Assembly (NCBI RefSeq): GCF_000223395.1 | Contig: NC_015931.1 | Span: forward strand, 450,001-482,000 | Length of the DNA: 32,000 nucleotides | Direction: 5' to 3' | From: Pyrolobus fumarii 1A | GTDB lineage: Archaea; Thermoproteota; Thermoprotei_A; Sulfolobales; Pyrodictiaceae | Shown: positions 1 through 32,000 of the stretch, in pieces | Position numbering within the stretch: position 1 is the first letter of the stretch | How the letters are laid out: every line of letters begins with the position of its first letter | The notes under the pieces: generated by a model | Databases searched by the model: none | What the model saw: the letters and a program-made list of their open reading frames with translations, nothing else | What the model was told of the DNA's origin: nothing | Made by a program: the position numbers and the translations under genes

Positions 1-165
1 ATAAGGCTGGAAAACATGATAGCCAAAACGCAACCGAATAGAGGCAGGGATAGCGACACAACTAGCCGGGGCATAGCAGTGGACTATAAGGTAACGCCCC
101 GGCCGCCACCCTCTAGGTGCATAGGTTAATGTTGGGGTGCAAATGCACCACAAATATATACTTGT

Positions 166-926
166 GTGTTGACTGCCCTTAACACGGTGTCAACTCCCTT
201 GGAGGATCTTTGTAGGGTTATAGTCGAGGGTTCTAGGCGCTACCGGGCTAGTATGGAGGGGCTAGTCTGGGATCGTATACTCGAGGCTACACCCATACTA
301 CAGTCGTATATACTTCGGGGCTCGGGTCCACGAGGTTACGATGATAACGCCGCCGCGAAGCTACTCTGGGCTAGCCTTGCAGTCTGGGGTAACGTGAGGA
401 GCCTACACGCGTACCAGGAGGATCTCCGCGACTGTGCGCTTGGCCCATGGGTGAGCAGGTACGGTCGCGACCTCATAGCCGAGCTGCGTGGGGGTACCGT
501 TCCGTCGTAGAGAGGCTTGCTGGGCTACCCGAGACGCTCCGACCAGGGGATATCGAGAGTGTCCAGGTAGACCTGGAGAAGCTCTACCAGGCGTTGCTCG
601 GCGTGAGGTGTATAGGGACGACGGCAGCATCGAAGATAATAGCGTTGCTCACGCTCTTTCACATTCCCCCGGTAGACGGCGTGATAGCCGAGTGCGTGAT
701 CGGGAAGAGGGAGCCTAGCAAGCCTAGCGAGTATGTTACCGTTGTAAAGAAGCTAGCCGAGATTCTGGCAGAGTGCATGGAGAGCAGAGAGTTCCTGGTG
801 TATCTTGCAGAGAGGAGGGCGGAGGCGCGCAGCGTCATAGCGGCAAAGCCGTTCAAGATACTCGACGAGGGCCTCTGGTTCACACTGGTCTATGAGAAGA
901 AGCGTGTAGGGGTGTGTAGAGAGTAG
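166..926 (+). pseudogene. Helix-hairpin-helix (HhH-GPD-like) protein whose frame is broken. ORF 166-510 continues in the -1 frame as ORF 447-926, giving about 253 aa if joined
   Basis: The two ORFs overlap on the same strand and switch frame at the G5 run cgtgggggtacc (about 488-499). Reading ..AELRGG then YRSVVERLAG.. makes one continuous protein. The C-terminal part has GVRCIGTTAASKIIALLTLFHIPPVDGV, which resembles the EndoIII-type HhH motif plus a following V-D (LPGVGRKTANVVL...AVDTH). The family assignment is tentative. Confidence 0.4.
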
Positions 927-1002
927 TAAGGGGCATGCTGAGGCTCTTGCCTAACTCTGGGCCCTTGGTCGTCGCTAGGGGGCGCGCTGAGGGTGTGCTC
1001 GC

Positions 1003-1488
1003 CTAGAGTGTGATTGGTTTTGGTGGTGTTCTTGTCGTCTTGTCGCATAGGGTCTCCGCCCTGTTTATCCTCTGCTGCTCTTCGTGCGGGATTGGCGTGT
1101 ATATCGTCGTGTATCCTCTCCTAACCGAGTACATGGCTGCTATTATGGAGGCTAGTTTGCGGCCCCCGGTGACGTCTATTATGGCGTGTTTGGCGCCTCT
1201 CGTTGCCTCCTCTAGCTTCTCGAGGAGCTCGTTTATGCCCTCCTCGTCCGTGACGTCGTCAACCCTCAGCGCGTGCACGTGTATCGTGGTGCTTGGCGCT
1301 AGTGGTGGTTTGTCCGTGCCGGGGCATGGGCAGGTCCTGGCTATCTCTATCGCCTCGTGTACTGGTGCCCGCCTAGTCGCCACGATGTGAACCTCTGTGG
1401 GTGTAGCTGCGTTGGCACGTAGCGCGCAGAGCACCGTGTGGAGGACTCCCGGAGACATCCCGAGTAGCACGACGAGCCTTGTGCCCAC
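1003..1488 (-). CDS. Stand-alone CARF-domain protein (Cas_NE0113-like), a possible cyclic-oligoadenylate sensor or ring nuclease
   Basis: The N-terminal LVVLLGMSPGVLHTVLCAL matches the GxSPxV...AL start of CARF/NE0113-type proteins. The motif IIDVTGGRKLASIIAAM matches the CARF D-x-T-G-G-x-K strand-loop-helix. At 161 aa there is no room for an effector domain. Confidence 0.65.
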   Translation of the reverse strand: MGTRLVVLLGMSPGVLHTVLCALRANAATPTEVHIVATRRAPVHEAIEIARTCPCPGTDKPPLAPSTTIHVHALRVDDVTDEEGINELLEKLEEATRGAKHAIIDVTGGRKLASIIAAMYSVRRGYTTIYTPIPHEEQQRINRAETLCDKTTRTPPKPITL

Positions 1489-1569
1489 GGCGCCGCGCCC
1501 CCGTGGTAGCCTTTAGCGCGTCTCGCGCTTGTTGTGCCCTCTGCCGTGGCGTAGTCGCGCTCTAGATTA

Positions 1570-3252
1570 GTGTGGGTGTCTTTCCCCTCCTGCTCGAGGC
1601 GGGGCTCTGGCTGCATGGAGGGTCATGAGCCTCTCCTGCCTCTCTATGCTGGTGTTGGCGTCGCGGCTGTGAGGGTGTTCGGGTGGAGTGTTGGGGCGGA
1701 TGGCGTCCCGGTCTCTTGGGACCCGTTGGAGTGGATGGCTTGGCTCCGTTGGCCCCGCGAGGCTGTGGAGGCGTTCTCGACGCTCTATGGCCGCGTGTCA
1801 AGCGGGTGCGAGCGTGTCTCCCTGGTCTACCTGGACGCGGGGTCTCGCTCGTCGCCAGAGGCCCGCCGGAGCGTCTTCGCCGTGAAGCTCGCGGTGGTGC
1901 ACCGGGTGTCGGTGGGTGGCGTTGTTGAGGAGCGTGTTGTGCACCCGTTGTTGAGGGGTGAGGGTGGGGCGGGGCTCCCTCTGCTCGTGGGCCGCGGGGG
2001 AGACCGGGCGAGGCAGGCTATCACCTACATTGTGGAGCTCGGGGCTGTCTACTCGCTGCTCCGCGGTGGTTGCGTGCTAGTCCTTAAGCACGGGCCTCTC
2101 GCGCAGCAGCTGCAACAGTACCTGCGGCCCAGCTACGACCTTGACGCTGACGTGCTGCACTCTGCGCTCGTATACTCGGGCGTCGAGCGCGACGAGGCTG
2201 ACGCGATTGTGGATGCGGCTAGGGTTGAGGGTGGGATGGTCAACGCCGGTGTGGCTATACTCGAGCTGCTCTCTCGCATAGCGCGTCTAGCCGCGAGCGA
2301 CGGGTCTGTGGCGGTGGCGGGCGTCACTGAGGACGTGACGGGTAGCCGTGTGCTAGCCTCGAGGCTCCTAGCCGAGGCTGCGAGGGCCGCGCTCGACGCG
2401 TATGAGGGCGGTGTGTTGAAGATCGACGGGCTGCGCTCCACAATCGCTCCGAGGATAGCGAGTCTCGTGAGGCTCGGCCGCGCGGCGCTAGACCGTCTGT
2501 GCGGGGACGGGGGGTGCCTATCCAGGTGCCTGGGCCTAGGCGGCATGGATGACCGGGAGCTGCAGGCGTTTACGGTTGGTCTCGTGGAGGCGCTCCACCG
2601 TAGGCTCTTCTACGAGAGGCAGGTGCCGCTAAGGTCGGCTTCCATTGCTGCGCTCGAGGCGGCGGTATACACGGAGGTTGGCAGGCTCCTCGAGACTAGC
2701 GACGCGTCCATAATCCTCGCTGGGCATTGCCTCGCCGGCCCCATAGCCGTGACGAGAGCCTGGCGTAGGGACGCTCTGCTCGAACTCCTAAAGTGGACCG
2801 TGAGCGACGTTAAGCGCGACGTGAAGAAGGAGCTTTTGACTAGCTTCGCAGACGTGTATGCCTATGTCGTGCCGGGGGATCCGCCTACATGCGCGCGGAT
2901 AGAGGAGCTTCTCGAGTCGAGAGGGTTGGCGGGGAGGGTAGACCCGTGGCTCCTCGTTAGGCTCCAGAGGGTCTACCCGCCGGTCCGCGTCGACACCGTC
3001 GCGCCCAGTGGCGAGGAGGAGGGCGTGGCGCTCGAGAAGCTGAGGGGGCTAGCTGCGCTCGTCTACCTGGCCTCCAGCGTATCCCTCCACGGGTACCCGG
3101 CTGGGCTCCTGGTGGCTGATGCCAGGTCTCGTGTGACGCTAGGCGAGGCGTCTATACTCGAGGAGCTTGCGAGGAGGCTCGCAGAAAGGTTACAGCCCTA
3201 CGCGGCCATCCTAAGACACTGGAGGTTGCGACGAGCAACGGTGGTAGACTAG
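1570..3252 (+). CDS. NurA-like nuclease domain protein (long, divergent). The alternative ATG start at 1615 is plausible
   Basis: This 560-aa ORF ends 2 nt before the HerA-like gene. NurA-like landmarks include LVYLDAGSRSS (N-terminal acidic strand), VLVLKHGPL (position of the DGSL-type motif), VAGVTEDVTGSRVL (GVsKxS-like) and the C-terminal HGYPAGLLVADARSRV (YPyxL..AD/H..aR-like). The motif mapping was done by eye only. Confidence 0.5.
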   Translation: MWVSFPSCSRRGSGCMEGHEPLLPLYAGVGVAAVRVFGWSVGADGVPVSWDPLEWMAWLRWPREAVEAFSTLYGRVSSGCERVSLVYLDAGSRSSPEARRSVFAVKLAVVHRVSVGGVVEERVVHPLLRGEGGAGLPLLVGRGGDRARQAITYIVELGAVYSLLRGGCVLVLKHGPLAQQLQQYLRPSYDLDADVLHSALVYSGVERDEADAIVDAARVEGGMVNAGVAILELLSRIARLAASDGSVAVAGVTEDVTGSRVLASRLLAEAARAALDAYEGGVLKIDGLRSTIAPRIASLVRLGRAALDRLCGDGGCLSRCLGLGGMDDRELQAFTVGLVEALHRRLFYERQVPLRSASIAALEAAVYTEVGRLLETSDASIILAGHCLAGPIAVTRAWRRDALLELLKWTVSDVKRDVKKELLTSFADVYAYVVPGDPPTCARIEELLESRGLAGRVDPWLLVRLQRVYPPVRVDTVAPSGEEEGVALEKLRGLAALVYLASSVSLHGYPAGLLVADARSRVTLGEASILEELARRLAERLQPYAAILRHWRLRRATVVD

Positions 3253-3254
3253 CC

Positions 3255-5288
3255 TTGAGCAATGTACAGCCCATGGGCTACATAGTGAGGCTCTCGAGCT
3301 ACGTGGAGGCGGAGGCCGTGGCGCTGACGCCGCTCGAGGAGAGCCTCCAGAGGGGCCAGATAGTAGAGGTGGTTGACCACAGCCAGGGCGGCGCGAGGTA
3401 CCTCGCGGTCATAACGGACGTCTCGGAGACCGAGCCGCACCCCCTCATAGACCCGGAGGCGTTCCAGGCCCTCCTCCGCGAGGCTAGAGCCGAGCACGTT
3501 GATACGACCGAGCTCCTCCGCGCGATGCTCGACCCCACGAGCCCCTTCCGCTTCGCCACAACAGTCCACCTCAGGCTACGCCTCCTAGGCAGGTTGGTGG
3601 GCGACGCACTCGGGGATATCGGCAGGCCGCCTAGACCCAGGTCCACCATCCACCTGCCCGAGGCGGGCCTACTAGAGCAGCTCCTCTGCCCTAACCGCCC
3701 CAGTGTGGTCCCCATAGGGAGGCTCTCGCTGAGGAGCGACGTGAGAGTCTGCATAGACCTCGATAGGCTCAACACGCACATGGCGGTCCTCGGGCAGACG
3801 GGGTCGGGGAAGACGGAGACCGTCAAGAGGCTCGTCTACGAGACTATACGCTCGTGGCTGGCGCGGGGCACCCCACGCCGAGGAGTCATCGTGATGGACG
3901 TCGCAGGGGAGTATACGGGCTACCCCTACCGCCCGCCGAGCGCCACACCCCTCCTCGAGGCCCTGGCGCGCCACGGTATACAGCCGCGCCTCACGATAAT
4001 CGTGCCCTTCGACCCGCTCTACGCGCACCCTGCTCTCGTCGAGGCCGGAGTAGCCGAGCTGGCAGGGAGGCTCTCGAGGCTATACCGTGGAGCCCGCGCG
4101 GCGGGCGTAGTCCTCCACGCGAGGAGCCCGACAGCCACGCTGGTACACCCGCCGCCGCGCACCGAGCTAACCCCCGCCGAGCTCCAAGCCCTCCTCGCCA
4201 CCGCCGAGATGCTCGTAGTGGCGGCGCCGCTGCCCGACACGCTACCCCTGGGCCTCCTCCTCGAGCTCGGCGCGTTCAACGAGGACGCGGAGTACACGGC
4301 TGCCCTACACGAGGCCCTAGAGGAGCTAGAGGAGTATAACATCGTGTCGTCGGTTACGCTGCTAAGCGAGCTGGCTAGGATAGCTGTCGACGCCCGCCCC
4401 CGCAGCAGAGACTTCACATACCCCACGAGCATAGACACAACCTCCATATGCAGCGCCGCCGACGAGGCCCAACTGCTGAACGCGATAAGGTCGCAGCTGT
4501 CCATGGCCATAGGGGCTGACCCTCAGAGCCTAGCCGGTACTAGGCTACAGGAGCCCAGCGTGTGGGTATCGAGGCTGACTGGCGACTACCTCGACCCAAG
4601 CCTAGAGGCCCTGAGGGCGACATGCGCCTCGAGCCCGGGGCGCATACGCGAGAGGCTCTTGGGCGTGGCGCGAGCCGCCTACCGCATAGCGAGGAGCGAC
4701 GTGAGATCCAGGAAGGCGCTCTACAGGAGGCTCTCTAGGATAGCCAGGGTAGCGTCACCCGCCCTCAACCCGCTCGCGGCTAGACTCATAGCCTGGAGGG
4801 TCTACAACGGCTTCACGATACTCCACCTGGCGCCGCCCTCAGTAGGCGGCGTCAACCACCCGCTCGTAACCTGGCTCCTCAACGAGGTGTTCGAGGAGGC
4901 TGTTAGGGGCTACACGCTCGACCAGAGGATGCTCGTTGTCGTAGAGGAGGCTCACAACCTGGCACCGTCACGCGAGGACACCTTCTCCAAGAGGATGTTG
5001 GTCAGGTACGCGAGGGAGGGGAGAAAGTGGGGACTAGGCCTCGTGATAGTCACGCAGAGGCCGGTCGGCGTAGACCCCACCATACTCAGCCAAACAGCCA
5101 CACTAGTAGCACTCCGCATGACAAACCCGGAGGACATCCAGGCGGTGAAAAGCAGCGTCGAGAGCGCCACAGCAGAACTCGTCGAGAGACTACCAGACCT
5201 AGACCGCGGCGAGGCACTAGCCTCGGGCAACGCGCTACCAGAACGCCGCATACCACTCCTAGCCAGGATAGACATGGTCGGCCACTAG
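3255..5288 (+). CDS. HerA/DUF87-type hexameric ATPase (FtsK-HerA superfamily)
   Basis: Walker A is VLGQTGSGKTETVKRL (about 3793-3816). Walker B is MLVVVEEAHNLAP (about 4931-4960), followed by REGRKWGLGLVIVTQRP. The N-terminus looks like a HAS barrel (GYIVRL...GQIVEV...YLAVITDV). The stretch between Walker A and B is unusually long, about 370 aa. The TTG at 3255 or the ATG at 3273 could be the start. Confidence 0.8.
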   Translation: MSNVQPMGYIVRLSSYVEAEAVALTPLEESLQRGQIVEVVDHSQGGARYLAVITDVSETEPHPLIDPEAFQALLREARAEHVDTTELLRAMLDPTSPFRFATTVHLRLRLLGRLVGDALGDIGRPPRPRSTIHLPEAGLLEQLLCPNRPSVVPIGRLSLRSDVRVCIDLDRLNTHMAVLGQTGSGKTETVKRLVYETIRSWLARGTPRRGVIVMDVAGEYTGYPYRPPSATPLLEALARHGIQPRLTIIVPFDPLYAHPALVEAGVAELAGRLSRLYRGARAAGVVLHARSPTATLVHPPPRTELTPAELQALLATAEMLVVAAPLPDTLPLGLLLELGAFNEDAEYTAALHEALEELEEYNIVSSVTLLSELARIAVDARPRSRDFTYPTSIDTTSICSAADEAQLLNAIRSQLSMAIGADPQSLAGTRLQEPSVWVSRLTGDYLDPSLEALRATCASSPGRIRERLLGVARAAYRIARSDVRSRKALYRRLSRIARVASPALNPLAARLIAWRVYNGFTILHLAPPSVGGVNHPLVTWLLNEVFEEAVRGYTLDQRMLVVVEEAHNLAPSREDTFSKRMLVRYAREGRKWGLGLVIVTQRPVGVDPTILSQTATLVALRMTNPEDIQAVKSSVESATAELVERLPDLDRGEALASGNALPERRIPLLARIDMVGH

Positions 5289-5518
5289 CCCCGCAAGTTC
5301 AGAAACACCGATCCTTATGCTAGTCGAGCTGGGCGGCGCAGCAAGCTATCCAGGCGTGCTCACAGATATGCAGGAACAACGATACGATGCTAATATGGGC
5401 ATGGGGGGCGGAGGCCACGACTATGCCCGTGTCCAGATAGAAACGGTAACCATGTAGAAAGCCATATGCATGAGAGCCCGTGCAGCACTACCTAACCTGG
5501 CTGGTGATCGCTTCCTCT

Positions 5519-6694
5519 TCAGGGTTTGTGCCCATGCAGCTTGGCCACGGCTTCCTGGTATACCCTGTGCGGGTCTAGATCGAGGAGAGTCTCTACACCC
5601 TCCCGGTATCCCAGCTCTATCACCGTACGGTAGACTGGGTATTGGGGCTTGTAGCGTATGCCGTCGCGCCCCCGCGGGTACACCGGATAAACTATGTTGT
5701 AGGTTGTGAGTATCTGGCCTAGTGCGTGTAAGTGTGGCTCGCGGAGAGGCGCGATGTCGTTGTTTATGAGTTCGTAGGCTAGTCTTATCACTTCTCGCGG
5801 CTCAAGCTCACGGCGGAAGATCTCCGCGCTTAGCACGTTCCTAGCCCGGCTGAGCCCAGTCTCAACCTCCGCTATCCACATTGGCACACGTTCCTCCACC
5901 ACTGTGTTTCTGTCGAGCATGCACAACTCGGGCAGGTAGCCAGGCGTCCCGCCCACAAGACCCAGCACCTCGTCCACATCTACACCGCAGCTTTTCAAGC
6001 TCACATACTCCTTGTAGAGAGCCCTGAAATGATCGACATCCAGATGCTCGACTAGCATCCATGCCGTGGAGTACCCGTGGAGCTTTGACAAGACGAGGTC
6101 TGTAGCCGTGAAACCCTCGCTTACAGTTAACACTATAGTGATGTTCGAGTAGTGCGGATCCTTTGCTAGTAGGCCTGCGAGAGCCTCCAGGTCGTCAAGA
6201 GCATCGAGGTACTTGCTCGCCGGGTCGCTTTTATGCATGTAGCGGGGCAGCAGGTGGAACTCGTCTATAAAGAGGATTATCCGCGTGGAGGCATACTCGC
6301 GGATAACGTCTATGAGTACATCGATGGCATGGTATGTCAGCTGGAGTAGCCCAGTAGACCTATCGTCGAGGTCTTTGAGAACTTCCAGAAGCCGCTCGGC
6401 TAGATTCTTTTTATCGACTAGTAGACCTCTCGTCTCAAGCGCCCTGACAAGATGCTGACCCCGGAGCCGACGCGCATCCACGTACACGGCTGCTATGCGG
6501 CCACGCTCTTGTAGCCCCCGGAGCCAGTACCGTACGAGCTCGCTCTTCCCGACGCCACGCGGCCCATAGACTATAACCGTCCTATGAGAGAAGACGAGTT
6601 TATCCAGCCTCTCGAGCTCCACGAGCCTATCGTAGAAGGCTGTGCCCAGCCCCGTACGGTAACCCCGATCAACATACACCGCTACCATCTCCAC
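5519..6694 (-). CDS. Archaeal AAA+ ATPase (Arch_ATPase/PF01637-like, with a C-terminal DUF234-type winged helix)
   Basis: The N-terminus reads FYDRLVELERLDKLV...VIVYGPRGVGKSELV (Walker A). ILFIDEFHLL is Walker B. The length of 391 aa is typical of the family. Confidence 0.8.
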   Translation of the reverse strand: MEMVAVYVDRGYRTGLGTAFYDRLVELERLDKLVFSHRTVIVYGPRGVGKSELVRYWLRGLQERGRIAAVYVDARRLRGQHLVRALETRGLLVDKKNLAERLLEVLKDLDDRSTGLLQLTYHAIDVLIDVIREYASTRIILFIDEFHLLPRYMHKSDPASKYLDALDDLEALAGLLAKDPHYSNITIVLTVSEGFTATDLVLSKLHGYSTAWMLVEHLDVDHFRALYKEYVSLKSCGVDVDEVLGLVGGTPGYLPELCMLDRNTVVEERVPMWIAEVETGLSRARNVLSAEIFRRELEPREVIRLAYELINNDIAPLREPHLHALGQILTTYNIVYPVYPRGRDGIRYKPQYPVYRTVIELGYREGVETLLDLDPHRVYQEAVAKLHGHKP

Positions 6695-6850
6695 GGGTTT
6701 TACGCCGCCCCGGCAGCGTATAAGACAGTGTGAGTATGCCCGTCTACCACTGCAGCCCCACAGCTACAACAATGGAACGATTACTTGGGGGTGCCTTGCC
6801 AGGTTTACCGCGTGAGCATTCGCCCTGACCTAGCGCTGCCCTCCTAGAGG

Positions 6851-7006
6851 CTACCTGAGATAGACTCGAGCTATACCACGAGAGTGGACGACAACCCTTC
6901 CCTCTAGGTGGTCATCCCTCAGCCTCACAGCGTGCTCAGAGTACGCCTCGGGGATAACCCACTTTATGATCACACTCGCATCGGCTACAACAGGCTTAGC
7001 GCGCAT
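6851..7006 (-). pseudogene. vapC: Truncated VapC-like PIN toxin (only about 51 codons remain)
   Basis: My own translation of the minus strand gives MRAKPVVADASVIIKWVIPEAYSEHAVRLRDDHLEGRVVVHSRGIARVYLR*. The ATG overlaps the VapB stop (gatgcgcgctaa). VVADASVII is the first PIN acidic motif. Intact VapC proteins are about 130 aa, and the rest of the domain is missing or frameshifted. Confidence 0.45.
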
Positions 7007-7220
7007 CCCTATCCTCCCTTACAAACTCGGCAGCAAGGTTGCCCTCCACCCGGCCTATACTCCGCCGGAGCCTCTCCATCTCATCTCTAAGCCTACGCGC
7101 CTTCTCCCTCCTGACAAGCTCCTCTAGGAACTCCCTAACAGCCGCAGAGTAGTTTATACCGAGCCTCTCCAGCTCCTCCTTAAGCCTCCTTGGCACCCTC
7201 ACACTAATGACGACACTCAC
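6996..7220 (-). CDS. vapB: Ribbon-helix-helix (CopG/VapB-like) antitoxin
   Basis: MSVVISVRVPRRLKEELERLGINYSAAVREFLEELV is a typical RHH N-terminus. The protein is 74 aa and is translationally coupled to the downstream PIN remnant. Confidence 0.7.
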   Translation of the reverse strand: MSVVISVRVPRRLKEELERLGINYSAAVREFLEELVRREKARRLRDEMERLRRSIGRVEGNLAAEFVREDRDAR

Positions 7221-7452
7221 ACGTCAACACCCACGTATACACGCACTGTAAACAGTAAAACGCTTACCTCGCAGCAGGTCGCCACGCCACTCCAAGAGCC
7301 TCAGAGGCCACGGAGTCTCGTCCTACAAGGCAGGGCGGCAATTGCCGCTCGCTGCCCACGGAGGAGTGTGCGCTGCCAGCCGGTTCTCTTCGACACGAAT
7401 ACCTTCCTAGGCCAAGGCGCTACCTGACCGGATGTCCGCCTGGTTCCCCCGG

Positions 7453-8988
7453 CTAGCTCGTATGCTTCCGCGTCTTGATCTTGAACTTCTCGAGGTGTAT
7501 GCCTATAGTCTGCCAGGCGTTGGTGCCTCTTAGCATACCGCGCGTCTTCTCGGCTAGGCACGCTACGTGGAGTAGGGCGTATGCTGCTCTAGCGGCTCTC
7601 GCCCTAACGTCTATCTCGTCCCATCTCCACGGCTCGAGGCTTTGCCTGGCGGAGAGCACTCTCGTTATCTTGGAGGAGGGGTGGCTCCGCCATAGCGTGT
7701 ATGCCCCGGTGTCCTCGGTTACCAGTGTATACTTCTCGAGTATCAGGGGATCCATTCTTATCATCGCTGTGTCGGCTGGCGGCGGGTCGCTTGGCAGCAC
7801 AGGGGTCGTGGCCTGAAGCTCTCGTAGTAGCACGCCGGCTACTATCCTGCGTAGCACCTTCTCGGGGTCTCGGAGCCCAGCGTTCCTCTTGAGAGCCTCG
7901 GCTAGGCTCCTCTCTATCTCTGCCACGACGGCCCACGGTAGGGCTATGGATGCGCCCATTAGAGCCTCTATGTGCACCCCCTTGTAGACTAGGTTGGCGT
8001 CTACCAGCAGCCTATCACCCAGCGTGTAGAGCAGTGCCTCTCCGCGTCCATCCTCGCTCCCGGCTAGCCACCAGTAGAGGCCAGACGCCTCTGCGAGGGC
8101 GCGCACAACGAGGCCTGGTATCCCCTTGTCGCTCGAGGCTAGCTTCCCGGCATCCTCTGCCGCCTTCACCCAGCTCTCGGGTTTGCACCAGTCGTCCACG
8201 GTTATCTCTCCGAGGGGCGTCTCCAAGCTGAGCACGCACGGCGTACACTCGGCCCTGTCATAATCGTACCTGGCGGTGCCGCTGCACTCGATGTTCACCT
8301 GGAGGGCCTTGACGGCTATGCATGCGCGTAGGCTACCAGCCTCTACACCCACAGACTCTAGCAGCTCCCTCACCCTCAGCTTCCTCAACCATTTTGGCGC
8401 CTCGCGCCCCCTGGGAGGCTCCCACACCGGGTGTATGACGTAGAGGGGCTCGAGGGGCCTGGGTACGAGCGGGTAGGGTAGCCCAGTCCAAGGCCCCCAC
8501 CAGAAGTCCAGGTGGACCACGTTCGCCTCCGAGCCCTCGACGGACCCCGGCGTTACGCTCGCCAACGCGAGGGCAGCCGCGAGCCTCCTAGACCCGGGCG
8601 AGGTGCAGGACACTACACGCGGGAACCTGGCCGCGAGGTACTCTACAAGCCTCCTAGCAGCTCTCTCCAGGATACCGGGCGCGTCGCTAACCTCCACAAT
8701 AACGCCGGGGATGGCCACACCGGCATCGCTAACCACGCGCAGCGCACGCTCAGAGTCCGGCCTCGTCCTCGGAGTCGCCAGCACAACTACACCATCAACG
8801 CCATACTCCTCCGCCAGTCTCAGTATACACGAGATGAAGGAGAGCCTTGACTCCCTACCGACACACCCAGCCGCAACAGCCACAACACTAGCCCCACCCA
8901 ACACCGAGCCGATCACAGCCTCCGCGTCGCGCGGCAATCTCCCAGTCTCAACACCATCGAGGCTAGACACTCTAACTACACTCGCCAA
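7453..8988 (-). CDS. 511-aa protein with an N-terminal CARF-like Rossmann domain and a C-terminal PIN-like nuclease domain
   Basis: The N-terminal layout parallels the CARF at 1003-1488: VVAVAAGC..SFISCILRL..VVVLATPRT...EVSDAPGILERAARRLVEYLAARFPRVVSCTSPGSRRLAAALALA versus LVVLLGMSPGV...DDVTDEEGINELLEKLEEAT..AIIDVTGGRKLASIIAAM. The C-terminus carries PIN-type acidic residues in order: LLVDANLVYKG, AVVAEIERS, PADTAMIRMD, LVTEDTGA. The start is a TTG at 8988. Confidence 0.5.
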   Translation of the reverse strand: MASVVRVSSLDGVETGRLPRDAEAVIGSVLGGASVVAVAAGCVGRESRLSFISCILRLAEEYGVDGVVVLATPRTRPDSERALRVVSDAGVAIPGVIVEVSDAPGILERAARRLVEYLAARFPRVVSCTSPGSRRLAAALALASVTPGSVEGSEANVVHLDFWWGPWTGLPYPLVPRPLEPLYVIHPVWEPPRGREAPKWLRKLRVRELLESVGVEAGSLRACIAVKALQVNIECSGTARYDYDRAECTPCVLSLETPLGEITVDDWCKPESWVKAAEDAGKLASSDKGIPGLVVRALAEASGLYWWLAGSEDGRGEALLYTLGDRLLVDANLVYKGVHIEALMGASIALPWAVVAEIERSLAEALKRNAGLRDPEKVLRRIVAGVLLRELQATTPVLPSDPPPADTAMIRMDPLILEKYTLVTEDTGAYTLWRSHPSSKITRVLSARQSLEPWRWDEIDVRARAARAAYALLHVACLAEKTRGMLRGTNAWQTIGIHLEKFKIKTRKHTS

Positions 8989-9351
8989 TGTCTATACCCG
9001 CACAACCAGAATCAATACCCTTGACCAAGAGCGTTTCCCACGATACACGCCCCGGCAGCCACCATGACACGTACACCACGAGAGCCTAGCCTGGAGGAAG
9101 GACACCCAGCGGAGATATACACTAGGCGGCTAGAATACACCAACGTGTAGAGCACCAGCGCGGGACTCACCCCTCCATCGTAAGAACGGTGACTACGCCT
9201 ATCCAGCGCTAGACGCTGTGTAGACTGGGCGACAGGGCACGCCATAGGCACAAGCCGGGAGCCTAGCCATATGAGCTTCTCCTGGTGGAGCCTAGGATCT
9301 GTGACCGTTAGGGGCTTTGTGGAGACGCTCTACCGGCCCAGGGGGAGTGCA

Positions 9352-10443
9352 TCAATGCCGTGCACCTACTAGCTTCTCTACTGCTCTCGTTATTCTCGGG
9401 TTGTTCTTTGCGAGCCTCTTTAGCATGTTTATTGTGTCCTGGGCTGCGAGTCTTGCGGCTTCTAGCGTGACGTGTAGGTTGTGGAGGGCTAGTGCTTTGG
9501 TGTCCCACCTCATCTCGTCAAGCGTGTCGAAGCGGGTGCAGGCGGGGCACGTGCAGTACTCGGAGGGTTTCAGCCTGGAGCCCCTCGCCTCTATCCGGGC
9601 TGGTAGCCTCCCGGCGAGGTAGTGCTCGGGTGGCGTGTACCAGAGTCTCTTGGCGGCAGCTATTATGAAGGTCTTCGAGTCCATCGAGTCGCCTCCAGCC
9701 GCGTACAATAGCGGTATGTTGACTGGGGAGGCGACGCCGAGGACGTGGAGCCACGCGCCCCGGGGCAGCGCGCTCCTCGCCTCTAGTAGCCTCTCGGTGA
9801 TGTAGGCTGGGTTTCCGCGGTGCGGCACCAGCCCGCCGACCGCGAATCCGTCCACCTCGTCGAGTCTTAGCCCCGCCCTCTCGCGCAGCTCGACCGCGAG
9901 CATCTCGAGGAGGGCTCGTAGCTCGCTGGCGTCGCGGTAGTGGAGGACTATGAGCAGCTTCATGCTCCTCCTCGTCCTCAGCTGGTAGGCCAACGCCGCG
10001 TTCCTAGCCGTAACCCTCAGCCTGTTGAGGACCTCCCCGTCCATCGCGCCGTGGAGGGGGTAGTCCAGGGTGAAGGCATAGTCCGCCCCGAAGCCCTCCT
10101 GCCTCCGGAGTATAGCCTCCACGAGCTCCTCCCCGGGCTCACCCGGGCTCCTCGGCCCCCTCCCCGCCCCATGCCTCCCGGCCAGGAGCCTCGTCTTGTC
10201 CCGGATGTAGAGGAATCCGCCCGAGTCAACCCACGCAGTGACGCTGGGGTCGAGGTGGGTATCCTTACGGTGGTGTGGGCGGAGAAAGTAAGCGTTGACC
10301 ATCGCGTGGTGGTGGCCCAGGCCCTCGGGGGGCGGGCGCCAGTAGGGCGGCGTGTTGCCACCCGCACCGAGGTTATGCACCGGGACTATCACGGGCCTTA
10401 CACTTCCCACCAAGAGTATCCCGAGGAGGCGCCGCGAGCCCAA
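9352..10443 (-). CDS. Short tRNA-guanine transglycosylase (TGT) superfamily protein lacking C-terminal PUA-type domains (arcTGT catalytic-domain-only or DpdA-like)
   Basis: TGT landmarks appear in order: VIVPV..., MVNAYFL, WVDSGGFLY (the DSGGF catalytic Asp motif), FTLDYP, AVGGLVP, LHVLGVASPVNIPLLYAAGGDSMDSKTFI, and the zinc motif CTCPAC...(about 20 aa)...LHNLH. At 363 aa it is shorter than typical archaeosine TGTs. The start is uncertain (TTG at 10443 or the GTG a few codons in). Confidence 0.7.
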   Translation of the reverse strand: MGSRRLLGILLVGSVRPVIVPVHNLGAGGNTPPYWRPPPEGLGHHHAMVNAYFLRPHHRKDTHLDPSVTAWVDSGGFLYIRDKTRLLAGRHGAGRGPRSPGEPGEELVEAILRRQEGFGADYAFTLDYPLHGAMDGEVLNRLRVTARNAALAYQLRTRRSMKLLIVLHYRDASELRALLEMLAVELRERAGLRLDEVDGFAVGGLVPHRGNPAYITERLLEARSALPRGAWLHVLGVASPVNIPLLYAAGGDSMDSKTFIIAAAKRLWYTPPEHYLAGRLPARIEARGSRLKPSEYCTCPACTRFDTLDEMRWDTKALALHNLHVTLEAARLAAQDTINMLKRLAKNNPRITRAVEKLVGARH

Positions 10444-10633
10444 CGCATAAGCCGTTGCACGCGGATAGGCGGGAGTTTCACACTAAACCCCGGGAGCAGC
10501 GTCAGCCACAACCTATACGCGTGGACCGCGAGTCCACAAACGGCCCACGATGCACCACAGGTAGGTGTGGAAGACGGCCCACCCGACCACACGCCACAGA
10601 GCCGCGTAGTCCCTGGGCACGGACGCCCTCCTG

Positions 10634-10969
10634 GTGACCCCACCCTGGTACAATGGGAGGCTCCAGTGGGCCGAGAAGCGGATACTCTGGGTCGTGGAGT
10701 GGCCGGTCGACCCGAGACACTCCGCCGTCCTCGCTTACAACGGGTCTAGGGTGGCGAGGGTCACGAGGGTCTACGTGGTCCTAGAGGAGCCGCTCATAGC
10801 CACGCCCGACAGACCAGAACCCGGGTACCTGTCCAGGGCGGCGAAGTGGTTCTGGGCGCTCTCCGGCGTAGCCAGCGGGATAGCCACGTGCACGGCGCGT
10901 ACCCCGGCCACGTCCCGGCCTACGCAGGCTCCAGGTGCACAGCGTAGACCGTCTGCCGTGACTGGGTAG
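10634..10969 (+). CDS. Hypothetical ORF with no recognisable motifs
   Basis: This is the only sizeable ORF in the 650 bp between the TGT-like gene and array 1. It has a GTG start and no domain signature I can recognise. Confidence 0.2.
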   Translation: MTPPWYNGRLQWAEKRILWVVEWPVDPRHSAVLAYNGSRVARVTRVYVVLEEPLIATPDRPEPGYLSRAAKWFWALSGVASGIATCTARTPATSRPTQAPGAQRRPSAVTG

Positions 10970-11091
10970 CCACCTCCCCCTCCACCCTCGAGGCCACCTC
11001 CTCCAGCTTCTTCACAACCTCCCGGATGAGCACAATCACCTCCTTGTAGGCCTTAATCCAGGTCTTCGAGGGTTACTCTGCAACCGCATGC

Positions 11092-14000
11092 CTTTCAATT
11101 CATTCTTGGTTGTTTCGCAATACTACGTGGTGAAGAGGTGCCGCCAGAGTCAGGCATTGACCTTTCAATTCATTCTTGGTTGTTTCGAGAGCATGACGTG
11201 TGTGTCACAACCGGCAAGAAGGGCGTGTGTATCTTTCAATTCATTCTTGGTTGTTTCCAGCGCCTGCTCCTAGGCCGTGACCGTGACGAGGAGACGGTCT
11301 ATGTCACCCTTTCAATTCATTCTTGGTTGTTTCGGGTGTGGTAGCCGAACGATAGCCTGGCTAGTGATAGTGTGTACTTTCAATTCATTCTTGGTTGTTT
11401 CCCAAACTTGCCACCAATGCCTCAGCCAACACCAAAACCGTAAGCTTTCAATTCATTCTTGGTTGTTTCTCCCCGCGATTGTCGATACGCCGGGTGTCGT
11501 TACCGTTGGCTTTCAATTCATTCTTGGTTGTTTCCTGTGTCCGCGCCCGGGGACACCCCTCCCTCAGCATGTGCTCCTTTCAATTCATTCTTGGTTGTTT
11601 CCCCTTGTAGCGAGCCACGGCCAACACACCAACCCGATGCTAGTTCTTTCAATTCATTCTTGGTTGTTTCACCGCTCTACGCCACCCCCTACCTGAACGT
11701 CACGACCGGCTTTCAATTCATTCTTGGTTGTTTCACAAAACGCGCGATATATAGACGCGCGCGGCTATAATATAATATAACGCGACTTTCAATTCATTCT
11801 TGGTTGTTTCCTCGATAGCTCTACGAATCGCCTCTGAGCGATTTATTCCACGCTTTCAATTCATTCTTGGTTGTTTCACGGATACGTCTCGCACAGACGT
11901 ACCTCTATCGTCACTTTATCTTTTCTTTCAATTCATTCTTGGTTGTTTCGAAACCCTCTTGACGGGAATGTGGCAGGGCAAGTGGAACTTTCAATTCATT
12001 CTTGGTTGTTTCCTACCAACGTGCTGGTGGCCGCAGCCAGCCTAGCCCCGGACATCCTTTCAATTCATTCTTGGTTGTTTCGGCGCTGCTGGAAGCCGTG
12101 GTGGAGTCTATACCGGTGCTGGACCTTTCAATTCATTCTTGGTTGTTTCTACCCGACTGCCAGGGGAGTACACGTTTACGCCACTAGCGAGTCACCATGG
12201 GTCTTTCAATTCATTCTTGGTTGTTTCGCTGCTGCAGCCTTTATTGCACAGAACGGCTCGTAGCTTACCTTTCAATTCATTCTTGGTTGTTTCCTCGAGA
12301 GCCTCTATGAGAGCGTTAGAGGCACTAGCAAGCTCACAGTGCTTTCAATTCATTCTTGGTTGTTTCTCCAATTGCCAGGATCCTCGAGAAGGAGTTAGGT
12401 GAAGTAGCCACTTTCAATTCATTCTTGGTTGTTTCCTAGGAGTTGAAGGGTTCGAAGGCTGAGGCTGGGATGATACTTTCAATTCATTCTTGGTTGTTTC
12501 CTCGTAGGCGAGGTGTACCGCTGGCGTGCCCATCGCCATTGCCTCCTTTCAATTCATTCTTGGTTGTTTCGTAGGGGGTTGCGGGTACGCTGCATGGTTG
12601 ACGAGCCGCTGGGCTTTCAATTCATTCTTGGTTGTTTCCCGAGCCCGAAGGAGCTTGGCGCGCGCGTCTTCAAGGGCGACTTTCAATTCATTCTTGGTTG
12701 TTTCCGATGGCAACGAGGTTGACGTGCACTTCGACCACCTGGCGCACTTTCAATTCATTCTTGGTTGTTTCGCGTTGGAGAGGCTGCTGGAGGAGCGGAG
12801 GGTTGACGCGAGCTTTCAATTCATTCTTGGTTGTTTCGCGTAGACCTTCAGCAGCGCCCCCCTGCTGGCCGCCTTGCCCAGCTTTCAATTCATTCTTGGT
12901 TGTTTCCAGTAGCATGCCGCTATACTACGAAGTGTTCGTGAAGTGCCTTTCAATTCATTCTTGGTTGTTTCACGCAGTGTAACCCGGGAGAGTACGCGTT
13001 CAACGTGTCAGGTCAGCTTTCAATTCATTCTTGGTTGTTTCATCATGGACTTCTTCAACCGCGTGAGCGTCGTTGAGCATACTTTCAATTCATTCTTGGT
13101 TGTTTCCGGGGTACGTGGTCACAACCGCATCACCGTGTGTGCAGCGAACCTTTCAATTCATTCTTGGTTGTTTCAAACCAGCGCCGTGCCTCGGAAACGG
13201 TGATTATGTAGAAATAGCCTTTCAATTCATTCTTGGTTGTTTCCTACGAATAGCATAGGCGGGCACCGTATCTACCTACCCGAGTATGGCTTTCAATTCA
13301 TTCTTGGTTGTTTCGCAACCCGGCCTAGCTGTAGCCATGCTTGTATGCTTCGCCATATACCTTTCAATTCATTCTTGGTTGTTTCAATAGCTCCACTACT
13401 TGGTCAACGGCGTACCCCATCCACTTCTTTCAATTCATTCTTGGTTGTTTCAGGCGAAGCCCGACGAGGTTGCCGCCGAGATATCTGGTATCCCTTTCAA
13501 TTCATTCTTGGTTGTTTCTAGGATAGAGACGGTGAAGGGCAACGGGGCGTTCTTCGAGACTAGTGCTTTCAATTCATTCTTGGTTGTTTCTGATTCTCCC
13601 ACCCGGCTGAGCGGTGATGACGGCAGCCTCCACTCTTTCAATTCATTCTTGGTTGTTTCAGGGCAGTAGGATTAGCGCCAGGAGTGGCGCGAGGGTTATC
13701 AAAAACTTTCAATTCATTCTTGGTTGTTTCTACCGACGAGCAGACGGCTACGCCGCGCACCCAGCGAGAGGCTATCGACTTTCAATTCATTCTTGGTTGT
13801 TTCTCCGCGCGCGAGATCCATCTCTCCCGCCCCCGCGCTTCGGGTAGCTTTCAATTCATTCTTGGTTGTTTCTCGCTCGAGGAGGTGAGGAGGCTGGCCC
13901 AGGAGGGTAGCTTTCAATTCATTCTTGGTTGTTTCGTCGCGTAGTATACGCGCCGCGGTGAGCACCCCGAGCTGCTCCTTTCAATTCATTCTTGGTTGTT

Positions 14001-16549
14001 TCCTGGCCGTGGCCCCTCTCGCAATCGGCCTCAGCTTCCTCCCTTTCAATTCATTCTTGGTTGTTTCGGAGAAGATGGCGGTCTCAGGGCCGCCGCCCGC
14101 GAGGCGGTCCCACTTTCAATTCATTCTTGGTTGTTTCATAGGGGGTCGTCTGGCAACACGACCTTCGAGATAACGTTCAACGTGACGAGCTTTCAATTCA
14201 TTCTTGGTTGTTTCCATCGAGGCTCTGGACTACCTCGCCGAGATGATAGACTATAGGGCTTTCAATTCATTCTTGGTTGTTTCGCCAGGCCCGAGGCGGT
14301 GAGGTTTGACAACGTGGAGAGGAACGGACTTTCAATTCATTCTTGGTTGTTTCACCTTGGCGTCCGGCAGTGGCGGGGCCGACGGCCCCACCAGGCCCCG
14401 CCTTTCAATTCATTCTTGGTTGTTTCGGATTGTTCTAGCATCTGCTCCGAACCCAAATCATAATTCGCTTTCAATTCATTCTTGGTTGTTTCCGTGGCAT
14501 AGTGATAGTGGCAACGCATACTGACATATTCCACGTCGGTCCTTTCAATTCATTCTTGGTTGTTTCTACGGCAGGAGCGCCGAGCAGGTTGAGCTCGCGA
14601 GCCTACTTTCAATTCATTCTTGGTTGTTTCTCTAGCTCTACGCTCACGTTGAGGGGCACGGCTCTCACCCCCTTTCAATTCATTCTTGGTTGTTTCCATG
14701 GGCGCGGTTGAGACCTTCGAGGACAGGATAGCCTCGACTTTCAATTCATTCTTGGTTGTTTCTCTATGGTGGATGGCGAGGACGGCGACATCTGGTACGA
14801 GCTTTCAATTCATTCTTGGTTGTTTCCCGTGTCCTGGTCACCAACCAGCTCCTAGCCCCGGGCGTGCGCGTGCAGCTCTTCGTACTTTCAATTCATTCTT
14901 GGTTGTTTCACGAGGTGAGAGACTTCACAGAGATAGCCCGCATAGTAGCAAAAACGCCTTTCAATTCATTCTTGGTTGTTTCTGGAACCGCCGCCACCGT
15001 TGGCCTGACGCTATTCGTGATTGCTTTCAATTCATTCTTGGTTGTTTCTCCGGATCCCCGCACCGCGTATAGAGGGTATGCGCGGGGGTATAACTTTCAA
15101 TTCATTCTTGGTTGTTTCACATGGAGGAGCCAAGGCTCATAACCGCGATACGCGAGAATGCTTTCAATTCATTCTTGGTTGTTTCCAGAAGTCTTACGAC
15201 GGATACTAGTGGTGCAAATAATGCTTTCAATTCATTCTTGGTTGTTTCACTACACGACCCTGCAAATTCCCATCGTGTCATAGTGTCATACTTTCAATTC
15301 ATTCTTGGTTGTTTCGCGGTCTGGAGCCCGGTGCACGGATCTACATCTACGATGTCTTTCAATTCATTCTTGGTTGTTTCCTGGCCGCCGCACTTGGCGT
15401 TGAGGGTGTGGAGGCAAGCGCTTTCAATTCATTCTTGGTTGTTTCACGAGGCAGTGTGTTAGTGACGATAGGCCGGTGTGTAGCGAGACTTTCAATTCAT
15501 TCTTGGTTGTTTCTTAACAGCGTACTTCAGCGCTTCGCGGACGCCAACGCGTACCTTTCAATTCATTCTTGGTTGTTTCCGCGTTGGTCTTGTAGCTCTC
15601 TGCGCCGGCGTCCACGCGGGAGTCGCTTTCAATTCATTCTTGGTTGTTTCCCCGCATGGGTCTACCCCTCTCCCGAGATGCGCAAGGTAGCGACCCTTTC
15701 AATTCATTCTTGGTTGTTTCGTAGCTCTCGATCCACCCGCGGAACACAGGGTCGGCATGCTTTCAATTCATTCTTGGTTGTTTCCAGCCTCACTAGAATC
15801 TCGTATATCTCGCGGGCTTGTTGTATCTTTCAATTCATTCTTGGTTGTTTCGCTCGGTGTTCAAGTCGGTGGTCTACGACCGTTGCGGGTGCGTCCAGAC
15901 TTTCAATTCATTCTTGGTTGTTTCAGTGATATGCTAGTCGGTGATTTATGGTGATAATAAACGTGCTACTTTCAATTCATTCTTGGTTGTTTCGTACTGA
16001 AAAGTGTTGGTCTACTTGATAAGCTAAGAATGTATCTTTCAATTCATTCTTGGTTGTTTCAATACAAAACAATCAAGATATTGACGGGCCTGCCTTTAGT
16101 AAATGTAACTTTCAATTCATTCTTGGTTGTTTCTTGTAATGCGGGGTGAGGGCATGAAACTGAGAGAATTAGTACTTTCAATTCATTCTTGGTTGTTTCG
16201 ACGTCGTAATGCAGATCATGACGCGGTGGTTGCTAACGCCACTCTTTCAATTCATTCTTGGTTGTTTCTGCGGATAGAGGAGGGGAGGATAACGTTTCCG
16301 ATCGGGGTGCTTTCAATTCATTCTTGGTTGTTTCAAAACGATCCGTGTCGAGTCCGGCCTCGCGATAATCAAGGTACTTTCAATTCATTCTTGGTTGTTT
16401 CAGCGTCACGTCCCAGCTTCTCCTGCCGTAGGCGGTGTACGCTGGTTGGTCTGGACTTTCAATTCATTCTTGGTTGTTTCTCGCTAGGAAGGGCCGCGAG
16501 TGGGTGGCTGCCGTGAGTTATGGGCTTTCAATTCATTCTTGGTTGTTTC
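11092..16549 (-). CRISPR. CRISPR array 1: 80 repeats and 79 spacers, transcribed from the minus strand with the leader at the right end
   Basis: The 25-bp repeat CTTTCAATTCATTCTTGGTTGTTTC (plus strand) was located by hand at 80 positions from 11092 to 16525. Spacers are 38-58 bp. Orientation is set by the ATTGAAAG 3' end of the reverse-complement repeat and by the conserved leader at 16550-16858. The repeats look identical on inspection. Confidence 0.98.
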
Positions 16550-16584
16550 TGCATTCTTGCCGTGTGGTTATAGGGTCTCTCTTC

Positions 16585-16591
16585 TATTTAT
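16585..16591 (-). promoter_or_regulatory. TATA-box-like ATAAATA of the array-1 leader promoter
   Basis: On the minus strand, agaaaagaATAAATAgaag lies about 36-42 nt upstream of the first repeat, preceded by an A-rich BRE-like stretch. The same element sits at the same distance in the array-2 leader. Confidence 0.55.
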
Positions 16592-16661
16592 TCTTTTCTC
16601 TGTTGTCTTTGTTTCTGTGATTTGAGTGTAGTCGTGCCGGGCACAGATGGCCGTGGGGTAT

Positions 16662-16678
16662 GGTCCGCGGGTAGTACC
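16662..16678 (-). promoter_or_regulatory. Leader box GGTACTACC-N3-GGACC (proximal copy, array 1)
   Basis: The plus strand reads ggtccgcgggtagtacc. The box lies 112 bp from the first repeat, exactly as at 23698-23714. Confidence 0.5.
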
Positions 16679-16761
16679 GAGTTTATAAGCCGGGCAAGGG
16701 TTAAATACCGGATTACAGCGGTCGGGAGTACCTCACATCCACCCATGGAACCGTGAGCGAC

Positions 16762-16778
16762 GGTCCACCGGTAGTACC
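16762..16778 (-). promoter_or_regulatory. Leader box GGTACTACC-N3-GGACC (distal copy, array 1)
   Basis: The plus strand reads ggtccaccggtagtacc, exactly 100 bp from the proximal copy. Confidence 0.5.
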
Positions 16779-16854
16779 AGGGGTTAAAAGGATTACGCTG
16801 AGTGGTAGAAAAAGTTTTTCGTAGAGATGTGGTTTATGCTTTTCGGCTCTTGGC

Positions 16855-16938
16855 TTGTGTGGGTTGTGTTGTTTTGGTGGTTTGTTGGGTGTGTGTTGTG
16901 GTGTTGTTGGTTGTTTTGGTAGGTTTGGTGGTGGTGTT
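16855..16938. repeat. Low-complexity tract of about 85 bp made almost entirely of G and T (C/A on the other strand)
   Basis: The sequence ttgtgtgggttgtgttgttttggtggtttgttgggtgtgtgttgtggtgttgttggttgttttggtaggtttggtggtggtgttgt contains a single A and no C after 16854. It lies between the leader homology and the probable cas4 start. Confidence 0.8.
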
Positions 16939-17463
16939 GTGAAGGAGTTTGTGTGGTGTCCGGTTGCTGCGTGGCTCTCTGTTAACCTGGGTGTGTCTCC
17001 TCCGGTGACGCCTCGTATGCTTGAGGGTGTTGAGGGTCACTCGAGGGTGTTGGAGGTTTTGCATGGCTTGGGTTTCGGGGATGCCAGGTTGCTCCCTCCT
17101 CTCGCTTCTCGCAGGTGGCCTATCGTCGTGGCTCCCGACGCGTATAGCCCGTCGCGGGGGGCTCTCCTCGAGGTGAAGTGGGTTGCTAGGATAGACTCTA
17201 GGCTGTATCGTGTGCAGGCGCTGCTGTACGGGGTTGTTGCGCGGGAGAATGGGCTGCGTGTGGAGCGCGTGGGGCTTGTCGATGCTCATCGCGGCCGGGT
17301 GTTGTGGTTTGAGCTGGACTGGGGGTCGTTCAGTATCGTCGAGAGGCTGGTGGAGAGAGTGTTGGAGACCGTGTCTAGGCCGCTGCCTCCGCCGGTCACC
17401 CAGCCGCCCGAGAAGTGCCTGGCGTGCAGGTGGAGGAGGTGGTGCCCCGAGAGGAGCGTCTAG
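16939..17463 (+). CDS. cas4: Cas4 (RecB-like PD-(D/E)xK nuclease with a four-Cys cluster)
   Basis: There is an N-terminal Cys in FVWCPVAAWL (CPRKxWL-like), a nuclease core APDAY...ALLEVKW (D...ExK), the motif YRVQALLYGVV (QxxxY) and the C-terminal CLACRWRRWC. The ORF track opens at 16855, but that extension translates the GT tract, so the GTG at 16939 is the more likely start. Confidence 0.75.
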   Translation: MKEFVWCPVAAWLSVNLGVSPPVTPRMLEGVEGHSRVLEVLHGLGFGDARLLPPLASRRWPIVVAPDAYSPSRGALLEVKWVARIDSRLYRVQALLYGVVARENGLRVERVGLVDAHRGRVLWFELDWGSFSIVERLVERVLETVSRPLPPPVTQPPEKCLACRWRRWCPERSV

Positions 17464-17479
17464 GGTCTACGCCGAGGCT

Positions 17480-18670
17480 CTAGGCGCCTGGGATGCCCCT
17501 GCCGATCGCCTCGCGTAGCCACGTGGGGCCCGCCGCGCCGGTTAGGGACGCGAGCGCCGCCAACGCGACGCGGTTAGCTGGCGCGATGCTGTCTAGCGCG
17601 CCGCACGGCCCGCCGCCCCCGCACTCCCCTACCCCCTCCTCCACCTCTACCCTCGTATCCACCTCCCCACACTCCCTATTCCACTCGTAAACCCCTAGGT
17701 ACTCGCCACACCCCAGCTGGAGCACGTTCAGCCTGGTCAGGTGTTTTAGTAGCGAGTGGTGCTCGGGTGGCAGCGAGTAAGCCTCCTCGAGGGGCATGGG
17801 GCCCTCCACGAGGCGCATGAGCACGTCCCGCGCCTCGCCCCGCCGTGCAGCGGCCAGCGCCTCTAGCACGGCGCGCTTGTATGCTCTCAGCCTCCTGCGG
17901 TAAGCCGCCCTAGGCGAGCTGGACGCGAGCACCTCCTGGATCAACGCGGGGTGCCCGCCAACCACGTCTAGAAGCTCGTCATGCTCCCTCGCGTTGAGGG
18001 CCTCGGCTAGGCTCCTGGCGTCGACGCGCGTCATCTCGCCGAGGTAGAAGGTGTCGAGGTAGTCCACGCCGGGGGCCTCCCGGTACAGCGTCTCGTATAG
18101 CCCGTAGTCGCTGGTGACCAGGAGGGCGCGGAAGGAGTAAGGGTGCTGCTCTTGTAGCGTGGCGAGCAGCTTCACAAAGCTCCACACGTGGAGCCCTAGG
18201 CCCGTGATGAGGTTCTGCGCCTCGTCTATAACGAGGACGAGCTTCACACCCTCCCTCTCACACCTCTCGACGGCGGCGGACAGGGCGTCACCGATGACCT
18301 CCAGTGGCGTCCTAGGGGGCGCCACCCTACCCAGATCGACACCCATCTTCTCGCGCAGGATCGAGGCCACAGCCTCCACAAGAGCCCTCCTAGCGAGGCC
18401 GCCGACACCCTCCAGGCTAGACACGAGCCTCCCAGCCAACAGCCTAACGTCGCGCACCGGCTCGAGAAGCTGGAGGTATACCACCAGGTACGCCCGGGGG
18501 TCTAGACGCTCGCGGAGACTAGACGCCAGGGTAGACTTCCCGATGCCACTGGGCCCCACGAGCACCGTGACGAGCCGCGAGCCCCTCTCTTCGACAAGCT
18601 CCTCCAGCCTCCGCAGCTCAACCTCCCTACCAACAATCCTCAACCAGCCGCAACCCCCGGCGCGGTACAC
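17480..18670 (-). CDS. Archaeal AAA+ ATPase (Arch_ATPase/PF01637-like), the second copy in the window
   Basis: The N-terminus reads IVGREVELRRLEELVEE..LVTVLVGPSGIGKSTL (Walker A). LVLVIDEAQNL is Walker B. The length is 396 aa. Confidence 0.8.
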   Translation of the reverse strand: MYRAGGCGWLRIVGREVELRRLEELVEERGSRLVTVLVGPSGIGKSTLASSLRERLDPRAYLVVYLQLLEPVRDVRLLAGRLVSSLEGVGGLARRALVEAVASILREKMGVDLGRVAPPRTPLEVIGDALSAAVERCEREGVKLVLVIDEAQNLITGLGLHVWSFVKLLATLQEQHPYSFRALLVTSDYGLYETLYREAPGVDYLDTFYLGEMTRVDARSLAEALNAREHDELLDVVGGHPALIQEVLASSSPRAAYRRRLRAYKRAVLEALAAARRGEARDVLMRLVEGPMPLEEAYSLPPEHHSLLKHLTRLNVLQLGCGEYLGVYEWNRECGEVDTRVEVEEGVGECGGGGPCGALDSIAPANRVALAALASLTGAAGPTWLREAIGRGIPGA

Positions 18671-19487
18671 GGGACACCCAGAGCTAAACCAGCAATCCCC
18701 GGAGCGAGCCGCCGGGTCGCCACGCGCGACACCCGGCTCGAATACCGCGGTTGGCCGCCGACACGGTGGTCGGGGCCATGTGCATGGTGGAGGCTATGCC
18801 ATGCCCCACCCGCGAGTGGCTAGAGAGGATGTTGTCTGCCGCGCGTAGCGTCTCGAGGGGGACCCGAGACCTCAGCTAGACTCACGGTCGCCGGTCCCCC
18901 GCGGCGCGTCACGCGCCACCGAGACCACACCATGCTCACGATGGCGCGCTGGAGGGTAGAGCCAGGCCACATCGAGAGAATCTCGAGGCACTACCCGGGG
19001 CTAGCCAAGCTCATACTCGAAGCCCTCATCCCCAGAGACGAGCTGCACAGCCACGCTCATAGAAGAGACAGCCAACATGCCAAGCGTCGAAGCCATGCAC
19101 CCCCATAGAGCAGTGCCGCGAAGAGGGTTACGAAGGAGGGCATCGGGGCATCCTAGGCCCCGCAGAGCTTTGCCGTTTCAAGGCGTCTGGAGGTTGCGGA
19201 GACGCGGCGGGAAAACGCTAGCCGTAGAGGGGCTTGAGCAGCTCCACGGCCCGCGATCACCACACCGGGCGCTCTACGCGGTTCTCAGAAGCTCGCGTCA
19301 AGGCCCGAGAGCCGCCACGCCAAGCTAGAACAAGACCAAGGTCCAATGCCGCGGTGTAACGCATCCATCCGCCGAGAGGCTGCTAGCAGCCTGGCGCCTC
19401 GGGCCCCTCGGCCCCTACTTCGTCCCCCTGCACGGGGGGGCATCCGGGGCCTTCACAGGGGCTCCCTCATCCCGTACTATACTCACC

Positions 19488-20111
19488 GTGCGGCTCCGTT
19501 ATAGGTGTTTGAGTGTTGCCGGGCGCAAGGGCGGGGGCTTGAAAGCTGTCAAAGTCGCTTGTTTCGCCGATGAGGGTGGCTCCTTCACGCCATGTAGTAG
19601 CGTCTGCGTTGCTCTCGTGTGCTTCGAGAAGGACGCTAGCCTTGATGCCACGCCGGGCGGGCTCTACGAGAGGCTGGCTGGGCTCCTCGGCTGGCGCCGG
19701 GGCGAGCTTAAATGGAGGAGTGTGAAGAAGGCTGCGAGGCGCAGGGGCCTGGATGTATCGGGTGTTCTCGGGGCTATACTCGAGGCCAGCCTCTGTTACA
19801 GTGTCGTGAGGGGGCATGTGGGGTCTAGTAGTGAGACCGGCTTGGTGAAGGGGGAGCTTCTCCTCGAGGCAGTGTCAAGAGTCTCCGGGTGCATGCGCGG
19901 CTACAGCGTCTCGCTCGTTGTCGACGCTCACCTGGCTGGTAGCGGTACCGTTAGGCGTGCCGGGAGGGTACTAGGCGCGGGCTACACGAGGATCGGCGAT
20001 AGTAGGGTGTATCGCGGCGTTCAGCTTGCAGATCTCCTGGCGGGCGCGTGTAGCGAGGGTCTCCTCGACCCCGGCTGGGGCTGCCGCGTAGCCCCGACAA
20101 GCCGGGGGTAG
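19488..20111 (+). CDS. DUF3800-like protein (true start probably the TTG at 19539)
   Basis: VKVACFADEGGS resembles the N-terminal D-E-S/G-G motif. The C-terminal IGDSRVYRGVQLADLLAG resembles the DS....QlADl motif of DUF3800. The first 17 codons of the listed ORF look non-coding. Confidence 0.5.
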   Translation: MRLRYRCLSVAGRKGGGLKAVKVACFADEGGSFTPCSSVCVALVCFEKDASLDATPGGLYERLAGLLGWRRGELKWRSVKKAARRRGLDVSGVLGAILEASLCYSVVRGHVGSSSETGLVKGELLLEAVSRVSGCMRGYSVSLVVDAHLAGSGTVRRAGRVLGAGYTRIGDSRVYRGVQLADLLAGACSEGLLDPGWGCRVAPTSRG

Positions 20112-20122
20112 CTGGGCTGTAG

Positions 20123-20508
20123 CGCGGGTCGCCGATTTGCAAGTCTTTCGTCTCCTCGGCGGCGAGTGCCGGGTGTGTAGAGTCGGGGGAGATCGACTGT
20201 AAGGTTGACGCGCTGGCCGTGATCCGTGACCCGAGTGGATCGGTGACTATCGTGTCGGGGGCTATGGTCGGCGGGGAGTGTGTGGGGCCTTACCGTGCCC
20301 TGGCTAGCGACGTCCTAGACCCGGGTGTAGTCGGGCTCCTCGCCCGCGTGGCCCGCATCCTCGCTGATGCCGGGTGCCGGTGGTGACCCGTTCGAGCCTA
20401 GAGCGCGACTATACACTAGTCCCGAGCGGTCTCGCCGGCCGCGCCGTCCGGGCGCTCCGCGAGAACGGCTTCACGGTCCTGGGGGAGGGTAGGGCTAGGC
20501 TAGGGTGA
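20123..20508 (+). pseudogene. Decayed ACT-domain (ACT_7-like) gene with no start codon and one frameshift
   Basis: My translation gives ...DALAVIRDPSGSVTIVSGAMVGGECVGPYRALASDVLDPGVVGLLARVARILADAGCRW* (stop at 20384-20386). It continues in another frame as PVVTRSSLERDYTLVPSGLAGRAVRALRENGFTVLGEG* (stop at 20506-20508). Joined, this matches the ACT_7 pattern L.eaG(I/V)pv..iSt.erDYiLV....l..A..aL...Gf.v. The frame change sits at the ggg run near 20372-20374. Confidence 0.4.
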
Positions 20509-20785
20509 CTCCGGGTTTGGGCTTCGCGCCGGGTATGTTGGCGCCCTCGCCTATCACTATCCTCGTCTCCCACGTATGGTCGTGGACGAGTATGATGTCG
20601 ACCCGGTCCGTCACCGGGTCTATTATCCTCTTCAGCGCCGCCGCCACCTGCCTCGCCTTCTCCCTCCCGCCCCTCGCCGCATAGAGGCTCCTCTGGATCC
20701 TCTGGAAGCCCATGGAGAGTAGGAGCTTCGCAGCCCTATCCCTCTTGTAGTCGTCGCTTATGTCATAGGCGACTATCACTATCAC
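20495..20785 (-). CDS. cas2: Cas2
   Basis: MIVIVAYDISDDYKRDRAAKLL..GFQRIQRSLY is a classic Cas2 ferredoxin-fold N-terminus. The protein is 96 aa and lies directly downstream of cas1. Confidence 0.9.
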   Translation of the reverse strand: MIVIVAYDISDDYKRDRAAKLLLSMGFQRIQRSLYAARGGREKARQVAAALKRIIDPVTDRVDIILVHDHTWETRIVIGEGANIPGAKPKPGVTLA

Positions 20786-20787
20786 GG

Positions 20788-21807
20788 CTACCTCACCGCC
20801 TCGCGGAACGGCGCGTACATGGAGCCGCTGCGCACCGCCTGCGCGAGGAGCCTAGCGTGCCTCGCCATGTGCCTCTCTAGGGTGTCGCTCTTGCCCGTCG
20901 CCCCGTCCCTCACAACCCTCTCCCTCACCCACCTCGCGTACTCCGCTACCAGCCTCGAGCGCGTCTCCGCATCCATGAGGCCGGTTTGCGGGTCTCTCAC
21001 CGGCCTCCATCCGCCCGCGAGCAGCTTGTAGGCCAGGCGGTCGACTGCCGAGACCCTGAAGAGTTCCGCGAAGTCGTATACTAGGGTTGGGCGCCCGCTC
21101 CTATCCGCGTGGATGAAGCCCACGTAGGGGTCCAGCCCGTACATGACGAGGTAGCGGTGTACCCACGCGTAGAGGAGCGCGTAGAGGTAGTTGAGGATCG
21201 TGTTCATCGGGTCTGGGGAGTCGTGGTTCCTCCCCTGGAACCCCACGTCGCCCGGCAGGAGGGCGGCGAGCGCACCCCAGTACCTCCTCGCGGCGTGCGC
21301 CTCCAGCACACGCAGCCTATCGACGCTATCCTCGCCCAGAGCCCTCCTGGCGTACTCCTCGATCCTCTCGGCCTCGTCTCGAAGCCAGGCCTCGCCCCTC
21401 TCGAGCGCCAGGCTCCGGAGGAACCCAGCCTGGTTGAGCATCTTCCCGTAGACTATGCTCTTGGCCACCGCGAGCCTCGAGGAGGGGTCCGTAGCGGCCC
21501 TATACTGGGCTATCCTCGTCTCGCTCGTCCTGCTCACCCACGGGGGTGTGAGGGTAACCACCGGGTTGCCACGGGCGTCTAGGAACAGGATGTCTATCCC
21601 GAGCCTCGCCAGCCTCCTCACCGCCGAGCTCGTAATACTCACCTGCGACGTGACTATCACGATGCGGTCTACCTCCGCGATAGGCACGACGCTCCGGCTC
21701 CTACCCCCGCCATCCACAGACTCGACCACTATCGCCCCGCGGTGCACGCGCAGCCTGGCGCCCCTAGCGGAGACCACCAGCACCCGGGGAGCCCCGTCTC
21801 CTCCCAA
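20788..21807 (-). CDS. cas1: Cas1 integrase
   Basis: Cas1 motifs are present: LEAHAARRYW, MNTILNYLYALLY, GFIHADRSGRPTLVYDFAELFR. The length is 339 aa. Confidence 0.95.
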   Translation of the reverse strand: MGGDGAPRVLVVSARGARLRVHRGAIVVESVDGGGRSRSVVPIAEVDRIVIVTSQVSITSSAVRRLARLGIDILFLDARGNPVVTLTPPWVSRTSETRIAQYRAATDPSSRLAVAKSIVYGKMLNQAGFLRSLALERGEAWLRDEAERIEEYARRALGEDSVDRLRVLEAHAARRYWGALAALLPGDVGFQGRNHDSPDPMNTILNYLYALLYAWVHRYLVMYGLDPYVGFIHADRSGRPTLVYDFAELFRVSAVDRLAYKLLAGGWRPVRDPQTGLMDAETRSRLVAEYARWVRERVVRDGATGKSDTLERHMARHARLLAQAVRSGSMYAPFREAVR

Positions 21808-21822
21808 CCAGCGCCACCCCCG

Positions 21823-22692
21823 CTACGGGGCGCACACGAGGCGCATCGGGCACTGGTCGGGGCACCTAGGAGGCCTCCCAGGGTCCACCTGCGACACGAC
21901 GATCTCCGCAGCCTCGTCGCGCGCAGTGAGGAACTCGGCTCGCTCCTCGTTACCGATGTAGACGGGCTCCAGGGTCAACCTAGAGCCATCGCCGTTCACG
22001 AGTATGACGAGGCCATAGTCGAAGGGTATCTCGAGGCTAGCCTCCAAGGCCATCGCGTAGCCCGCGAGCGCCACCGGGTAGTCGCGGCTCCACCTCCCAT
22101 ACTTCACCTCGACGACAAGCCCGGGGGCCAGTGCATCCACCCGAAGCCTCCTGGAGAGCCCCAGCAGACCCCCGTCGACCTCATACTCTGTTATCCAGGG
22201 CGGCGCCCCAGTCTCCTCCATCCACTGGGCCCACGCGAACACCATCTTCTTGTACACGCGCGCCGCGAAGACGGCGATGCCGTCACCGTCTCCCTCTATA
22301 CCGGCAGACTCGAGTATCACGGAGGCCCTCTCACGCGCGCCGCCCACGAGCTCGGCCACGGCGTCCTCGGTGCTCTTCCCCTCGCCCAGGACGAGCCTAG
22401 AGAGGTCACGCGCAGCCAGCCTGAAAGCCTCGTGGACGATCCGCCCCTTGAGCATCGCCTCGGTGGGTTGCCCTCGGAGCCCGCGGACCCTCCGGAGCCA
22501 GAGGTCACGCCGGGTCGGGCAGTAGCGGTACGCGACCTCAGACACCCCGAGCCCCACGAAGTACCTCGGCTTTACCGGGCTACTGTGCCAGCTCCACCCC
22601 CGGTACCGCTCCTCGACGGGATCAGCAGCCCGCAGTAGGTGCAGCTTGCGGAGCGCTCGGGCGAGCGACGAGGCCGCGAGCAGAGCAGGCAC
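21823..22692 (-). CDS. csa1: Csa1/Cas4'-type Cas4-family nuclease
   Basis: Motifs present: YRYCPTRRDLWL (N-terminal Cys), VDALAPGLVVEVKYG (D...ExK), YPVALAGYAMAL, and the C-terminal RCPDQCPMRLVC. The size of 289 aa and the position upstream of cas1-cas2, divergent from csa3, match the type I-A csa1-cas1-cas2 arrangement. Confidence 0.7.
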   Translation of the reverse strand: MPALLAASSLARALRKLHLLRAADPVEERYRGWSWHSSPVKPRYFVGLGVSEVAYRYCPTRRDLWLRRVRGLRGQPTEAMLKGRIVHEAFRLAARDLSRLVLGEGKSTEDAVAELVGGARERASVILESAGIEGDGDGIAVFAARVYKKMVFAWAQWMEETGAPPWITEYEVDGGLLGLSRRLRVDALAPGLVVEVKYGRWSRDYPVALAGYAMALEASLEIPFDYGLVILVNGDGSRLTLEPVYIGNEERAEFLTARDEAAEIVVSQVDPGRPPRCPDQCPMRLVCAP

Positions 22693-22867
22693 CCAAAAGG
22701 TATTACCATATTAGGGGTGGTAACACCGCGCCACGTACACCCCCATCAAAGCGAATCATAAACCACGGTCCATCCACGGTAATACCGCTACTAGCCTGGA
22801 CCATGGGCTCTGAACGCCATCGGCCAGCCCCGGTAATAGCCGCCGGTACTACCAGACGCCCACAACG
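22693..22867. promoter_or_regulatory. Divergent csa1 / csa3 promoter region carrying GGTAnTAnC-type boxes
   Basis: Boxes found: ggtattacc 22699-22707, ggtaacacc 22719-22727, ggtaatacc(gctactagcctggacc) 22778-22802, ggtaatagc 22832-22840, ggtactacc 22845-22853. They are related to the leader boxes. Confidence 0.45.
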
Positions 22868-23542
22868 GTGGGACACATCGAGGCGCTACTCTACGTCATC
22901 CAGGCTAGCCCGGAGGGAGCCATACAACACGTGATCCGCCACCGCCACGCGGATACCGTGATAGTCGCGGTGCCAGCGCCGCCAACAAGAGCAGCACTAC
23001 TAGCCTACCACGAGATACGCCTGGTGGCCACGAGGCTAGGCTACCAGGACGCACACCTCATACAACTGCCGGTGGCCAACCCCCCGCTAGCCACACACGA
23101 AGCTTACAAGGCGGTGAGAGACTACAACGCGATACACGCCCTGATAAACGCCCCGCCAGCCATGGCGATACCCGTCTACACCGCACTACTCCTACACGCC
23201 CTGACGAACAACGCGCGCATCACCATAACGCTGGCCACGCTAGACCCCCAACAACCCTACACGACACTAACACTAGATCCAGTCACTACCATAATCACCG
23301 GGAGAGGCCTAGCCTCAACAAGGGCGCGGATAGCCCACCTGCTCCTACAGGAGGGCAGAACAACACCAACAAGAGCAGCACAACACCTAAACATATCAAA
23401 GACAACCGCAGAGAAACACCTCCGCTGGCTCAGGAACAAACAACTAGCAAACCAGGCACACGGCAACATCTACACACCAACACCATGGCTAAAACTACAC
23501 CACGAAATACACTGGAAACAAGCCAAGAGTCGAAAAGCATAA
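22868..23542 (+). CDS. csa3: Csa3-like transcriptional regulator (CARF-like N-terminal domain plus C-terminal winged HTH)
   Basis: The protein is 224 aa. The C-terminal IAHLLLQEGRTTPTRAAQHLNISKTTAEKHLRWLRNKQLA is a wHTH. The N-terminal beta-alpha-beta pattern (VIVAVPAP..., ALINAPPAMAIPVYTALLL) fits a Csa3 CARF domain with a degenerate loop motif. The gene is divergent from csa1-cas1-cas2, as in Sulfolobus. It has a GTG start. Confidence 0.7.
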   Translation: MGHIEALLYVIQASPEGAIQHVIRHRHADTVIVAVPAPPTRAALLAYHEIRLVATRLGYQDAHLIQLPVANPPLATHEAYKAVRDYNAIHALINAPPAMAIPVYTALLLHALTNNARITITLATLDPQQPYTTLTLDPVTTIITGRGLASTRARIAHLLLQEGRTTPTRAAQHLNISKTTAEKHLRWLRNKQLANQAHGNIYTPTPWLKLHHEIHWKQAKSRKA

Positions 23543-23597
23543 GCCAAGCCCTCACGAAATCCTTTTTCCACCCTTCAGCGTAACGCTTCTAACCCCT

Positions 23598-23614
23598 GGT
23601 ACTACCGGTGGACC
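23598..23614 (+). promoter_or_regulatory. Leader box GGTACTACC-N3-GGACC (distal copy, array 2)
   Basis: The box reads ggtactaccggtggacc, embedded in taacccctggtactaccggtggaccgt. Confidence 0.5.
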
Positions 23615-23697
23615 GTTGCCTATGGGACTATGACTGGTTGAGAGTAGCACAAGACCGCTGTAAACTCATACTTAAGCTTTTCTCTGCTTATAAACCC

Positions 23698-23714
23698 GGT
23701 ACTACCGCTGGACC
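23698..23714 (+). promoter_or_regulatory. Leader box GGTACTACC-N3-GGACC (proximal copy, array 2)
   Basis: The box reads ggtactaccgctggacc, embedded in taaacccggtactaccgctggaccgt. It is 100 bp from the distal copy and 112 bp from repeat 1. Confidence 0.5.
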
Positions 23715-23784
23715 GTCCCGCAAGGGCACCGTTGAAGCCCATTACACCTCCCCAACCACAGAAACAAAGACAACAGAGAAAAAG

Positions 23785-23791
23785 ATAAATA
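23785..23791 (+). promoter_or_regulatory. TATA-box-like ATAAATA of the array-2 leader promoter
   Basis: In gagaaaaagATAAATAggagag, the element lies 36-42 nt upstream of the first repeat at 23827. Confidence 0.55.
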
Positions 23792-23826
23792 GGAGAGAGA
23801 CCTTACAACCACACGGCAAGCGTGCA

Positions 23827-25977
23827 GAAACAACCAAGAATGAATTGAAAGGCGGAGGTAGAACCAGGCGCGTAGGAGGCGCCTGTAAAAACTCTGAAAC
23901 AACCAAGAATGAATTGAAAGCATTGACGTATCTAGGTTCCCACCCACAGACGTGCCCCTCTGATGAAACAACCAAGAATGAATTGAAAGGCAGCATGGGC
24001 ACCAACTCTGGGACTCGCTAAGGTGGAAGTTCTTGAAACAACCAAGAATGAATTGAAAGGTGGCGGTTCACCGCCGCATAAAGAAGGACAAAGCGAAGGC
24101 GAAACAACCAAGAATGAATTGAAAGGAGCGTCACGACCTCGCCGGCGTTCCTGGTCTCCGGGAGATGCAGAAACAACCAAGAATGAATTGAAAGTCAACC
24201 AGCTCATCAATCACCTTGAACTTCTCCTCAAGCCTCCTACGAAACAACCAAGAATGAATTGAAAGGACACTAATGACATTAGCGGGTTTGATTGACAGGT
24301 TGACACGGGAAACAACCAAGAATGAATTGAAAGAGACGGTGACCCGTGTGAGTGTAGAACTGATTACAGGCTCGTCTGAAACAACCAAGAATGAATTGAA
24401 AGCGGGATGATACAGGGCAGGAGGAGCAGCGGCCTGGGCTGCAGGGGAAACAACCAAGAATGAATTGAAAGCCCCCACTGGGCCCGGTTCGGGCGGTTAC
24501 CGCCTCATAGACGGAGAAACAACCAAGAATGAATTGAAAGTTTCGTTGTTCTTTTCCACGCTCATCCAACCCACCGAGTGACTCATCATGAAACAACCAA
24601 GAATGAATTGAAAGATTCCCGTTCCCAGGCCGGGGCTCGGGGCTAGGCTCTGGCTCGGGCTCCTGAAACAACCAAGAATGAATTGAAAGACATTCTCGAA
24701 CGCGTCTATGGGCACAATGAGATTGCGGAGTTCGGAAACAACCAAGAATGAATTGAAAGCGATCGCGAGGATAATCCCGTTACGTAAAGCAACGATGTGA
24801 AACAACCAAGAATGAATTGAAAGGCCTACGCATGAGCTCGGGGTGGGCCACGGCCAACACCACGGAAACAACCAAGAATGAATTGAAAGGATCAGCTTCA
24901 ACGTGATGATCCTGGCCTTGTCCACCTGGTCGCTGAAACAACCAAGAATGAATTGAAAGCTCTCGGGTATTTCTCGGCGCCGTAGTGCCCCTCGGGCTTG
25001 AAGCGCGTGAAACAACCAAGAATGAATTGAAAGAACCACCTTGCCGGTTACCACACCCGCGGTTATGATCTTGGAAACAACCAAGAATGAATTGAAAGTT
25101 ATCGGTGCCACGCCGCGCCACCCACCTGACACTACCACCGAAACAACCAAGAATGAATTGAAAGGAACTGGTGGCACGCATACTGGTACGCTCAGCAGTA
25201 CGCTCGAGAAACAACCAAGAATGAATTGAAAGCACAAGGGCTGGTACACTAGCGTCGAGCACTCTGGAGGCGGAGAAACAACCAAGAATGAATTGAAAGC
25301 TCGATAGTATTTTTCATAGCTTTCAGATTACTCTTGAGCTCGTGAAACAACCAAGAATGAATTGAAAGTATCGTCACTTTATCTTTTAGGTTTGGCGTTA
25401 CAGCCCAGTAGGAAACAACCAAGAATGAATTGAAAGGTGATACTCGCTGTGGGGATTAGCGTTGGGACGGCGCTCGCGGCGAAGAAACAACCAAGAATGA
25501 ATTGAAAGGCGTTATACCAGCGCCGATTGACGCGCTCGGGCGCTTCTAGGAAACAACCAAGAATGAATTGAAAGCATAACTGAGAACCCAGCGCTCAAGG
25601 CGTTGTACGAGCGTAACGAAACAACCAAGAATGAATTGAAAGTTGAGGGGCTTGCACTCTATATCCAGGTGAACCCTAGTCGATGAAACAACCAAGAATG
25701 AATTGAAAGTAATTCTCCTGGTAACGCCGCTCGCAACCCCCAGTGTAGCTCCTGAAACAACCAAGAATGAATTGAAAGTTTTAGCTAGGAGCGGCCACGC
25801 TGCAACGTATTGCGATATGAGAAACAACCAAGAATGAATTGAAAGGATGACGATTGATATATGGCGGCGTGCGCGGTATGGAGAGGAAACAACCAAGAAT
25901 GAATTGAAAGCAGTCGCCGTCGTACGGCTGGTGGTTGATGTAGCCGCGTGGGGAAACAACCAAGAATGAATTGAAAG
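23827..25977 (+). CRISPR. CRISPR array 2: 32 repeats and 31 spacers, transcribed from the plus strand
   Basis: The repeat GAAACAACCAAGAATGAATTGAAAG was located by hand at 32 positions (23827 to 25953). Spacers are 39-50 bp. The leader is immediately upstream. Confidence 0.98.
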
Positions 25978-26441
25978 TAGCCTTTTTGCTGACAGTTATG
26001 TTCTTCCTGAACATTTCTACTTTTCATTTTAGGCTTTCAGAAGTTGCTTAACCGTGATGGGCCAGAGTTTCACGCTAGATTACGGTATGCGCCTGGCTCT
26101 AAAGGCTACCAGCCCATACTGTCGCCCACTTGTCGCGAGGAGCCAGGCTGCGGTCTTCCGTTTTATCTACCGGTATAGTCTTCGACGCCGGGATACCCCA
26201 TGTCAAAGATGGTTTTCGTGAGGTATGTTCTCGAGAAGGTTCCAAGATGCCAGGGAAGATTGGGGTCAGGAGGAGGGGCTGGGTTGTGGCGTTCAAGCCT
26301 CGAGGCCAAGTCAGCTCCTCTGTGAACTCGGAGGAGAGAAAGAGTTGCCACGCTAGCAACGGAGTGATACGTGAAGCATCTACTATAAGGTTATAAGAAA
26401 AGGAGAGGTTTACATACACTACATGCTTTGACGACGTTGGT

Positions 26442-27374
26442 TCATATAGTGTCCCCCTCTCGACGGCATTCTATGTCAACACTCCTCATGATCATCCACC
26501 GCGCCTCTTCCGGGTATAAGCGTGTGCTGGACTCCTCTCGGCAGTGCATTCTTGCTACAGCATTGTCTGCTAGCATCAACACGCCCGACACCCTTCTAGC
26601 CTCCACAGCTTTATCTTCCTGAACTGAGGCCCAGTGAGGTAGTAGTGTCGAGGCATGCTCGAGTATAGGCTCGATGCCTACCCGCTCAAGAGTGTCAGCC
26701 AAGTGTTTCAAGTCCTCAGCTACATCTCTTGACACCTTTTTGCACACTTCGCAGCAGGGTCTAAGCTCTTCTACACCCACCTTGCATCTCGAGAGGCTCT
26801 CAGCAACCTCTACTATAACGTCCCTCATGTTGTTGATGAACTCGCCCCTCTCACCACTTTTCATGCCCGCGACTCTAGCTGATATCCATGCAAGCCCGTC
26901 GAGATAGACTCTAGTCTCGAGGCCCCTCAAACCCTGATGATGTAGCAACACAGCCCGTGCGACTATCGCGCTATCCTGTGAACTCTCCCCGTGGAACCAC
27001 ATGTGATAACCATAGACAGCCGCGGAGAGAACCTCGTGGTATCTGAACGAGAGCCTCCATTTCGACTCACAACCCCTCCTCTCGGTATCCTCGATCCTCC
27101 TCTTGTTCAAGAAGTTGTGAAGCACCTTGCCGATGTCGTGCACAGCGGCCGCTAGCATGGCAAAACGTTGGTCGACGCCAAGCCTTTTCGCGAGGGCACA
27201 CGCCGCTATAGCCGAGCCTACCAGGTGTTCAACAAGCACCTCTTTAACAAGCTTATAGCCACCGCTCGTCTCGACACACTCGAATCTAGCGTATAGGCTC
27301 ACACCGCCACCTCTGTACGTGTCCTGCCACATCACCCTACACCACCCGAAGCCCATTCTCCCGGTCATACACAT
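26442..27374 (-). CDS. cas3: Cas3'' HD nuclease (the real start is probably Met15 at 27332, just after the cas3' stop)
   Basis: HD-domain motifs are present: [34 protein letters not shown]. The gene is directly downstream of the Cas3' helicase. Confidence 0.85.
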
Positions 27375-29262
27375 CCCGCTTCAAGAGGAAGCCTAGGAGA
27401 AGCCTAGCATCAGTGTAGACAGCGAGCCTCCACATGGTATAGAGGGGTCTCTCGGCAAGCTCGTAGAGGCTTACATCACTCCTAACCCTAAGCCTAAGTC
27501 TACCCTCATCGAGCGTGACAAGCACAGCTTTCACGCTTCCATCCTGATGCTCCAGGTAGCGTTCACCATACTTCCGGATGAACCTGCTGTCGACAGCAAC
27601 GAGTCTGCCTAGCAGCTCTTCAACCTCTCTCTCCGAGACCTCCCTACCATCCACGACCATATCACTGGGGGGTAGCAGAGGTATCAGGGTGCTCTTCCGT
27701 ACGAAGCTTCCGTTGAGCTTCTCGTCAAGCACCTTCACGATCTTACGTGGAGGCTCAGCGAGGGTTGATAAACGCCTGAGCAACTGCTCGAGTTCAGTTG
27801 ACGGCTCAGCAGCCTTAACTTTCACCGAGTACACCTTAGAGTCCAGGTCTCCTAGAAGCTGCCATACAGTCTCGCAACCATCTACACCGCCGCACCTCCA
27901 GTCAAGGCAGCCCCTACAACCATCAAACACCCTGCATCCTAGCACATTCACAACCAAGTTTAGGGTCTCTCTCGTTGCATCAGTATCATAGATGCCATTT
28001 ACAATTCTCAACTTCTCCGCATCGTCATAGACTATGATGATCGTGTTGATGTCGCTCGGTTTACGGTGTCGCGCTACTCTGCCAGCCCTCTGGATGAGAG
28101 CAGGCAGCGGCGCAGCCTCCGAGACGAGAATGTCGAAGTCGAGGTCGACGCCAGCCTCGACAACCTGCGTTGCGAAGAGACAAACTCTATCACCATCCTT
28201 CAACAGCTTCTCAACCTTCTCGAGCTTATCGTGACGCTGCTCCTCACTCATCTTCCCCGTCACAAGCACGGGTTTACAGCCAAGCTCCCGCTCGAGCCTA
28301 GAGCCCCACTCGCTGAACGTCTTGTAAGCCCTCCTCCACGAGTTGAACGCGATGAACACGCTCTTGGCGCCACTCTCGAACCTCCCCTTAAGCTCGTCGA
28401 GAAGAGCCCCAAGATCAACCACAGAGTCTACAACCTCAGCCCTCTTCACTATAGTATCAATGCAACCGCAGTGTTCCGCTTCAAACCCCCTATCGAAGCC
28501 GATATGCTCCTCGAGTCTCACTGCGATCTTGCCGAGCACGCTGAGAAGCCTCTGGTAGAGCTTCCACTGTCTATCACCATAGCCTACGAGCCACACGTTG
28601 GACTTTACACCGGCATTTGATAATACAGCCTCAAGTAGACTTGGCGGTAGTGTTGCAGTGAAGACAGCAACACACCTTCCACTTCCAACATACTCCCGGA
28701 CGATACTGGTGATTACGCCAGCTTGCTTCCTGAGAAGATCGATTTCATCATCCTCTGCCTCACCATCCCCAGAGACCATCAAGTGGTACTCGTCGAGTAT
28801 GAGCAGGTTGAAGCTCCTGGCGAGAGTATAGGCAACGTCGCTGTGCCACGCGCTCCTCATAAGCTCATAGACGGGAATCCCGTAGAACGAGAGCGCGAAG
28901 CTATCAACCGTCACTATCATGTAGTCCCTGGCAAGGTAGGGGGACTTAGCGACACCCTTCACAAGAACACCAGCCTGGAAGCCAACAACATCAGATGCCC
29001 CGAGACCCTTGGCGGCGGAGGCAGCTTTCACAGCAGCCTCAGAGACTATAGCGCGCAAAGGAAGCACGTGAGCAACTCGAAGACCCTCCCTTGCTATCCT
29101 ACTGATAAGCTTGTGTCTGACGAAGCTAGTCTTGCCATAACCCGTTGGTAGCACCCCGACAACCAACCCGCCATTCTCGAGACACTCGTCGATAGCCCTC
29201 GCCAGTCTATCGAGAAGGAGTCTTGTAGGAGCCTTGCCTGTGCCTATCTTCATCTTAACCAC
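27337..29262 (-). CDS. cas3: Cas3' superfamily-2 helicase
   Basis: Helicase motifs are present: [10 protein letters not shown] (motif I), LILDEYHLM (DExH-type motif II), FTATLP (III), [14 protein letters not shown] (V), QRAGRVARH (VI). Confidence 0.9.
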
Positions 29263-30541
29263 CCCCGGCGGATCTCAGCACGCGGGCGCAAGTGTCAACG
29301 CGTGTAATTCCATTCACGGATGTCAAGTTGCGGATAACAGAGTAGAAGATGTCGCGGTCGACACTACCCTGCAGGATAAAGTCGTAGAGTGGCGTAAGTT
29401 GGGCTGCAACCGCACGCGCCCCACTCTCGTTCAGTACGCCGTGCGAAGCCGCATCGATTATACAACCAGGTAACAACCGGAGCATCGTGAGTAGCCTGTG
29501 CAAAGTCAAGCCAAGTTCGTCGGCAGCGGAGGCGACGCTCTGATAGGCTAGTAGTAGATCCTCGCCACTCACTACTGTAGTCTCCATGAACCTAGTGTCC
29601 TCCGGGTAGTTTACGATAACGATGCTAGGCCATCTGGGGAGAAGCTCGATACTCTCCTCAGACACGCTGTGAAGAACCTCAATCACAAGCAGCCTATAAG
29701 TCCAGCCAACGACATCACCAAAGTACTGCACAAATTCAACTTGCCTACCTAGACCAGGTACGCGGTAGACAATTGATCTCACGTCAATCTTGCACTGGTT
29801 GTCTAGGCGCGGCTGGAACAACACATAAACAGCCTCATGTAGACTCAAGTCGGCATCACCGAGATCACCTAGAAGCACGTTAAGCATCCGCTTCGCTTTT
29901 GCACGTGCCTCGCGGTTGCGTGGATAGACAGTCCTCTCGCGAAGAGCATCGAGAGCGTATATAAATGGCGCTAGATCGCCGAGCGAGACATCTATAAAAC
30001 CTTTCCTAGGCTTAGGTGTCCTCCCGGCTTGCTCATTCTGGTTCGCCTCGGATGCATAGCCTCTCGCGTAGAAGTAGCGCAGAGGATTTGTAATCACACG
30101 ATCCTGCGCCGCTCTCGTCCTCTTGCCCATTATGAACCCCCCAGCCTTCCAAACACAGTTTTGGCTACTCTCGTCGTAGCTTAGCGTAATATTATCCCAG
30201 GATGAGGATGTTAGACTACTTGCATTCATCCCCCACATAGAGGGCGTGCTTGTGTCAATGTTACACCCTTGATTGCACGTTATTTCGATGTACTCGGCTT
30301 TAGCCGAGGAGTTGTAACCGTGCTCGATTCTACAGTCGCACTTTACACTTGTCTTCACGCATCTTCTAAGATCCTCAGAGTTCGCAATGTACCATGTGAT
30401 TGCCGCTAGTGTGAAAGCGAGTGATCTCGCTAAAAGTGCCTCCGGCGGCGGGACGAAGATGCGAGCCGTGTTAGACGGTGTAGATGGAGCTTTTGCCGCT
30501 CGTCTCGACCCGGTTGCACGCTTAACCCGCTTCTTTGCCAT
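29255..30541 (-). CDS. Unrecognised 428-aa protein between cas5 and cas3', a positional candidate for a divergent Cas8a-type large subunit
   Basis: Its ends overlap cas5 (20 nt) and cas3' (8 nt), so it belongs to the operon. It has a basic N-terminus ([17 protein letters not shown]) and a Cys-rich stretch, [15 protein letters not shown]...ITCNQGC. I recognise no family motif. Confidence 0.3.
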
Positions 30542-31451
30542 GGTCCCGCACCCTGGGTATGACTATACGCGTATGCACGAGTATATACTCTATTGTAGGT
30601 TCACGCTTAGAGGGAAAAACAGAGTTTAAACTCTCAACGCGATACACGCCACACTTATCCGTGTTGATTTTTACGCGCACCCAACCCGGGTATCTGGGGT
30701 GTATCGCTTCGCGTAGCACATTGAATCTGGTTAAGCTTGGGTTTAGCTTACTGCAGGGTTCAGCCGAGTAGCTGCATATAAGCTCGTCCGCGTCGCGTGG
30801 TACAGGCGTCTTCTCGGCCACATAGTTTCCGTAAACATTTCCAACGCATTCTCTCAACGTGAGCCAGGGTGTCACAATCTCGTTGACACCATGCTCCTCT
30901 ACAAGTTGAGCCTCAAACACGGCCAGGGGATCGACAAACGACTCTTTACCGCCAAGCCGCGAGACATGCTGCAGACCCGTCTTGAGCGCGTCTATGTCCC
31001 CGTCTTCGGATGCAACCAGTACCATTACCCTACCGTGGGGTGAAATCGTGTACCCTAGCTTTATTGGCGCAAAGAGCTCGTGGACGGCGAGTTTCTGCGG
31101 GAGGTCTTCACGCCTAGTTTTGAGCGACTGATACGGGCCTGTGAAGTAGCGTATGAGTATACCGGTTCTAATGGAGGGTGAGAGCCAGGCTGCCGAAACC
31201 CACCATCTCCTACCGAGGATCTTTATTATGGATGCAGCGCCGCTAGTTAAGATCGACCCGGAGCCGATACTCGTAATTATGAACTCGCGTGTACCCAGCA
31301 ACCCGAGGTCGTGGAGGGTCTTGGCTAGCGCCCCTAGAATTGTGGTTGGCGGGGGGAGTAGGTATGAAGGTTGAGATGCGCTTCCGAACCACGCTCGGCT
31401 CGACAACCCCCAGTGGACGCGGTATACCGCAATAGCAGCTCGGAGTACCAA
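30522..31451 (-). CDS. cas5: Cas5 (Cas5a-like)
   Basis: The N-terminal AVYRVHWGLSSRAWFGSASQPSYLLPPPTTILGALAKTL matches the Cas5 signature (...s.ty.lPpPstilGal...). The gene lies directly downstream of cas7. Confidence 0.7.
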   Translation of the reverse strand: MVLRAAIAVYRVHWGLSSRAWFGSASQPSYLLPPPTTILGALAKTLHDLGLLGTREFIITSIGSGSILTSGAASIIKILGRRWWVSAAWLSPSIRTGILIRYFTGPYQSLKTRREDLPQKLAVHELFAPIKLGYTISPHGRVMVLVASEDGDIDALKTGLQHVSRLGGKESFVDPLAVFEAQLVEEHGVNEIVTPWLTLRECVGNVYGNYVAEKTPVPRDADELICSYSAEPCSKLNPSLTRFNVLREAIHPRYPGWVRVKINTDKCGVYRVESLNSVFPSKREPTIEYILVHTRIVIPRVRDHGKEAG

Positions 31452-31458
31452 GACGTTT

Positions 31459-32000
31459 TCACCTGGCGGTGCACTGCAAGCCTACATTGTCTCGAATCCT
31501 CCCGATCAAGTCGGGTATGGTGTTCGTTATCTCAACACCTGGTAGCCTGCCTATCAGCTGCCTGAGCCTCTCGGCGTAGTTGCTGCCTAGGGCTGCCGTG
31601 ACATATGCTACGAGCTTCACGTCAACATTGAGCTTCTTGTAGTCGTCTAGCTTCCTCTTAAGTTCCTCCACAAGGTTCTCGAGGGGTAGTGTCGCTGGGG
31701 GTAGCGGCACCGGCCTGTCGCTCAAAACTGCTATGACAAGCTCGGTGACGTTATGCGGCCTGTACCTTGACCTCTTGGCTCCAAAATCGCCTTCGAGCAA
31801 CGGCCTAAGTGCATCCAGAGCAACGCACCTTCTCAATGTCAGCGTGCACTCTTTGTCCTCCACGCACCCCCCTGCTATGCTATAGCTCCCCACGCAACAG
31901 AGGTCAAGCTCGATGTTGCCGCCGTAGAGCACCGACCCGACCTGCACGTAGTATGGGACCTGGATGGCCTCCTCGTAGCCAGGTAGCCTCAACGACTGTG
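31459..32000 (-). CDS. cas7: Cas7 (Csa2-like), C-terminal part only. The ORF is open to the window edge
   Basis: There is no in-frame stop between 31992 and 32000. The segments ..VPYYVQVGSVLYGGNIELDL..VG.. and ..LEGDFGAKRSRYRP.. resemble the Csa2/DevR-type Cas7 C-terminal half. The position upstream of cas5 also fits. Confidence 0.6.
   Translation of the reverse strand, partial: QSLRLPGYEEAIQVPYYVQVGSVLYGGNIELDLCCVGSYSIAGGCVEDKECTLTLRRCVALDALRPLLEGDFGAKRSRYRPHNVTELVIAVLSDRPVPLPPATLPLENLVEELKRKLDDYKKLNVDVKLVAYVTAALGSNYAERLRQLIGRLPGVEITNTIPDLIGRIRDNVGLQCTAR

What the first reader, a model, noticed from the sequence alone, without database searches (positions are those of the whole stretch)
1003..5288. 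Stand-alone CARF gene back-to-back with a non-canonical NurA-like/HerA-like nuclease-ATPase pair
Seen in sequence: a 161-aa CARF-only protein (GMSPGV... and DVTGGRK motifs) is transcribed divergently, with about 80 bp between the ORFs, from a tightly coupled two-gene operon. That operon encodes a 560-aa NurA-like protein and a 677-aa HerA/DUF87 ATPase with a very long insert between Walker A and B. Established knowledge: housekeeping archaeal herA-nurA sits in the herA-mre11-rad50-nurA repair operon. Neither mre11 nor rad50 is here, and the neighbours are CRISPR and defence genes. HerA-type ATPases partnered with nucleases or other effectors (Sir2-HerA, DUF4297-HerA) act as antiviral systems in bacteria. 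Small CARF proteins such as Crn1 sense or degrade cyclic oligoadenylates. Inference: this could be a cOA-linked or CRISPR-accessory NurA/HerA DNA-degrading defence module, which to my knowledge has not been characterised. The position that normally reads DGSL in NurA reads KHGPL here, so the catalytic status is also in question.
Basis: partly seen in the sequence, partly recalled or inferred. Interest (0 to 1): 0.7.

Follow-up and report, generated by a model that had tools for sequence, protein, structure and literature searches.

The report
Conserved CARF, NurA-like, HerA gene trio
In the archaeon Pyrolobus fumarii, a small CRISPR signal-degrading protein sits beside a very divergent DNA-cutting enzyme and its motor partner; related hot-spring archaea keep this trio together, similar CRISPR-linked pairs have been noted since 2012, and I found no experiment showing what they do.

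Summary
The window comes from Pyrolobus fumarii 1A. It encodes a 161-aa stand-alone CARF protein of the Crn1 small ring-nuclease family (1003-1488, minus strand). This gene is divergent from a coupled pair: a 545-aa protein (1615-3252) and a 677-aa HerA ATPase (3255-5288).

No sequence model recognises the 545-aa protein. Its high-confidence AlphaFold model, however, matches only NurA nucleases and a chain of the TdpAB complex at the top of a PDB search. It belongs to a rare family of 42 cluster representatives among 1.84 billion proteins.

In 29 of 34 aligned members the third catalytic position, Asp in canonical NurA, is His (KHGPL). The other acidic positions are invariant.

The family splits into two clades. 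In the clade that holds this window, a Crn1-type CARF gene is adjacent in all 6 informative loci, in three different gene orders. Four of its 9 loci touch CRISPR arrays or cas genes. The sister clade has no CARF.

The cOA link and the DNA-degrading function remain inferences. CRISPR-associated nurA-CARF-herA clusters were described bioinformatically in 2012-2018, so this is a new, strongly diverged variant of a known but uncharacterised kind.

The parts
1003..1488 (-). Stand-alone CARF protein of the Crn1 small ring-nuclease type (CARF_m13). It is Pyrfu_0485, 161 aa.
   Evidence: PADLOC CARF_m13 at 1.2e-44. NCBIfam cas_Crn1 at 1.1e-12, which is 48 bits and below the cut-off of 125. Full-length phmmer match to Sso2081 (7yhl, 7ygh) and 7z55 at E about 1e-10. 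S12, D78, R110 and K111 align with the Crn1 residues S11, D75, R105 and K106 (PMC9638899). D78, R110 and K111 are invariant in the 6 module-linked CARFs.
1489..1614 (.). Divergent intergenic region between the CARF gene and the NurA-like gene. It is 126 bp to the ATG at 1615, or 81 bp to the first in-frame GTG at 1570.
   Evidence: Sequence read. The start at 1615 matches the RefSeq protein exactly and the N-termini of homologues. No promoter analysis was attempted, because the available scanner covers sigma-70-type promoters and is not suited to archaea.
1615..3252 (+). Divergent NurA-fold (RNase H-like) nuclease, 545 aa, WP_048191423, annotated 'hypothetical protein'.
   Evidence: There is no Pfam, NCBIfam or PADLOC hit. 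The family has 42 representatives among 1.84 billion proteins. The AF2 model has pLDDT 90.4 and pTM 0.90. The top Foldseek PDB hits are all NurA: 2ygk_A at E 2e-5, prob 1.00, TM 0.54 by target length, then 3tai, 3taz and 3tal. These are followed by 8wfd_G of the TdpAB complex. The invariant residues are D74 (strand 1), E141 (helix 1), G160 of KHGPL (end of strand 4), E239, D363, D502 and S505.
3255..5288 (+). HerA-family hexameric ATPase/translocase, 677 aa, Pyrfu_0486. It starts 2 nt after the NurA-like stop codon.
   Evidence: Pfam DUF87 at 1.4e-16 and HerA_C at 4.9e-9. PADLOC HerA at 6.9e-42. Walker A, Walker B and the REGRK and QRP motifs are invariant in 17 relatives. The AF2 model has pLDDT 82. 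Top Foldseek hits are T. kodakarensis HerA in the HerA-NurA complex (4e-20), TdpA of TdpAB, and Sso HerA. The junction was read.
7453..8988 (-). Context only: a CARF-PIN protein (CARF_m3). It is a candidate cOA-activated effector in the same locus.
   Evidence: PADLOC CARF_m3--CARF_PIN at 4.7e-190. It was not found next to the module in the other loci.
9352..10443 (-). Context only: a TGT-like (tRNA-guanine-transglycosylase superfamily) protein, 363 aa. It recurs next to the module in two other loci.
   Evidence: Pfam TGT at 1.7e-12. It is below the TgtA and DpdA cut-offs. It is 52% identical to the gene directly upstream of the NurA-like gene in L011/L023. A homologue lies directly downstream of HerA in L010.
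11092..16549 (+). Context only: a CRISPR array of 80 repeats (CTTTCAATTCATTCTTGGTTGTTTC), 5.8 kb from the HerA stop codon.

Best explanation
This is a conserved three-gene CRISPR-accessory module.

The 545-aa protein is a strongly diverged NurA-type RNase H-fold nuclease. By analogy with archaeal HerA-NurA and with TdpAB, it most likely forms a complex with a hexamer of the adjacent HerA translocase. HerA would feed DNA into the nuclease, so that the pair shreds DNA using ATP.

The neighbouring Crn1-type CARF protein most likely dimerises as Crn1 does, binds cyclic tetra-adenylate (cA4) made by a type III CRISPR system, and probably cleaves it. This would tie the machine to cOA signalling, either as its cA4-sensing, self-limiting regulatory partner or as its dedicated off-switch.

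Shown here: the folds, the conserved catalytic and ATPase residues, the tight gene coupling, the conserved three-gene linkage and the CRISPR context.

Inferred: formation of the complex, DNA degradation, cA4 binding and cleavage, and any control of the nuclease by cA4.
For: Fold.
- The NurA-like model is confident, with pLDDT 90.4.
- Its seven best PDB matches are all NurA, followed by a chain of the TdpAB complex.

Catalytic site.
- The predicted strand and helix order places invariant D74, E141, H/D159 and D502 at the four canonical RNase H-like catalytic positions.
- A gapless motif, GYPxxLxxx[H/D]xxx[K/R][I/V], is shared with the M. jannaschii, T. kodakarensis and P. furiosus NurA proteins.

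HerA.
- It has intact Walker A and B motifs.
- Its best structural matches are HerAs that partner NurA-type nucleases.

Gene linkage.
- The NurA-like and HerA genes are adjacent in 20 of the 22 loci that carry both. L017 and L022 have one opposite-strand gene between them.
- Their pairwise identities correlate at r = 0.86; 3 of 720 permutations reach this value.

CARF.
- It is a full-length Crn1 homologue with S12, D78, R110 and K111 conserved (PMC9638899).
- It is adjacent in 6 of 6 informative clade-A loci, in three arrangements: divergent upstream, co-directional upstream, and downstream overlapping the HerA stop.
- It co-diverges with HerA (r = 0.66, 13 of 720) and with the NurA-like protein (r = 0.68, 6 of 720).

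CRISPR and cas context.
- Window: arrays and type I-A genes.
- L012: an array 100 bp upstream.
- L013: an array, then Csx1 and Cas6.
- L023: Cmr3.

Literature. An independent nurA-csm6(CARF)-herA linkage in Thermoproteales uses a CARF that the authors equate with the APE2256 family (PMC3396285). The CARF here matches the Pfam Cas_APE2256 model only weakly, at E 0.042, so it appears to belong to a different family.
Against: - No sequence method links the 545-aa protein to NurA. hhalign probability is below 1%. TM-scores are modest at 0.34 and 0.54, because the protein carries about 200 extra residues.
- The third catalytic Asp is His in most members, so activity or metal use may differ.
- A sister clade of six loci has the same pair with no CARF and no CRISPR nearby. 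It has two unrelated small proteins instead. The pair can therefore work without a CARF.
- Three CARF-bearing loci (L002, L007, L018) show no CRISPR or cas gene within the DNA available.
- No Cas10 cyclase is in the window, and I could not verify one in the genome.
- The P. fumarii CARF has Gln where Crn1 has Tyr133.
- No experiment on any CRISPR-associated NurA-HerA was found.
Confidence: 0.5

Rival explanations
1. Independent innate defence nuclease. The NurA-like/HerA pair would be a stand-alone anti-invader system working like TdpAB, Sir2-HerA or DUF4297-HerA. The Crn1-type gene would be an ordinary ring nuclease serving the CARF effectors of the locus, such as the CARF-PIN protein. It would sit nearby only because defence genes cluster.
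For: The sister clade keeps the pair without any CARF or CRISPR. The HerA fold matches anti-phage HerAs (DUF4297-HerA, Sir2-HerA, TdpA) almost as well as repair HerAs. PADLOC HerA models from defence systems score up to 6.9e-42. The window holds a CARF-PIN protein that would need a ring nuclease. L007 sits among toxin-antitoxin genes.
Against: The CARF gene is immediately adjacent in 6 of 6 informative clade-A loci. This includes loci with no visible cas genes, and loci where its start overlaps the HerA stop. It keeps the linkage through three rearrangements and co-diverges with the pair. The CARF-PIN gene is not conserved next to the module.
Confidence: 0.2
2. Spacer-acquisition or array-maintenance helper, as Bernick et al. 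proposed in 2012. The nuclease-translocase pair would resect DNA ends to supply prespacer substrates, or would repair the array after integration. cOA signalling through the CARF would tune this.
For: The module lies directly beside CRISPR arrays in L012 and L013 and near arrays and cas1/cas4 in the window. The Pyrobaculum homologous arrangement is reported to be always next to an array (PMC3396285). In S. islandicus the CARF regulator Csa3a is reported to activate adaptation genes together with nurA and herA (cited in PMC8616872).
Against: Most loci of the family have no array within reach. L013 and L023 link the module to interference and signalling genes (Csx1, Cas6, Cmr3) rather than to cas1 or cas2. 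Published surveys class the CRISPR-linked pairs as co-evolving with type III interference modules (PMC6546367).
Confidence: 0.15
3. Modification-dependent restriction. The recurrent TGT-like protein, with a radical-SAM enzyme in L023, would mark host DNA with a 7-deazaguanine-type base. The NurA-like/HerA machine would then destroy unmarked DNA, in the way TdpAB reads TdpC-made phosphorothioate.
For: A TGT-like gene lies near the module in 3 of the 7 clade-A loci compared (window, L011/L023, L010), twice immediately adjacent. The window copy keeps the CxCxxC zinc motif and the Asp that aligns with the DLFDS motif of archaeosine TGT. There is a weak DpdA match at 0.0038. A chain of the TdpAB complex is among the top structural matches of the NurA-like protein.
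Against: The TGT-like gene is absent from the DNA available for L002, L007, L013 and L018 and from clade B. The L011 copy lacks the zinc motif. The scores favour tRNA enzymes over DpdA. The radical-SAM genes of L002 and L011 are only generically related. No DNA substrate is shown.
Confidence: 0.08
4. Housekeeping paralogue for double-strand-break repair. This would be simply the organism's herA-nurA end-resection pair, or a duplicate of it.
For: It has the same two folds and the same gene coupling as the repair pair. I could not confirm a canonical herA-mre11-rad50-nurA operon elsewhere in the genome.
Against: No mre11 or rad50 gene is in the 32-kb window. The HerA scores 112.7 and 117.2 bits against cut-offs of 800 and 970 for the repair equivalogs. 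The nuclease fails the Pfam NurA model. The family is very rare, with 42 representatives in 1.84 billion proteins, whereas repair NurA and HerA are reported in all known thermophilic archaea (PMC4641729). In L017 the nuclease gene is broken.
Confidence: 0.04

Closest known systems
CRISPR-associated nurA-csm6(CARF)-herA clusters of Thermoproteales, and the 'Cas NurA'/'Cas HerA' accessory families (Bernick 2012, PMC3396285; Vestergaard 2014, PMC3973734; Shah 2018 clusters 57/58, PMC6546367)
   Same: A NurA-type nuclease, a HerA ATPase and a small CARF gene are clustered beside CRISPR arrays or cas genes in hyperthermophilic Crenarchaeota. The pair is a paralogue distinct from the repair operon. 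I found no experimental characterisation of its function.
   Different: - The Pyrobaculum nucleases match Pfam NurA at 1e-9 to 1e-16 (Table A2 of PMC3396285). This family matches no model at all.
- It is 480-570 aa long and has His at the third catalytic position.
- The CARF here is the Crn1 CARF_m13 type and not the APE2256/'csm6' type. It lies outside the pair, not between the two genes.
- The PADLOC 'type III coevolved' HerA model matches mainly the N-terminal third, at 1.1e-20.
- No Thermoproteales or Thermosphaera protein carried a name among the HerA relatives found.
Canonical archaeal HerA-NurA end-resection complex (S. solfataricus 2YGK/4D2I; P. furiosus 3TAI; T. kodakarensis 9X1L/9X1M)
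   Same: These are the best structural matches for both proteins. They share the RNase H-like core with Asp on strand 1 and Glu on helix 1, the GYP...[H/D] C-terminal motif, and translationally coupled genes.
   Different: There is no mre11 or rad50 neighbour. The nuclease has about 100-200 extra residues, mostly helical. Its motif III reads KHGPL rather than DGS/TL, and its motif IV has Asp where the P. furiosus, T. kodakarensis and M. jannaschii proteins have His. The HerA has about 125-175 extra residues between Walker A and Walker B. Scores lie far below the equivalog cut-offs.
Crn1 small stand-alone ring nucleases Sso2081 and Sis0455 (CARF_m13; PMC9638899, PMC12409355)
   Same: There is full-length homology at E about 1e-10. 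The protein is of similar size (161 aa here; the crystallised Sso2081 chains are 178-184 aa). S, D, R and K are conserved at the cA4-binding and cleavage positions.
   Different: - The score is below the NCBIfam Crn1 equivalog cut-off, 48 against 125 bits.
- The module-linked subgroup has four invariant cysteines, including a CPCP motif.
- The P. fumarii copy has Gln at the Tyr133 position.
- It is strictly linked to a NurA-like/HerA pair. The published ring-nuclease survey (PMC12409355) analyses Crn1 within type III CRISPR loci and alongside cA4-dependent effectors.
TdpAB, the HerA-like TdpA plus a nuclease subunit of the phosphorothioate-linked tdpABC system of thermophiles (PDB 8WET/8WFD; mentioned in PMC12914056)
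   Same: Both proteins hit the complex structurally: TdpA at 2.5e-19, and chain G of 8WFD at E 0.039, prob 0.90. It is a HerA-type motor with a nuclease partner in a system that PMC12914056 groups with the dnd and ssp phosphorothioate defence systems.
   Different: No tdpC-like modification gene was identified here. This module is linked to a CARF gene and to CRISPR instead. Sequence similarity is limited to the HerA core, at 2.5e-12.
Sir2-HerA (Nezha) and DUF4297-HerA anti-phage systems
   Same: A HerA hexamer is paired with an effector enzyme encoded next door. The HerA fold matches at E about 1e-16 to 1e-17.
   Different: The effector here is a NurA-fold nuclease, not Sir2 or DUF4297. The lineage is archaeal, and the module is linked to a CARF gene.

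Membership tests
NurA nuclease (Pfam PF09376) | Significant match to the NurA sequence model | tested here: not met
   None of the 34 family members has a Pfam hit at E <= 1. A profile search against PDB sequences found nothing at E <= 10. hhalign against the M. jannaschii NurA, the Halar_0183 NurA and a three-sequence NurA profile gave probability below 1%.
NurA nuclease (Pfam PF09376) | RNase H-like NurA fold | tested here: met
   The AF2 model has pLDDT 90.4. The top 7 Foldseek PDB hits are all NurA; the best is 2ygk_A at E 2e-5, prob 1.00, with TM 0.54 by target length and 0.34 by query length. Large insertions lower the TM-score.
NurA nuclease (Pfam PF09376) | Catalytic Asp-Glu-Asp (Sso D58, E116, D133; PMC3326311) | tested here: inconclusive
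   D74 and E141 are invariant, at strand 1 and helix 1. The third position is His159 in 29 of 34 members and Asp in 5. The mapping rests on motif and secondary-structure order, not on a residue-level superposition.
NurA nuclease (Pfam PF09376) | Encoded next to, and working with, a HerA ATPase | tested here: met
   A 2-nt gap separates the two genes in the window. They are adjacent in 20 of the 22 loci that carry both. L017 and L022 have one intervening opposite-strand gene. Physical complex formation is not testable here.
NurA nuclease (Pfam PF09376) | Toroidal dimer with nuclease activity on DNA | not testable with these tools
   Only single-chain prediction is available, and there is no biochemistry.
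HerA/FtsK-type hexameric ATPase | DUF87 and HerA_C domains above the Pfam gathering score | tested here: met
   DUF87 scores 61.7 bits against a cut-off of 23.2. HerA_C scores 35.8 bits against 22.
HerA/FtsK-type hexameric ATPase | Intact Walker A, Walker B and arginine-finger region | tested here: met
   GQTGSGKT, VVEEAH, REGRKWG and QRP are invariant in 17 relatives.
HerA/FtsK-type hexameric ATPase | HerA subunit fold | tested here: met
   Foldseek gives 9x1m_A at 4e-20, 8wet_A at 2.5e-19 and 4d2i_A at 5.3e-18, all with prob 1.00.
Housekeeping double-strand-break repair HerA (NCBIfam equivalogs NF040937, NF040819) | Score above the equivalog cut-off | tested here: not met
   The scores are 112.7 bits against 800 and 117.2 bits against 970.
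Housekeeping herA-mre11-rad50-nurA operon | mre11 and rad50 genes adjacent | tested here: not met
   No such gene is in the 32-kb window. All long ORFs were scanned.
Anti-phage HerA (NCBIfam NF042943, NF042944) | Score above the equivalog cut-off | tested here: not met
   The scores are 98.7 bits against 800 and 108.6 bits against 850.
Crn1 ring nuclease (CARF_m13, small stand-alone type) | CARF_m13 family membership | tested here: met
   The PADLOC CARF_m13 model matches at 1.2e-44 over residues 3-149. CARF_m13 is equated with the Sso2081/Sis0455 group in PMC9638899 and PMC12409355.
Crn1 ring nuclease (CARF_m13, small stand-alone type) | NCBIfam cas_Crn1 equivalog cut-off | tested here: not met
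   The score is 48 bits against a cut-off of 125. RefSeq nevertheless names the protein 'CRISPR-associated ring nuclease'.
Crn1 ring nuclease (CARF_m13, small stand-alone type) | Key residues S11, D75, R105 and K106 (PMC9638899) | tested here: met
   S12, D78, R110 and K111 align with them. D78, R110 and K111 are invariant in the 6 module CARFs; Ser is Ala in L018. Tyr133 is Gln in P. fumarii.
Crn1 ring nuclease (CARF_m13, small stand-alone type) | Binds and cleaves cA4 | not testable with these tools
   This needs biochemistry.
CRISPR-associated HerA/NurA accessory pair (Bernick 2012; Shah 2018 clusters 57/58) | Located beside CRISPR arrays or cas genes | tested here: met
   Window, L012, L013 and L023. 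That is 4 of 9 clade-A loci and none of 6 clade-B loci.
CRISPR-associated HerA/NurA accessory pair (Bernick 2012; Shah 2018 clusters 57/58) | Sequence membership in the published clusters | tested here: inconclusive
   The PADLOC HerA model 'Type III coevolved' matches at 1.1e-20; its best-scoring stretch covers residues 109-221. No PADLOC model matches the nuclease. The published member lists were not available as text.
TdpAB-type restriction | Partner DNA-modification gene (tdpC) | not tested
   No model for TdpC was available. Only structural similarity to the TdpAB complex was seen.

The most novel reading that the evidence does not exclude
The stand-alone Crn1-type CARF dimer is not merely an off-switch. 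It would be the cA4 receptor subunit that acts in trans to switch a NurA-like/HerA DNA-shredding motor on, and it would time the motor out by cleaving its own ligand. To my knowledge, no separately encoded CARF protein has yet been shown to gate a motor-nuclease complex. In some lineages a TGT-like base-exchange enzyme encoded next door might in addition mark self DNA.
Probability: 0.25. Interest if true: 0.8.

Novelty: new variant of a known kind. Interest (0 to 1): 0.5.

Why it matters
CRISPR-linked NurA-HerA pairs have been listed as accessory genes for more than a decade, and I found no report of a tested function. This family gives a clean test case.

- It has a strict three-gene unit. 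The CARF partner has solved close homologues, so cA4 binding and cleavage are easy to assay.
- It has a natural control: the sister clade carries the same pair but no CARF.

If cA4 gates the pair, it would add an ATP-driven DNA-degrading machine to the known cOA effectors. It would also show that a small ring-nuclease-type CARF can act as a separate sensor subunit.

The family also shows that NurA-type nucleases can drift beyond the reach of every sequence model tried here. The gene was missed in the first annotation of this genome and is still labelled 'hypothetical'. It carries His in place of the third catalytic Asp, and Asp where three other archaeal NurAs have a conserved His. This is relevant to annotation and to nuclease mechanism.

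Tried and rejected
- Word-indexed homology search with the 560-aa ORF found nothing. This was a tool limitation, because the exhaustive HMMER search found 42 relatives.
- The one genome-collection scan, made with HerA, returned only an unrelated Bathyarchaeota HerA-like locus. It did not return P. fumarii itself, so the canonical repair operon could not be looked for.
- Alignments A1 and A3 were too divergent for locus scans. A clade-level alignment worked.
- A profile re-search with the HerA alignment at E <= 1e-20 added no new members. I set the threshold too strictly to see distant HerAs such as the Thermoproteales ones.
- hhalign of the family profile against NurA sequences taken from archaeal plasmids and from PDB alignments was not significant. 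Only a short motif match could be read off.
- I considered that the small divergent genes in L003 and L005 were decayed CARFs. I rejected this: hhalign probability is 1% and 0.1%. The L003 gene belongs to an unrelated conserved family X.
- I considered that the radical-SAM genes near the module in L002 and L011 were orthologues. I rejected this: they are 27% identical over the generic core only.
- Phage, plasmid and viral-contig searches for the module were all negative.
- Supplementary tables of three papers that might list P. fumarii loci are not held as text.
- Model coordinates are not exposed, so no residue-level superposition on NurA was possible.

Full report
SOURCE AND ANATOMY

Exact protein look-ups show that the window comes from Pyrolobus fumarii 1A. 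Three genes make up the finding.

- 1003-1488 (minus strand) encodes a 161-aa protein, Pyrfu_0485.
- 1615-3252 (plus strand) encodes a 545-aa protein, WP_048191423, annotated 'hypothetical'. The original GenBank annotation did not call it: the protein accessions of Pyrfu_0485 and Pyrfu_0486 are consecutive.
- 3255-5288 (plus strand) encodes a 677-aa protein, Pyrfu_0486.

The RefSeq start and the N-termini of homologues support the ATG at 1615. The divergent gap is therefore 126 bp, not about 80 bp. The nuclease stop codon and the HerA start are 2 nt apart.

The rest of the window holds the following:
- a STAND-like ATPase (5519-6694);
- a CARF-PIN protein (7453-8988);
- a TGT-like protein (9352-10443);
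- an 80-repeat CRISPR array (11092-16549);
- a second STAND-like ATPase;
- cas1 and cas4/csa1;
- a Csa3-like regulator;
- a 32-repeat array in the opposite orientation (23827-25977);
- a type I-A interference cassette.

No mre11 or rad50 gene is present.

THE CARF PROTEIN

The CARF protein matches the PADLOC CARF_m13 model at 1.2e-44. It aligns over its whole length with the solved Crn1 ring nuclease Sso2081 and with the chain of entry 7z55, at E about 1e-10.

CARF_m13 is the clade of the small stand-alone ring nucleases Sso2081 and Sis0455. In these enzymes S11, D75, R105 and K106 bind and cleave cA4 (PMC9638899, PMC12409355). The corresponding residues S12, D78, R110 and K111 are present here.

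The score is below the NCBIfam Crn1 equivalog cut-off, 48 against 125 bits. Tyr133 of the C-terminal lid is Gln. I therefore read it as a Crn1-family protein that very probably binds cA4 and probably cleaves it.

THE HerA PROTEIN

- Its Pfam DUF87 and HerA_C matches are above threshold.
- The Walker A, Walker B and arginine-finger motifs are invariant across 17 relatives.
- The AF2 model has pLDDT 82.
- Its best structural matches are T. kodakarensis HerA in the HerA-NurA complex, TdpA of TdpAB, and S. solfataricus HerA. The DUF4297- and Sir2-partnered HerAs follow.
- It is not the housekeeping orthologue by score: 112.7 bits against a cut-off of 800.
- The Walker A to Walker B distance is about 378 residues, against roughly 200-250 in solved HerAs.

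THE 545-aa PROTEIN

Pfam, NCBIfam, PADLOC, a profile search of PDB sequences and hhalign against NurA sequences all give nothing.

An exhaustive HMMER search of 1.84 billion cluster representatives found only 42 relatives. Most full-length members are about 480-570 aa. All 10 clusters looked up are unnamed and from metagenomes.

With an alignment of 34 relatives, AlphaFold gives a confident model, with pLDDT 90.4 and pTM 0.90. In a Foldseek search of the PDB the seven best hits are all NurA. The best is S. solfataricus 2YGK at E 2e-5 and probability 1.00, followed by P. furiosus 3TAI, 3TAZ and 3TAL. The eighth hit is a chain of the TdpAB complex. TM-scores are modest, 0.54 by target length, because the protein carries about 200 extra, mostly helical, residues.

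The invariant residues fall where an RNase H-like nuclease needs them:
- D74 on the first strand (VDAGSR);
- E141 on the first long helix;
- position 159 at the end of the fourth strand (KHGPL);
- D502 on a C-terminal helix.

S. solfataricus NurA uses D58, E116 and D133 (PMC3326311).

Position 159 is His in 29 of 34 members and Asp (KDGPL) in 5. This supports its equivalence to the DGS/TL Asp.

The C-terminal motif also matches without gaps:
- window: GYPAGLLVADARSRV;
- M. jannaschii plasmid NurA: GYPRYLKDAHNKAKI;
- T. kodakarensis NurA: GYFRPLQRAHEGVKI;
- P. furiosus NurA: GYLRPLQLAHHGVKI.

The family therefore appears to carry His where NurA has Asp, and Asp where these three NurAs have His. 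This residue mapping is an inference from motif and secondary-structure order. Strict conservation of these residues argues that the nuclease is active rather than decayed.

CONSERVATION OF THE TRIO

Gene neighbourhoods of HerA relatives and one metagenome scan gave 22 loci, about 16 of them distinct. HMM mapping shows the nuclease and HerA adjacent in all but L017 and L022, where one opposite-strand gene lies between them. In L014 the order is reversed, and in L017 the nuclease gene is broken.

By pairwise identity the family splits into two clades.

Clade A holds the window, L002, L007, L009, L010, L012, L013, L018 and L011/L023.
- HerA identities are 31-50%.
- A Crn1-type CARF gene is adjacent in all six loci with enough flanking DNA, in three arrangements.
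- It is divergent upstream in the window, L002 and L007.
- It is co-directional upstream in L018.
- It is downstream of HerA in L013 and L011/L023, overlapping the HerA stop in L023.
- Pairwise CARF identities correlate with those of HerA (r = 0.66; 13 of 720 label permutations reach it) and of the nuclease (r = 0.68; 6 of 720).
- Four clade-A loci touch CRISPR-Cas. The window has arrays and type I-A genes. L012 has an array 100 bp upstream. L013 has an array followed by Csx1 and Cas6. L023 has Cmr3.

Clade B holds L003, L005, L016, L017, L020 and L022.
- HerA identities are 55-89%.
- It has no CARF and no CRISPR within reach, and it sits among housekeeping genes.
- It carries two other conserved small proteins, X and Y, which match no family model. 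X is unrelated to CARF.

The module was not found in phage, plasmid or viral-contig collections.

MECHANISM

The best-supported reading is a NurA-type nuclease/HerA translocase machine that degrades DNA and is coupled to type III cOA signalling through its own Crn1-type CARF partner.

The strictness of the CARF linkage argues for a dedicated partner rather than a neighbour by chance. The linkage holds in loci with no visible cas genes, through three gene orders, and with overlapping reading frames. So does the independent linkage of Thermoproteales nurA-herA pairs to a CARF that Bernick et al. equate with the APE2256 family (PMC3396285). The CARF here matches the Pfam Cas_APE2256 model only at E 0.042.

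The data cannot say whether the CARF protein activates the machine on binding cA4 or only removes cA4.

Against any obligatory role, clade B works without a CARF. No Cas10 lies in the window, and nothing here is biochemical.

I put 0.5 on the cOA-coupled DNA-degrading module. The rivals are:
- an innate stand-alone defence nuclease with a merely co-located ring nuclease (0.2);
- a helper for spacer acquisition or array repair, as Bernick et al. proposed (0.15);
- a modification-dependent restriction system using the recurrent TGT-like gene (0.08);
- a housekeeping repair paralogue (0.04).

COMPARISON WITH WHAT IS KNOWN

[quoted passage not shown] 'Cas HerA' and 'Cas NurA' were listed as accessory families specific to types I and III in 2014 (PMC3973734). 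They were listed as 'type III coevolved' clusters in 2018 (PMC6546367) and again in 2023 (PMC10910872). I found no experimental study of any of them.

The present family is of the same kind. It is a distinct and much more diverged lineage:
- the nuclease is invisible to all models;
- it is larger and has an altered catalytic motif;
- the HerA is enlarged;
- the CARF is of the Crn1 type.

The verdict on novelty is therefore a new variant of a known, uncharacterised kind. Its functional inference is reasonable but unproven, and its claim of novelty is overstated.

LIMITS

- I could not check for the canonical repair operon or for Cas10 elsewhere in the genome.
- The locus sample is small and biased towards a few hot-spring metagenomes.
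- Many contigs are short.
- NurA membership rests on a predicted structure and on motifs, not on significant sequence similarity.

Noticed in passing
window 9352-10443 (-); L023 5743-6834; L011 2703-3794; L010 about 3950-4180: A 363-aa TGT-superfamily protein recurs beside the module in 3 of the 7 clade-A loci compared. It scores below the TgtA and DpdA cut-offs. The window copy keeps the CxCxxC motif and the Asp that aligns with the DLFDS motif of archaeosine TGT. In L023 a radical-SAM gene precedes it. This may hint at a base-exchange or DNA-modification partner.
   Followed up: partly
L003 6933-8242; L005 10249-11560; L016 5142-5678; L017 12187-13661; L022 11602-13086; L018 583-1368: The CARF-less sister clade of the NurA-like/HerA family carries two conserved small proteins in place of a CARF. 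X is about 180 aa, with the motifs LPCNPCVRLGNY, AAIDSCKPGIV and SYRSRR. Y is about 260 aa. Neither matches any Pfam, NCBIfam or PADLOC model. Y also occurs in the CARF-bearing locus L018.
   Followed up: partly
L005 3753-5460 and L007 1-2511: A clade-B locus and a clade-A locus both lie next to LPG_synthase_TM and TatD genes. The module may therefore occupy the same chromosomal site in related lineages while its small partner genes were exchanged.
   Followed up: no
window 1003-1488 (-), and alignment A7 of the six module CARFs: The module-linked CARFs share four invariant cysteines (C21, C53, C55 and C148, including a CPCP motif). They could form a metal site or disulfides. Sso2081 has only the CC pair at the equivalent of positions 53-55.
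   Followed up: no
window 7453-8988 (-): A 511-aa CARF_m3-PIN protein (PADLOC 4.7e-190) lies two genes from HerA. It is a likely cOA-activated RNase, which would give the ring nuclease a second possible client.
   Followed up: no
window 5519-6694 (-) and 17480-18670 (-): Two paralogous archaeal ATPase_2/STAND-like NTPases flank the first CRISPR array. The first also gives a weak PADLOC match to mad8.
   Followed up: no
window 11878-11924 and 25369-25411: One spacer in each of the two oppositely oriented arrays shares a 19-nt overlap on the same DNA strand. The two arrays therefore hold overlapping protospacers of one target, read from opposite strands.
   Followed up: partly
window 1615-3252; L015 6274-7910 and 7913-9948: The NurA-like gene is absent from the original GenBank annotation of P. 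fumarii 1A. A Logan assembly of run SRR064176 splits both this gene and HerA into two ORFs, most likely through read errors.
   Followed up: partly
L017 7567-9144, compared with L022 6975-8552: The NurA-like gene is broken into three ORFs in L017 but is intact in L022, whose HerA is 89% identical. This is either a pseudogene or an assembly error.
   Followed up: no
window 22868-23542 (+): A Csa3-like CARF plus HTH regulator lies between cas4/csa1 and the second array. It is the third CARF protein in the window.
   Followed up: no

What the first reader, a model, noticed from the sequence alone, without database searches (positions are those of the whole stretch)
7453..8988. 511-aa candidate CARF-like sensor fused to a PIN nuclease
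Seen in sequence: the N-terminal 150 aa or so repeat, element by element, the secondary-structure and motif layout of the bona fide CARF at 1003-1488. The DxTGGxK loop is replaced by CTSPGSRR. The C-terminal 150 aa or so carry the four ordered acidic positions of a PIN domain (LVDAN, EIERS, DTAMIRMD, TEDTG). About 190 aa of unknown function (WWGPWTGLPYPLVPRP...) lie between them. Established knowledge: CARF domains are usually fused to HEPN, PD-(D/E)xK or similar effectors and are activated by cyclic oligoadenylates. Computational surveys list CARF-PIN architectures, but I know of no experimental characterisation. Inference: this may be a ligand-gated PIN RNase or DNase acting as a CRISPR accessory effector. 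The altered loop motif could mean a different ligand.
Basis: partly seen in the sequence, partly recalled or inferred. Interest (0 to 1): 0.65.

Follow-up and report, generated by a model that had tools for sequence, protein, structure and literature searches.

The report
Catalogued CARF–PIN CRISPR-signalling nuclease homologue
The ORF is a real, conserved archaeal gene (Pyrolobus fumarii Pyrfu_0490) whose protein joins a CARF nucleotide-signal sensor to a PIN nuclease; this family is already listed in CARF surveys and a relative has been crystallised with cyclic tetra-adenylate, so the finding is correct but not new.

Summary
Observation confirmed. The 511-codon ORF lies on the minus strand (7453-8988) and every quoted motif is present. 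It is Pyrfu_0490 of Pyrolobus fumarii 1A, annotated as hypothetical. Pfam, NCBIfam and PDB sequence searches find nothing. The PADLOC profile PDLC01984 'CARF_m3--CARF_PIN' matches it end to end (E = 4.7e-190), so the family is already catalogued. An AlphaFold model built on 37 homologues (pLDDT 94.5) shows three parts: a Rossmann-like CARF domain, a probable winged-helix middle domain, and a PIN-like α/β domain. Its best PDB match, over the full length, is SiRe_0806 with and without cA4 (9JXX/9JXW, 'PIN domain-containing protein'), which belongs to the same CARF_m3 clade. In 91 full-length relatives the four PIN acidic positions are invariant or nearly so (D329, E356, D/E405, D425). The 'SPGSRR' loop aligns with canonical 'TGGxK'. 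The cA4-bound relative has 'TPGRK', so the altered loop does not by itself imply a new ligand. The gene sits in a CRISPR-cas supercluster (type I-A genes, two arrays, other CARF genes), and a 2014 survey lists a Cas10 elsewhere in the genome. Close orthologues mostly lie outside cas loci. Most likely function: a cOA-gated PIN nuclease (inferred). Low novelty.

The parts
7453..8988 (-). Whole CDS of Pyrfu_0490 (511 codons from TTG 8986-8988; NCBI start is GTG 8968-8970, 505 aa; stop codon 7453-7455)
8896..8985 (-). N-terminal extension (residues 1-30: one β-strand and one helix), conserved only in the closest (Pyrodictiaceae-type) homologues
8428..8895 (-). CARF domain (residues 31-186): β1 34-39, α1 44-61, β2 65-70, α2 75-87, β3 94-99, α3 105-120, β4 123-127, α4 133-143, β5 155-159, β6 181-185
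   Evidence: Model pLDDT above 90. Foldseek matches to Csm6, Can2, Card1, Crn1, Cam1, Csa3 and Cad1 at probability about 1.0. hhalign against the window's Crn1-like CARF gives P = 0.009.
8584..8607 (-). β4-α4 loop CTSPGSRR (residues 127-134), the position of the canonical CARF D-x-T-G-G-x-K ligand loop
   Evidence: Aligned to VTGGRK of the Crn1-like CARF and to VTGGTK of the paralogue Pyrfu_0473. Family consensus is [ST]-[PSA]-[GA]-S-R. SiRe_0806 has TPGRK.
8458..8505 (-). Hyper-conserved insert in the β5-β6 hairpin: F161-W-W-G-P-W166-T-G-L-P-Y171-P172-L-V-P175-R176
   Evidence: W166 91/91, P172 91/91, Y171 90/91, P175 89/91, F161 87/91. Also present in the paralogue Pyrfu_0473 as WW..ETGFYPRVPR. 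Role unknown.
8035..8427 (-). Middle region (residues 187-317): probable winged-helix module (helices 198-201, 205-211, 219-233; β-hairpins 238-263) with invariant N231, then two linker helices (269-282, 289-300) and a short β-hairpin
   Evidence: Secondary structure of the model. N231 is 91/91. HHpred annotation of HTH for this family in PMC4012209 supplement 2. Not independently verified here.
7609..8034 (-). PIN-like nuclease domain (residues 318-459). Acidic residues: D329 (7999-8001), E356 (7918-7920), D405 (7771-7773), D425 (7711-7713). T423-x-D425 is a 'TxD' signature.
   Evidence: Conservation. α/β alternation in the model. Full-length structural match to 9JXW, 'PIN domain-containing protein'. 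In-register but weak hhalign matches to two Pfam-PIN VapCs, P = 0.0026 and 0.059. HHpred 96.3 % to COG1412 for family member APE_2119.1.
7456..7608 (-). C-terminal tail (residues 460-510): long helix 460-485, helix 490-498, β-strand 502-507

Best explanation
Pyrfu_0490 is a member of the CARF_m3 clade of CARF-(winged-helix)-PIN proteins. Proposed mechanism, by analogy with other CARF effectors and therefore inferred: the CARF domains dimerise and bind a cyclic oligoadenylate made by a type III Cas10 complex when foreign RNA is detected. The ligand is most likely cA4, as in the crystallised clade member SiRe_0806. Binding is passed through the conserved β5-β6 insert and the middle domain to the C-terminal PIN domain. 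The four acidic residues of that domain (D329, E356, D405, D425) hold Mg2+/Mn2+ and cleave RNA, or possibly single-stranded DNA. This would give collateral nuclease activity that slows the infected cell. Shown here: the gene is real and conserved, the three-domain architecture, clade membership, and conservation of the catalytic residues. Inferred: the ligand, the activation, the substrate and the link to CRISPR.
For: The PADLOC profile PDLC01984 'CARF_m3--CARF_PIN' matches residues 33-505 at E = 4.7e-190. All 37 aligned relatives hit PDLC01984 and PDLC01983, and 31 hit PDLC01182 'CARF+PIN'. The AlphaFold model on 37 sequences has pLDDT 94.5 and pTM 0.93. Its best PDB matches are 9JXX/9JXW, SiRe_0806 with and without cA4, over about 515 columns (probability 1.0, E = 1.6e-7), followed by Csm6, Cad1, Card1, Can2, Crn1, Cam1 and Csa3. 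9JXW is named 'PIN domain-containing protein' and is the orthologue of SSO1365 (E = 1.3e-106). Both hit PDLC01982 'CARF_m3--CARF_PIN'. The PIN acidic residues and the TxD motif are near-invariant in 91 relatives. The window is a CRISPR-cas supercluster. It holds an 80-repeat array 2.1 kb away and a 32-repeat array, plus Cas1, Csa1, Csa3 and Cas3-HD, a Crn1-like CARF and HerA. P. fumarii is listed with a Cas10 (GI 347523000) in PMC4012209 supplement 9. The Metallosphaera yellowstonensis clade member lies between a type III-D cassette (Cas10, Csm3, Cas5) and a type I-A cassette. In one MAG a CARF7 stand-alone CARF gene abuts the homologue.
Against: No Pfam, NCBIfam or PDB sequence model of CARF or PIN reaches significance on this protein. 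Profile-profile comparison with SSO1365/SiRe_0806 is not significant (probability 0.17), although the motifs align in register. PIN active-site geometry could not be measured because no coordinates or domain-only fold search were available. The ligand loop lacks the canonical D-x-T-G-G-x-K. There are no type III genes within the 32-kb window. The closest orthologues (L001, L002, L007) have housekeeping neighbours and no cas genes. Makarova 2014 scored most members as not CRISPR-linked. The one published biochemical test of a clade member (ST0035) found weak cA4 crosslinking and no RNase activation.
Confidence: 0.6

Rival explanations
1. A CRISPR-independent sensor-nuclease. The CARF domain, with its altered SPGSRR loop and invariant W/Y/P insert, binds some other nucleotide or RNA-end signal, as the CARF of RtcR does. 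The PIN domain then acts as a stress or toxin-like RNase unrelated to type III signalling.
For: The closest orthologues are not next to cas genes. Makarova 2014 lists most members of the family as 'unknown/no' for CRISPR linkage. The ligand loop is non-canonical. ST0035 was not activated by cA4. The gene lies among toxin-antitoxin modules.
Against: Clade member SiRe_0806, with a similar TPGRK loop, was crystallised with cA4. Sulfolobales members sit inside type III/I-A loci. Other relatives are next to CARF7 or Csa3 genes. P. fumarii has a Cas10 and this gene lies in its cas supercluster.
Confidence: 0.22
2. Mainly a regulator or signal-degrading protein. The CARF domain acts as a ring nuclease or cOA sponge, and the winged-helix module binds DNA as in Csa3. 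The PIN domain would have a secondary or self-limiting role and would not be the main effector.
For: The N-domain's structural neighbours include the ring nucleases Sso2081 and Sis0455, and Csa3. A winged-helix-like module is predicted. CARF-based self-limitation is established for Csm6.
Against: The PIN catalytic residues are the most conserved positions in the protein, which argues that nuclease activity is the selected function. Ring-nuclease catalytic residues were not identified. DNA binding was not tested.
Confidence: 0.13
3. The ORF is a chance reading frame in GC-rich DNA, or a decayed pseudogene.
For: The genome is GC-rich (about 60-65 %) and has many long spurious ORFs on both strands. 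The start codon is ambiguous: gene callers give 476, 494, 505 or 511 aa.
Against: There are 111 homologous clusters with a conserved full-length architecture, invariant motif residues and a very confident fold prediction.
Confidence: 0.01

Closest known systems
SiRe_0806 of Sulfolobus islandicus (PDB 9JXW apo, 9JXX with cA4; orthologue of SSO1365; PADLOC PDLC01982 CARF_m3--CARF_PIN)
   Same: Same CARF_m3 clade label. Best full-length structural match to the model. Same order of motifs: T-P-G-R-K loop, aromatic/proline β5-β6 segment (FGYVPF), DTN, E, D, TxD.
   Different: No significant sequence or profile similarity. It is shorter (about 430 aa), and Makarova 2014 lists its family as 'no_HTH'. 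It keeps Asp before the TPG loop where the target has Cys. I could not find the paper that describes it.
[quoted passage not shown]
   Same: Detectably homologous: the target hits PDLC01983 at 1e-19 over the PIN domain, and the Metallosphaera protein hits PDLC01984 at 3e-25. Same CARF-HTH-PIN architecture.
   Different: About 430 aa, from Sulfolobales, and embedded in type III-D/I-A loci. The target's subfamily is mostly outside cas loci. ST0035 crosslinked cA4 weakly and showed no RNase activation.
Pyrfu_0473, the 550-aa paralogue about 17 genes away (L010:14727-16379)
   Same: 27 % identity over the CARF domain, including the W..G..YP..PR insert. Listed as CARF_HTH_PIN in Makarova 2014.
   Different: It keeps the canonical DVTGGTK ligand loop. 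BLASTP did not align the C-terminal half.
Csm6/Csx1 (CARF-HEPN) and Can1/Can2/Card1 (CARF-PD-(D/E)xK) type III ancillary nucleases
   Same: An N-terminal CARF sensor followed by a C-terminal nuclease. The CARF domains are structural neighbours. The proposed logic of cOA-gated collateral cleavage is the same.
   Different: The effector domain is PIN rather than HEPN or PD-(D/E)xK, there is an extra winged-helix-like module, and the ligand loop is non-canonical.
VapC-type PIN toxins (Pfam PF01850)
   Same: Four ordered acidic residues and a TxD motif. Weak matches in the correct register to two VapCs.
   Different: No Pfam PIN hit. It is fused to sensor domains and is not paired with a VapB antitoxin.

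Membership tests
CARF domain superfamily | Rossmann-like α/β fold with a six-stranded sheet (β1-α1 ... β5-β6 hairpin) | tested here: met
   Model pLDDT is above 90 over residues 31-186 with alternating β/α elements. Foldseek gives probability about 1.0 to the CARF domains of Can2, Card1, Crn1 (Sso2081, Sis0455), Cam1, Cad1, Csa3 and Csm6.
CARF domain superfamily | Canonical ligand-loop motif after β4 (D-x-T-G-G-x-K/R) | tested here: not met
   The loop reads C-T-S-P-G-S-R-R, and the family consensus is [ST]-[PSA]-[GA]-S-R. It is at the homologous position and keeps the small-residue turn and the basic residue. cA4-bound SiRe_0806 has D-I-T-P-G-R-K.
CARF domain superfamily | Significant match to curated CARF sequence models (Pfam/NCBIfam) | tested here: not met
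   No Pfam or NCBIfam hit. Only the PADLOC/Makarova CARF_m3 profiles match.
CARF domain superfamily | Binds a cyclic oligoadenylate or related nucleotide as a homodimer | not testable with these tools
   Needs binding assays or a structure with ligand bound. The only support is the analogy to 9JXX.
PIN-domain nucleases | Four conserved acidic residues in order (after β1, in the helix after β2, after β3, after β4), plus T/S-x-D | tested here: met
   D329 91/91, E356 91/91, D405 90/91 acidic, D425 90/91, T423 90/91 T or S. Their positions relative to the predicted strands 325-328, 346-350, 395-396 and 420-423 fit the PIN layout.
PIN-domain nucleases | Three-layer α/β/α fold with the acidic residues converging on a metal site | tested here: inconclusive
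   The secondary-structure order fits, and the full-length match to 9JXW, 'PIN domain-containing protein', covers this domain. No domain-only fold search or coordinate inspection was possible. The viral fold library gave nothing.
PIN-domain nucleases | Match to Pfam PIN models (PF01850, PF13638 and others) | tested here: not met
   No hit for the target or for 37 relatives. There are only sub-threshold PIN_4 hits: E = 0.042 in fragment P0048 and E = 0.0053 in the SSO1365/SiRe_0806 pair. hhalign against single VapCs gives P = 0.0026 and 0.059, in register. The literature reports HHpred 96.3 % for APE_2119.1.
CARF_m3 CARF-PIN clade (Makarova 2020 profiles as distributed in PADLOC: PDLC01982-01984) | Full-length match to a clade profile | tested here: met
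   PDLC01984: E = 4.7e-190, protein residues 33-505 against profile positions 2-433 of 433.
CARF_m3 CARF-PIN clade (Makarova 2020 profiles as distributed in PADLOC: PDLC01982-01984) | CARF at the N-terminus, PIN at the C-terminus, conserved across members | tested here: met
   Most of the 111 relatives match over the full length. Motifs are conserved in 91 members.
Type III CRISPR ancillary (cOA-activated) effectors | Encoded in or next to a type III (cas10) locus | tested here: not met
   The window holds type I-A genes, two arrays and CARF genes but no cas10. A Cas10 is listed elsewhere in the genome, about 43 locus tags away. The criterion is met for the Metallosphaera relative but not for L001, L002 or L007.
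Type III CRISPR ancillary (cOA-activated) effectors | Nuclease activity switched on by cOA | not testable with these tools
   A biochemical test is required. The only published test of a clade member (ST0035 with cA4) was negative for activation.

The most novel reading that the evidence does not exclude
The Pyrodictiaceae-type subfamily (PDLC01984) has three distinguishing features: a Cys/Pro-S-P-G-S-R-R loop in place of D-x-T-G-G-x-K, an invariant W166/Y171/P172 insert in the CARF β5-β6 hairpin, and genes that mostly lie away from cas loci. It may therefore have been repurposed to sense a signal other than cA4 or cA6. Candidates are another nucleotide second messenger or RNA ends with a 2',3'-cyclic phosphate. 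In that case it would control a PIN nuclease in a CRISPR-independent stress or defence pathway of hyperthermophilic archaea.
Probability: 0.2. Interest if true: 0.6.

Novelty: already known. Interest (0 to 1): 0.3.

Why it matters
CARF-PIN proteins are one of the few CARF effector classes with no functional mechanism in the literature I could search. The evidence I found is one negative cA4 activation test (ST0035) and one crystal structure whose paper I could not locate. Pyrfu_0490 comes from an organism that grows up to 113 °C. It could serve as a very stable example for biochemical work, and its subfamily could show whether a CARF with a non-canonical ligand loop still reads cOA. As a genome annotation, the practical result is that a 'hypothetical protein' can be relabelled as a CARF_m3 CARF-wHTH-PIN protein. 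It does not reveal a new kind of system.

Tried and rejected
(1) Pfam, NCBIfam and PDB sequence searches with the protein and with a 37-sequence profile gave no informative hits.

(2) The first AlphaFold run used only 5 sequences. It modelled the CARF domain but not the PIN region (pLDDT below 50), so I replaced it with a run on 37 sequences.

(4) I searched the viral fold library hoping PIN hits would surface without competition from CARF hits. Nothing meaningful came back.

(5) hhalign of the C-domain against a four-sequence VapC alignment failed, because the called ORF lacked β1 and the alignment had no diversity. Extended single VapCs gave only weak matches in the correct register.

(6) Pfam on short relatives that might have been stand-alone PINs gave only a PIN_4 hit at E = 0.042; these are probably fragments.

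(7) phmmer of a VapC against the PDB, meant to harvest PIN sequences, was unproductive.

(8) Literature searches for SiRe_0806, 9JXW/9JXX and CARF_m3 found no paper, and the Makarova 2020 paper is not held in the library.

(9) Walking the genome leftwards from the ORF at 447-926 failed because no gene with that product is on record. Walking from the Crn1-like CARF worked and reached the paralogue Pyrfu_0473 but not the Cas10 gene.

(10) I considered and rejected a chance ORF, and I rejected a degenerate, inactive PIN because the catalytic residues are invariant.

Full report
**Observation.** The ORF is real and lies on the minus strand, 7453-8988. It has a TTG start and 511 codons. The window comes from Pyrolobus fumarii 1A, and the protein is Pyrfu_0490, 'hypothetical protein'. 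NCBI aa from the GTG at 8968-8970. A TATAGA element about 24 nt upstream of that GTG fits a leaderless archaeal transcript (inference). Residue numbers below are those of my query window:7453-8985:-. That query accidentally dropped the start codon, so residue n equals ORF residue n+1 and NCBI residue n-5. Codon coordinates were verified.

**Is it a gene?** Yes. Four homologues at 41-53 % identity exist among 5.8 billion proteins. An exhaustive HMMER profile search of 1.84 billion representatives found 111 clusters (38 below 1e-30). Most are 450-540 aa and match over the full length. The family appears archaeal, since every recovered genome locus comes from Thermoproteota. They include Pyrolobus, Pyrodictium, Desulfurococcales and Metallosphaera.

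**What curated libraries say.** Pfam, NCBIfam and PDB sequence searches are silent. PADLOC-DB is not. Profile PDLC01984 'CARF_m3--CARF_PIN' matches residues 33-505 at E = 4.7e-190. The sister profile PDLC01983 matches the C-terminal domain at 1e-19. All 37 aligned relatives hit both profiles, and 31 hit PDLC01182 'CARF+PIN'.
- From my own knowledge, these profile names derive from the CARF census of Makarova et al. 2020, which I could not open.
- The earlier census (Makarova 2014, PMC4012209) already lists a family 'CARF_HTH_PIN_archaeal_new'. Its members include the P. fumarii paralogue Pyrfu_0473, Hbut_1444, APE_2119.1, ST0035 and MetMK1DRAFT_00004160. Most are scored as not CRISPR-linked.
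- That paper's HHpred table gives CARF 92 %, PIN 96.3 % (COG1412) and MarR-type HTH 95 % for members of this family.
- Shah 2018 (PMC6546367) lists cluster 104 (Msed_1167) as 'CARF+PIN'. It reports that ST0035 crosslinked cA4 weakly and showed no RNase activation.

**Structure.** With five sequences AlphaFold modelled only the N-domain. With 37 sequences the model is very confident, at pLDDT 94.5 and pTM 0.93.
- Residues 31-186 form a β-α Rossmann-like domain.
- Residues 160-180 form a long loop between β5 and β6.
- Residues 198-263 form three helices and then β-hairpins, which looks like a winged helix.
- Two linker helices follow.
- Residues 318-459 alternate β and α elements as a PIN domain does.
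- A helical tail ends the protein.

Foldseek against the PDB puts 9JXX/9JXW first. This is SiRe_0806 of Sulfolobus islandicus, with and without cA4. The match spans about 515 alignment columns (probability 1.0, E = 1.6e-7, TM 0.39-0.50). Next come Csm6, Cad1, Card1, Can2, the ring nucleases Sis0455 and Sso2081, Cam1 and Csa3.

I identified SiRe_0806 by taking the SSO1365 sequence from the 2014 supplement and searching the PDB with it. 9JXW matches at 1.3e-106 and is named 'PIN domain-containing protein'. SSO1365 and SiRe_0806 hit PDLC01982, also labelled CARF_m3--CARF_PIN. The nearest solved structure is therefore a cA4-bound CARF-PIN protein of the same clade. Direct profile-profile similarity to it is not significant (probability 0.17), although the PIN motifs align in register.

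**Conservation.** These counts come from 91 full-length relatives.

| Position | Conservation |
|---|---|
| D329 | 91/91 |
| E356 | 91/91 |
| D405 | 73 D + 17 E |
| D425 | 90/91 |
| T423 | 87 T + 3 S |
| W166, P172, N231, P350 | 91/91 each |
| Y171 | 90/91 |
| P175 | 89/91 |
| F161 | 87/91 |

- The PIN catalytic set is therefore under strong selection.
It is not part of a separate unknown domain.
- The β4-α4 loop has the consensus [ST]-[PSA]-[GA]-S-R.
- hhalign places the target's TSPGSRRLAA opposite VTGGRKLAS of the window's Crn1-like CARF (1003-1488), with P = 0.009 over 108 colinear columns.
- BLASTP places the same loop opposite DVTGGTK of the paralogue Pyrfu_0473, which also has the W..G..YP..PR insert.
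- cA4-bound SiRe_0806 has DITPGRK at this position, so the altered loop does not in itself point to a new ligand.

Single VapC sequences with Pfam PIN domains align weakly but in register. D329 and E356 align at P = 0.0026, and the TxD motif aligns at P = 0.059.

**Context.** The window is part of a CRISPR-cas supercluster containing:
- an 80-repeat array at 11092-16549 and a 32-repeat array at 23827-25977 with identical 25-nt repeats;
- Cas1, Csa1, Csa3 and Cas3-HD, with further ORFs downstream that look like type I-A genes but were not scanned;
- a Crn1-like CARF;
- HerA.

No cas10 lies in the window. Makarova 2014 lists a P. fumarii Cas10 (GI 347523000), about 43 locus tags upstream.

Among relatives the picture is mixed:
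- The Metallosphaera member sits between type III-D and I-A cassettes.
- One MAG has a CARF7 stand-alone CARF gene abutting the homologue, and another has Csa3 2.4 kb away.
- The closest orthologues (L001, L002, L007) have housekeeping neighbours.

**Mechanism.** The best-supported reading is a cOA-gated PIN nuclease, probably gated by cA4, that serves type III signalling in trans (confidence about 0.6). The ligand, the activation and the substrate are all inferred. The rivals are:
- a CRISPR-independent sensor-nuclease (about 0.22), favoured by the non-cas context of orthologues and by the negative ST0035 result;
- a mainly regulatory or ring-nuclease role (about 0.13).

**Novelty.** The architecture, the clade and even this subfamily's profile are already in public catalogues, and a clade member has been crystallised with cA4. 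What remains open is biochemical: the ligand, the substrate, and the roles of the invariant W/Y/P insert and of N231.

Noticed in passing
window 11092-16549 (+) and 23827-25977 (-): Two CRISPR arrays with the same 25-nt repeat, CTTTCAATTCATTCTTGGTTGTTTC. They have 80 and 32 copies, all perfect, and face in opposite directions on either side of the adaptation genes.
   Followed up: partly
window 6996-7220 (-) and 6851-7006 (-): Directly downstream of the target lies a 74-aa RHH/CcdA-like antitoxin ORF (Pfam CcdA, 5.9e-6). It overlaps a 51-aa ORF that starts like a VapC PIN toxin (VVADASVIIKW) but is truncated. This may be a decayed vapBC module.
   Followed up: partly
window 1570-3252 (+) and 3255-5288 (+): A 560-aa protein has no hit in Pfam, NCBIfam, PADLOC or PDB sequences. 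It is translationally coupled to a HerA ATPase that also matches PADLOC's 'HerA, Type III coevolved' model, and it sits next to the Crn1-like CARF gene. It may be an uncharacterised HerA partner in a cas neighbourhood.
   Followed up: partly
window 9352-10443 (-): A divergent tRNA-guanine transglycosylase-like protein lies between the target and the CRISPR array, on the same strand as the target. Pfam TGT scores 1.7e-12, and all NCBIfam equivalogs (TgtA, ArcS, DpdA) are far below their cut-offs. Its role is unknown.
   Followed up: no
window 5519-6694 (-) and 17480-18670 (-): Two paralogous 'archaeal ATPase' (PF01637/STAND-like) genes flank the target and the array.
   Followed up: no
L010:14727-16379 (P. 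fumarii, about 6 kb beyond the left edge of the window): This is the paralogue Pyrfu_0473 (550 aa, CARF_HTH_PIN in Makarova 2014). It keeps the canonical DVTGGTK loop and shares the W..G..YP..PR insert. A MazE-PIN (PF01850) pair lies directly before it and a UPF0175-DUF3368 pair a few genes away. The region is rich in toxin-antitoxin modules.
   Followed up: partly
L005:9120-9935 and 9935-11401: In a Thermoproteota MAG, a stand-alone CARF7 (Csm6/Crn1-type) CARF gene ends exactly where the CARF-PIN homologue starts. This suggests an operon pairing a possible ring nuclease with the effector.
   Followed up: partly
window 19488-20111 (+) and 29255-30541 (-): A 207-aa ORF and a 428-aa ORF within the cas cluster have no Pfam hit. 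By position, the 428-aa ORF may be the type I-A large subunit (Cas8a).
   Followed up: no

Follow-up and report, generated by a model that had tools for sequence, protein, structure and literature searches.

The window (the whole stretch of 32,000 nucleotides of Pyrolobus fumarii DNA that was analysed) contains a gene for a short protein of the TGT superfamily, limited to the catalytic domain, which falls outside both the arcTGT and the DpdA families and whose relatives recur beside type III CRISPR, CARF and HerA genes. We regard the product as a probably active base-exchange enzyme that serves as an accessory of defence loci and most likely acts on a substrate other than tRNA G15, a reading to which we give a rough probability of 0.5. 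For its parts our estimates are equally rough: a defence-linked role has somewhat better than even odds, and DNA as the substrate, favoured but unproven, has clearly less than even odds. Enzymes of the TGT fold modify tRNA (queuosine, archaeosine) as well as bacterial and phage DNA (DpdA).

Counted from the TTG at 10443, the open reading frame has 363 codons for amino acids; the public annotation of the identical P. fumarii protein starts 11 codons later (10410) and gives a 'hypothetical protein' of 352 amino acids. The match of the product to the Pfam TGT family (PF01702; E = 1.7e-12, 47.6 bits, gathering cut-off 26.3) is far above chance level, and no other Pfam family was found at E <= 0.01. 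The family profile matches the P. horikoshii arcTGT (1iq8) with E = 3.4e-16, and an hhalign comparison with a haloarchaeal arcTGT gave a probability of 98.9 (E = 1e-17), the motifs being aligned with arcTGT functional residues. This is a real, conserved gene with an intact-looking, very divergent product.

The AF2 model of the window protein (pLDDT 88.6) shows the (beta/alpha)8 barrel and the zinc subdomain expected of the TGT superfamily. All the best Foldseek matches of the model are TGTs, with arcTGT first (1iq8, E = 2.5e-12, TM 0.72). The model consists of eight barrel strands, the zinc subdomain (CxCxxC...H) and a C-terminal helical hairpin, with no part beyond the hairpin; therefore the characterization of the 363 amino acid product as a catalytic domain only, without C-terminal C1, C2 and PUA domains, which had been proposed before, stands. 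All the TGT landmarks named in the preliminary description could be located by residue: DSGGF (73-77), LDYP (126-129), GGLVP (203-207), GVASP (236-240), GGDSMDS (250-256), CTCPAC (297-302) and H321. D73, D127, G203, D255 and H321 are invariant among 25 homologs, 22 of which keep CxCxxC; the zinc cysteines are lost in P0018, P0019 and P0025. The putative nucleophile (D255), the general acid/base (D73) and the residues for guanine recognition (D127 and H168) align with their arcTGT counterparts; position 168, which aligns with arcTGT Gln169, is occupied by H in the window protein and by Q in 16 of the 25 homologs. Judged from these residues, the enzyme is probably active in base exchange.

The best structural and profile match, arcTGT/TgtA of P. 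horikoshii, shares with the window protein the barrel, the two catalytic Asp residues, the Asp/Gln pair for guanine recognition, GG(L/V)VP and the CxCxxC...H zinc site. However, identity amounts to ~19-26%, the window protein ends where arcTGT has residue ~351 and so lacks C1, C2 and PUA, and it carries an insertion after strand 1 (HNLGAGGNTPxYW) and the family-specific residues Lys257 and Tyr169; its gene stands in CRISPR/defence loci, whereas arcTGT is a conserved housekeeping gene. The suspicion that this was not a normal arcTGT is borne out by the arcTGT/TgtA model TIGR00432, with which the window protein scores 45.5 bits against an equivalog cut-off of 350 (49-77 bits for other family members). 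As a positive control, the N-terminal subunit of a split-type arcTGT (P0028) reached 587 bits with this model. The window protein does not cluster with split arcTGTs, an outcome that the preliminary description had named as part of a refutation, and canonical and split arcTGT are both ruled out by model scores and domain content. Split arcTGTs, which that description had placed in some Crenarchaeota, are euryarchaeal where PMC4770233 names them (H. volcanii, M. barkeri, M. acetivorans). They resemble the window protein in that no PUA-containing C-terminus is encoded together with the catalytic part, but their N-terminal subunits (~490 amino acids) keep the C1 domain, whereas the window protein stops at the catalytic domain. 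No PUA gene that might be a split partner adjoins the short TGT gene in the window or in the loci examined. The tgt_general model gave 37.9 bits (cut-off 47.6) and the ArcS (archaeosine synthase alpha) model 25.5 bits (cut-off 440), the PUA domain being absent. By its sequence, then, the short TGT is distinct from the housekeeping tRNA-G15 enzyme. No Pyrodictiaceae entries occur in the names of the representative arcTGT clusters, and nothing specific was found in the literature on an arcTGT of P. fumarii.

The earlier suggestion of a DpdA-like enzyme survives as to function and fails as to family. With DpdA (S. enterica 7ui4; phage DpdA1-4) the short TGT has in common the TGT fold without tRNA-binding domains and a place in defence or mobile surroundings; a 7-deazaguanine donor would be plausible for both. 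It falls short of the DpdA models, however: NF041059 (NCBIfam) gave 16.1 bits against an equivalog cut-off of 200 (E = 0.0038) and PDLC02807, the sole PADLOC match of the window protein, 16.8 bits (E = 5.8e-4), so that none of the PADLOC models for type III CRISPR accessories (C3a/CARF) matched; DpdA4/DUF6610 (PF20314), a transglycosylase of archaeal viruses, gave no match either. The family profile matches 7ui4 (E = 3.8e-6) less well than arcTGT, and DpdA is absent from the best 50 Foldseek matches of the model. Among the larger ORFs of the window we found neither dpdB (ParB-like ATPase) nor dpdC nor genes for preQ0 synthesis, as had been noted earlier, nor did any turn up in 14 related loci, and no dpdD-K homologs were found with the short TGT; dpdD-K adjoin DpdA, whereas type III cas, CARF and X-HerA genes (see below) adjoin the short TGT. 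We consider a DpdA-like function still plausible because on haloarchaeal plasmids related short TGTs adjoin preQ0 genes and a true DpdA. The gene order there is DpdA - short TGT - hypothetical - BrxD-like ATPase, adjoining queC/folE/queE/queD. This plasmid DpdA is bona fide (275.8 bits against the cut-off of 200, a positive control) and is a gene separate from the short TGT, which is related to our family (hhalign probability 99.5, E = 2e-22) and has the same N-terminal insertion.

Table 1. Features of the window around the short TGT gene
Feature	Coordinates	Strand	Evidence
Crn1-like small CARF protein (ring-nuclease family)	1003..1488	-	NCBIfam cas_Crn1 E 1.1e-12, 48 bits, below cut-off 125
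Protein X, 560 aa, directly upstream of HerA	1570..3252	+	No Pfam, NCBIfam or PADLOC match
HerA/DUF87-type hexameric ATPase, paired with X	3255..5288	+	Pfam DUF87 61.7 bits, HerA_C 35.8 bits
Archaeal ATPase_2/AAA_16 (STAND-like) ATPase, between HerA and CARF-PIN	5519..6694	-	Pfam ATPase_2 72.1 bits
CARF-PIN fusion, predicted cyclic-oligoadenylate-sensing RNase	7453..8988	-	PADLOC CARF_m3--CARF_PIN E 4.7e-190, 630 bits
Short TGT-superfamily gene, catalytic domain only	9352..10443	-	ORF; Pfam TGT; AF2/Foldseek
CRISPR array 1, ~80 copies of 25-nt repeat CTTTCAATTCATTCTTGGTTGTTTC	11092..16558	.	Repeat detection
Cas1	20788-21807	-	Pfam Cas_Cas1 241 bits
Csa1	21823-22692	-	Pfam Csa1 234 bits
CRISPR array 2, ~32 repeats, array 1 repeat in opposite orientation	23827..25977	+	Repeat detection

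The short TGT gene does lie between a PIN-fusion gene and a CRISPR array (Table 1), as first described: the CARF-PIN gene follows directly downstream on the same strand, 364 bp away, and array 1 begins 650 bp upstream. To judge by the 3' end (ATTGAAAG) of its repeat in reverse complement, array 1 is probably transcribed on the minus strand, and the short TGT gene would therefore stand at its trailer end. Cas1 and Csa1 (20788..22692, minus strand) are adaptation genes of a type I-A locus flanking the arrays. The Crn1-like gene, divergent from the X-HerA pair, lies together with that pair 4 kb from the short TGT gene.

The defence-island location is not peculiar to this genome; it recurs in 10 of 14 distinct loci, where the short TGT lies within ~5 kb of type III cas genes, a CARF gene, a CRISPR array or an X-HerA pair, and the case is stronger than the window alone had shown. 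The binomial probability of such a count is 8e-11 to 3e-6 for a random-gene chance of 5-15% with the loci taken as independent, and the contexts are not fully so because the loci come from one narrow lineage. In P. delaneyi the order is Cas6 / TGT / PIN / Csx1 / Cmr, and in two loci (L010, L013) Cas10-HD type III cassettes follow downstream of the gene in the same orientation. The short TGT is operonic with the X-HerA pair in three loci. TGT, X, HerA and Crn1 all run in one direction in L014; in L016 X and HerA precede the TGT gene, which overlaps by 4 nt, with pAgo nearby; in L017 TGT is divergent from X-HerA; and in L011 and L012 CARF genes and X-HerA are adjacent. A radical SAM gene upstream in L014, considered as a preQ0 gene, proved to be MoaA-like rather than QueE and was not counted. 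The link to defence genes persists down to ~35% identity, in the outgroup P0030 (34-39% identity; a Thermoprotei MAG, the name being taken from a member of its 90%-identity cluster), whose locus has X-HerA, two CARF genes, Cas6, an array and RAMPs. Three or four loci lack defence genes: in L007-L009 the short TGT has IleRS on one side and, on the other, a ribosomal-protein operon with a SPOUT methyltransferase, in L015 its neighbours are a PAPS-reductase-like gene, a nitrilase-family gene and AMP phosphorylase, and in L001 reverse gyrase and a nitrilase-family gene.

In the X-HerA pair, NCBIfam HerA models score 99-117 bits on the HerA product, all below their cut-offs. Homologs of protein X (a family of ~530 amino acids) adjoin HerA in L011, L012, L014, L016, L017 and L018, and Crn1-like homologs flank the pair in L011, L012 and L014. 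A profile of X yielded noise only when compared with the PDB, and its single-sequence AF2 model (pLDDT 35) was unusable for fold assignment. X is possibly a NurA-like nuclease, as the place of its gene and the succession of its conserved acidic motifs suggest; we keep the term as a suggestion because Pfam, NCBIfam, PADLOC and the PDB profile gave no identification. The HerA/NurA pair is a 'co-evolved' type III accessory in crenarchaea (PMC6546367), and X-HerA resembles it (Shah et al. 2018, clusters 57/58) in occurring in crenarchaeal type III/CARF loci; it differs in that HMMER finds no NurA match in X.

If the enzyme works as its residues suggest, Asp255 would attack C1' of guanosine with departure of guanine, Asp73 acting as general acid/base, and a 7-deazaguanine, for example preQ0 from the host archaeosine pathway, would take its place. 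A protein devoid of every tRNA-docking domain of arcTGT would most likely carry out this exchange in a nucleic acid other than tRNA at position 15; on DNA, the favoured substrate, it would be DpdA-like in function and could mark self DNA or work with the X-HerA motor/nuclease. Several observations weigh against a role in defence or on DNA: the nearest solved relative is a tRNA enzyme, arcTGT, and not DpdA; no dpdB, dpdC or preQ0 genes are near any Thermoprotei member; the short TGT carries no sensor domain; three or four loci (L007-L009, L015, L001) have non-defence contexts; the loci represent one narrow lineage; and no homolog was found in phage records or IMG/VR.

The strongest competing explanation, unlikely in our estimate, is that of a housekeeping RNA modifier of Pyrodictiaceae, either a highly diverged replacement for arcTGT or an enzyme that places archaeosine or another 7-deazaguanine at a second site of tRNA or rRNA in extreme hyperthermophiles; its adjacency to CRISPR would then be synteny inherited at the margin of cas super-loci, which are large and fluid. 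It is a live rival because of the housekeeping contexts of three or four loci, among them the ribosomal-protein, SPOUT RNA methyltransferase and IleRS neighbours in L007-L009. It would also account for arcTGT giving the closest structures and profiles, for the retention of the whole guanine-binding and catalytic set and for the restriction of the core family to organisms growing at or above ~100 C; moreover, Thermoplasma has a multisite arcTGT and arcTGT activity does not require the PUA domain (PMC4770233). Opposed to it are the TgtA score (45 bits against 350, with 587 for a real split subunit), the defence link of 10 of the 14 contexts in many arrangements, including a translationally coupled HerA-TGT junction, the survival of that link to ~35% identity in the Thermoprotei MAG, and relatives that adjoin DpdA on haloarchaeal plasmids.

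TGT chemistry might instead serve a base-excision effector, which would strip guanine, or a 7-deazaguanine of viral origin, from the nucleic acid of invader or host; the abasic or covalent lesions left behind would be processed by X-HerA or would halt the cell in the course of a type III response. The operonic link with a motor ATPase and a putative nuclease, the absence of donor-base synthesis genes from any Thermoprotei locus, and neighbours (CARF-PIN, Csx1, Crn1) that are parts of abortive or dormancy-type signalling are in keeping with this. We nevertheless think it improbable: the protein carries neither a CARF domain nor any other sensor, it conserves the pocket residues by which exchange enzymes grip the incoming base, and a toxin would be hazardous as a stand-alone copy in a housekeeping context. 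Less credible still is a catalytically inert or repurposed paralog, such as a nucleic-acid- or base-binding regulator; the great divergence and the loss of zinc-binding cysteines in three homologs would fit, but the family and its outgroups all retain the catalytic Asp pair and the residues for base recognition unchanged, as purifying selection on catalysis would give. A genuine DpdA, which would supply the modification subunit of a 7-deazaguanine restriction-modification system of the Dpd type, has the two weak DpdA matches, the short single-domain architecture and the defence-island location in its favour and is next to impossible given the model scores, the weaker 7ui4 match, the Foldseek result, the missing dpdB, dpdC and dpdD-K and the separate true DpdA of haloarchaeal islands.

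The defence-accessory reading can be extended, speculatively and with more doubt than attaches to the housekeeping explanation, to an unrecognised archaeal defence module on type III CRISPR-Cas formed by the short TGT, X, HerA and the Crn1-like CARF protein. A 7-deazaguanine mark, drawn from the host archaeosine precursor pool, would be written into cellular DNA by the TGT, and unmarked invader DNA would be destroyed by the X-HerA motor/nuclease, which its CARF partner would connect to cyclic-oligoadenylate signalling. As far as we could find, neither a chromosomally encoded deazaguanine system for DNA in a hyperthermophilic archaeon nor a connection between CRISPR signalling and base-exchange chemistry has been described before; the module would be the first of each.

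The recurrent adjacency of the short TGT to type III CRISPR, CARF and HerA genes appears to be new, no description of it having been found in searchable papers. Searchable literature held nothing relevant on a CRISPR-associated TGT, and the words 'transglycosylase' and 'TGT' are absent from Shah et al. 2018 (PMC6546367) and Altae-Tran et al. 2023. A third, catalytic-only clade of archaeal TGTs travelling with these genes would bring base-exchange chemistry into CRISPR-associated immunity and supply a testable function for the long-unexplained HerA/NurA-type accessory pair. A mark on DNA would predict 7-deazaguanine DNA in organisms growing above 100 C, with a bearing on DNA stability, restriction and sequencing tools for such genomes; if the target is tRNA or rRNA, the most heat-tolerant archaea would have a new modification enzyme of their own.

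The family forms a small clade, mostly of Pyrodictiaceae, with its core confined to organisms growing at or above ~100 C, and falls within a wider group of short archaeal TGT-like proteins, which have the insertion after strand 1 (PVHNLGAGGNTPxYW) in common. A metagenome scan returned only duplicates of loci already known. A viral origin was considered and rejected, as tblastn against 50,697 phage records and a search of IMG/VR gave no homologs; the matches in BFVD are remote folds only, among them rudivirus TGT-like proteins.

The recurrent gene context of the TGT-like family, whose members consist of the catalytic domain only, is the chief new result. At 10 of the 14 loci (loci 1-10) cas, CARF, array or X-HerA genes lie within ~5 kb of the TGT gene (X being an uncharacterised protein encoded upstream of a HerA/DUF87 ATPase), and in three loci the TGT gene directly abuts X-HerA. 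In the window itself the neighbours are a CARF-PIN gene and CRISPR array 1, as the preliminary description had placed them. With the chance for a random gene set at 5-15%, the binomial probability of 10/14 is 8e-11 to 3e-6, a figure that overstates the significance because the genomes are related. Simple inherited synteny is nevertheless argued against, since gene order and orientation vary and the link persists at ~35% identity. Other neighbours were also recorded. Genes for pAgo (Piwi-domain) proteins occur a few kb from X-HerA-TGT in two loci. Three loci have ABC-type ATPases (AAA_15/AAA_21; matched best in PADLOC by PD-T4-4_A, AriA and GajA) directly beside the TGT-like gene, divergent from it in L003 and L010, downstream and apparently fragmented in L018.

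The recurring module comprises a Crn1-like protein (a small CARF protein of the ring-nuclease family), X (~513-560 aa) and HerA, and is also found in L011, L012, L014, L016, L017 and L018. X had no match in Pfam, NCBIfam, PADLOC or PDB; it is putatively NurA-like, judging from its position upstream of HerA and the conserved order of its motifs (VDAGSRS, RQAxxYxxELA, KHGPL, YGYPPQLLVVDxxSRV). A HerA/NurA pair is known as a 'co-evolved' type III accessory in crenarchaea (PMC6546367), and the module probably corresponds to it. The words 'transglycosylase' and 'TGT' are absent from that paper and from the FLSHclust survey (PMC10910872), literature coverage being incomplete, and none of the PADLOC type III accessory and CARF models matches the TGT-like protein. 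The window X ORF carries an 80-aa N-terminal extension absent from its homologs. A word-indexed protein search retrieved no full-length copy of it, and a second search, made with a six-sequence alignment, gave only an identical 307-aa fragment in a Logan assembly; the gene may be unannotated or differently annotated in the public record.

Positions of features and gene order at the loci (window coordinates unless a locus is named)
Feature	Position	Strand	Remarks
Crn1-like/X/HerA module	1003-5288		locus 1 (window)
Crn1-like CARF	1003-1488	-	locus 1
X	1570-3252	+	locus 1
HerA	3255-5288	+	locus 1
ATPase_2/AAA_16 (STAND-like) paralogs	5519-6694; 17480-18670		first one in locus 1
RHH (CopG/VapB-like) 74-aa ORF, then 51-aa ORF	6851-7220		locus 1
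CARF-PIN	7453-8988	-	locus 1
TGT-like gene	9352-10443	-	locus 1, followed by array 1; 363-aa mechanical ORF from TTG
DSGGF	residues 73-77
LDYP	residues 126-129
GGLVP	residues 203-207
GVASP	residues 236-240
GGDSMDS	residues 250-256
CTCPAC	residues 297-302
H321	residue 321
CRISPR arrays 1 and 2	11092-16558; 23827-25977	opposite	same 25-nt repeat
Presumed CRISPR leaders	near 16650-16780; 23595-23716
Csa3-like CARF-HTH	22868-23542
Locus 2, P. delaneyi			array, Cas6, TGT, PIN, Csx1, Cmr cassette
Locus 3, L010			GajA/AriA-like ABC ATPase, TGT, two small genes, same-strand Cas10-HD type III cassette
Locus 4, L013			TGT, 155-aa gene, type III cassette
Locus 5, L011			TGT, Crn1-like CARF, X, HerA
Locus 6, L012/L004			array, Crn1-like, X, HerA, Csx1, Cas_APE2256 CARF, TGT, array
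Locus 7, L014			radical SAM gene, TGT, X, HerA, Crn1-like, all one direction; then Cmr3
Locus 8, L016			pAgo, X, HerA, TGT; HerA/TGT 4-nt overlap
Locus 9, L017			TGT divergent from X-HerA
Locus 10, L018 (outgroup P0030)			pAgo, Cas4, Cas6, X-homolog, HerA, CARF, TGT, AAA_15/21 fragments, 64-repeat array, two further CARF genes, RAMPs
Locus 11, L003			short contig; same ABC ATPase as L010
Locus 12, L001			reverse gyrase, nitrilase-family gene, TGT, PIN, ATPase
Locus 13, L015			nitrilase-family gene, PAPS-reductase-like gene, TGT, AMP phosphorylase
Locus 14, L007-L009			ribosomal-protein operon and SPOUT methyltransferase, TGT, CxxCxxCC protein, IleRS
pAgo	L016 730-3063; L018 1-1084
AAA_15/AAA_21 ATPases	L003 1648-3144; L010 8230-9678; L018 11092-12112
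Nitrilase-superfamily (CN_hydrolase)	L001 3475-4404; L015 6366-7214
PAPS-reductase-like PP-loop protein	L015 7439-8650
ATPase similar to window ATPase_2/AAA_16	L001 7091-8056
Two unannotated genes (1089 aa, 280 aa)	L007 2470-6704
DpdA-short TGT block	L022, Halorientalis litorea plasmid NZ_CP095485.1, 2516-12034		also L023, L025

All the TGT motifs previously read from the sequence were located by residue, and Pfam TGT scored above its threshold (47.6 bits versus 26.3, E 1.7e-12). Its sequence agrees at 100% identity with a 352-aa NCBI entry, 'hypothetical protein [Pyrolobus fumarii]', on a 1.84-Mb contig, whose annotated start lies 11 codons downstream of the TTG; both starts are compatible with the family alignment, in which homolog conservation begins only at RPVIVPVHNLGAGGN. 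A profile of 25 homologs matched the archaeosine tRNA-guanine transglycosylase (arcTGT, TgtA) of P. horikoshii (1iq8, E 3.4e-16), DpdA, the DNA-guanine transglycosylase of Dpd systems (7ui4, E 3.8e-6), and human QTRT1 (E 2.6e-5). The AlphaFold model built from the same alignment is confident (pLDDT 88.6, pTM 0.89), and its best PDB match by Foldseek is arcTGT (E 2.5e-12, TM 0.72), with eukaryotic and bacterial TGTs ranking after it. Eight barrel strands and a zinc subdomain are followed by a C-terminal helical hairpin with which the predicted chain ends; the C1, C2 and PUA domains have no counterpart anywhere in the model, in agreement with the earlier reading that such an extension is missing.

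Residue equivalences were taken from an hhalign comparison of the family with a haloarchaeal arcTGT (probability 98.9). The general acid/base Asp of arcTGT corresponds to D73, its guanine-recognising Asp and Gln to D127 and H168, GAMVP to GGLVP, the nucleophile Asp to D255 and the zinc site to the Cys/His cluster. D73, D127, G203, D255 and H321 are invariant in 25/25 members, position 168 is Q in 16 and H in 9, and CxCxxC is present in 22. A transglycosylase that is active would be expected to show such conservation, and guanine/7-deazaguanine exchange is the reaction that the enzyme most likely carries out. P0018, P0019 (L014) and P0025 have lost the zinc cysteines but still possess H321 and the two catalytic aspartates; the copy in the L014 TGT-X-HerA-Crn1 operon is among these three.

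Membership was tested against NCBI curated models, each with its own cut-off: the protein scored 45.5 bits on TgtA (cut-off 350), 37.9 on the general TGT superfamily (47.6), 25.5 on ArcS (440) and 16.1 on DpdA (200). A split arcTGT catalytic subunit is rejected, since P0028 (494 aa), a genuine split-type N-terminal subunit, reaches 587 bits on TgtA and the TGT-like protein therefore does not group with such subunits; the split arcTGTs named in PMC4770233 are euryarchaeal, not crenarchaeal as had been supposed. DpdA-family membership fails as well: besides the curated score, the sole PADLOC match was DpdA at 16.8 bits, DpdA is absent from the top 50 Foldseek matches of the model, and DUF6610/DpdA4 (PMC10516641) gave no Pfam match. 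What survives of the proposed DpdA-like enzyme is a short TGT in a defence locus, for which a DpdA-like function is plausible without membership of the DpdA family.

A word-indexed search found 28 homologs; Pyrolobus and Pyrodictium delaneyi are the named sources, and vent metagenomes or MAGs supplied the others. When 1.84 billion representatives were searched exhaustively with a profile, 631 matched at E <= 1e-3 but only 7 at E <= 1e-30. Other short archaeal TGT-like proteins (313-386 aa) ranked below the core family, P0029 scoring 298 bits, P0030 250 and a Bathyarchaeia cluster 155; canonical arcTGTs (500-650 aa) scored at most 80. Ten short representatives (P0029-P0043) were all below cut-off on TgtA (57-194 bits) and DpdA (<= 41 bits). 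In a rough tree (quick neighbour-joining, one MAFFT alignment, corrected p-distances) the family forms a monophyletic group to which P0029 and P0030 are sister, and it is nested within a clade of ~50 short-only sequences, the long arcTGTs lying outside. The outgroup P0030 is 34-39% identical to the family, and one member of its 90%-identity cluster has the source name 'MAG: Thermoprotei archaeon'. Family, P0029 and P0030 have in common an insertion after strand 1, PVHN[LIW]GAGGNTPxYW, where canonical arcTGT has PVVNP; variants occur in P0031, P0032 and haloarchaeal plasmid short TGTs.

These plasmid relatives were found by tblastn against PLSDB, on haloarchaeal megaplasmids (27-29% identity, 85-94% query coverage, E down to ~1e-15) and also on Nostoc plasmids. 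A conserved block on Halorientalis, Halobaculum and Haloferax plasmids encodes four proteins, namely DpdA (967 aa), the short TGT (344 aa), a hypothetical protein (298 aa) and a BrxD-like ATPase, and adjoins queD (in Halorientalis also queC, folE and queE). On the DpdA model, with its cut-off of 200 bits, the 967-aa protein scores 275.8 and so passes; the short TGT fails it (34.4 bits) and scores 134.8 on TgtA. By hhalign the short TGT is closer to the window family (E 2e-22, probability 99.5, 33% identity) than a haloarchaeal arcTGT is (E 1e-17, 26%), and its best match among the loci compared is P0030. The block resembles a Dpd-like island of archaea in which two transglycosylases are encoded; given DpdA and que genes beside them, short TGTs of this kind do occur, as a second transglycosylase next to DpdA, within what are obviously islands for 7-deazaguanine modification of DNA. 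A Csa3 gene lies near the block in Haloferax alexandrinus.

The TGT-like enzyme could instead be an RNA modifier, for which speak the housekeeping contexts of loci 12-14 (L001, L015, L007-L009) and its greater closeness to arcTGT; we consider this the less likely reading. The lack of tRNA-docking domains, the location in defence loci, the translational coupling to HerA in one locus and the plasmid relatives adjoining DpdA argue for a defence accessory with a putative substrate other than tRNA G15. DNA would be the favoured candidate substrate: it is what HerA-type motors and the nucleases paired with them act on, and DpdA requires an ATPase partner for its own action on DNA. PreQ0 serves the archaeosine pathway (PMC5485725), and the host would be expected to supply it.

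In two diverged lineages (L001 and L015) the TGT-like gene is adjoined by a nitrilase-family gene (proteins 43-45% identical). PreQ0 is a nitrile, which makes this neighbour intriguing, and a role in preQ0 processing is conceivable. In L015 the PAPS-reductase-like gene is directly upstream of the TGT-like gene. The two unannotated L007 genes lie within the ribosomal-protein cluster, between the L22 and L23 genes, in the MAGs that place the TGT-like gene among housekeeping genes.

In the window, the two CRISPR arrays flank Cas1/Csa1 adaptation genes, and their presumed leaders have in common an inverted copy of CCGGTACTACCG.TGGACCGT. The 51-aa ORF resembles an N-terminal fragment of a PIN toxin and, with the RHH gene, may be a decayed VapBC pair. 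The ATPase_2/AAA_16 paralogs flank the region, and a similar ATPase is encoded near the TGT-like gene in L001.

What the first reader, a model, noticed from the sequence alone, without database searches (positions are those of the whole stretch)
11878..11924. Array-1 spacer overlaps an array-2 spacer (25369-25411) by 19 nt on opposite crRNA strands, reconstructing a 71-nt invader segment with a CCT PAM
Seen in sequence: the array-1 spacer reads, on the plus strand, acggatacgtctcgcacagacgtacctcTATCGTCACTTTATCTTTT. The array-2 spacer reads TATCGTCACTTTATCTTTTaggtttggcgttacagcccagtag. The two share an exact 19-mer at their abutting ends. The arrays are transcribed in opposite directions, so the two crRNAs target opposite strands of the same DNA. 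A chance 19-mer match among about 5 kb of spacers is negligible. Using each spacer as flank for the other, the array-1 protospacer is preceded by ..aaaCCT, which agrees with the CCN PAM known for type I-A. The array-2 protospacer is preceded by ..aCCTc, so the CC is offset by one nt. Inference: there were two independent acquisitions from one hot spot of a low-GC invader, possibly primed or PAM-slipped.
Basis: seen in the sequence. Interest (0 to 1): 0.6.

Follow-up and report, generated by a model that had tools for sequence, protein, structure and literature searches.

The report
Two CRISPR spacers overlapping one invader site
Two immune "memory" snippets stored in the two CRISPR arrays of the hyperthermophile Pyrolobus fumarii were copied from overlapping positions on opposite strands of one unknown invader; this is real but an ordinary outcome of repeated sampling of one invader.

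Summary
Spacer 11878-11924 (array 1) and spacer 25369-25411 (array 2) share the 19-mer TATCGTCACTTTATCTTTT. It sits at the leader-proximal, PAM-side end of both spacers, in reverse-complement crRNA sense. It is the only end-to-end overlap of 8 nt or more among the 110 spacers. In 300 shuffles the longest shared word never exceeded 17.

The locus is the type I-A CRISPR-Cas system of Pyrolobus fumarii 1A. Two arrays with identical repeats and 86%-identical leaders are read outward from a csa3/csa1/cas1/cas2 cassette.

Each spacer supplies the flank of the other. These flanks give PAMs CCT (canonical CCN) and CTC (the same CCT displaced by one base).

The best explanation is two separate captures from two copies of one foreign DNA, probably in the same infection episode. 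Both spacers lie in short runs of unusually low-GC spacers.

No hot spot or priming is needed. One overlap among 5,995 pairs fits random sampling of a few hundred kb of invader DNA. Overlapping protospacers in different arrays are already documented for Sulfolobus type I-A.

No protospacer was found in any collection, so the invader stays unknown. Interest is low.

The parts
11878..11924 (-). Spacer A1_12 (47 nt). It is the 68th of 79 counted from the leader of array 1. crRNA sense: AAAAGATAAAGTGACGATAGAGGTACGTCTGTGCGAGACGTATCCGT. Inferred PAM: CCT.
25369..25411 (+). Spacer A2_23 (43 nt). It is the 23rd of 31 counted from the leader of array 2. crRNA sense: TATCGTCACTTTATCTTTTAGGTTTGGCGTTACAGCCCAGTAG. 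Inferred PAM: CTC, which is CCT displaced by +1.
11906..11924 (.). Copy 1 of the shared 19-mer TATCGTCACTTTATCTTTT. It abuts the repeat at the leader-proximal end of the spacer.
25369..25387 (.). Copy 2 of the shared 19-mer. It abuts the repeat at the leader-proximal end of the spacer.
11092..16549 (-). CRISPR array 1: 80 identical 25-nt repeats and 79 spacers of 38-58 nt. The crRNA is read on the minus strand.
   Evidence: the repeat in crRNA sense, GAAACAACCAAGAATGAATTGAAAG, ends in the archaeal 8-nt handle ATTGAAAG
23827..25977 (+). CRISPR array 2: 32 identical repeats and 31 spacers. The crRNA is read on the plus strand.
16550..16900 (-). Leader of array 1. It is 86% identical to the leader of array 2 and carries two copies of GGTACTACCNNNGGACC.
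23476..23826 (+). Leader of array 2. Its upstream part overlaps the 3' end of csa3.
20495..22692 (-). Adaptation genes: cas2 (20495-20785), cas1 (20788-21807) and csa1, a Cas4-family gene (21823-22692).
   Evidence: TIGR00287 at 244 bits; TIGR01896 at 239 bits; PF09827; exact matches to P. fumarii 1A AEM38371 and AEM38372
22868..23542 (+). csa3-like CARF/HTH regulator.
   Evidence: The hits are below the curated cut-offs, but the protein has the right architecture and position.
26442..31992 (-). Type I-A interference genes: cas3'' HD (26442-27374), cas3' helicase (27337-29262), cas8a (29255-30541), cas5a (30522-31451) and cas7/csa2 (31459-31992, which runs off the window).
11735..11852 (-). 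Neighbouring spacers A1_10 (43% GC) and A1_11 (50% GC). Together with A1_12 they form a low-GC run.
25300..25343 (+). Neighbouring spacer A2_22 (36% GC). Together with A2_23 it forms a low-GC pair.

Best explanation
The window carries the type I-A CRISPR-Cas locus of Pyrolobus fumarii 1A. One adaptation cassette (csa3, csa1, cas1, cas2) sits between two arrays with the same repeat and homologous leaders, so it can feed both.

The two spacers are two separate captures from the same foreign DNA sequence, or from near-identical copies of it. They start at two PAMs that face each other about 20 bp apart: 5'-...GTA CCT C [19 nt] AGG TTT...-3'. One capture started right after the bottom-strand CCT and was measured leftwards for 47 nt. 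It went into array 1. The other started one base after the top-strand CCT and was measured rightwards for 43 nt. It went into array 2.

Both need the same 19 bp, so they must come from two DNA molecules. That means two acquisition events.

They probably date from the same infection episode by a comparatively AT-rich element. In both arrays the spacer lies in a short run of unusually low-GC spacers, at similar relative depth.

The outcome is two crRNAs that target both strands of one site. No hot spot or priming is required.

Shown: the overlap, the orientation, the flanks, the I-A gene set and the clustering of spacer GC.
Inferred: the contiguity of the 71-nt composite, CCN as the acquisition motif, the one-base slip, and the shared episode.
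For: - The 19-nt overlap is exact and terminal in both spacers. It is the only dovetail of 8 nt or more among 110 spacers, and shuffles never reach 19.
- Leaders are homologous and the repeats are inverted, so both arrays are read outward from the cassette.
- The gene set is type I-A and the host is identified.
- The flanks read CCT at offsets 0 and +1. My estimate for CC appearing within +/-1 of the expected place at both sites by chance is about 0.01-0.04.
- Both spacers are among the 10 lowest-GC of the 110. GC is autocorrelated along the arrays (lag-1 r=0.26, permutation p=0.002), and low-GC spacers sit next to each other more often than expected (p=0.0008).
- The 19-mer occurs at chance frequency in public genomes, with unrelated flanks.
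- Direct precedent exists in type I-A. On pMGB1, de novo spacers of S. solfataricus overlap each other, including between loci C and D (c15063-15101 and c15033-15072). Protospacers there are random in position and strand, and several spacers enter several loci in one episode (PMC3839810; PMC4390879).
- 26-33% of de novo S. islandicus spacers lack CCN (PMC4333418), so one off-register PAM out of two is unremarkable.
- CTN PAMs still support I-A interference in S. islandicus (PMC4390879).
Against: - No protospacer was found anywhere, so the contiguity of the 71-nt composite and the foreign origin rest on the geometry alone.
- The PAM of this particular system is unknown, and two flanks are a very small sample.
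- The 'same episode' part rests on GC composition only. The relative depths (0.86 and 0.74 of array length) are not significantly close (by my arithmetic, P of about 0.23 under independence).
- I could not search the P. fumarii chromosome outside the window by DNA.
Confidence: 0.78

Rival explanations
1. Primed, interference-driven acquisition. One spacer was acquired first. Its crRNA then directed Cascade/Cas3 to the invader, and degradation products next to the target supplied the second spacer. This would explain why the two protospacers touch.
For: The two protospacers are immediately adjacent and overlap at their PAM-proximal ends on opposite strands. Priming in types I-B, I-E and I-F concentrates new spacers around the priming site (PMC7293040).
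Against: - No evidence for priming was found in Sulfolobales type I-A despite many matching spacers (PMC4390879).
- In P. furiosus, priming needs the I-B effector, not the I-A one (PMC7293040).
[quoted passage not shown] This pair is on opposite strands.
- Only one overlapping pair exists among 110 spacers, and no further clustering is detectable.
- One overlap is what random sampling predicts.
Confidence: 0.12
2. The 19-mer is a short repeated or conserved element, for example the edge of an inverted repeat or a shared regulatory site. It would be present in two different places or replicons, so the 71-nt composite never existed as one sequence.
For: The spacer set does hold a few short words shared by three spacers more often than shuffles predict. 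These are GCCACGGCCA and CGGGGCTAGG: 3 such 10-mers observed against 0 in 285 of 300 shuffles. Related or repetitive invader sequences have therefore been sampled.
Against: - Those shared words are 10-14 nt, internal, and flanked by conflicting sequence.
- The 19-mer is terminal in both spacers with no conflict. If the shared element ended at 19 nt, that would require both spacer ends to coincide with its edges. My estimate of the geometric penalty is 1/25 or less.
- The 19-mer is at chance frequency in 596 Gb of genomes, with unrelated flanks, and absent from IMG/VR.
Confidence: 0.06
3. Self-derived spacers. Both were taken from the P. fumarii chromosome, or from one array by the other, rather than from an invader.
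For: 4-8% of de novo spacers in S. islandicus come from host DNA (PMC4333418). I could not search the chromosome outside the window by DNA.
Against: - Beyond the 19-mer, neither spacer continues into repeat sequence, so neither was copied from the other array.
- The composite has no other match in the 32-kb window.
- None of its three open reading frames matches any protein in a collection that contains the P. fumarii proteome.
- Its GC (48%) is well below the 60% of the non-array window.
Confidence: 0.03
4. Chance identity of two unrelated spacers.
For: None.
Against: 300 shuffles never reach 19 (the maximum was 17, typically 11-12). The expected number of 19-nt dovetails is about 1e-7.
Confidence: 0.001

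Closest known systems
Overlapping de novo protospacers in Sulfolobus solfataricus P2 type I-A (pMGB1 experiments; Erdmann et al., PMC3839810; review PMC4390879)
   Same: - The subtype is the same, and a csa1/cas1/cas2 cassette serves several arrays.
- Several spacers are taken from one element during one episode.
- Protospacers are random in position and strand, and some overlap. Examples: locus C c15063-15101 with locus D c15033-15072, and locus A c17875-17912 with c17894-17928.
- CCN PAM, with CCT the most used.
- Spacer length is variable and measured from the PAM end.
   Different: - This is a natural, old pair, deep in both arrays of a Pyrodictiaceae hyperthermophile with no known virus.
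- This pair lies on opposite strands. The examples I read in that paper are same-strand.
- The invader is unknown, so the PAMs are read from the partner spacer rather than from a genome.
'Slipped' spacers of E. coli type I-E (Shmakov et al. 2014, PMC4027179)
   Same: The spacer start is displaced by 1-2 nt from a consensus PAM ('near-AAG' protospacers). This matches A2_23, whose CCT lies one base further upstream than expected.
   Different: - It is a different subtype, with no Cas4.
- The slip there was documented statistically from thousands of spacers. Here it is a single case, and the PAM itself is inferred.
- The 'flipped', pair-mated spacers of that paper overlap over nearly their full length. 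That is not the case here (19 of 43-47 nt).
Primed adaptation in type I-B, I-E and I-F (e.g. P. furiosus I-B, PMC7293040)
   Same: New protospacers cluster next to an existing target.
   Different: - Priming has not been shown for type I-A.
- It needs a gradient and a strand rule over many spacers, which cannot be assessed from one pair.

Membership tests
Type I-A CRISPR-Cas system | Cas8a large subunit | tested here: met
   29255-30541 (-) matches PADLOC PDLC01424 Cas8a (CAS-I-A) over its full length, 1027 bits. Such a score suggests the model was built from this or a near-identical protein.
Type I-A CRISPR-Cas system | Split Cas3: a separate Cas3' helicase and Cas3'' HD nuclease | tested here: met
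   The HD protein at 26442-27374 matches TIGR01596 at 58 bits (cut-off 43). The helicase at 27337-29262 matches TIGR01587 at 94 bits (cut-off 102, so just below) with E=8e-27.
Type I-A CRISPR-Cas system | Cas5a and Cas7 (Csa2) backbone subunits | tested here: met
   Cas5a: TIGR01874 at 25.7 bits (cut-off 23.05) and PADLOC Cas5a at E=1.7e-14. Cas7: the C-terminal fragment at 31459-31992 matches PF01905 DevR/Csa2 at E=4e-14.
Type I-A CRISPR-Cas system | Csa1 (Cas4-family) with cas1-cas2 and a Csa3 regulator beside the arrays | tested here: met
   Csa1: TIGR01896 at 239 bits. Cas1: TIGR00287 at 244 bits. Cas2: PF09827 at 61 bits. The Csa3-like protein is weak: TIGR01884 at 38.6 bits, below the cut-off of 60.
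Type I-A CRISPR-Cas system | Csa5 small subunit, Cas6 and canonical Cas4 | tested here: not met
   No family hit in the window for any of the three. The 106-aa ORF at 26099-26419 sits where csa5 would be, and the 207-aa ORF at 19488-20111 sits where cas4 would be, but neither has a hit. These genes are often divergent or encoded elsewhere, so this does not overturn the subtype call.
CCN-PAM subfamily of type I-A | Protospacers preceded by 5'-CCN-3' at positions -3 to -1 | tested here: inconclusive
   Only two flanks are available, each read from the partner spacer. One is CCT. The other is CTC, with CCT at -4 to -2. No protospacer was found in any database.
Overlapping protospacers from one invader (independent acquisitions) | Conflict-free dovetail of two spacers beyond chance | tested here: met
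Overlapping protospacers from one invader (independent acquisitions) | Both spacers map to one contiguous site on an identified foreign element | tested here: inconclusive
   No match to the composite or its parts in any of these searches:
- IMG/VR, 8 scans
- JGI metagenomes, 2 scans
- GTDB genomes, 1 scan
- GenBank phages and PLSDB plasmids (blastn of both whole arrays)
- a 5.8-billion-protein collection

Primed adaptation | A gradient of new protospacers and a strand rule around a pre-existing (partially) matching spacer; dependence on Cascade/Cas3 | not testable with these tools
   Testing this needs the invader genome, with many spacers mapped onto it, or genetics. Only one pair is informative.

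The most novel reading that the evidence does not exclude
The pair could be a natural trace of interference-driven (primed) spacer acquisition by a type I-A system. The first spacer's Cascade/Cas3 attack on the invader would have supplied the adjacent, opposite-strand second spacer. Priming has not been demonstrated for type I-A.

A still more speculative corollary follows from the reciprocal quasi-targets. Each crRNA now has a PAM-flanked site with 19 contiguous PAM-proximal matches inside the other array: CCT with 28/47 matches, and CTC with 24/43 matches. The two crRNAs can also pair with each other over 19 nt. This could feed low-level self-priming or crRNA sequestration.
Probability: 0.1. 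Interest if true: 0.5.

Novelty: already known. Interest (0 to 1): 0.15.

Why it matters
No virus or plasmid of Pyrolobus fumarii is known, so any information about its invaders is indirect. P. fumarii is one of the most heat-tolerant cultured organisms. This pair gives three things:

- A 71-nt piece of a past invader, which can serve as a search key for future hydrothermal-vent viromes.
- The only sequence-based hint of the acquisition motif of this system (CCN, with one slipped case), obtained without any invader genome.
- Together with the GC autocorrelation along the arrays, evidence that spacers entered both arrays in bursts from an element about 15 GC points poorer than the host locus.

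None of this changes what is known about CRISPR adaptation. It matches what was measured in Sulfolobus type I-A.

Tried and rejected
**Searches for the protospacer, all negative**
- 19-mer in IMG/VR: 0 hits.
- 19-mer in 596 Gb of GTDB genomes: 11 hits, flanks 15-33% identical, so chance. The P. fumarii record itself did not come up. It is presumably masked or is not the stored representative.
- Left 23-mer in IMG/VR: 0 hits.
- Right 21-mer in IMG/VR: 3 near-identical contigs whose flanks do not match. Only 21 of 43 nt match, and not the PAM-proximal part, so I rejected this as chance.
- Both junction 22-mers in JGI metagenomes: 0 hits.
- Both whole arrays by blastn against GenBank phages and PLSDB plasmids: only E of about 0.7 noise, or nothing.
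- The three open frames of the composite against 5.8 billion proteins: no candidate.
- Degenerate back-translations of frames -2 and +1 in IMG/VR: 0 hits.
- Neighbouring low-GC spacers A2_22, A1_11 and A1_10 in IMG/VR: 0 hits.

**Further overlapping pairs**
- None was found, exact or with up to 5 mismatches.
- The 14-mer shared by A1_08 and A2_15 is internal with conflicting flanks. The 11-mer shared by A1_64 and the composite has random flanks.

**Explanations rejected**
- Copying of one spacer from the other array: the sequence beyond the 19-mer is not repeat.
- 'Flipped' pair-mated spacers: these would overlap over nearly the full length.
- Inversion or recombination between the inverted arrays: this would swap spacers, not make overlapping ones.
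- A significant hairpin in the composite: it has a 7-bp stem, but the z-score is only -1.4.
Full report
**What is in the window**

Exact look-up of Cas1, Csa1, a HerA-like protein and Cas8a identifies the source as Pyrolobus fumarii 1A (AEM38371, AEM38372, AEM38357, AEM38378).

- Array 1 (11092-16549) has 80 identical copies of CTTTCAATTCATTCTTGGTTGTTTC and 79 spacers.
- Array 2 (23827-25977) has 32 identical copies of the reverse complement and 31 spacers.
- Between the arrays lie cas2, cas1 and csa1 on the minus strand and a csa3-like gene on the plus strand.
- To the right of array 2 lie cas3'', cas3', cas8a, cas5a and cas7/csa2.

This is a type I-A locus. No csa5, cas6 or canonical cas4 was recognised in the window.

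In crRNA sense the repeat is GAAACAACCAAGAATGAATTGAAAG, which ends in the archaeal 8-nt handle ATTGAAAG. The 350 bp on the cassette side of each array are 86% identical to each other. Both arrays are therefore read outward from the cassette: array 1 on the minus strand and array 2 on the plus strand.

**Check of the observation**

They share TATCGTCACTTTATCTTTT on the plus strand. In both, the 19-mer abuts the repeat at the leader-proximal end. In crRNA sense, the first 19 nt of one spacer are the reverse complement of the first 19 nt of the other.

- All-against-all comparison of the 110 spacers (4,809 nt) on both strands gives 19 nt as the longest shared word, then 14, 12, 12, and 11 or less.
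- A dovetail test shows that this is the only conflict-free end overlap of 8 nt or more.
- 300 shuffles gave maxima of 10-17 nt, never 19.

**Geometry and PAMs**

Merging the two spacers gives a 71-nt composite: ACGGATACGTCTCGCACAGACGTA CCT C [TATCGTCACTTTATCTTTT] AGG TTTGGCGTTACAGCCCAGTAG.

- For A1_12 (bottom strand) the three bases 5' of the protospacer are CCT.
- For A2_23 (top strand) they are CTC, with CCT one base further upstream.
- The protospacers diverge from two facing CCT motifs, and each PAM lies inside the other protospacer.
- Both spacers need the same 19 bp, so they cannot have been cut from one DNA molecule. There were two capture events.

CCN is the acquisition motif of one Sulfolobales I-A subfamily. 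Other I-A systems use TCN, GTN, ATG and more (PMC4390879; PMC8482600). CCN is therefore plausible here, but it rests on two flanks. My estimate for CC lying within one base of the expected place at both sites by chance is 0.01-0.04.

An off-register PAM is not unusual. 26-33% of de novo S. islandicus spacers lacked CCN (PMC4333418). CTN still supports I-A interference in S. islandicus (PMC4390879). Near-PAM 'slips' are documented in E. coli (PMC4027179).

**Is a hot spot or priming needed?**

No. Summing the overlap windows over all 5,995 spacer pairs gives 4.1e5 nt. One observed overlap therefore corresponds to an effective sampled target pool of about 0.4 Mb. The Poisson 95% range is 0.07-16 Mb. 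That is an ordinary mobilome size.

In S. solfataricus type I-A, protospacers on pMGB1 were random in place and strand. Several overlapped each other, including between different loci. Multiple spacers entered several loci within one episode (PMC3839810; PMC4390879).

No evidence for priming was found in Sulfolobales. In P. furiosus, priming depends on the I-B effector, not the I-A one (PMC7293040).

The divergent, PAM-side geometry cannot separate primed from naive acquisition with a single pair.

**Composition and timing**

- The composite is 48% GC.
- The two spacers are 45% and 42% GC, which ranks them 10th and 5th lowest of the 110. The spacer mean is 58% (SD 9.4), and the non-array window is 60%.
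- Their neighbours are also low: A1_10 at 43%, A1_11 at 50% and A2_22 at 36%.
- Spacer GC is autocorrelated along the arrays (lag-1 r=0.26, permutation p=0.002).
- Spacers below 46% GC are adjacent more often than expected (5 adjacencies, p=0.0008).

This is the signature of burst acquisition from compositionally distinct elements. It places both members of the pair in such bursts. Their relative depths are 68/79 and 23/31 from the leader. That is compatible with one episode but does not prove it.

**Search for the invader**

Nothing was found.

- 19-mer: 0 hits in IMG/VR. It gave 11 hits in 596 Gb of genomes with unrelated flanks, which is chance level and shows it is not a widespread repeat.
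- Flank and junction words: 0 hits in IMG/VR and in JGI metagenomes. The exception is a 21-mer found in three near-identical IMG/VR contigs with unrelated flanks, which I rejected.
- Whole arrays against GenBank phages and PLSDB plasmids: nothing credible.
- The three open frames of the composite: no near-identical protein among 5.8 billion. That collection includes the P. fumarii proteome, which argues against an origin in a host gene.
- Degenerate codon patterns and neighbouring low-GC spacers: 0 hits.
- Within the window, the composite matches only the two spacers.

**Rivals**

| Explanation | Assessment | Weight |
|---|---|---|
| Priming | Possible but unsupported | ~0.12 |
| Short repeated element shared by two loci, so the composite is not contiguous | Disfavoured by the conflict-free terminal geometry and by the chance-level frequency of the 19-mer. 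The spacer set does contain a few 10-14-nt words shared by three spacers above shuffle expectation. | ~0.06 |
| Self-derived spacers, or copying from the other array | Rejected. Sequence beyond the 19-mer is not repeat, and there is no host protein match. | ~0.03 |
| Chance | Excluded | ~0.001 |

**A side consequence**

Each crRNA has a quasi-target in the other array.

- A1_12 against array 2: PAM CCT, 19 contiguous PAM-proximal matches, 28/47 matches in all.
- A2_23 against array 1: PAM CTC, 19 contiguous matches, 24/43 in all.

In S. solfataricus more than 15 mismatches abolish interference (PMC3905844). Both sites here have 19 mismatches. Autoimmunity is therefore not expected, which is consistent with the arrays being stably kept.

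**Verdict**

The additions of 'hot spot' and 'primed' are unnecessary.

The phenomenon is already known for type I-A, and this is an ordinary natural instance. Its modest value is as a 71-nt search key and a PAM hint for the unknown mobile elements of Pyrolobus.

Noticed in passing
arrays 11092-16549 and 23827-25977: Spacer GC content is autocorrelated along both arrays (lag-1 r=0.26, p=0.002). Low-GC spacers come in runs, for example the 6th-9th spacers from the leader of array 1 (15925-16174) at 33-44% GC. This suggests bursts of acquisition from AT-richer elements.
   Followed up: yes
16662-16678, 16762-16778 (-) and 23598-23614, 23698-23714 (+): The motif GGTACTACCNNNGGACC occurs exactly twice in each leader. 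The copies are 100 bp apart and at the same distance from the first repeat. About 0.01 occurrences are expected by chance. It may be a protein-binding site for leader recognition or regulation.
   Followed up: partly
spacers 11602-11645, 14003-14042, 24824-24864; and 12013-12056, 14827-14884, 24615-24664: Two 10-mers, GCCACGGCCA and CGGGGCTAGG, are each shared by three spacers from both arrays. This exceeds shuffles: 3 such words observed against 0 in 285 of 300 shuffles. Their flanks differ, so they are not overlaps. They may reflect related invaders or a low-complexity Pro/Glu-rich coding repeat.
   Followed up: partly
11092-16549 and 23827-25977: All 112 repeats are identical, including the leader-distal terminal repeat of both arrays. 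There is no degenerate last repeat.
   Followed up: no
19488-20111 (+), 26099-26419 (-), 16834-17289 (-): ORFs sit where cas4, csa5 or other small cas genes would be expected, but none has a hit in Pfam, NCBIfam or PADLOC. No cas6 or canonical cas4 was recognised in the window.
   Followed up: partly
5519-6694 (-) and 17480-18670 (-): Two paralogous 'ATPase_2' (archaeal AAA/STAND-like) genes lie on either side of array 1.
   Followed up: no
1003-1488 (-), 3255-5288 (+), 7453-8988 (-): A small CARF protein, a HerA-like ATPase next to an unassigned 560-aa ORF (1570-3252), and a CARF-PIN protein (PADLOC, 630 bits) lie upstream of array 1. They look like cyclic-oligoadenylate accessory genes of a type III system encoded elsewhere.
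   Followed up: no
25388-25408 versus L014:4443-4463, L015:843-863, L016:4493-4513: A 21-nt exact match exists between the PAM-distal half of spacer A2_23 and three near-identical IMG/VR contigs of about 43% GC. The flanks are unrelated, so I judged it a coincidence.
   Followed up: yes
11735-11785: Spacer A1_10 (51 nt) has an odd alternating composition of (TA)n-like and (CG)n-like blocks: TCGCGTTATATTATATTATAGCCGCGCGCGTCTATATATCGCGCGTTTTGT. It may come from a promoter, origin or repeat region of the invader.
   Followed up: no
25341-25390 (-) and 11903-11948 (+): Each crRNA of the pair has a PAM-flanked partial target inside the other array: CCT with 19 contiguous and 28/47 total matches, and CTC with 19 contiguous and 24/43 total matches. 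Judged against the mismatch tolerance reported for S. solfataricus (PMC3905844), these are probably harmless.
   Followed up: partly

Follow-up and report, generated by a model that had tools for sequence, protein, structure and literature searches.

The window analysed here, the whole 32-kb stretch of the Pyrolobus fumarii 1A genome, contains two diverging CRISPR arrays and, between them, the adaptation cassette of a type I-A system (cas4, cas2, cas1, csa1 and csa3). All 112 repeats, 80 in array 1 and 32 in array 2, are identical. The crRNA-sense repeat GAAACAACCAAGAATGAATTGAAAG lies on the minus strand in array 1, and the 8-nt 5'-handle ATTGAAAG (repeat sense) is directed away from both leaders. 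With the same repeat in divergent arrays and cas1, cas2, cas4, csa1 and csa3 in between, the locus is a pair of inverted CRISPR loci, and such a two-array layout around a type I-A adaptation module is already known from other archaea, e.g. Sulfolobus. The arrays have no spacer in common in the same orientation; the sole match is 19 nt long and runs in the opposite orientation. An Rfam search of the whole window gave no match. The genes and arrays are as follows:

11092..16549, minus strand: CRISPR array 1, 80 identical 25-nt repeats and 79 spacers of 38-58 nt
16939..17463, plus strand: cas4, encoding a short Cas4 with RecB-type motifs and four conserved cysteines
17480..18670, minus strand: archaeal ATPase_2/STAND-like gene
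20495..20785, minus strand: cas2
20788..21807, minus strand: cas1
21823..22692, minus strand: csa1
22868..23542, plus strand: csa3 (Pyrfu_0502), encoding a divergent regulator with CARF and winged-helix domains
23827..25977, plus strand: CRISPR array 2, 32 identical repeats and 31 spacers

By sequence comparison, Pyrfu_0502 is a divergent member of the Csa3 family with a predicted N-terminal CARF/Rossmann-like domain and a C-terminal wHTH. It aligns to TIGR01884 over its full length (E=7e-10), at 38.6 bits and thus under the 60.2-bit cutoff; among Pfam families it scored 22.6 bits with Csa3_N (cutoff 27) and 23.4 bits with HTH_DeoR (cutoff 21). A profile built from eight Csa3 homologues matched the Csa3 structures 6W11, 2WTE and 6WXQ in the PDB at positions 23-196 (E=4-7e-6). 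Likewise, the product of 16939-17463 carries the RecB-type nuclease motifs and four cysteines expected of a Cas4. D95, E106, K108, Q121, Y125, C188, C191 and C197 are invariant in the alignment, the N-terminal cysteine (WCP) is present in every full-length member and the C-terminal cysteines form a CX2CX5C motif. The match to TIGR00372 reached E=5.8e-14 (52.3 bits, cutoff 65). The start of cas4 is uncertain, being either GTG at 16939 or TTG at 16885.

The two leaders are inverted homologues with four conserved blocks

An earlier note on this DNA, made from the sequence itself, had proposed that the arrays are preceded by inverted, colinear leaders of equal length. The elements in question are:

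16550..16858, minus strand: leader 1, gap-free inverted homologue of 23518-23826
23518..23826, plus strand: leader 2 homology unit, comprising the csa3 3' end (25 nt) and the intergenic leader (284 nt)
16550..16619, minus strand: repeat-proximal block, 90% identical to leader 2, holding GAAAAGAATAAATAG
16834..16858, minus strand: distal block, repeating the final 25 nt of csa3 in inverted orientation with 24/25 identities

Ungapped alignment bore this proposal out: 234 of 309 positions (75.7%) are identical, with 75 mismatches and no indel, and the repeat-proximal 70 bp agree at 63 positions (90%), as the note had estimated. Its identical blocks of 28 and 26 nt came out as longest exact runs of 27 and 26 nt. 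The note had also expected the similarity to exceed low complexity, and blastn gave E=6.5e-81, by which chance or low complexity as the origin of the leader repeat is ruled out; the similarity has a sharp end at 16858/23518. Including the first CRISPR repeat, the inverted-repeat arms (16525-16858 and 23518-23851) span 334 nt and are 78% complementary. Each homology unit directly adjoins the first repeat of its array, upstream with respect to crRNA transcription, and the 76% identity over 309 bp between the leaders of two arrays with one repeat and one Cas1 is the kind of conservation expected of crenarchaeal type I-A leaders. The proximal ~180 bp can further be aligned to the leader of L005, a near relative, at 61-65% identity. 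That leader 1 is a copy of the csa3-adjacent leader 2 is supported.

The mismatches are not spread evenly. Their variance in 15-nt windows was not reached in any of 20000 permutations, in line with the claim that blocks were retained amid free divergence. Counted from the repeat, positions 1-70 are 90%, 121-141 95%, 211-260 88% and 285-309 96% identical, and the segments between these four blocks are 52-62% identical. The clustering, together with motifs that are conserved across relatives, agrees with the further claim that the blocks point to functional sites, and the absence of any indel between the leaders suggests that their spacing is constrained. The outermost block corresponds, as the note had it, to the last codons and stop of csa3 (...WKQAKSRKA*; 16834-16858 vs 23518-23542).

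The proximal block of leader 1 contains a match to GAAAARNATAA at 16588-16598 and a TGCA junction with repeat 1. The BRE/TATA-like sequence GAAAAG-N-ATAAATAG lies at about -45 of the repeat and is conserved in L005. From its position, the proximal block may comprise a putative pre-crRNA promoter and an integration-site signal. A second copy of the motif, GAAAAGCATAA, occurs in the distal block of leader 1 (16834-16844), and leader 2 has GAAAAGCATAA at 23532-23542 and GAAAAAGATAA at 23778-23788. GAAAARNATAA thus has only four matches, one in the proximal and one in the distal block of each leader, a count that is no independent test as the pattern was drawn up from these four sites themselves. 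About 20 nt past the BRE/TATA-like GAAAAGCATAA of the distal block lies a conserved T5 run. Predicted RNA structure of the distal block was no better than that of shuffled sequences, and among the leaders compared the block is absent from those of L004 and L005.

A palindrome is common to the leaders and the csa1-csa3 intergenic region

The palindrome GGTANTACC has seven exact matches in the 32 kb, where 0.39 are expected, and all are limited to the two leaders and the region between csa1 and csa3:

16662..16678, minus strand: palindrome module 1 of leader 1, GGTACTACC-N3-GGACC at -129 from repeat 1, preceded by TTATAAAC
16762..16778, minus strand: palindrome module 2 of leader 1, GGTACTACCGGTGGACC at -229
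22693..22867, no strand assigned: divergent csa1-csa3 intergenic region with three exact copies of GGTANTACC (22699, 22778 and 22845)

The two palindromes of leader 1 are exactly 100 bp apart, a spacing that is also found in leader 2 (23598-23606 and 23698-23706). Two further copies with one mismatch (22719 and 22832) lie between csa1 and csa3. All relatives examined have GGTANTACC between csa1 and csa3, and the L004, L005 and L120 leaders contain it as well; the palindrome at -229 is absent from the L004 and L005 leaders that we compared. By analogy with known systems (see below), GGTANTACC is a predicted Csa3 operator. The promoter and operator assignments, and with them the presumed binders of the motifs and positions of transcription start, rest on motif position and analogy.

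Relatives with a single array

Five single-array MAG contigs (L013, L119, L120, L016 and L017) carry cas2, cas1 and csa1 in one direction and csa3, cas4, leader and array in the other. Their Cas1 (57-68% identity), Csa1, Csa3 (26-34%) and Cas4 (about 50%) are homologous to those of P. fumarii, and they have in common with it a similar repeat, GAAACAACCATCAAAGAATTGAAAG, with the junction GTGCA followed by GAAACAAC, GGTANTACC between csa1 and csa3, and a sense strand that is A/C-rich toward the array. They differ in that cas4 separates csa3 from the leader, with a 4-nt overlap at the csa3 stop, and no second array was found on the cas2 side in L013 and L119; more distant relatives with this gene order have a single array, and housekeeping genes lie beyond cas2. 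In P. fumarii and its nearest relative (L005/L012), by contrast, csa3 adjoins the leader and cas4 is found elsewhere, the order in L005 being csa3, a 285-nt leader and the array. The 244 nt upstream of cas4 in L012 showed no significant similarity to any leader, and the neighbours of cas4 and cas2 in the relatives are not homologous to those in P. fumarii, so that synteny outside the core cassette is uninformative.

Searching the genome collection with Csa3 yielded no confirmed relative, and with a Cas1 alignment distant bacterial Cas1 loci only. The leader pattern GYTTATAARCYNGGTAYTAC, which is too degenerate for a metagenome scan, gave 101 matches in metagenome DNA; none of the 80 loci fetched had a related leader or Csa3, Cas4, Csa1 or Cas1, and one repeat-like match with up to 6 mismatches occurred in L036 (41% GC).

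Origin of leader 1

We consider it probable that leader 2 of this type I-A locus is the original and that leader 1 is an inverted copy cut 25 nt inside csa3, in which functional blocks were kept. This reading starts from what is observed: the homology and where it ends, the division into blocks, and where the motifs occur and relatives conserve them. Leader 2 directly follows csa3, as in the closest relatives, and would be the ancestral arrangement. An inverted copy of it, together with at least one repeat, would have become leader 1, and with the outer breakpoint 25 nt inside csa3 the tail of the gene would have been carried along. On this simpler reading, a full second csa3 need never have existed. 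After copying, the spacer-like segments would have diverged to 52-62% and the four blocks would have been kept at 88-96%.

The csa3 stop lies 284 nt from repeat 1 in P. fumarii and 285 nt in L005, and this matched distance argues for copying from leader 2 to leader 1. Were the direction reversed, the 25 nt would have belonged to the leader originally and the csa3 frame would have extended into it after losing an earlier stop. The closest homologues do differ in the C-terminal tail of Csa3 (...HHEIHWKQAKSRKA vs ...YHETTKKKQK vs ...YQETRRTGKKTQR), and the promoter-like motif of the 25-nt block recurs in the proximal leader. However, the aligned C-termini of the P. fumarii and L005 Csa3 proteins are also at most one residue apart, and the near-equal distances and protein ends indicate a stop position older than the split of the two, so that the reverse direction is very improbable.

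The earlier note had favoured inverted duplication of a whole csa3-leader-array unit, with subsequent loss of the second csa3 and the C/A-rich tract at 16855-16938 as its possible decayed remnant. The sequences concerned are:

16859..16938, no strand assigned: low-complexity tract, G/T on the plus and C/A on the minus strand, upstream of or at the 5' end of cas4
16834..17289, minus strand: spurious ORF, antisense to cas4, with the C-terminus QAKSRKA

The inverted leader homology stands; duplication of the whole unit is not supported, the similarity stopping at the 25 nt. Leader 1 does have the csa3 tail, and tract and csa3 are C/A-rich on the corresponding strand, the tract having 4 T and 0 G in 91 nt when read on the minus strand. 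Past the tail, identity in register is 43% vs 36% expected from shared C/A composition (p=0.09); leader segments of the same age, presumably unconstrained, still keep 52-62%. Local DNA alignment of the tract with csa3 was likewise negative (p=0.26). A Csa3-family HMM, run on six-frame tiles of the window, found nothing but the true csa3 and had no match in any frame of 16500-17600. Csa3 residues 28-212 do align colinearly with the cas4 antisense frame that has the phase of the tail, scoring 55 against 38.3±6.4 for shuffles. With p=0.02, reached in one of the three frames, this protein alignment is marginal; profile search gave it no backing and we treat it as compositional. Only 80 nt are free between the csa3 tail and cas4, the remainder being conserved cas4, and the C/A richness is regional, mirror-symmetric and also present beside the leaders of relatives. 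The lack of common spacers points the same way, if weakly, given that old spacers could have been lost. None of the relatives examined, none of which has both flanks assembled, has a second csa3. Duplication of the full unit is hence unlikely, and the tract, which adjoins a real cas4 and has no detectable csa3 homology, finds no support as a csa3 relic in the ungapped, local DNA and profile comparisons. The ORF at 16834-17289 is spurious, as the note had recognized; it has no Pfam match and runs antisense to the conserved cas4.

Recurrent gene conversion between two old leaders might also have kept them partly alike, the blocks then being recent conversion patches and not functional sites. The identity of all 112 repeats, the patchy identity pattern and the greater similarity of the leaders to each other (about 74-76%) than of either to L005 (61-65%) would fit such a history. 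The blocks, however, coincide with motifs that other species keep as well and that recur in the csa1-csa3 promoter region, the distal block is at the outermost limit of the homology, a position in which conversion tracts are difficult to resolve, and the absence of indels indicates constraint on spacing. We give this reading a small chance; it and the copying of leader 2 are not mutually exclusive.

Comparison with Sulfolobus and a possible function of the blocks

Sulfolobus islandicus has two identical leaders. The promoter of csa1 contains an imperfect palindrome to which Csa3a binds; this regulator also binds the leader, at a motif spanning -130..-103, and activates both adaptation genes and crRNA transcription (PMC4333418, PMC5587795, PMC9456107). 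P. fumarii resembles S. islandicus REY15A and loci C-D of S. solfataricus in the 24-25-nt crenarchaeal repeat ending in ATTGAAAG, in leaders of 200-400 bp with low-complexity stretches and conserved motifs, in csa3 being divergent from csa1-cas1-cas2 and in a leader regulator site near -130, which in P. fumarii is predicted only (PMC5587795, PMC4333418, PMC4390879). In contrast to the identical Sulfolobus pair, the P. fumarii leaders are only 76% identical, cas4 lies apart from the csa1-cas1-cas2 operon beside leader 1, and one leader includes 25 nt of csa3. GGTANTACC, the candidate operator, also shows no sequence relationship to the site of Csa3a in S. islandicus, TTCNTAACTAAANANGGNNNGAAA (PMC4333418). 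As in the Csa3a-leader model (Liu et al. 2017, 2022), a distal leader motif is combined with a putative proximal Cas1/promoter region, and one motif is found in both the adaptation-gene promoter and the leader. Binding, activation and the hand-over between Cas1 and Csa3 were demonstrated in S. islandicus only and are suggested for P. fumarii by motif distribution.

Based on this analogy, each array would be driven by its own ~309-bp leader. The proximal 70 bp, with GAAAAG-N-ATAAATAG and the TGCA junction, would act as pre-crRNA promoter and Cas1-Cas2 integration signal, and the modules TTATAAAC/TTYTAAC followed by GGTACTACC-N3-GGACC at -129 and -229 may be Csa3 operators. Such operators in the leaders and the csa1-csa3 region would couple adaptation-gene expression to both arrays, for which experiments on Csa3a in S. 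islandicus are the precedent. The distal block at the csa3 stop probably works as a boundary of the leader, be it as a second promoter or as a site for some factor, with the nearby T5 run as the probable csa3 terminator.

A duplication with a breakpoint 25 nt inside csa3 is ordinary genome history. The resulting pair of leaders, in turn, is a natural conservation experiment, with two copies in one cell that have drifted to about 55% identity at free positions, against near 90-96% in the four kept blocks and a fixed spacing, and the block map indicates candidate sites of function in a leader active above 100 °C. GGTANTACC is a concrete candidate operator for a very divergent Csa3, and the coupling of adaptation-gene control to crRNA transcription, known from Sulfolobus, may be older and wider.

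Strand composition beside the leaders

The third-position AT skew is +0.86 for csa3 (sense toward array 2) and -0.91 for cas4 (antisense toward array 1), compared to -0.54 to +0.53 for the other 14 genes of the window. In relatives with cas4 directed to the array, the skew of cas4 is +0.89 to +1.0; the flip in sign follows the changed orientation of cas4 relative to the leader. A mirror-symmetric A/C bias of the array-directed strand flanks both P. fumarii leaders and those of the relatives. It is conceivable, if rather doubtful, that CRISPR leaders in this group of hyperthermophiles are flanked for ~0.5-0.7 kb by a near-pure A/C array-directed strand at free sites, regardless of gene and orientation. 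If so, a leader-anchored, strand-asymmetric mutational process or selection would be able to overwrite codon usage, with R-loops or continual transcription in one direction at >100 °C, or repair synthesis following spacer integration, as candidate causes, and the C/A tract would be the most extreme expression of the bias and no gene remnant. As a by-product of the analysis, this composition bias is more curious than the leader pair.

Two arrays with one repeat flank the adaptation genes

The locus consists of two CRISPR arrays in opposite orientation, the genes between them and an interference module (window positions):

11092-16549: CRISPR array 1, opposite orientation to array 2, 80 repeats
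about 16939-17463, plus strand: cas4, between the arrays
17480-18670, minus strand: archaeal ATPase_2 gene (STAND-like), between the arrays, within the adaptation cassette, between cas4 and cas2
19488-20111, plus strand: ORF without family, between the arrays
20495-22692, minus strand: cas2, cas1 and csa1, between the arrays
22868-23542, plus strand: csa3, divergent from cas2/cas1/csa1
23827-25977: CRISPR array 2, opposite orientation to array 1, 32 repeats
right of array 2: type I-A interference module (Cas3 HD, Cas3 helicase, Csa2)

The window is from Pyrolobus fumarii 1A: translation of 22868-23542 gives a 224-aa protein that matches Pyrfu_0502 without a difference. Both arrays use a single 25-nt repeat (GAAACAACCAAGAATGAATTGAAAG in crRNA sense), whose 112 copies are all identical, trailer-end repeats included, with neither a degenerate terminal repeat nor a variant copy in either array; the genome paper for strain 1A gives 'CRISPR repeats 0' (PMC3156397). 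The orientation of the crRNA-sense repeat indicates that both arrays are transcribed outward from the 7.3-kb segment between them. Arrays 1 and 2 have no same-orientation spacers in common. Counted from the leader end, array 1 spacer 68 and array 2 spacer 23 match perfectly over 19 nt in opposite orientation, probably representing overlapping protospacers on the two strands of one invader. Near array 1 lies a HerA-like helicase gene (3255-5288, plus strand), and two paralogous archaeal ATPase_2/STAND-like genes (5519-6694 and 17480-18670, both minus strand) are found around this array. The about 800 bp from the second of these to the ORF at 19488-20111 (18671-19487) are without a convincing ORF or family match.

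The two leaders are an inverted duplication with four conserved blocks

A repeat search returned inverted-repeat arms at 16525-16858 and 23518-23851. Without the CRISPR repeat, leader 1 (16550-16858, minus strand) and leader 2 (23518-23826, plus strand) align gap-free over 309 positions with 75.7% identity, 75 substitutions and no indels (blastn, E=6.5e-81), confirming the inverted 309-bp leader repeat that the earlier note had described. The two longest stretches without a mismatch span 27 and 26 nt; the note's 26-nt block is thus reproduced, while its 28-nt block measures 27 nt. Mismatches are strongly clustered and leave four blocks (d, distance from the first repeat), separated by segments of 52-62% identity:

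d=1-70: conserved block, 90% identity, as previously estimated and now obtained by formal pairwise alignment
d=121-141: conserved block, 95% identity
d=211-260: conserved block, 88% identity
d=285-309: conserved block, 96% identity (24/25)

The distal 25 nt form the 3' end of csa3; leader 1 does carry the proposed copy of the csa3 tail, and the minus-strand ORF 16834-17289 terminates in QAKSRKA. Clustered mismatches and the motifs within the blocks also bear out the suggestion that the retained blocks point to functional sites. The same sequence was assembled independently from short reads in L001 (Logan assembly of SRR064175), which corresponds to window 16760-23639; its ends fall inside both leaders, as expected with a long inverted repeat.

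Homology stops inside csa3

The earlier note had proposed that a whole csa3-leader-array unit was duplicated, that the second csa3 was then lost and that the C/A-rich tract beyond leader 1 is its remnant. Past position 309, in-register identity is 43%, compared to 36% predicted by the shared C/A-rich composition (p=0.09). Local alignment of whole csa3 with the reverse complement of 16859-17300 did not exceed shuffles (p=0.26), and Csa3 gave a marginal colinear protein alignment with one antisense frame (p=0.02). A profile of eight Csa3 homologues run against six-frame tiles of the window matched the true csa3 only, and a second csa3 was seen in none of the relatives examined. Given the composition-level identity, the profile result and the lack of same-orientation shared spacers, we see the outer edge of leader 1 as a sharp breakpoint in the sequence, without a decayed gene. 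The duplication, its direction and the functional blocks are thus retained from the earlier interpretation; the lost second csa3 and its remnant are not.

Directly downstream of the tract at 16859-16938 is a genuine cas4, whose product shares 77% and about 50% identity with homologues and keeps the Cas4 cysteines and nuclease motifs; the Cys/Gly/Val-rich N-terminal extension of the long cas4 ORF has no counterpart in any homologue. With a conserved cas4 at the site, the minus-strand ORF 16834-17289 is spurious, as had been supposed.

Outside the arrays, keto/amino skew in the window is strongest at the distal border of each leader, positive for leader 1 (+0.56 at 16801-17100) and negative for leader 2 (-0.45 at 23251-23550). 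Third-position AT skews were as follows:

csa3 (P. fumarii): +0.86
cas4 (P. fumarii): -0.91
other 14 window genes: -0.54 to +0.53
cas4 of relatives, array-pointing: +0.89 to +1.0

In the more distant contigs L013 and L119 the skew maximum lies at the leader border too, and the leader of L120 itself holds long C/A runs. As this pattern extends from the window genes to these relatives, C/A richness characterizes the region and follows the orientation toward the array, and is not the signature of a decayed csa3. The bias is mirror-symmetric by both leaders, the array-pointing strand being A/C-rich and overriding codon usage:

16801-17600 and 22800-23600 of the window: bias regions
10050-10650 of L013, 1-750 of L119, and L012: bias regions

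Relatives point to leader 2 as the original

In the nearest relative (L005; Csa3 60%, Cas1 79%), cas2-cas1-csa1 and csa3 are followed by a 285-nt leader and an array. The distance from csa3 stop to repeat is 285 nt there and 284 nt in P. fumarii, which indicates that the csa3-adjacent leader 2 represents the original context and speaks against a simple extension of csa3 into a pre-existing leader. In five more distant contigs (L013, L016, L017, L119 and L120), csa3 and cas4 share 4 nt and are followed by the leader and then the array, and a second array is absent in the more distant relatives wherever the other side is visible. Judged by these arrangements, two arrays with cas4 next to the second leader are a derived state of the P. 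fumarii lineage. In L012, also from the nearest relative, the 244 nt upstream of cas4 matched no leader. The cas4 neighbour there (884-1756, minus strand) encodes a 290-aa protein that has no Pfam match, is unrelated to the P. fumarii neighbour and ends in a C-terminal region with GIGSSRATGFG, similar to the glycine-rich loop of Cas6. In the MAG contig L120, cas4 contains a long poly-C run and a frame disruption (about 520-600), probably an assembly artefact.

A palindrome common to leaders and the csa1-csa3 region is a candidate Csa3 operator

The palindrome GGTANTACC has seven copies in 32 kb, where 0.39 would be expected. Each leader carries two copies at -129 and -229, exactly 100 bp apart in both, each preceded by TATA-like TTATAAAC or TTYTAAC and followed by N3-GGACC; the other three lie in the divergent csa1-csa3 intergenic region, with none elsewhere in the window. 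All relatives examined have the palindrome in this intergenic region, and L004, L005 and L120 have it in their leaders with one mismatch. Within each leader, a module of TATA-like element, GGTACTACC and GGACCGT forms an internal direct duplication of ~100 bp:

23585-23616 and 23686-23716: duplicated module of leader 2
16751-16790 and 16651-16678: duplicated module of leader 1

As the leaders of L004 and L005 have one such module only, the internal duplication is older than the split of leaders 1 and 2 but seems specific to the P. fumarii lineage.

In S. islandicus, Csa3a has two kinds of target, an imperfect palindrome in the csa1 promoter and a motif at -130..-103 in the leader; it switches on the adaptation genes as well as crRNA transcription and passes Cas1 on to the leader-proximal end (PMC4333418, PMC5587795, PMC9456107). 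By analogy, we take GGTANTACC as the predicted operator for the divergent Csa3 of P. fumarii; through it, a single regulator would control the adaptation genes together with both arrays.

About 45 bp upstream of the repeat, the proximal block contains GAAAAG-N-ATAAATAG, kept in L005, and the junction GTGCA|GAAACAAC is common to all relatives; this block may act as the promoter and as the signal for integration. In the distal block GAAAAGCATAA recurs, and its TAA forms the stop codon of csa3. GAAAARNATAA, a pattern defined post hoc, occurs at four places in the window, in proximal and distal blocks only. A T5 run, read from the sequence, follows the distal motif at equal distance in both leaders and is a putative csa3 terminator. 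Without a coding role in leader 1, the tail copy has still kept 24/25 positions, for which a back-of-envelope, post hoc estimate gives a roughly 0.7% chance under neutral drift of one copy. We therefore think that it is functional DNA and not a passive passenger. Alternatively, gene conversion could have produced this identity. If functional, the distal block would serve the leader as a boundary element, with a second promoter and a factor-binding site as the two options.

Type I-A adaptation modules flanked by two arrays with similar leaders are known from Sulfolobales, whose leaders are 200-400 bp long with low-complexity stretches, conserved motifs and Csa3 sites (PMC4390879, PMC5587795). 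The present locus is a new, more diverged Pyrodictiaceae example of this layout. It differs from the Sulfolobales paired loci in its candidate operator, in the relocation of cas4 and in a duplication whose breakpoint lies within csa3.

Follow-up and report, generated by a model that had tools for sequence, protein, structure and literature searches.

Results

The 32-kb window examined here, that is the whole stretch of Pyrolobus fumarii 1A DNA that we analysed, is a type I-A CRISPR locus. Array 1 (11092-16549, minus strand) has 80 identical repeats and array 2 (23827-25977, plus strand) has 32 repeats of GAAACAACCAAGAATGAATTGAAAG, their first repeats lying at 16549(-) and 23827(+). Leader 1, together with the intergenic region that runs up to cas4, occupies 16550-16935 on the minus strand, and leader 2 spans 23543-23826 on the plus strand, with ATAAATA at 23785-23791 (-42 from the first repeat) and GTGCA at -5 to -1. 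The adaptation operon csa1-cas1-cas2 (20495-22692, minus strand; Pfam Csa1 3e-69, Cas1 1.5e-71 and Cas2 9e-17) is adjoined in divergent orientation by a csa3-like gene, Pyrfu_0502 (22868-23542, plus strand), which encodes a 224-aa protein with a divergent CARF-like domain and a winged HTH, and the two are separated by a 175-bp csa1/csa3 intergenic region (22693-22867). The cas4 gene (16936-17463, plus strand; TIGR00372, E 1.4e-14; likely start, from the translation) lies apart from the adaptation operon, in divergent orientation to leader 1.

A sequence-only reading of this DNA had proposed that a 17-bp box, GGTACTACC-N3-GGACC, occurs twice in each leader. The window holds exactly four copies of this box, two per leader. 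The proximal boxes, at 16662-16678(-) in leader 1 (GGTACTACC-CGC-GGACC) and 23698-23714(+) in leader 2 (GGTACTACC + GCT + GGACC), both lie at -129 to -113; the distal boxes, at 16762-16778(-), some 158 bp ahead of cas4 with its opposite orientation, and 23598-23614(+), both lie at -229 to -213. The box GGTACTACCNNNGGACC is exact at all four positions, and a fifth, box-like site with two mismatches is found at 22845-22861. Allowing up to two mismatches, the window therefore holds five matches against 0.25 expected, a count that none of 100 shuffles reached. The spacing described in the same reading is borne out by the array coordinates in both leaders, the two copies being 100 bp apart and the proximal box ending 112 bp ahead of the first repeat. 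The leaders are 74% identical overall and 91% identical in the boxes, where only the three N positions vary; they are paralogues, so the four boxes are not four independent events. A TATA-like TTATAAA is located directly 5' of the proximal box of leader 2 (23688-23694, plus strand, with TTATAA at -139) and at 16682-16688 (minus strand) in leader 1. An inverted repeat around the leader 2 proximal module (23665-23686 / 23774-23795) is not kept in leader 1 and was dropped, and no known Rfam RNA family matched anywhere in the window.

Rather than forming a single unit as initially described, the box splits into two motifs: M1, a 9-bp palindrome GGTAnTACC with the consensus cc-GGTAwTACC-gg, and M2, a half-site GGACC that often takes the form GGACC-N9-GGTCC, as in relatives. 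The M1 core GGTANTACC is present in seven exact copies in the window versus 0.39 expected, a number reached in none of 100 shuffles, and all seven fall within 848 bp of leader or csa1/csa3 intergenic DNA. Because one-mismatch variants of M1 show no window-wide enrichment (13 versus 9.4 expected), we used only exact and position-conserved copies.

The csa1/csa3 intergenic region does contain the five half-sites previously noted there (at 22699, 22719, 22778, 22832 and 22845), and these correspond to three exact and two M1-like sites. The csa1 start codon is separated by 6 bp from the outer M1, GGTATTACC (22699-22707), which has equivalents in five related loci (designated L001, L002, L024, L026 and L027); the other copies lie 26-150 bp upstream. 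An M1-like site with one mismatch, GGTAACACC (22719-22727), has the counterpart GATAACACC in L001 and L002. The central M1, GGTAATACC (22778-22786), is part of an element spanning 22767-22802 in which it is flanked by GGTCC (22767-22771) and GGACC (22798-22802). At 22832-22853, the M1-like GGTAATAGC (22832-22840) is joined by an exact M1, GGTACTACC (22845-22853), with 14 bp between it and the csa3 start codon, and an M1 likewise adjoins the csa3-like start in L001, L002, L024, L026, L027, L029 and L033. What leader and promoter have in common is only the 9-bp palindrome, and the suggestion that the box is echoed in the csa1/csa3 promoter thus stands for M1 and falls for the complete 17-bp box. 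M1 was not found in the Cascade (csa5) promoter, nor in 8 kb past the window. This is in keeping with a Csa3a-like range, covering adaptation genes and leaders, and not with a Csa3b-like one covering interference genes.

Among relatives, the proximal module and its 112-bp distance are kept in L002 and L011, and the distal copy is not. TTATAA at -139, M1 at -129, GGAMC at -117 and ATAAATA at -42 make up the proximal arrangement in P. fumarii leaders 1 and 2, in L002 and in L011, a Pyrolobus sp. MAG that was retrieved by a pattern without the spacing in it. TTATAA is invariant in these four leaders, the best-conserved 17-nt leader window begins at -139/-138, and the module position is identical in three lineages without indels; the stretch from -112 to -1 shows 46-55% identity between lineages, yet it is indel-free. 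Spacing to the leader-repeat junction is accordingly fixed at 112 bp in all four and differs in L028, where the module sits at -174 instead of -129. The distal M1 is specific to P. fumarii, as L001, L002 and L011 retain only GGAMC at that place, and the distal box resembles the proximal module over about 42 bp. On this comparison, the distal box looks like a duplicate of the proximal module confined to P. fumarii, and the exact box-to-box repeat is peculiar to this species. Two modules 98-100 bp apart are nevertheless found in five lineages, including L025, which has GGACC at -238 and -138 and no clear M1. When the DNA pattern TTATAARCNNGGTAYTACNNNNGGA was run against metagenome contigs, it gave 12 matches, none with a repeat after it and mostly in low-GC DNA, which we attribute to chance; five such matches in genome contigs were also taken as chance, L011 alone being real.

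The restriction of the motif was judged on approximately 88 kb of flanking DNA in the P. fumarii and related loci. With 11 related loci taken together, the density of M1 in leaders and csa1/csa3 regions is 112 times that found elsewhere (16 in 4.19 kb of regulatory DNA versus 3 in 87.9 kb; Fisher p 3e-19), and the corresponding counts without the window are 9 in 3.3 kb versus 3 in 56.7 kb. In an unbiased 7-mer enrichment, M1 fragments took ranks 1-6, followed by M2 and TTATAA words, and the M1 fragment GTAATAC was present in 10/10 lineages with 19 copies versus 0.3 expected (p 7e-28). M1 occurs beside csa1 and csa3-like starts in orthologous loci whose Csa1 proteins are 62-82% identical and whose Csa3-like proteins are as little as 27% identical, and it is found in both leader and intergenic region in L001, L002 and L028 as well. 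Relatives with M1 at the csa1/csa3 starts carry the same divergent Csa3 subfamily. Two remoter I-A loci, which possess the same Cas1, Csa1 and Cas4 set together with canonical Csa3 (helix KTV.N; wings PTGW and VTSW), contained no M1 in 10.8 and 16.9 kb, respectively; this co-occurrence of M1 with the divergent Csa3 subfamily is confounded with phylogeny. A Csa3 profile search of genome and metagenome contig collections returned no match, P. fumarii itself included.

Pyrfu_0502 aligns with TIGR01884 over its full length (E 7e-10), its score of 38.6 bits being below the cut-off of 60.2, and its PF22662 score of 22.6 is likewise below the cut-off of 27. An AF2 model of the protein (pLDDT 73) combines a Rossmann-like CARF domain with a winged HTH at the C terminus, and its four best Foldseek matches in the PDB were all Csa3 (6wxq, 2wte, 6w11; E 1e-7 to 3e-6, with some 190 columns aligned). 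As modelled, then, Pyrfu_0502 is a Csa3-fold protein. Among eight relatives, conservation peaks in the recognition helix, (S/T)T.(E/R)K.L..L, and in the wing, Y.PTPW. The motifs TLGFH (after strand 1) and DLTGG (after strand 4), which we take to line the CARF ligand pocket, are carried by canonical Csa3 relatives and were not found in the Pyrfu_0502 clade alignment, where VIQAS and LINAPPA stand in these places. Proteins of the Pyrfu_0502 type form a rare, divergent branch of Csa3, with 14 clusters among 1.84 billion representatives.

Discussion

Judged by its recurrence across related loci, M1, and with it the box, is a genuine conserved cis-element and probably an operator for Csa3. The earlier proposal that the boxes are protein-binding sites is thus supported insofar as they are conserved and common to the adaptation promoter and the leaders, and the assignment of Csa3 as their binder is the part that we put forward as a prediction. 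We favour, with some confidence, a reading in which the boxes are elements of the type I-A adaptation module and M1 is read by the winged-helix domain of the adjacent Pyrfu_0502. Occupancy of M1 at the divergent promoter would control csa1-cas1-cas2, the presumed regulated target, as well as csa3 itself by autoregulation. Because the promoter copies of M1 lie 6-14 bp from the start codons, unlike the upstream activator site at Sulfolobus csa1, repression or autoregulation looks the simpler mode of action, but activation of the Sulfolobus type may apply instead. In the leaders, M1 and M2 following the TATA-like TTATAA would form a module at -139 to -99, held at a fixed distance from the first repeat, on which the regulator could drive or modulate leader transcription, as in the analogous case of S. 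islandicus Csa3a, or could pass Cas1(-Cas2) to the leader-repeat junction. Whichever leader role holds, one switch would link both arrays with the adaptation genes.

Two features of M1 bear on how Pyrfu_0502 would read it. Its half-sites are only 5 bp apart, which is unusual for a winged-helix dimer whose DNA-binding domains are separated by a CARF dimer; alternatives are that one domain occupies each M1 or that M2 is the true dimer site. In addition, M1 hardly changes even where identity between the Csa3-like proteins drops to 27%, a pattern that could equally reflect a more conserved, unlinked binder. M1 and/or M2 might then be bound by another protein, such as a host chromatin or transcription factor, Cas1 or Csa1, acting as a stand-in for IHF that organises the leader for integration, with Csa3 a mere neighbour. 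The exact and indel-free placement of the proximal module ahead of the repeat despite about 50% identity and the paired modules of the five lineages, L025 among them, would suit such a factor, as would the finding that S. solfataricus integration depends on host factors as well as on a long leader (PMC5815122). We nonetheless consider it unlikely, given that M1 is equally prominent in the csa1/csa3 promoter, close to both start codons, where spacers are not integrated, that I-A loci with the same Cas1, Csa1 and Cas4 and another type of Csa3 lack it, and that the displaced module of L028 makes any ruler clade-specific. A binder gene beside cas2 was considered and rejected, as the 182-189-aa gene that follows cas2 in L025 and L027 is without a counterpart in the window.

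It is also conceivable that the TATA-like word and M1 constitute a core promoter layout, in which M1 would be a conserved initiator or promoter-proximal element, common to csa1, csa3 and an upstream leader promoter, and that they are read by the basal machinery and not by a dedicated regulator. M1 comes straight after a TATA-like word in the leaders (TTATAA-N4-M1) and at csa1 of L026 (CTTATAC-M1), L027 (CTCTAAT-M1) and P. fumarii (CTAATAT-M1), and what is established for archaeal promoters, as cited in PMC4333418, predicts a start some 26 bp away from TTATAA, immediately past the 17-bp box. However, M1 lacks a TATA-like word in the distal and central intergenic copies of P. fumarii and at csa1 of L001, L002 and L024; it is strictly palindromic, with 2-5 copies per intergenic region; none of the other promoters sampled, that of the Cascade operon among them, contains it; and the BRE/TATA at -42 is a better candidate for pre-crRNA transcription than TTATAA at -139. 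These points make a core-promoter role very unlikely. As for the boxes being functionless relics of leader duplication with a chance likeness in the promoter, the paralogy of the leaders and the copy-like distal box are as that idea would have it, but the same word at the same position in the independent lineages L002 and L011 effectively refutes it, and the enrichment over loci, the top rank among 7-mers and the shuffles, none of which matched the observed count, leave it a negligible chance. M1 was also rejected as a Shine-Dalgarno-like element, being found at -129 in the leaders, which have no ORF at that place, and as an RNA hairpin, since a loop of 1 nt is too tight for its 4-bp stem to form.

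If M1 is indeed the site of Pyrfu_0502, the Pyrodictiaceae, a crenarchaeal family other than that of Sulfolobus, would appear to follow the same regulatory logic. Experimental proof that Csa3a controls both adaptation genes and leaders comes from Sulfolobus only; in footprinting, the S. islandicus protein covers a leader motif at -130 to -103 as well as the csa1 promoter, and when this leader motif is mutated, adaptation drops only at the neighbouring array (PMC4333418, PMC5587795, PMC9456107). The P. fumarii locus resembles that system in the placement of csa3 between two arrays and divergent from csa1-cas1-cas2, in a single motif common to adaptation promoter and leaders, in the position of the leader site (-129 to -113 here), in two motif copies per leader, in weak or atypical TATA boxes at the target promoters and in an interference operon without a site. 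It differs in the motif itself, GGTAnTACC(+GGACC) having no similarity to the consensus TTCNTAACTAAANANGGNNNGAAA, and in that M1 is a perfect 9-bp palindrome versus an imperfect one of 24 bp; the promoter copies abut start codons here and lie upstream of BRE/TATA there. Moreover, the regulator comes from a divergent branch without canonical CARF motifs, and cas4 is detached. The authors of the Sulfolobus work note that the leader site is present in some Sulfolobus leaders only and expect distinct motifs for divergent Csa3a proteins. The Pyrodictiaceae motif, unrelated in sequence to that of Sulfolobus, is sharply defined and strictly conserved in its distance to the first repeat, and it provides a clean candidate operator that can be tested with thermostable proteins. 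Literature searches with the motif words brought up no paper on CRISPR, and those combining Pyrolobus, CRISPR and leader yielded nothing relevant.

Archaea are not known to possess IHF, and the 112-bp spacing, if functional, bears on how type I-A systems without it find the junction. The IHF site and the upstream integrase-anchoring motif of type I-E and I-F systems in E. coli and Pectobacterium also keep a fixed distance to the leader-repeat junction (PMC9456107), and such fixed spacing suggests a geometric role in integration. Unlike an IHF-type site, M1 is centred 125 bp from the junction, which is much farther, and is found in a gene promoter too. A bolder and decidedly unlikely extension is that the TATA-like/M1/M2 modules form an archaeal integration ruler and that the Csa3 paralogue is a constitutive leader-recognition subunit and not a cOA-sensing transcription factor. 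The first module (-139 to -99) would place the M1 centre about 12 helical turns from the junction, with the second module roughly 100 bp further upstream, and the paralogue, devoid of the canonical CARF pocket motifs, would wrap or loop the leader and bring Cas1-Cas2 to the first repeat. Were this true, it would fill the role that IHF has in type I-E and I-F systems and identify the sought 'host factor' of type I-A integration.

Other crenarchaeal proteins offer further points of comparison. Csa3b, also a CARF-wHTH family member, has palindromic cas-promoter sites at the type I-A Cascade promoter, where it represses (PMC5389559, PMC7480081); it acts on interference genes, whereas no M1 lies upstream of csa5-cas7-cas5-cas8-cas3 here. 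Cbp1 and Cbp2 are likewise DNA-binding proteins of Crenarchaeota that act specifically on CRISPR loci (PMC3597662), but they bind repeats and not the leader, and M1 and M2 are dissimilar to the P. fumarii repeat. Pyrolobus itself is mentioned in the Cbp2 paper (PMC3597662).

Organization of the locus and its repeated box

The two CRISPR arrays of the P. fumarii locus, of 80 repeats (11092-16549, minus strand) and 32 repeats (23827-25977, plus strand), are preceded by leader 1, which is read on the minus strand from 16550, and by leader 2 (23543-23826, plus strand). Between the leaders lie cas4 (about 16936-17463, plus strand), divergent from leader 1, and, on the minus strand, a PF01637 'archaeal ATPase' (STAND-like) gene (17480-18670), cas2 (20495-20785), cas1 (20788-21807) and csa1 (21823-22692), followed by a 175-bp intergenic region (22693-22867) and the plus-strand csa3-like gene (22868-23542) encoding the 224-aa Pyrfu_0502. 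The minus strand from 26442 to the window end carries cas3'', cas3', a 428-aa ORF without family match, cas5 and cas7. The PF01637 gene between cas4 and cas2 has a paralogue (5519-6694) across array 1.

The sequence-only reading claimed a 17-bp box, GGTACTACC-N3-GGACC, twice in each leader at fixed spacing, and we found exactly four copies (16662-16678, 16762-16778, 23598-23614 and 23698-23714), with 112 bp separating the end of each array-proximal copy from the first repeat, and 100 bp from copy to copy. A further copy with two mismatches starts at 22845, and all five half-sites claimed in the csa1/csa3 intergenic region are present. The supposed echo of the box in this promoter holds for the shared part, the 9-bp palindrome GGTAnTACC (M1), and fails for the composite with the GGACC half-site (M2). 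Exact M1 occurs seven times in the 32-kb window against an expectation of 0.39, each copy lying either in a leader or between csa1 and csa3, and 0 of 100 shuffles reached seven. M2 (GGACC/GGTCC) is enriched fivefold in the same regions, and a TATA-like TTATAA lies immediately 5' of the proximal leader M1. The symmetrised M1 consensus from 28 sites is C-rich - GGTA(A/T>C/G)TACC - G-rich.

Conservation of M1 at csa1/csa3 promoters

Orthologous loci were obtained through the few Csa3 homologues (L001, L002), through Csa1 homologues (L024-L030, L033) and, for a Pyrolobus sp. MAG (L011), by a DNA pattern scan. Across the csa1/csa3 intergenic regions of ten loci sharing the same csa3-like subfamily, which has a PTPW wing motif (ATPW in L028), M1 is found at 8 or 9 of its 9 positions, commonly with one copy adjoining each start codon. 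M2 in relatives often takes the form GGACC-N9-GGTCC: L011 has it at -117 of its leader, and L025 both in its leader and in its intergenic region. The L002 counterpart is GGAAC-N9-GTTCC.

Other candidate operators occur in the csa1/csa3 intergenic regions of L029 (2073-2183; two 15-bp direct repeats, CCACCAATCCAGGCG) and of L030 (710-937; the palindrome TACCTGTGTACAGGTA, twice), the latter locus encoding a more canonical Csa3. L002 (about 2163-2330) and L024 (about 341-392) conserve N-terminal csa1 codons (PALFAASSLARALRK) and lack an in-frame ATG, GTG or TTG where P. fumarii and L001 start csa1 at GTG; either the start is non-canonical or the stretch is conserved for another reason.

Leader anatomy

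In a gap-free alignment anchored on the first repeat, both P. fumarii leaders, L002 and L011 share TTATAA at -139, GGTAnTAC (M1) at -129, GGAMC (M2) at -117, ATAAATA at -42 and GTGCA at -5 to -1. Between lineages, -112 to -1 retains only 46-55% identity with zero indels, and the best-conserved 17-nt stretch of the whole leader begins at -139/-138 (14 of 17 positions invariant). The 112-bp spacing recurs in L002 and in L011, though the pattern that retrieved L011 left spacing out; because the L028 module sits at -185/-174, the rule applies to the Pyrolobus clade alone. Having two full boxes per leader is specific to the P. fumarii lineage, since distal M1 is found only there; its distal module duplicates the proximal module over about 42 bp. 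More general is the pairing of modules some 98-100 bp apart: GGAMC is kept at -217/-216 in the P. fumarii leaders, L002 and L011, and the L025 leader has GGACC at -238 and -138.

ATAAATA (23785-23791; 16585-16591, minus strand), with a purine-rich stretch before it, is probably the pre-crRNA BRE/TATA. GTGCA directly precedes the first repeat (23822-23826; 16550-16554, minus strand) in 6/6 leaders examined, the distant L025 and L028 among them; it probably serves as a signal at the leader-repeat junction.

The P. fumarii leaders are paralogues, with 74% identity over -284 to -1 and 91% inside the boxes. The array-distal end of leader 1 (16834-16863, minus strand; ACAAGCCAAGAGyCGAAAAGCATAArCCA) matches the last ~30 nt of csa3, stop codon included (23514-23545), at a site from which the csa3 gene is absent. 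The probable origin of leader 1 is a duplicated unit comprising the csa3 3' end, leader and repeat.

A rare Csa3-like protein beside csa1

Pyrfu_0502 has a full-length match to TIGR01884 (Csa3) that scores below the cut-off (E 7e-10), and the four best PDB matches to its AF2 model (pLDDT 73) are all Csa3 structures. Its branch is rare, because an exhaustive HMMER search of 1.84 billion representatives yielded no more than 14 clusters at 50% identity. Among eight relatives (27-61% identity to Pyrfu_0502), the recognition helix and wing are the most conserved part, with the pattern (S/T)T.(E/R)K.L..L ... Y.PTPW. Aligned with canonical relatives, the clade has VIQAS and LINAPPA in place of their two conserved CARF motifs, TLGFH and DLTGG, which we take to line the ligand pocket; judging from these replacements, it may be insensitive to cyclic oligoadenylate.

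Candidate readers of the boxes

The M1/M2 boxes are a real, conserved cis-regulatory element. We consider them somewhat more probably than otherwise a putative operator through which the adjacent Csa3-family regulator would tie together csa1-cas1-cas2, csa3 and both leaders; binding by this regulator, like the sign of regulation and any role in integration, is something we infer. Intergenic and leader DNA contains 16 exact M1 copies in 4.19 kb versus 3 in 87.9 kb elsewhere, a 112-fold density ratio (Fisher p 3e-19), and that the boxes are a duplication relic or chance is highly improbable. In an unbiased 7-mer enrichment test, M1 fragments took ranks 1-6, with M2 words and TTATAA next. The more distant I-A loci L031 (Aeropyrum sp.) and L032 have zero exact M1 in 27.6 kb, and their Csa3 proteins are canonical, with a different recognition helix and PTGW and VTSW wings; nor was M1 found in the Cascade promoter or in ~8 kb past the window. 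Among the alternatives to a Csa3 operator, that another leader-binding or architectural factor reads the boxes is the least remote, albeit still unlikely, and that the boxes represent a shared core-promoter architecture is quite unlikely.

For the Csa3 operator, S. islandicus offers a precedent: Csa3a gives a footprint over an imperfect palindrome that lies upstream of the csa1 promoter (PMC4333418), binds the leader through a motif spanning -130 to -103 and activates CRISPR transcription (PMC5587795), and interacts with Cas1; when the leader motif is mutated, adaptation falls only at the array next to it (PMC9456107). The Pyrolobus module sits at the same place in the leader and its motif is likewise distributed over promoter and leader; its sequence is unrelated, and its promoter copies lie at start codons. 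Most worth pursuing are the strict conservation of the spacing and the regulator's degenerate CARF domain.

Other features of the locus

P. fumarii cas4 is separated from csa1-cas1-cas2 and lies divergently beside leader 1 (ORF 16855-17463); because the mechanical ORF opens with a G/T-rich Cys/Gly/Val stretch of ~27 codons, translation probably begins at the GTG of 16936/16939. In L025-L029 and L033, cas4 comes directly after the csa3-like gene, on the same strand. Past the right window end, P. fumarii DNA (L003, 6182-7827) carries two HEPN/nucleotidyltransferase (MNT-type) gene pairs, both directly upstream of the csa5-cas7-cas5-cas8-cas3'-cas3'' operon.
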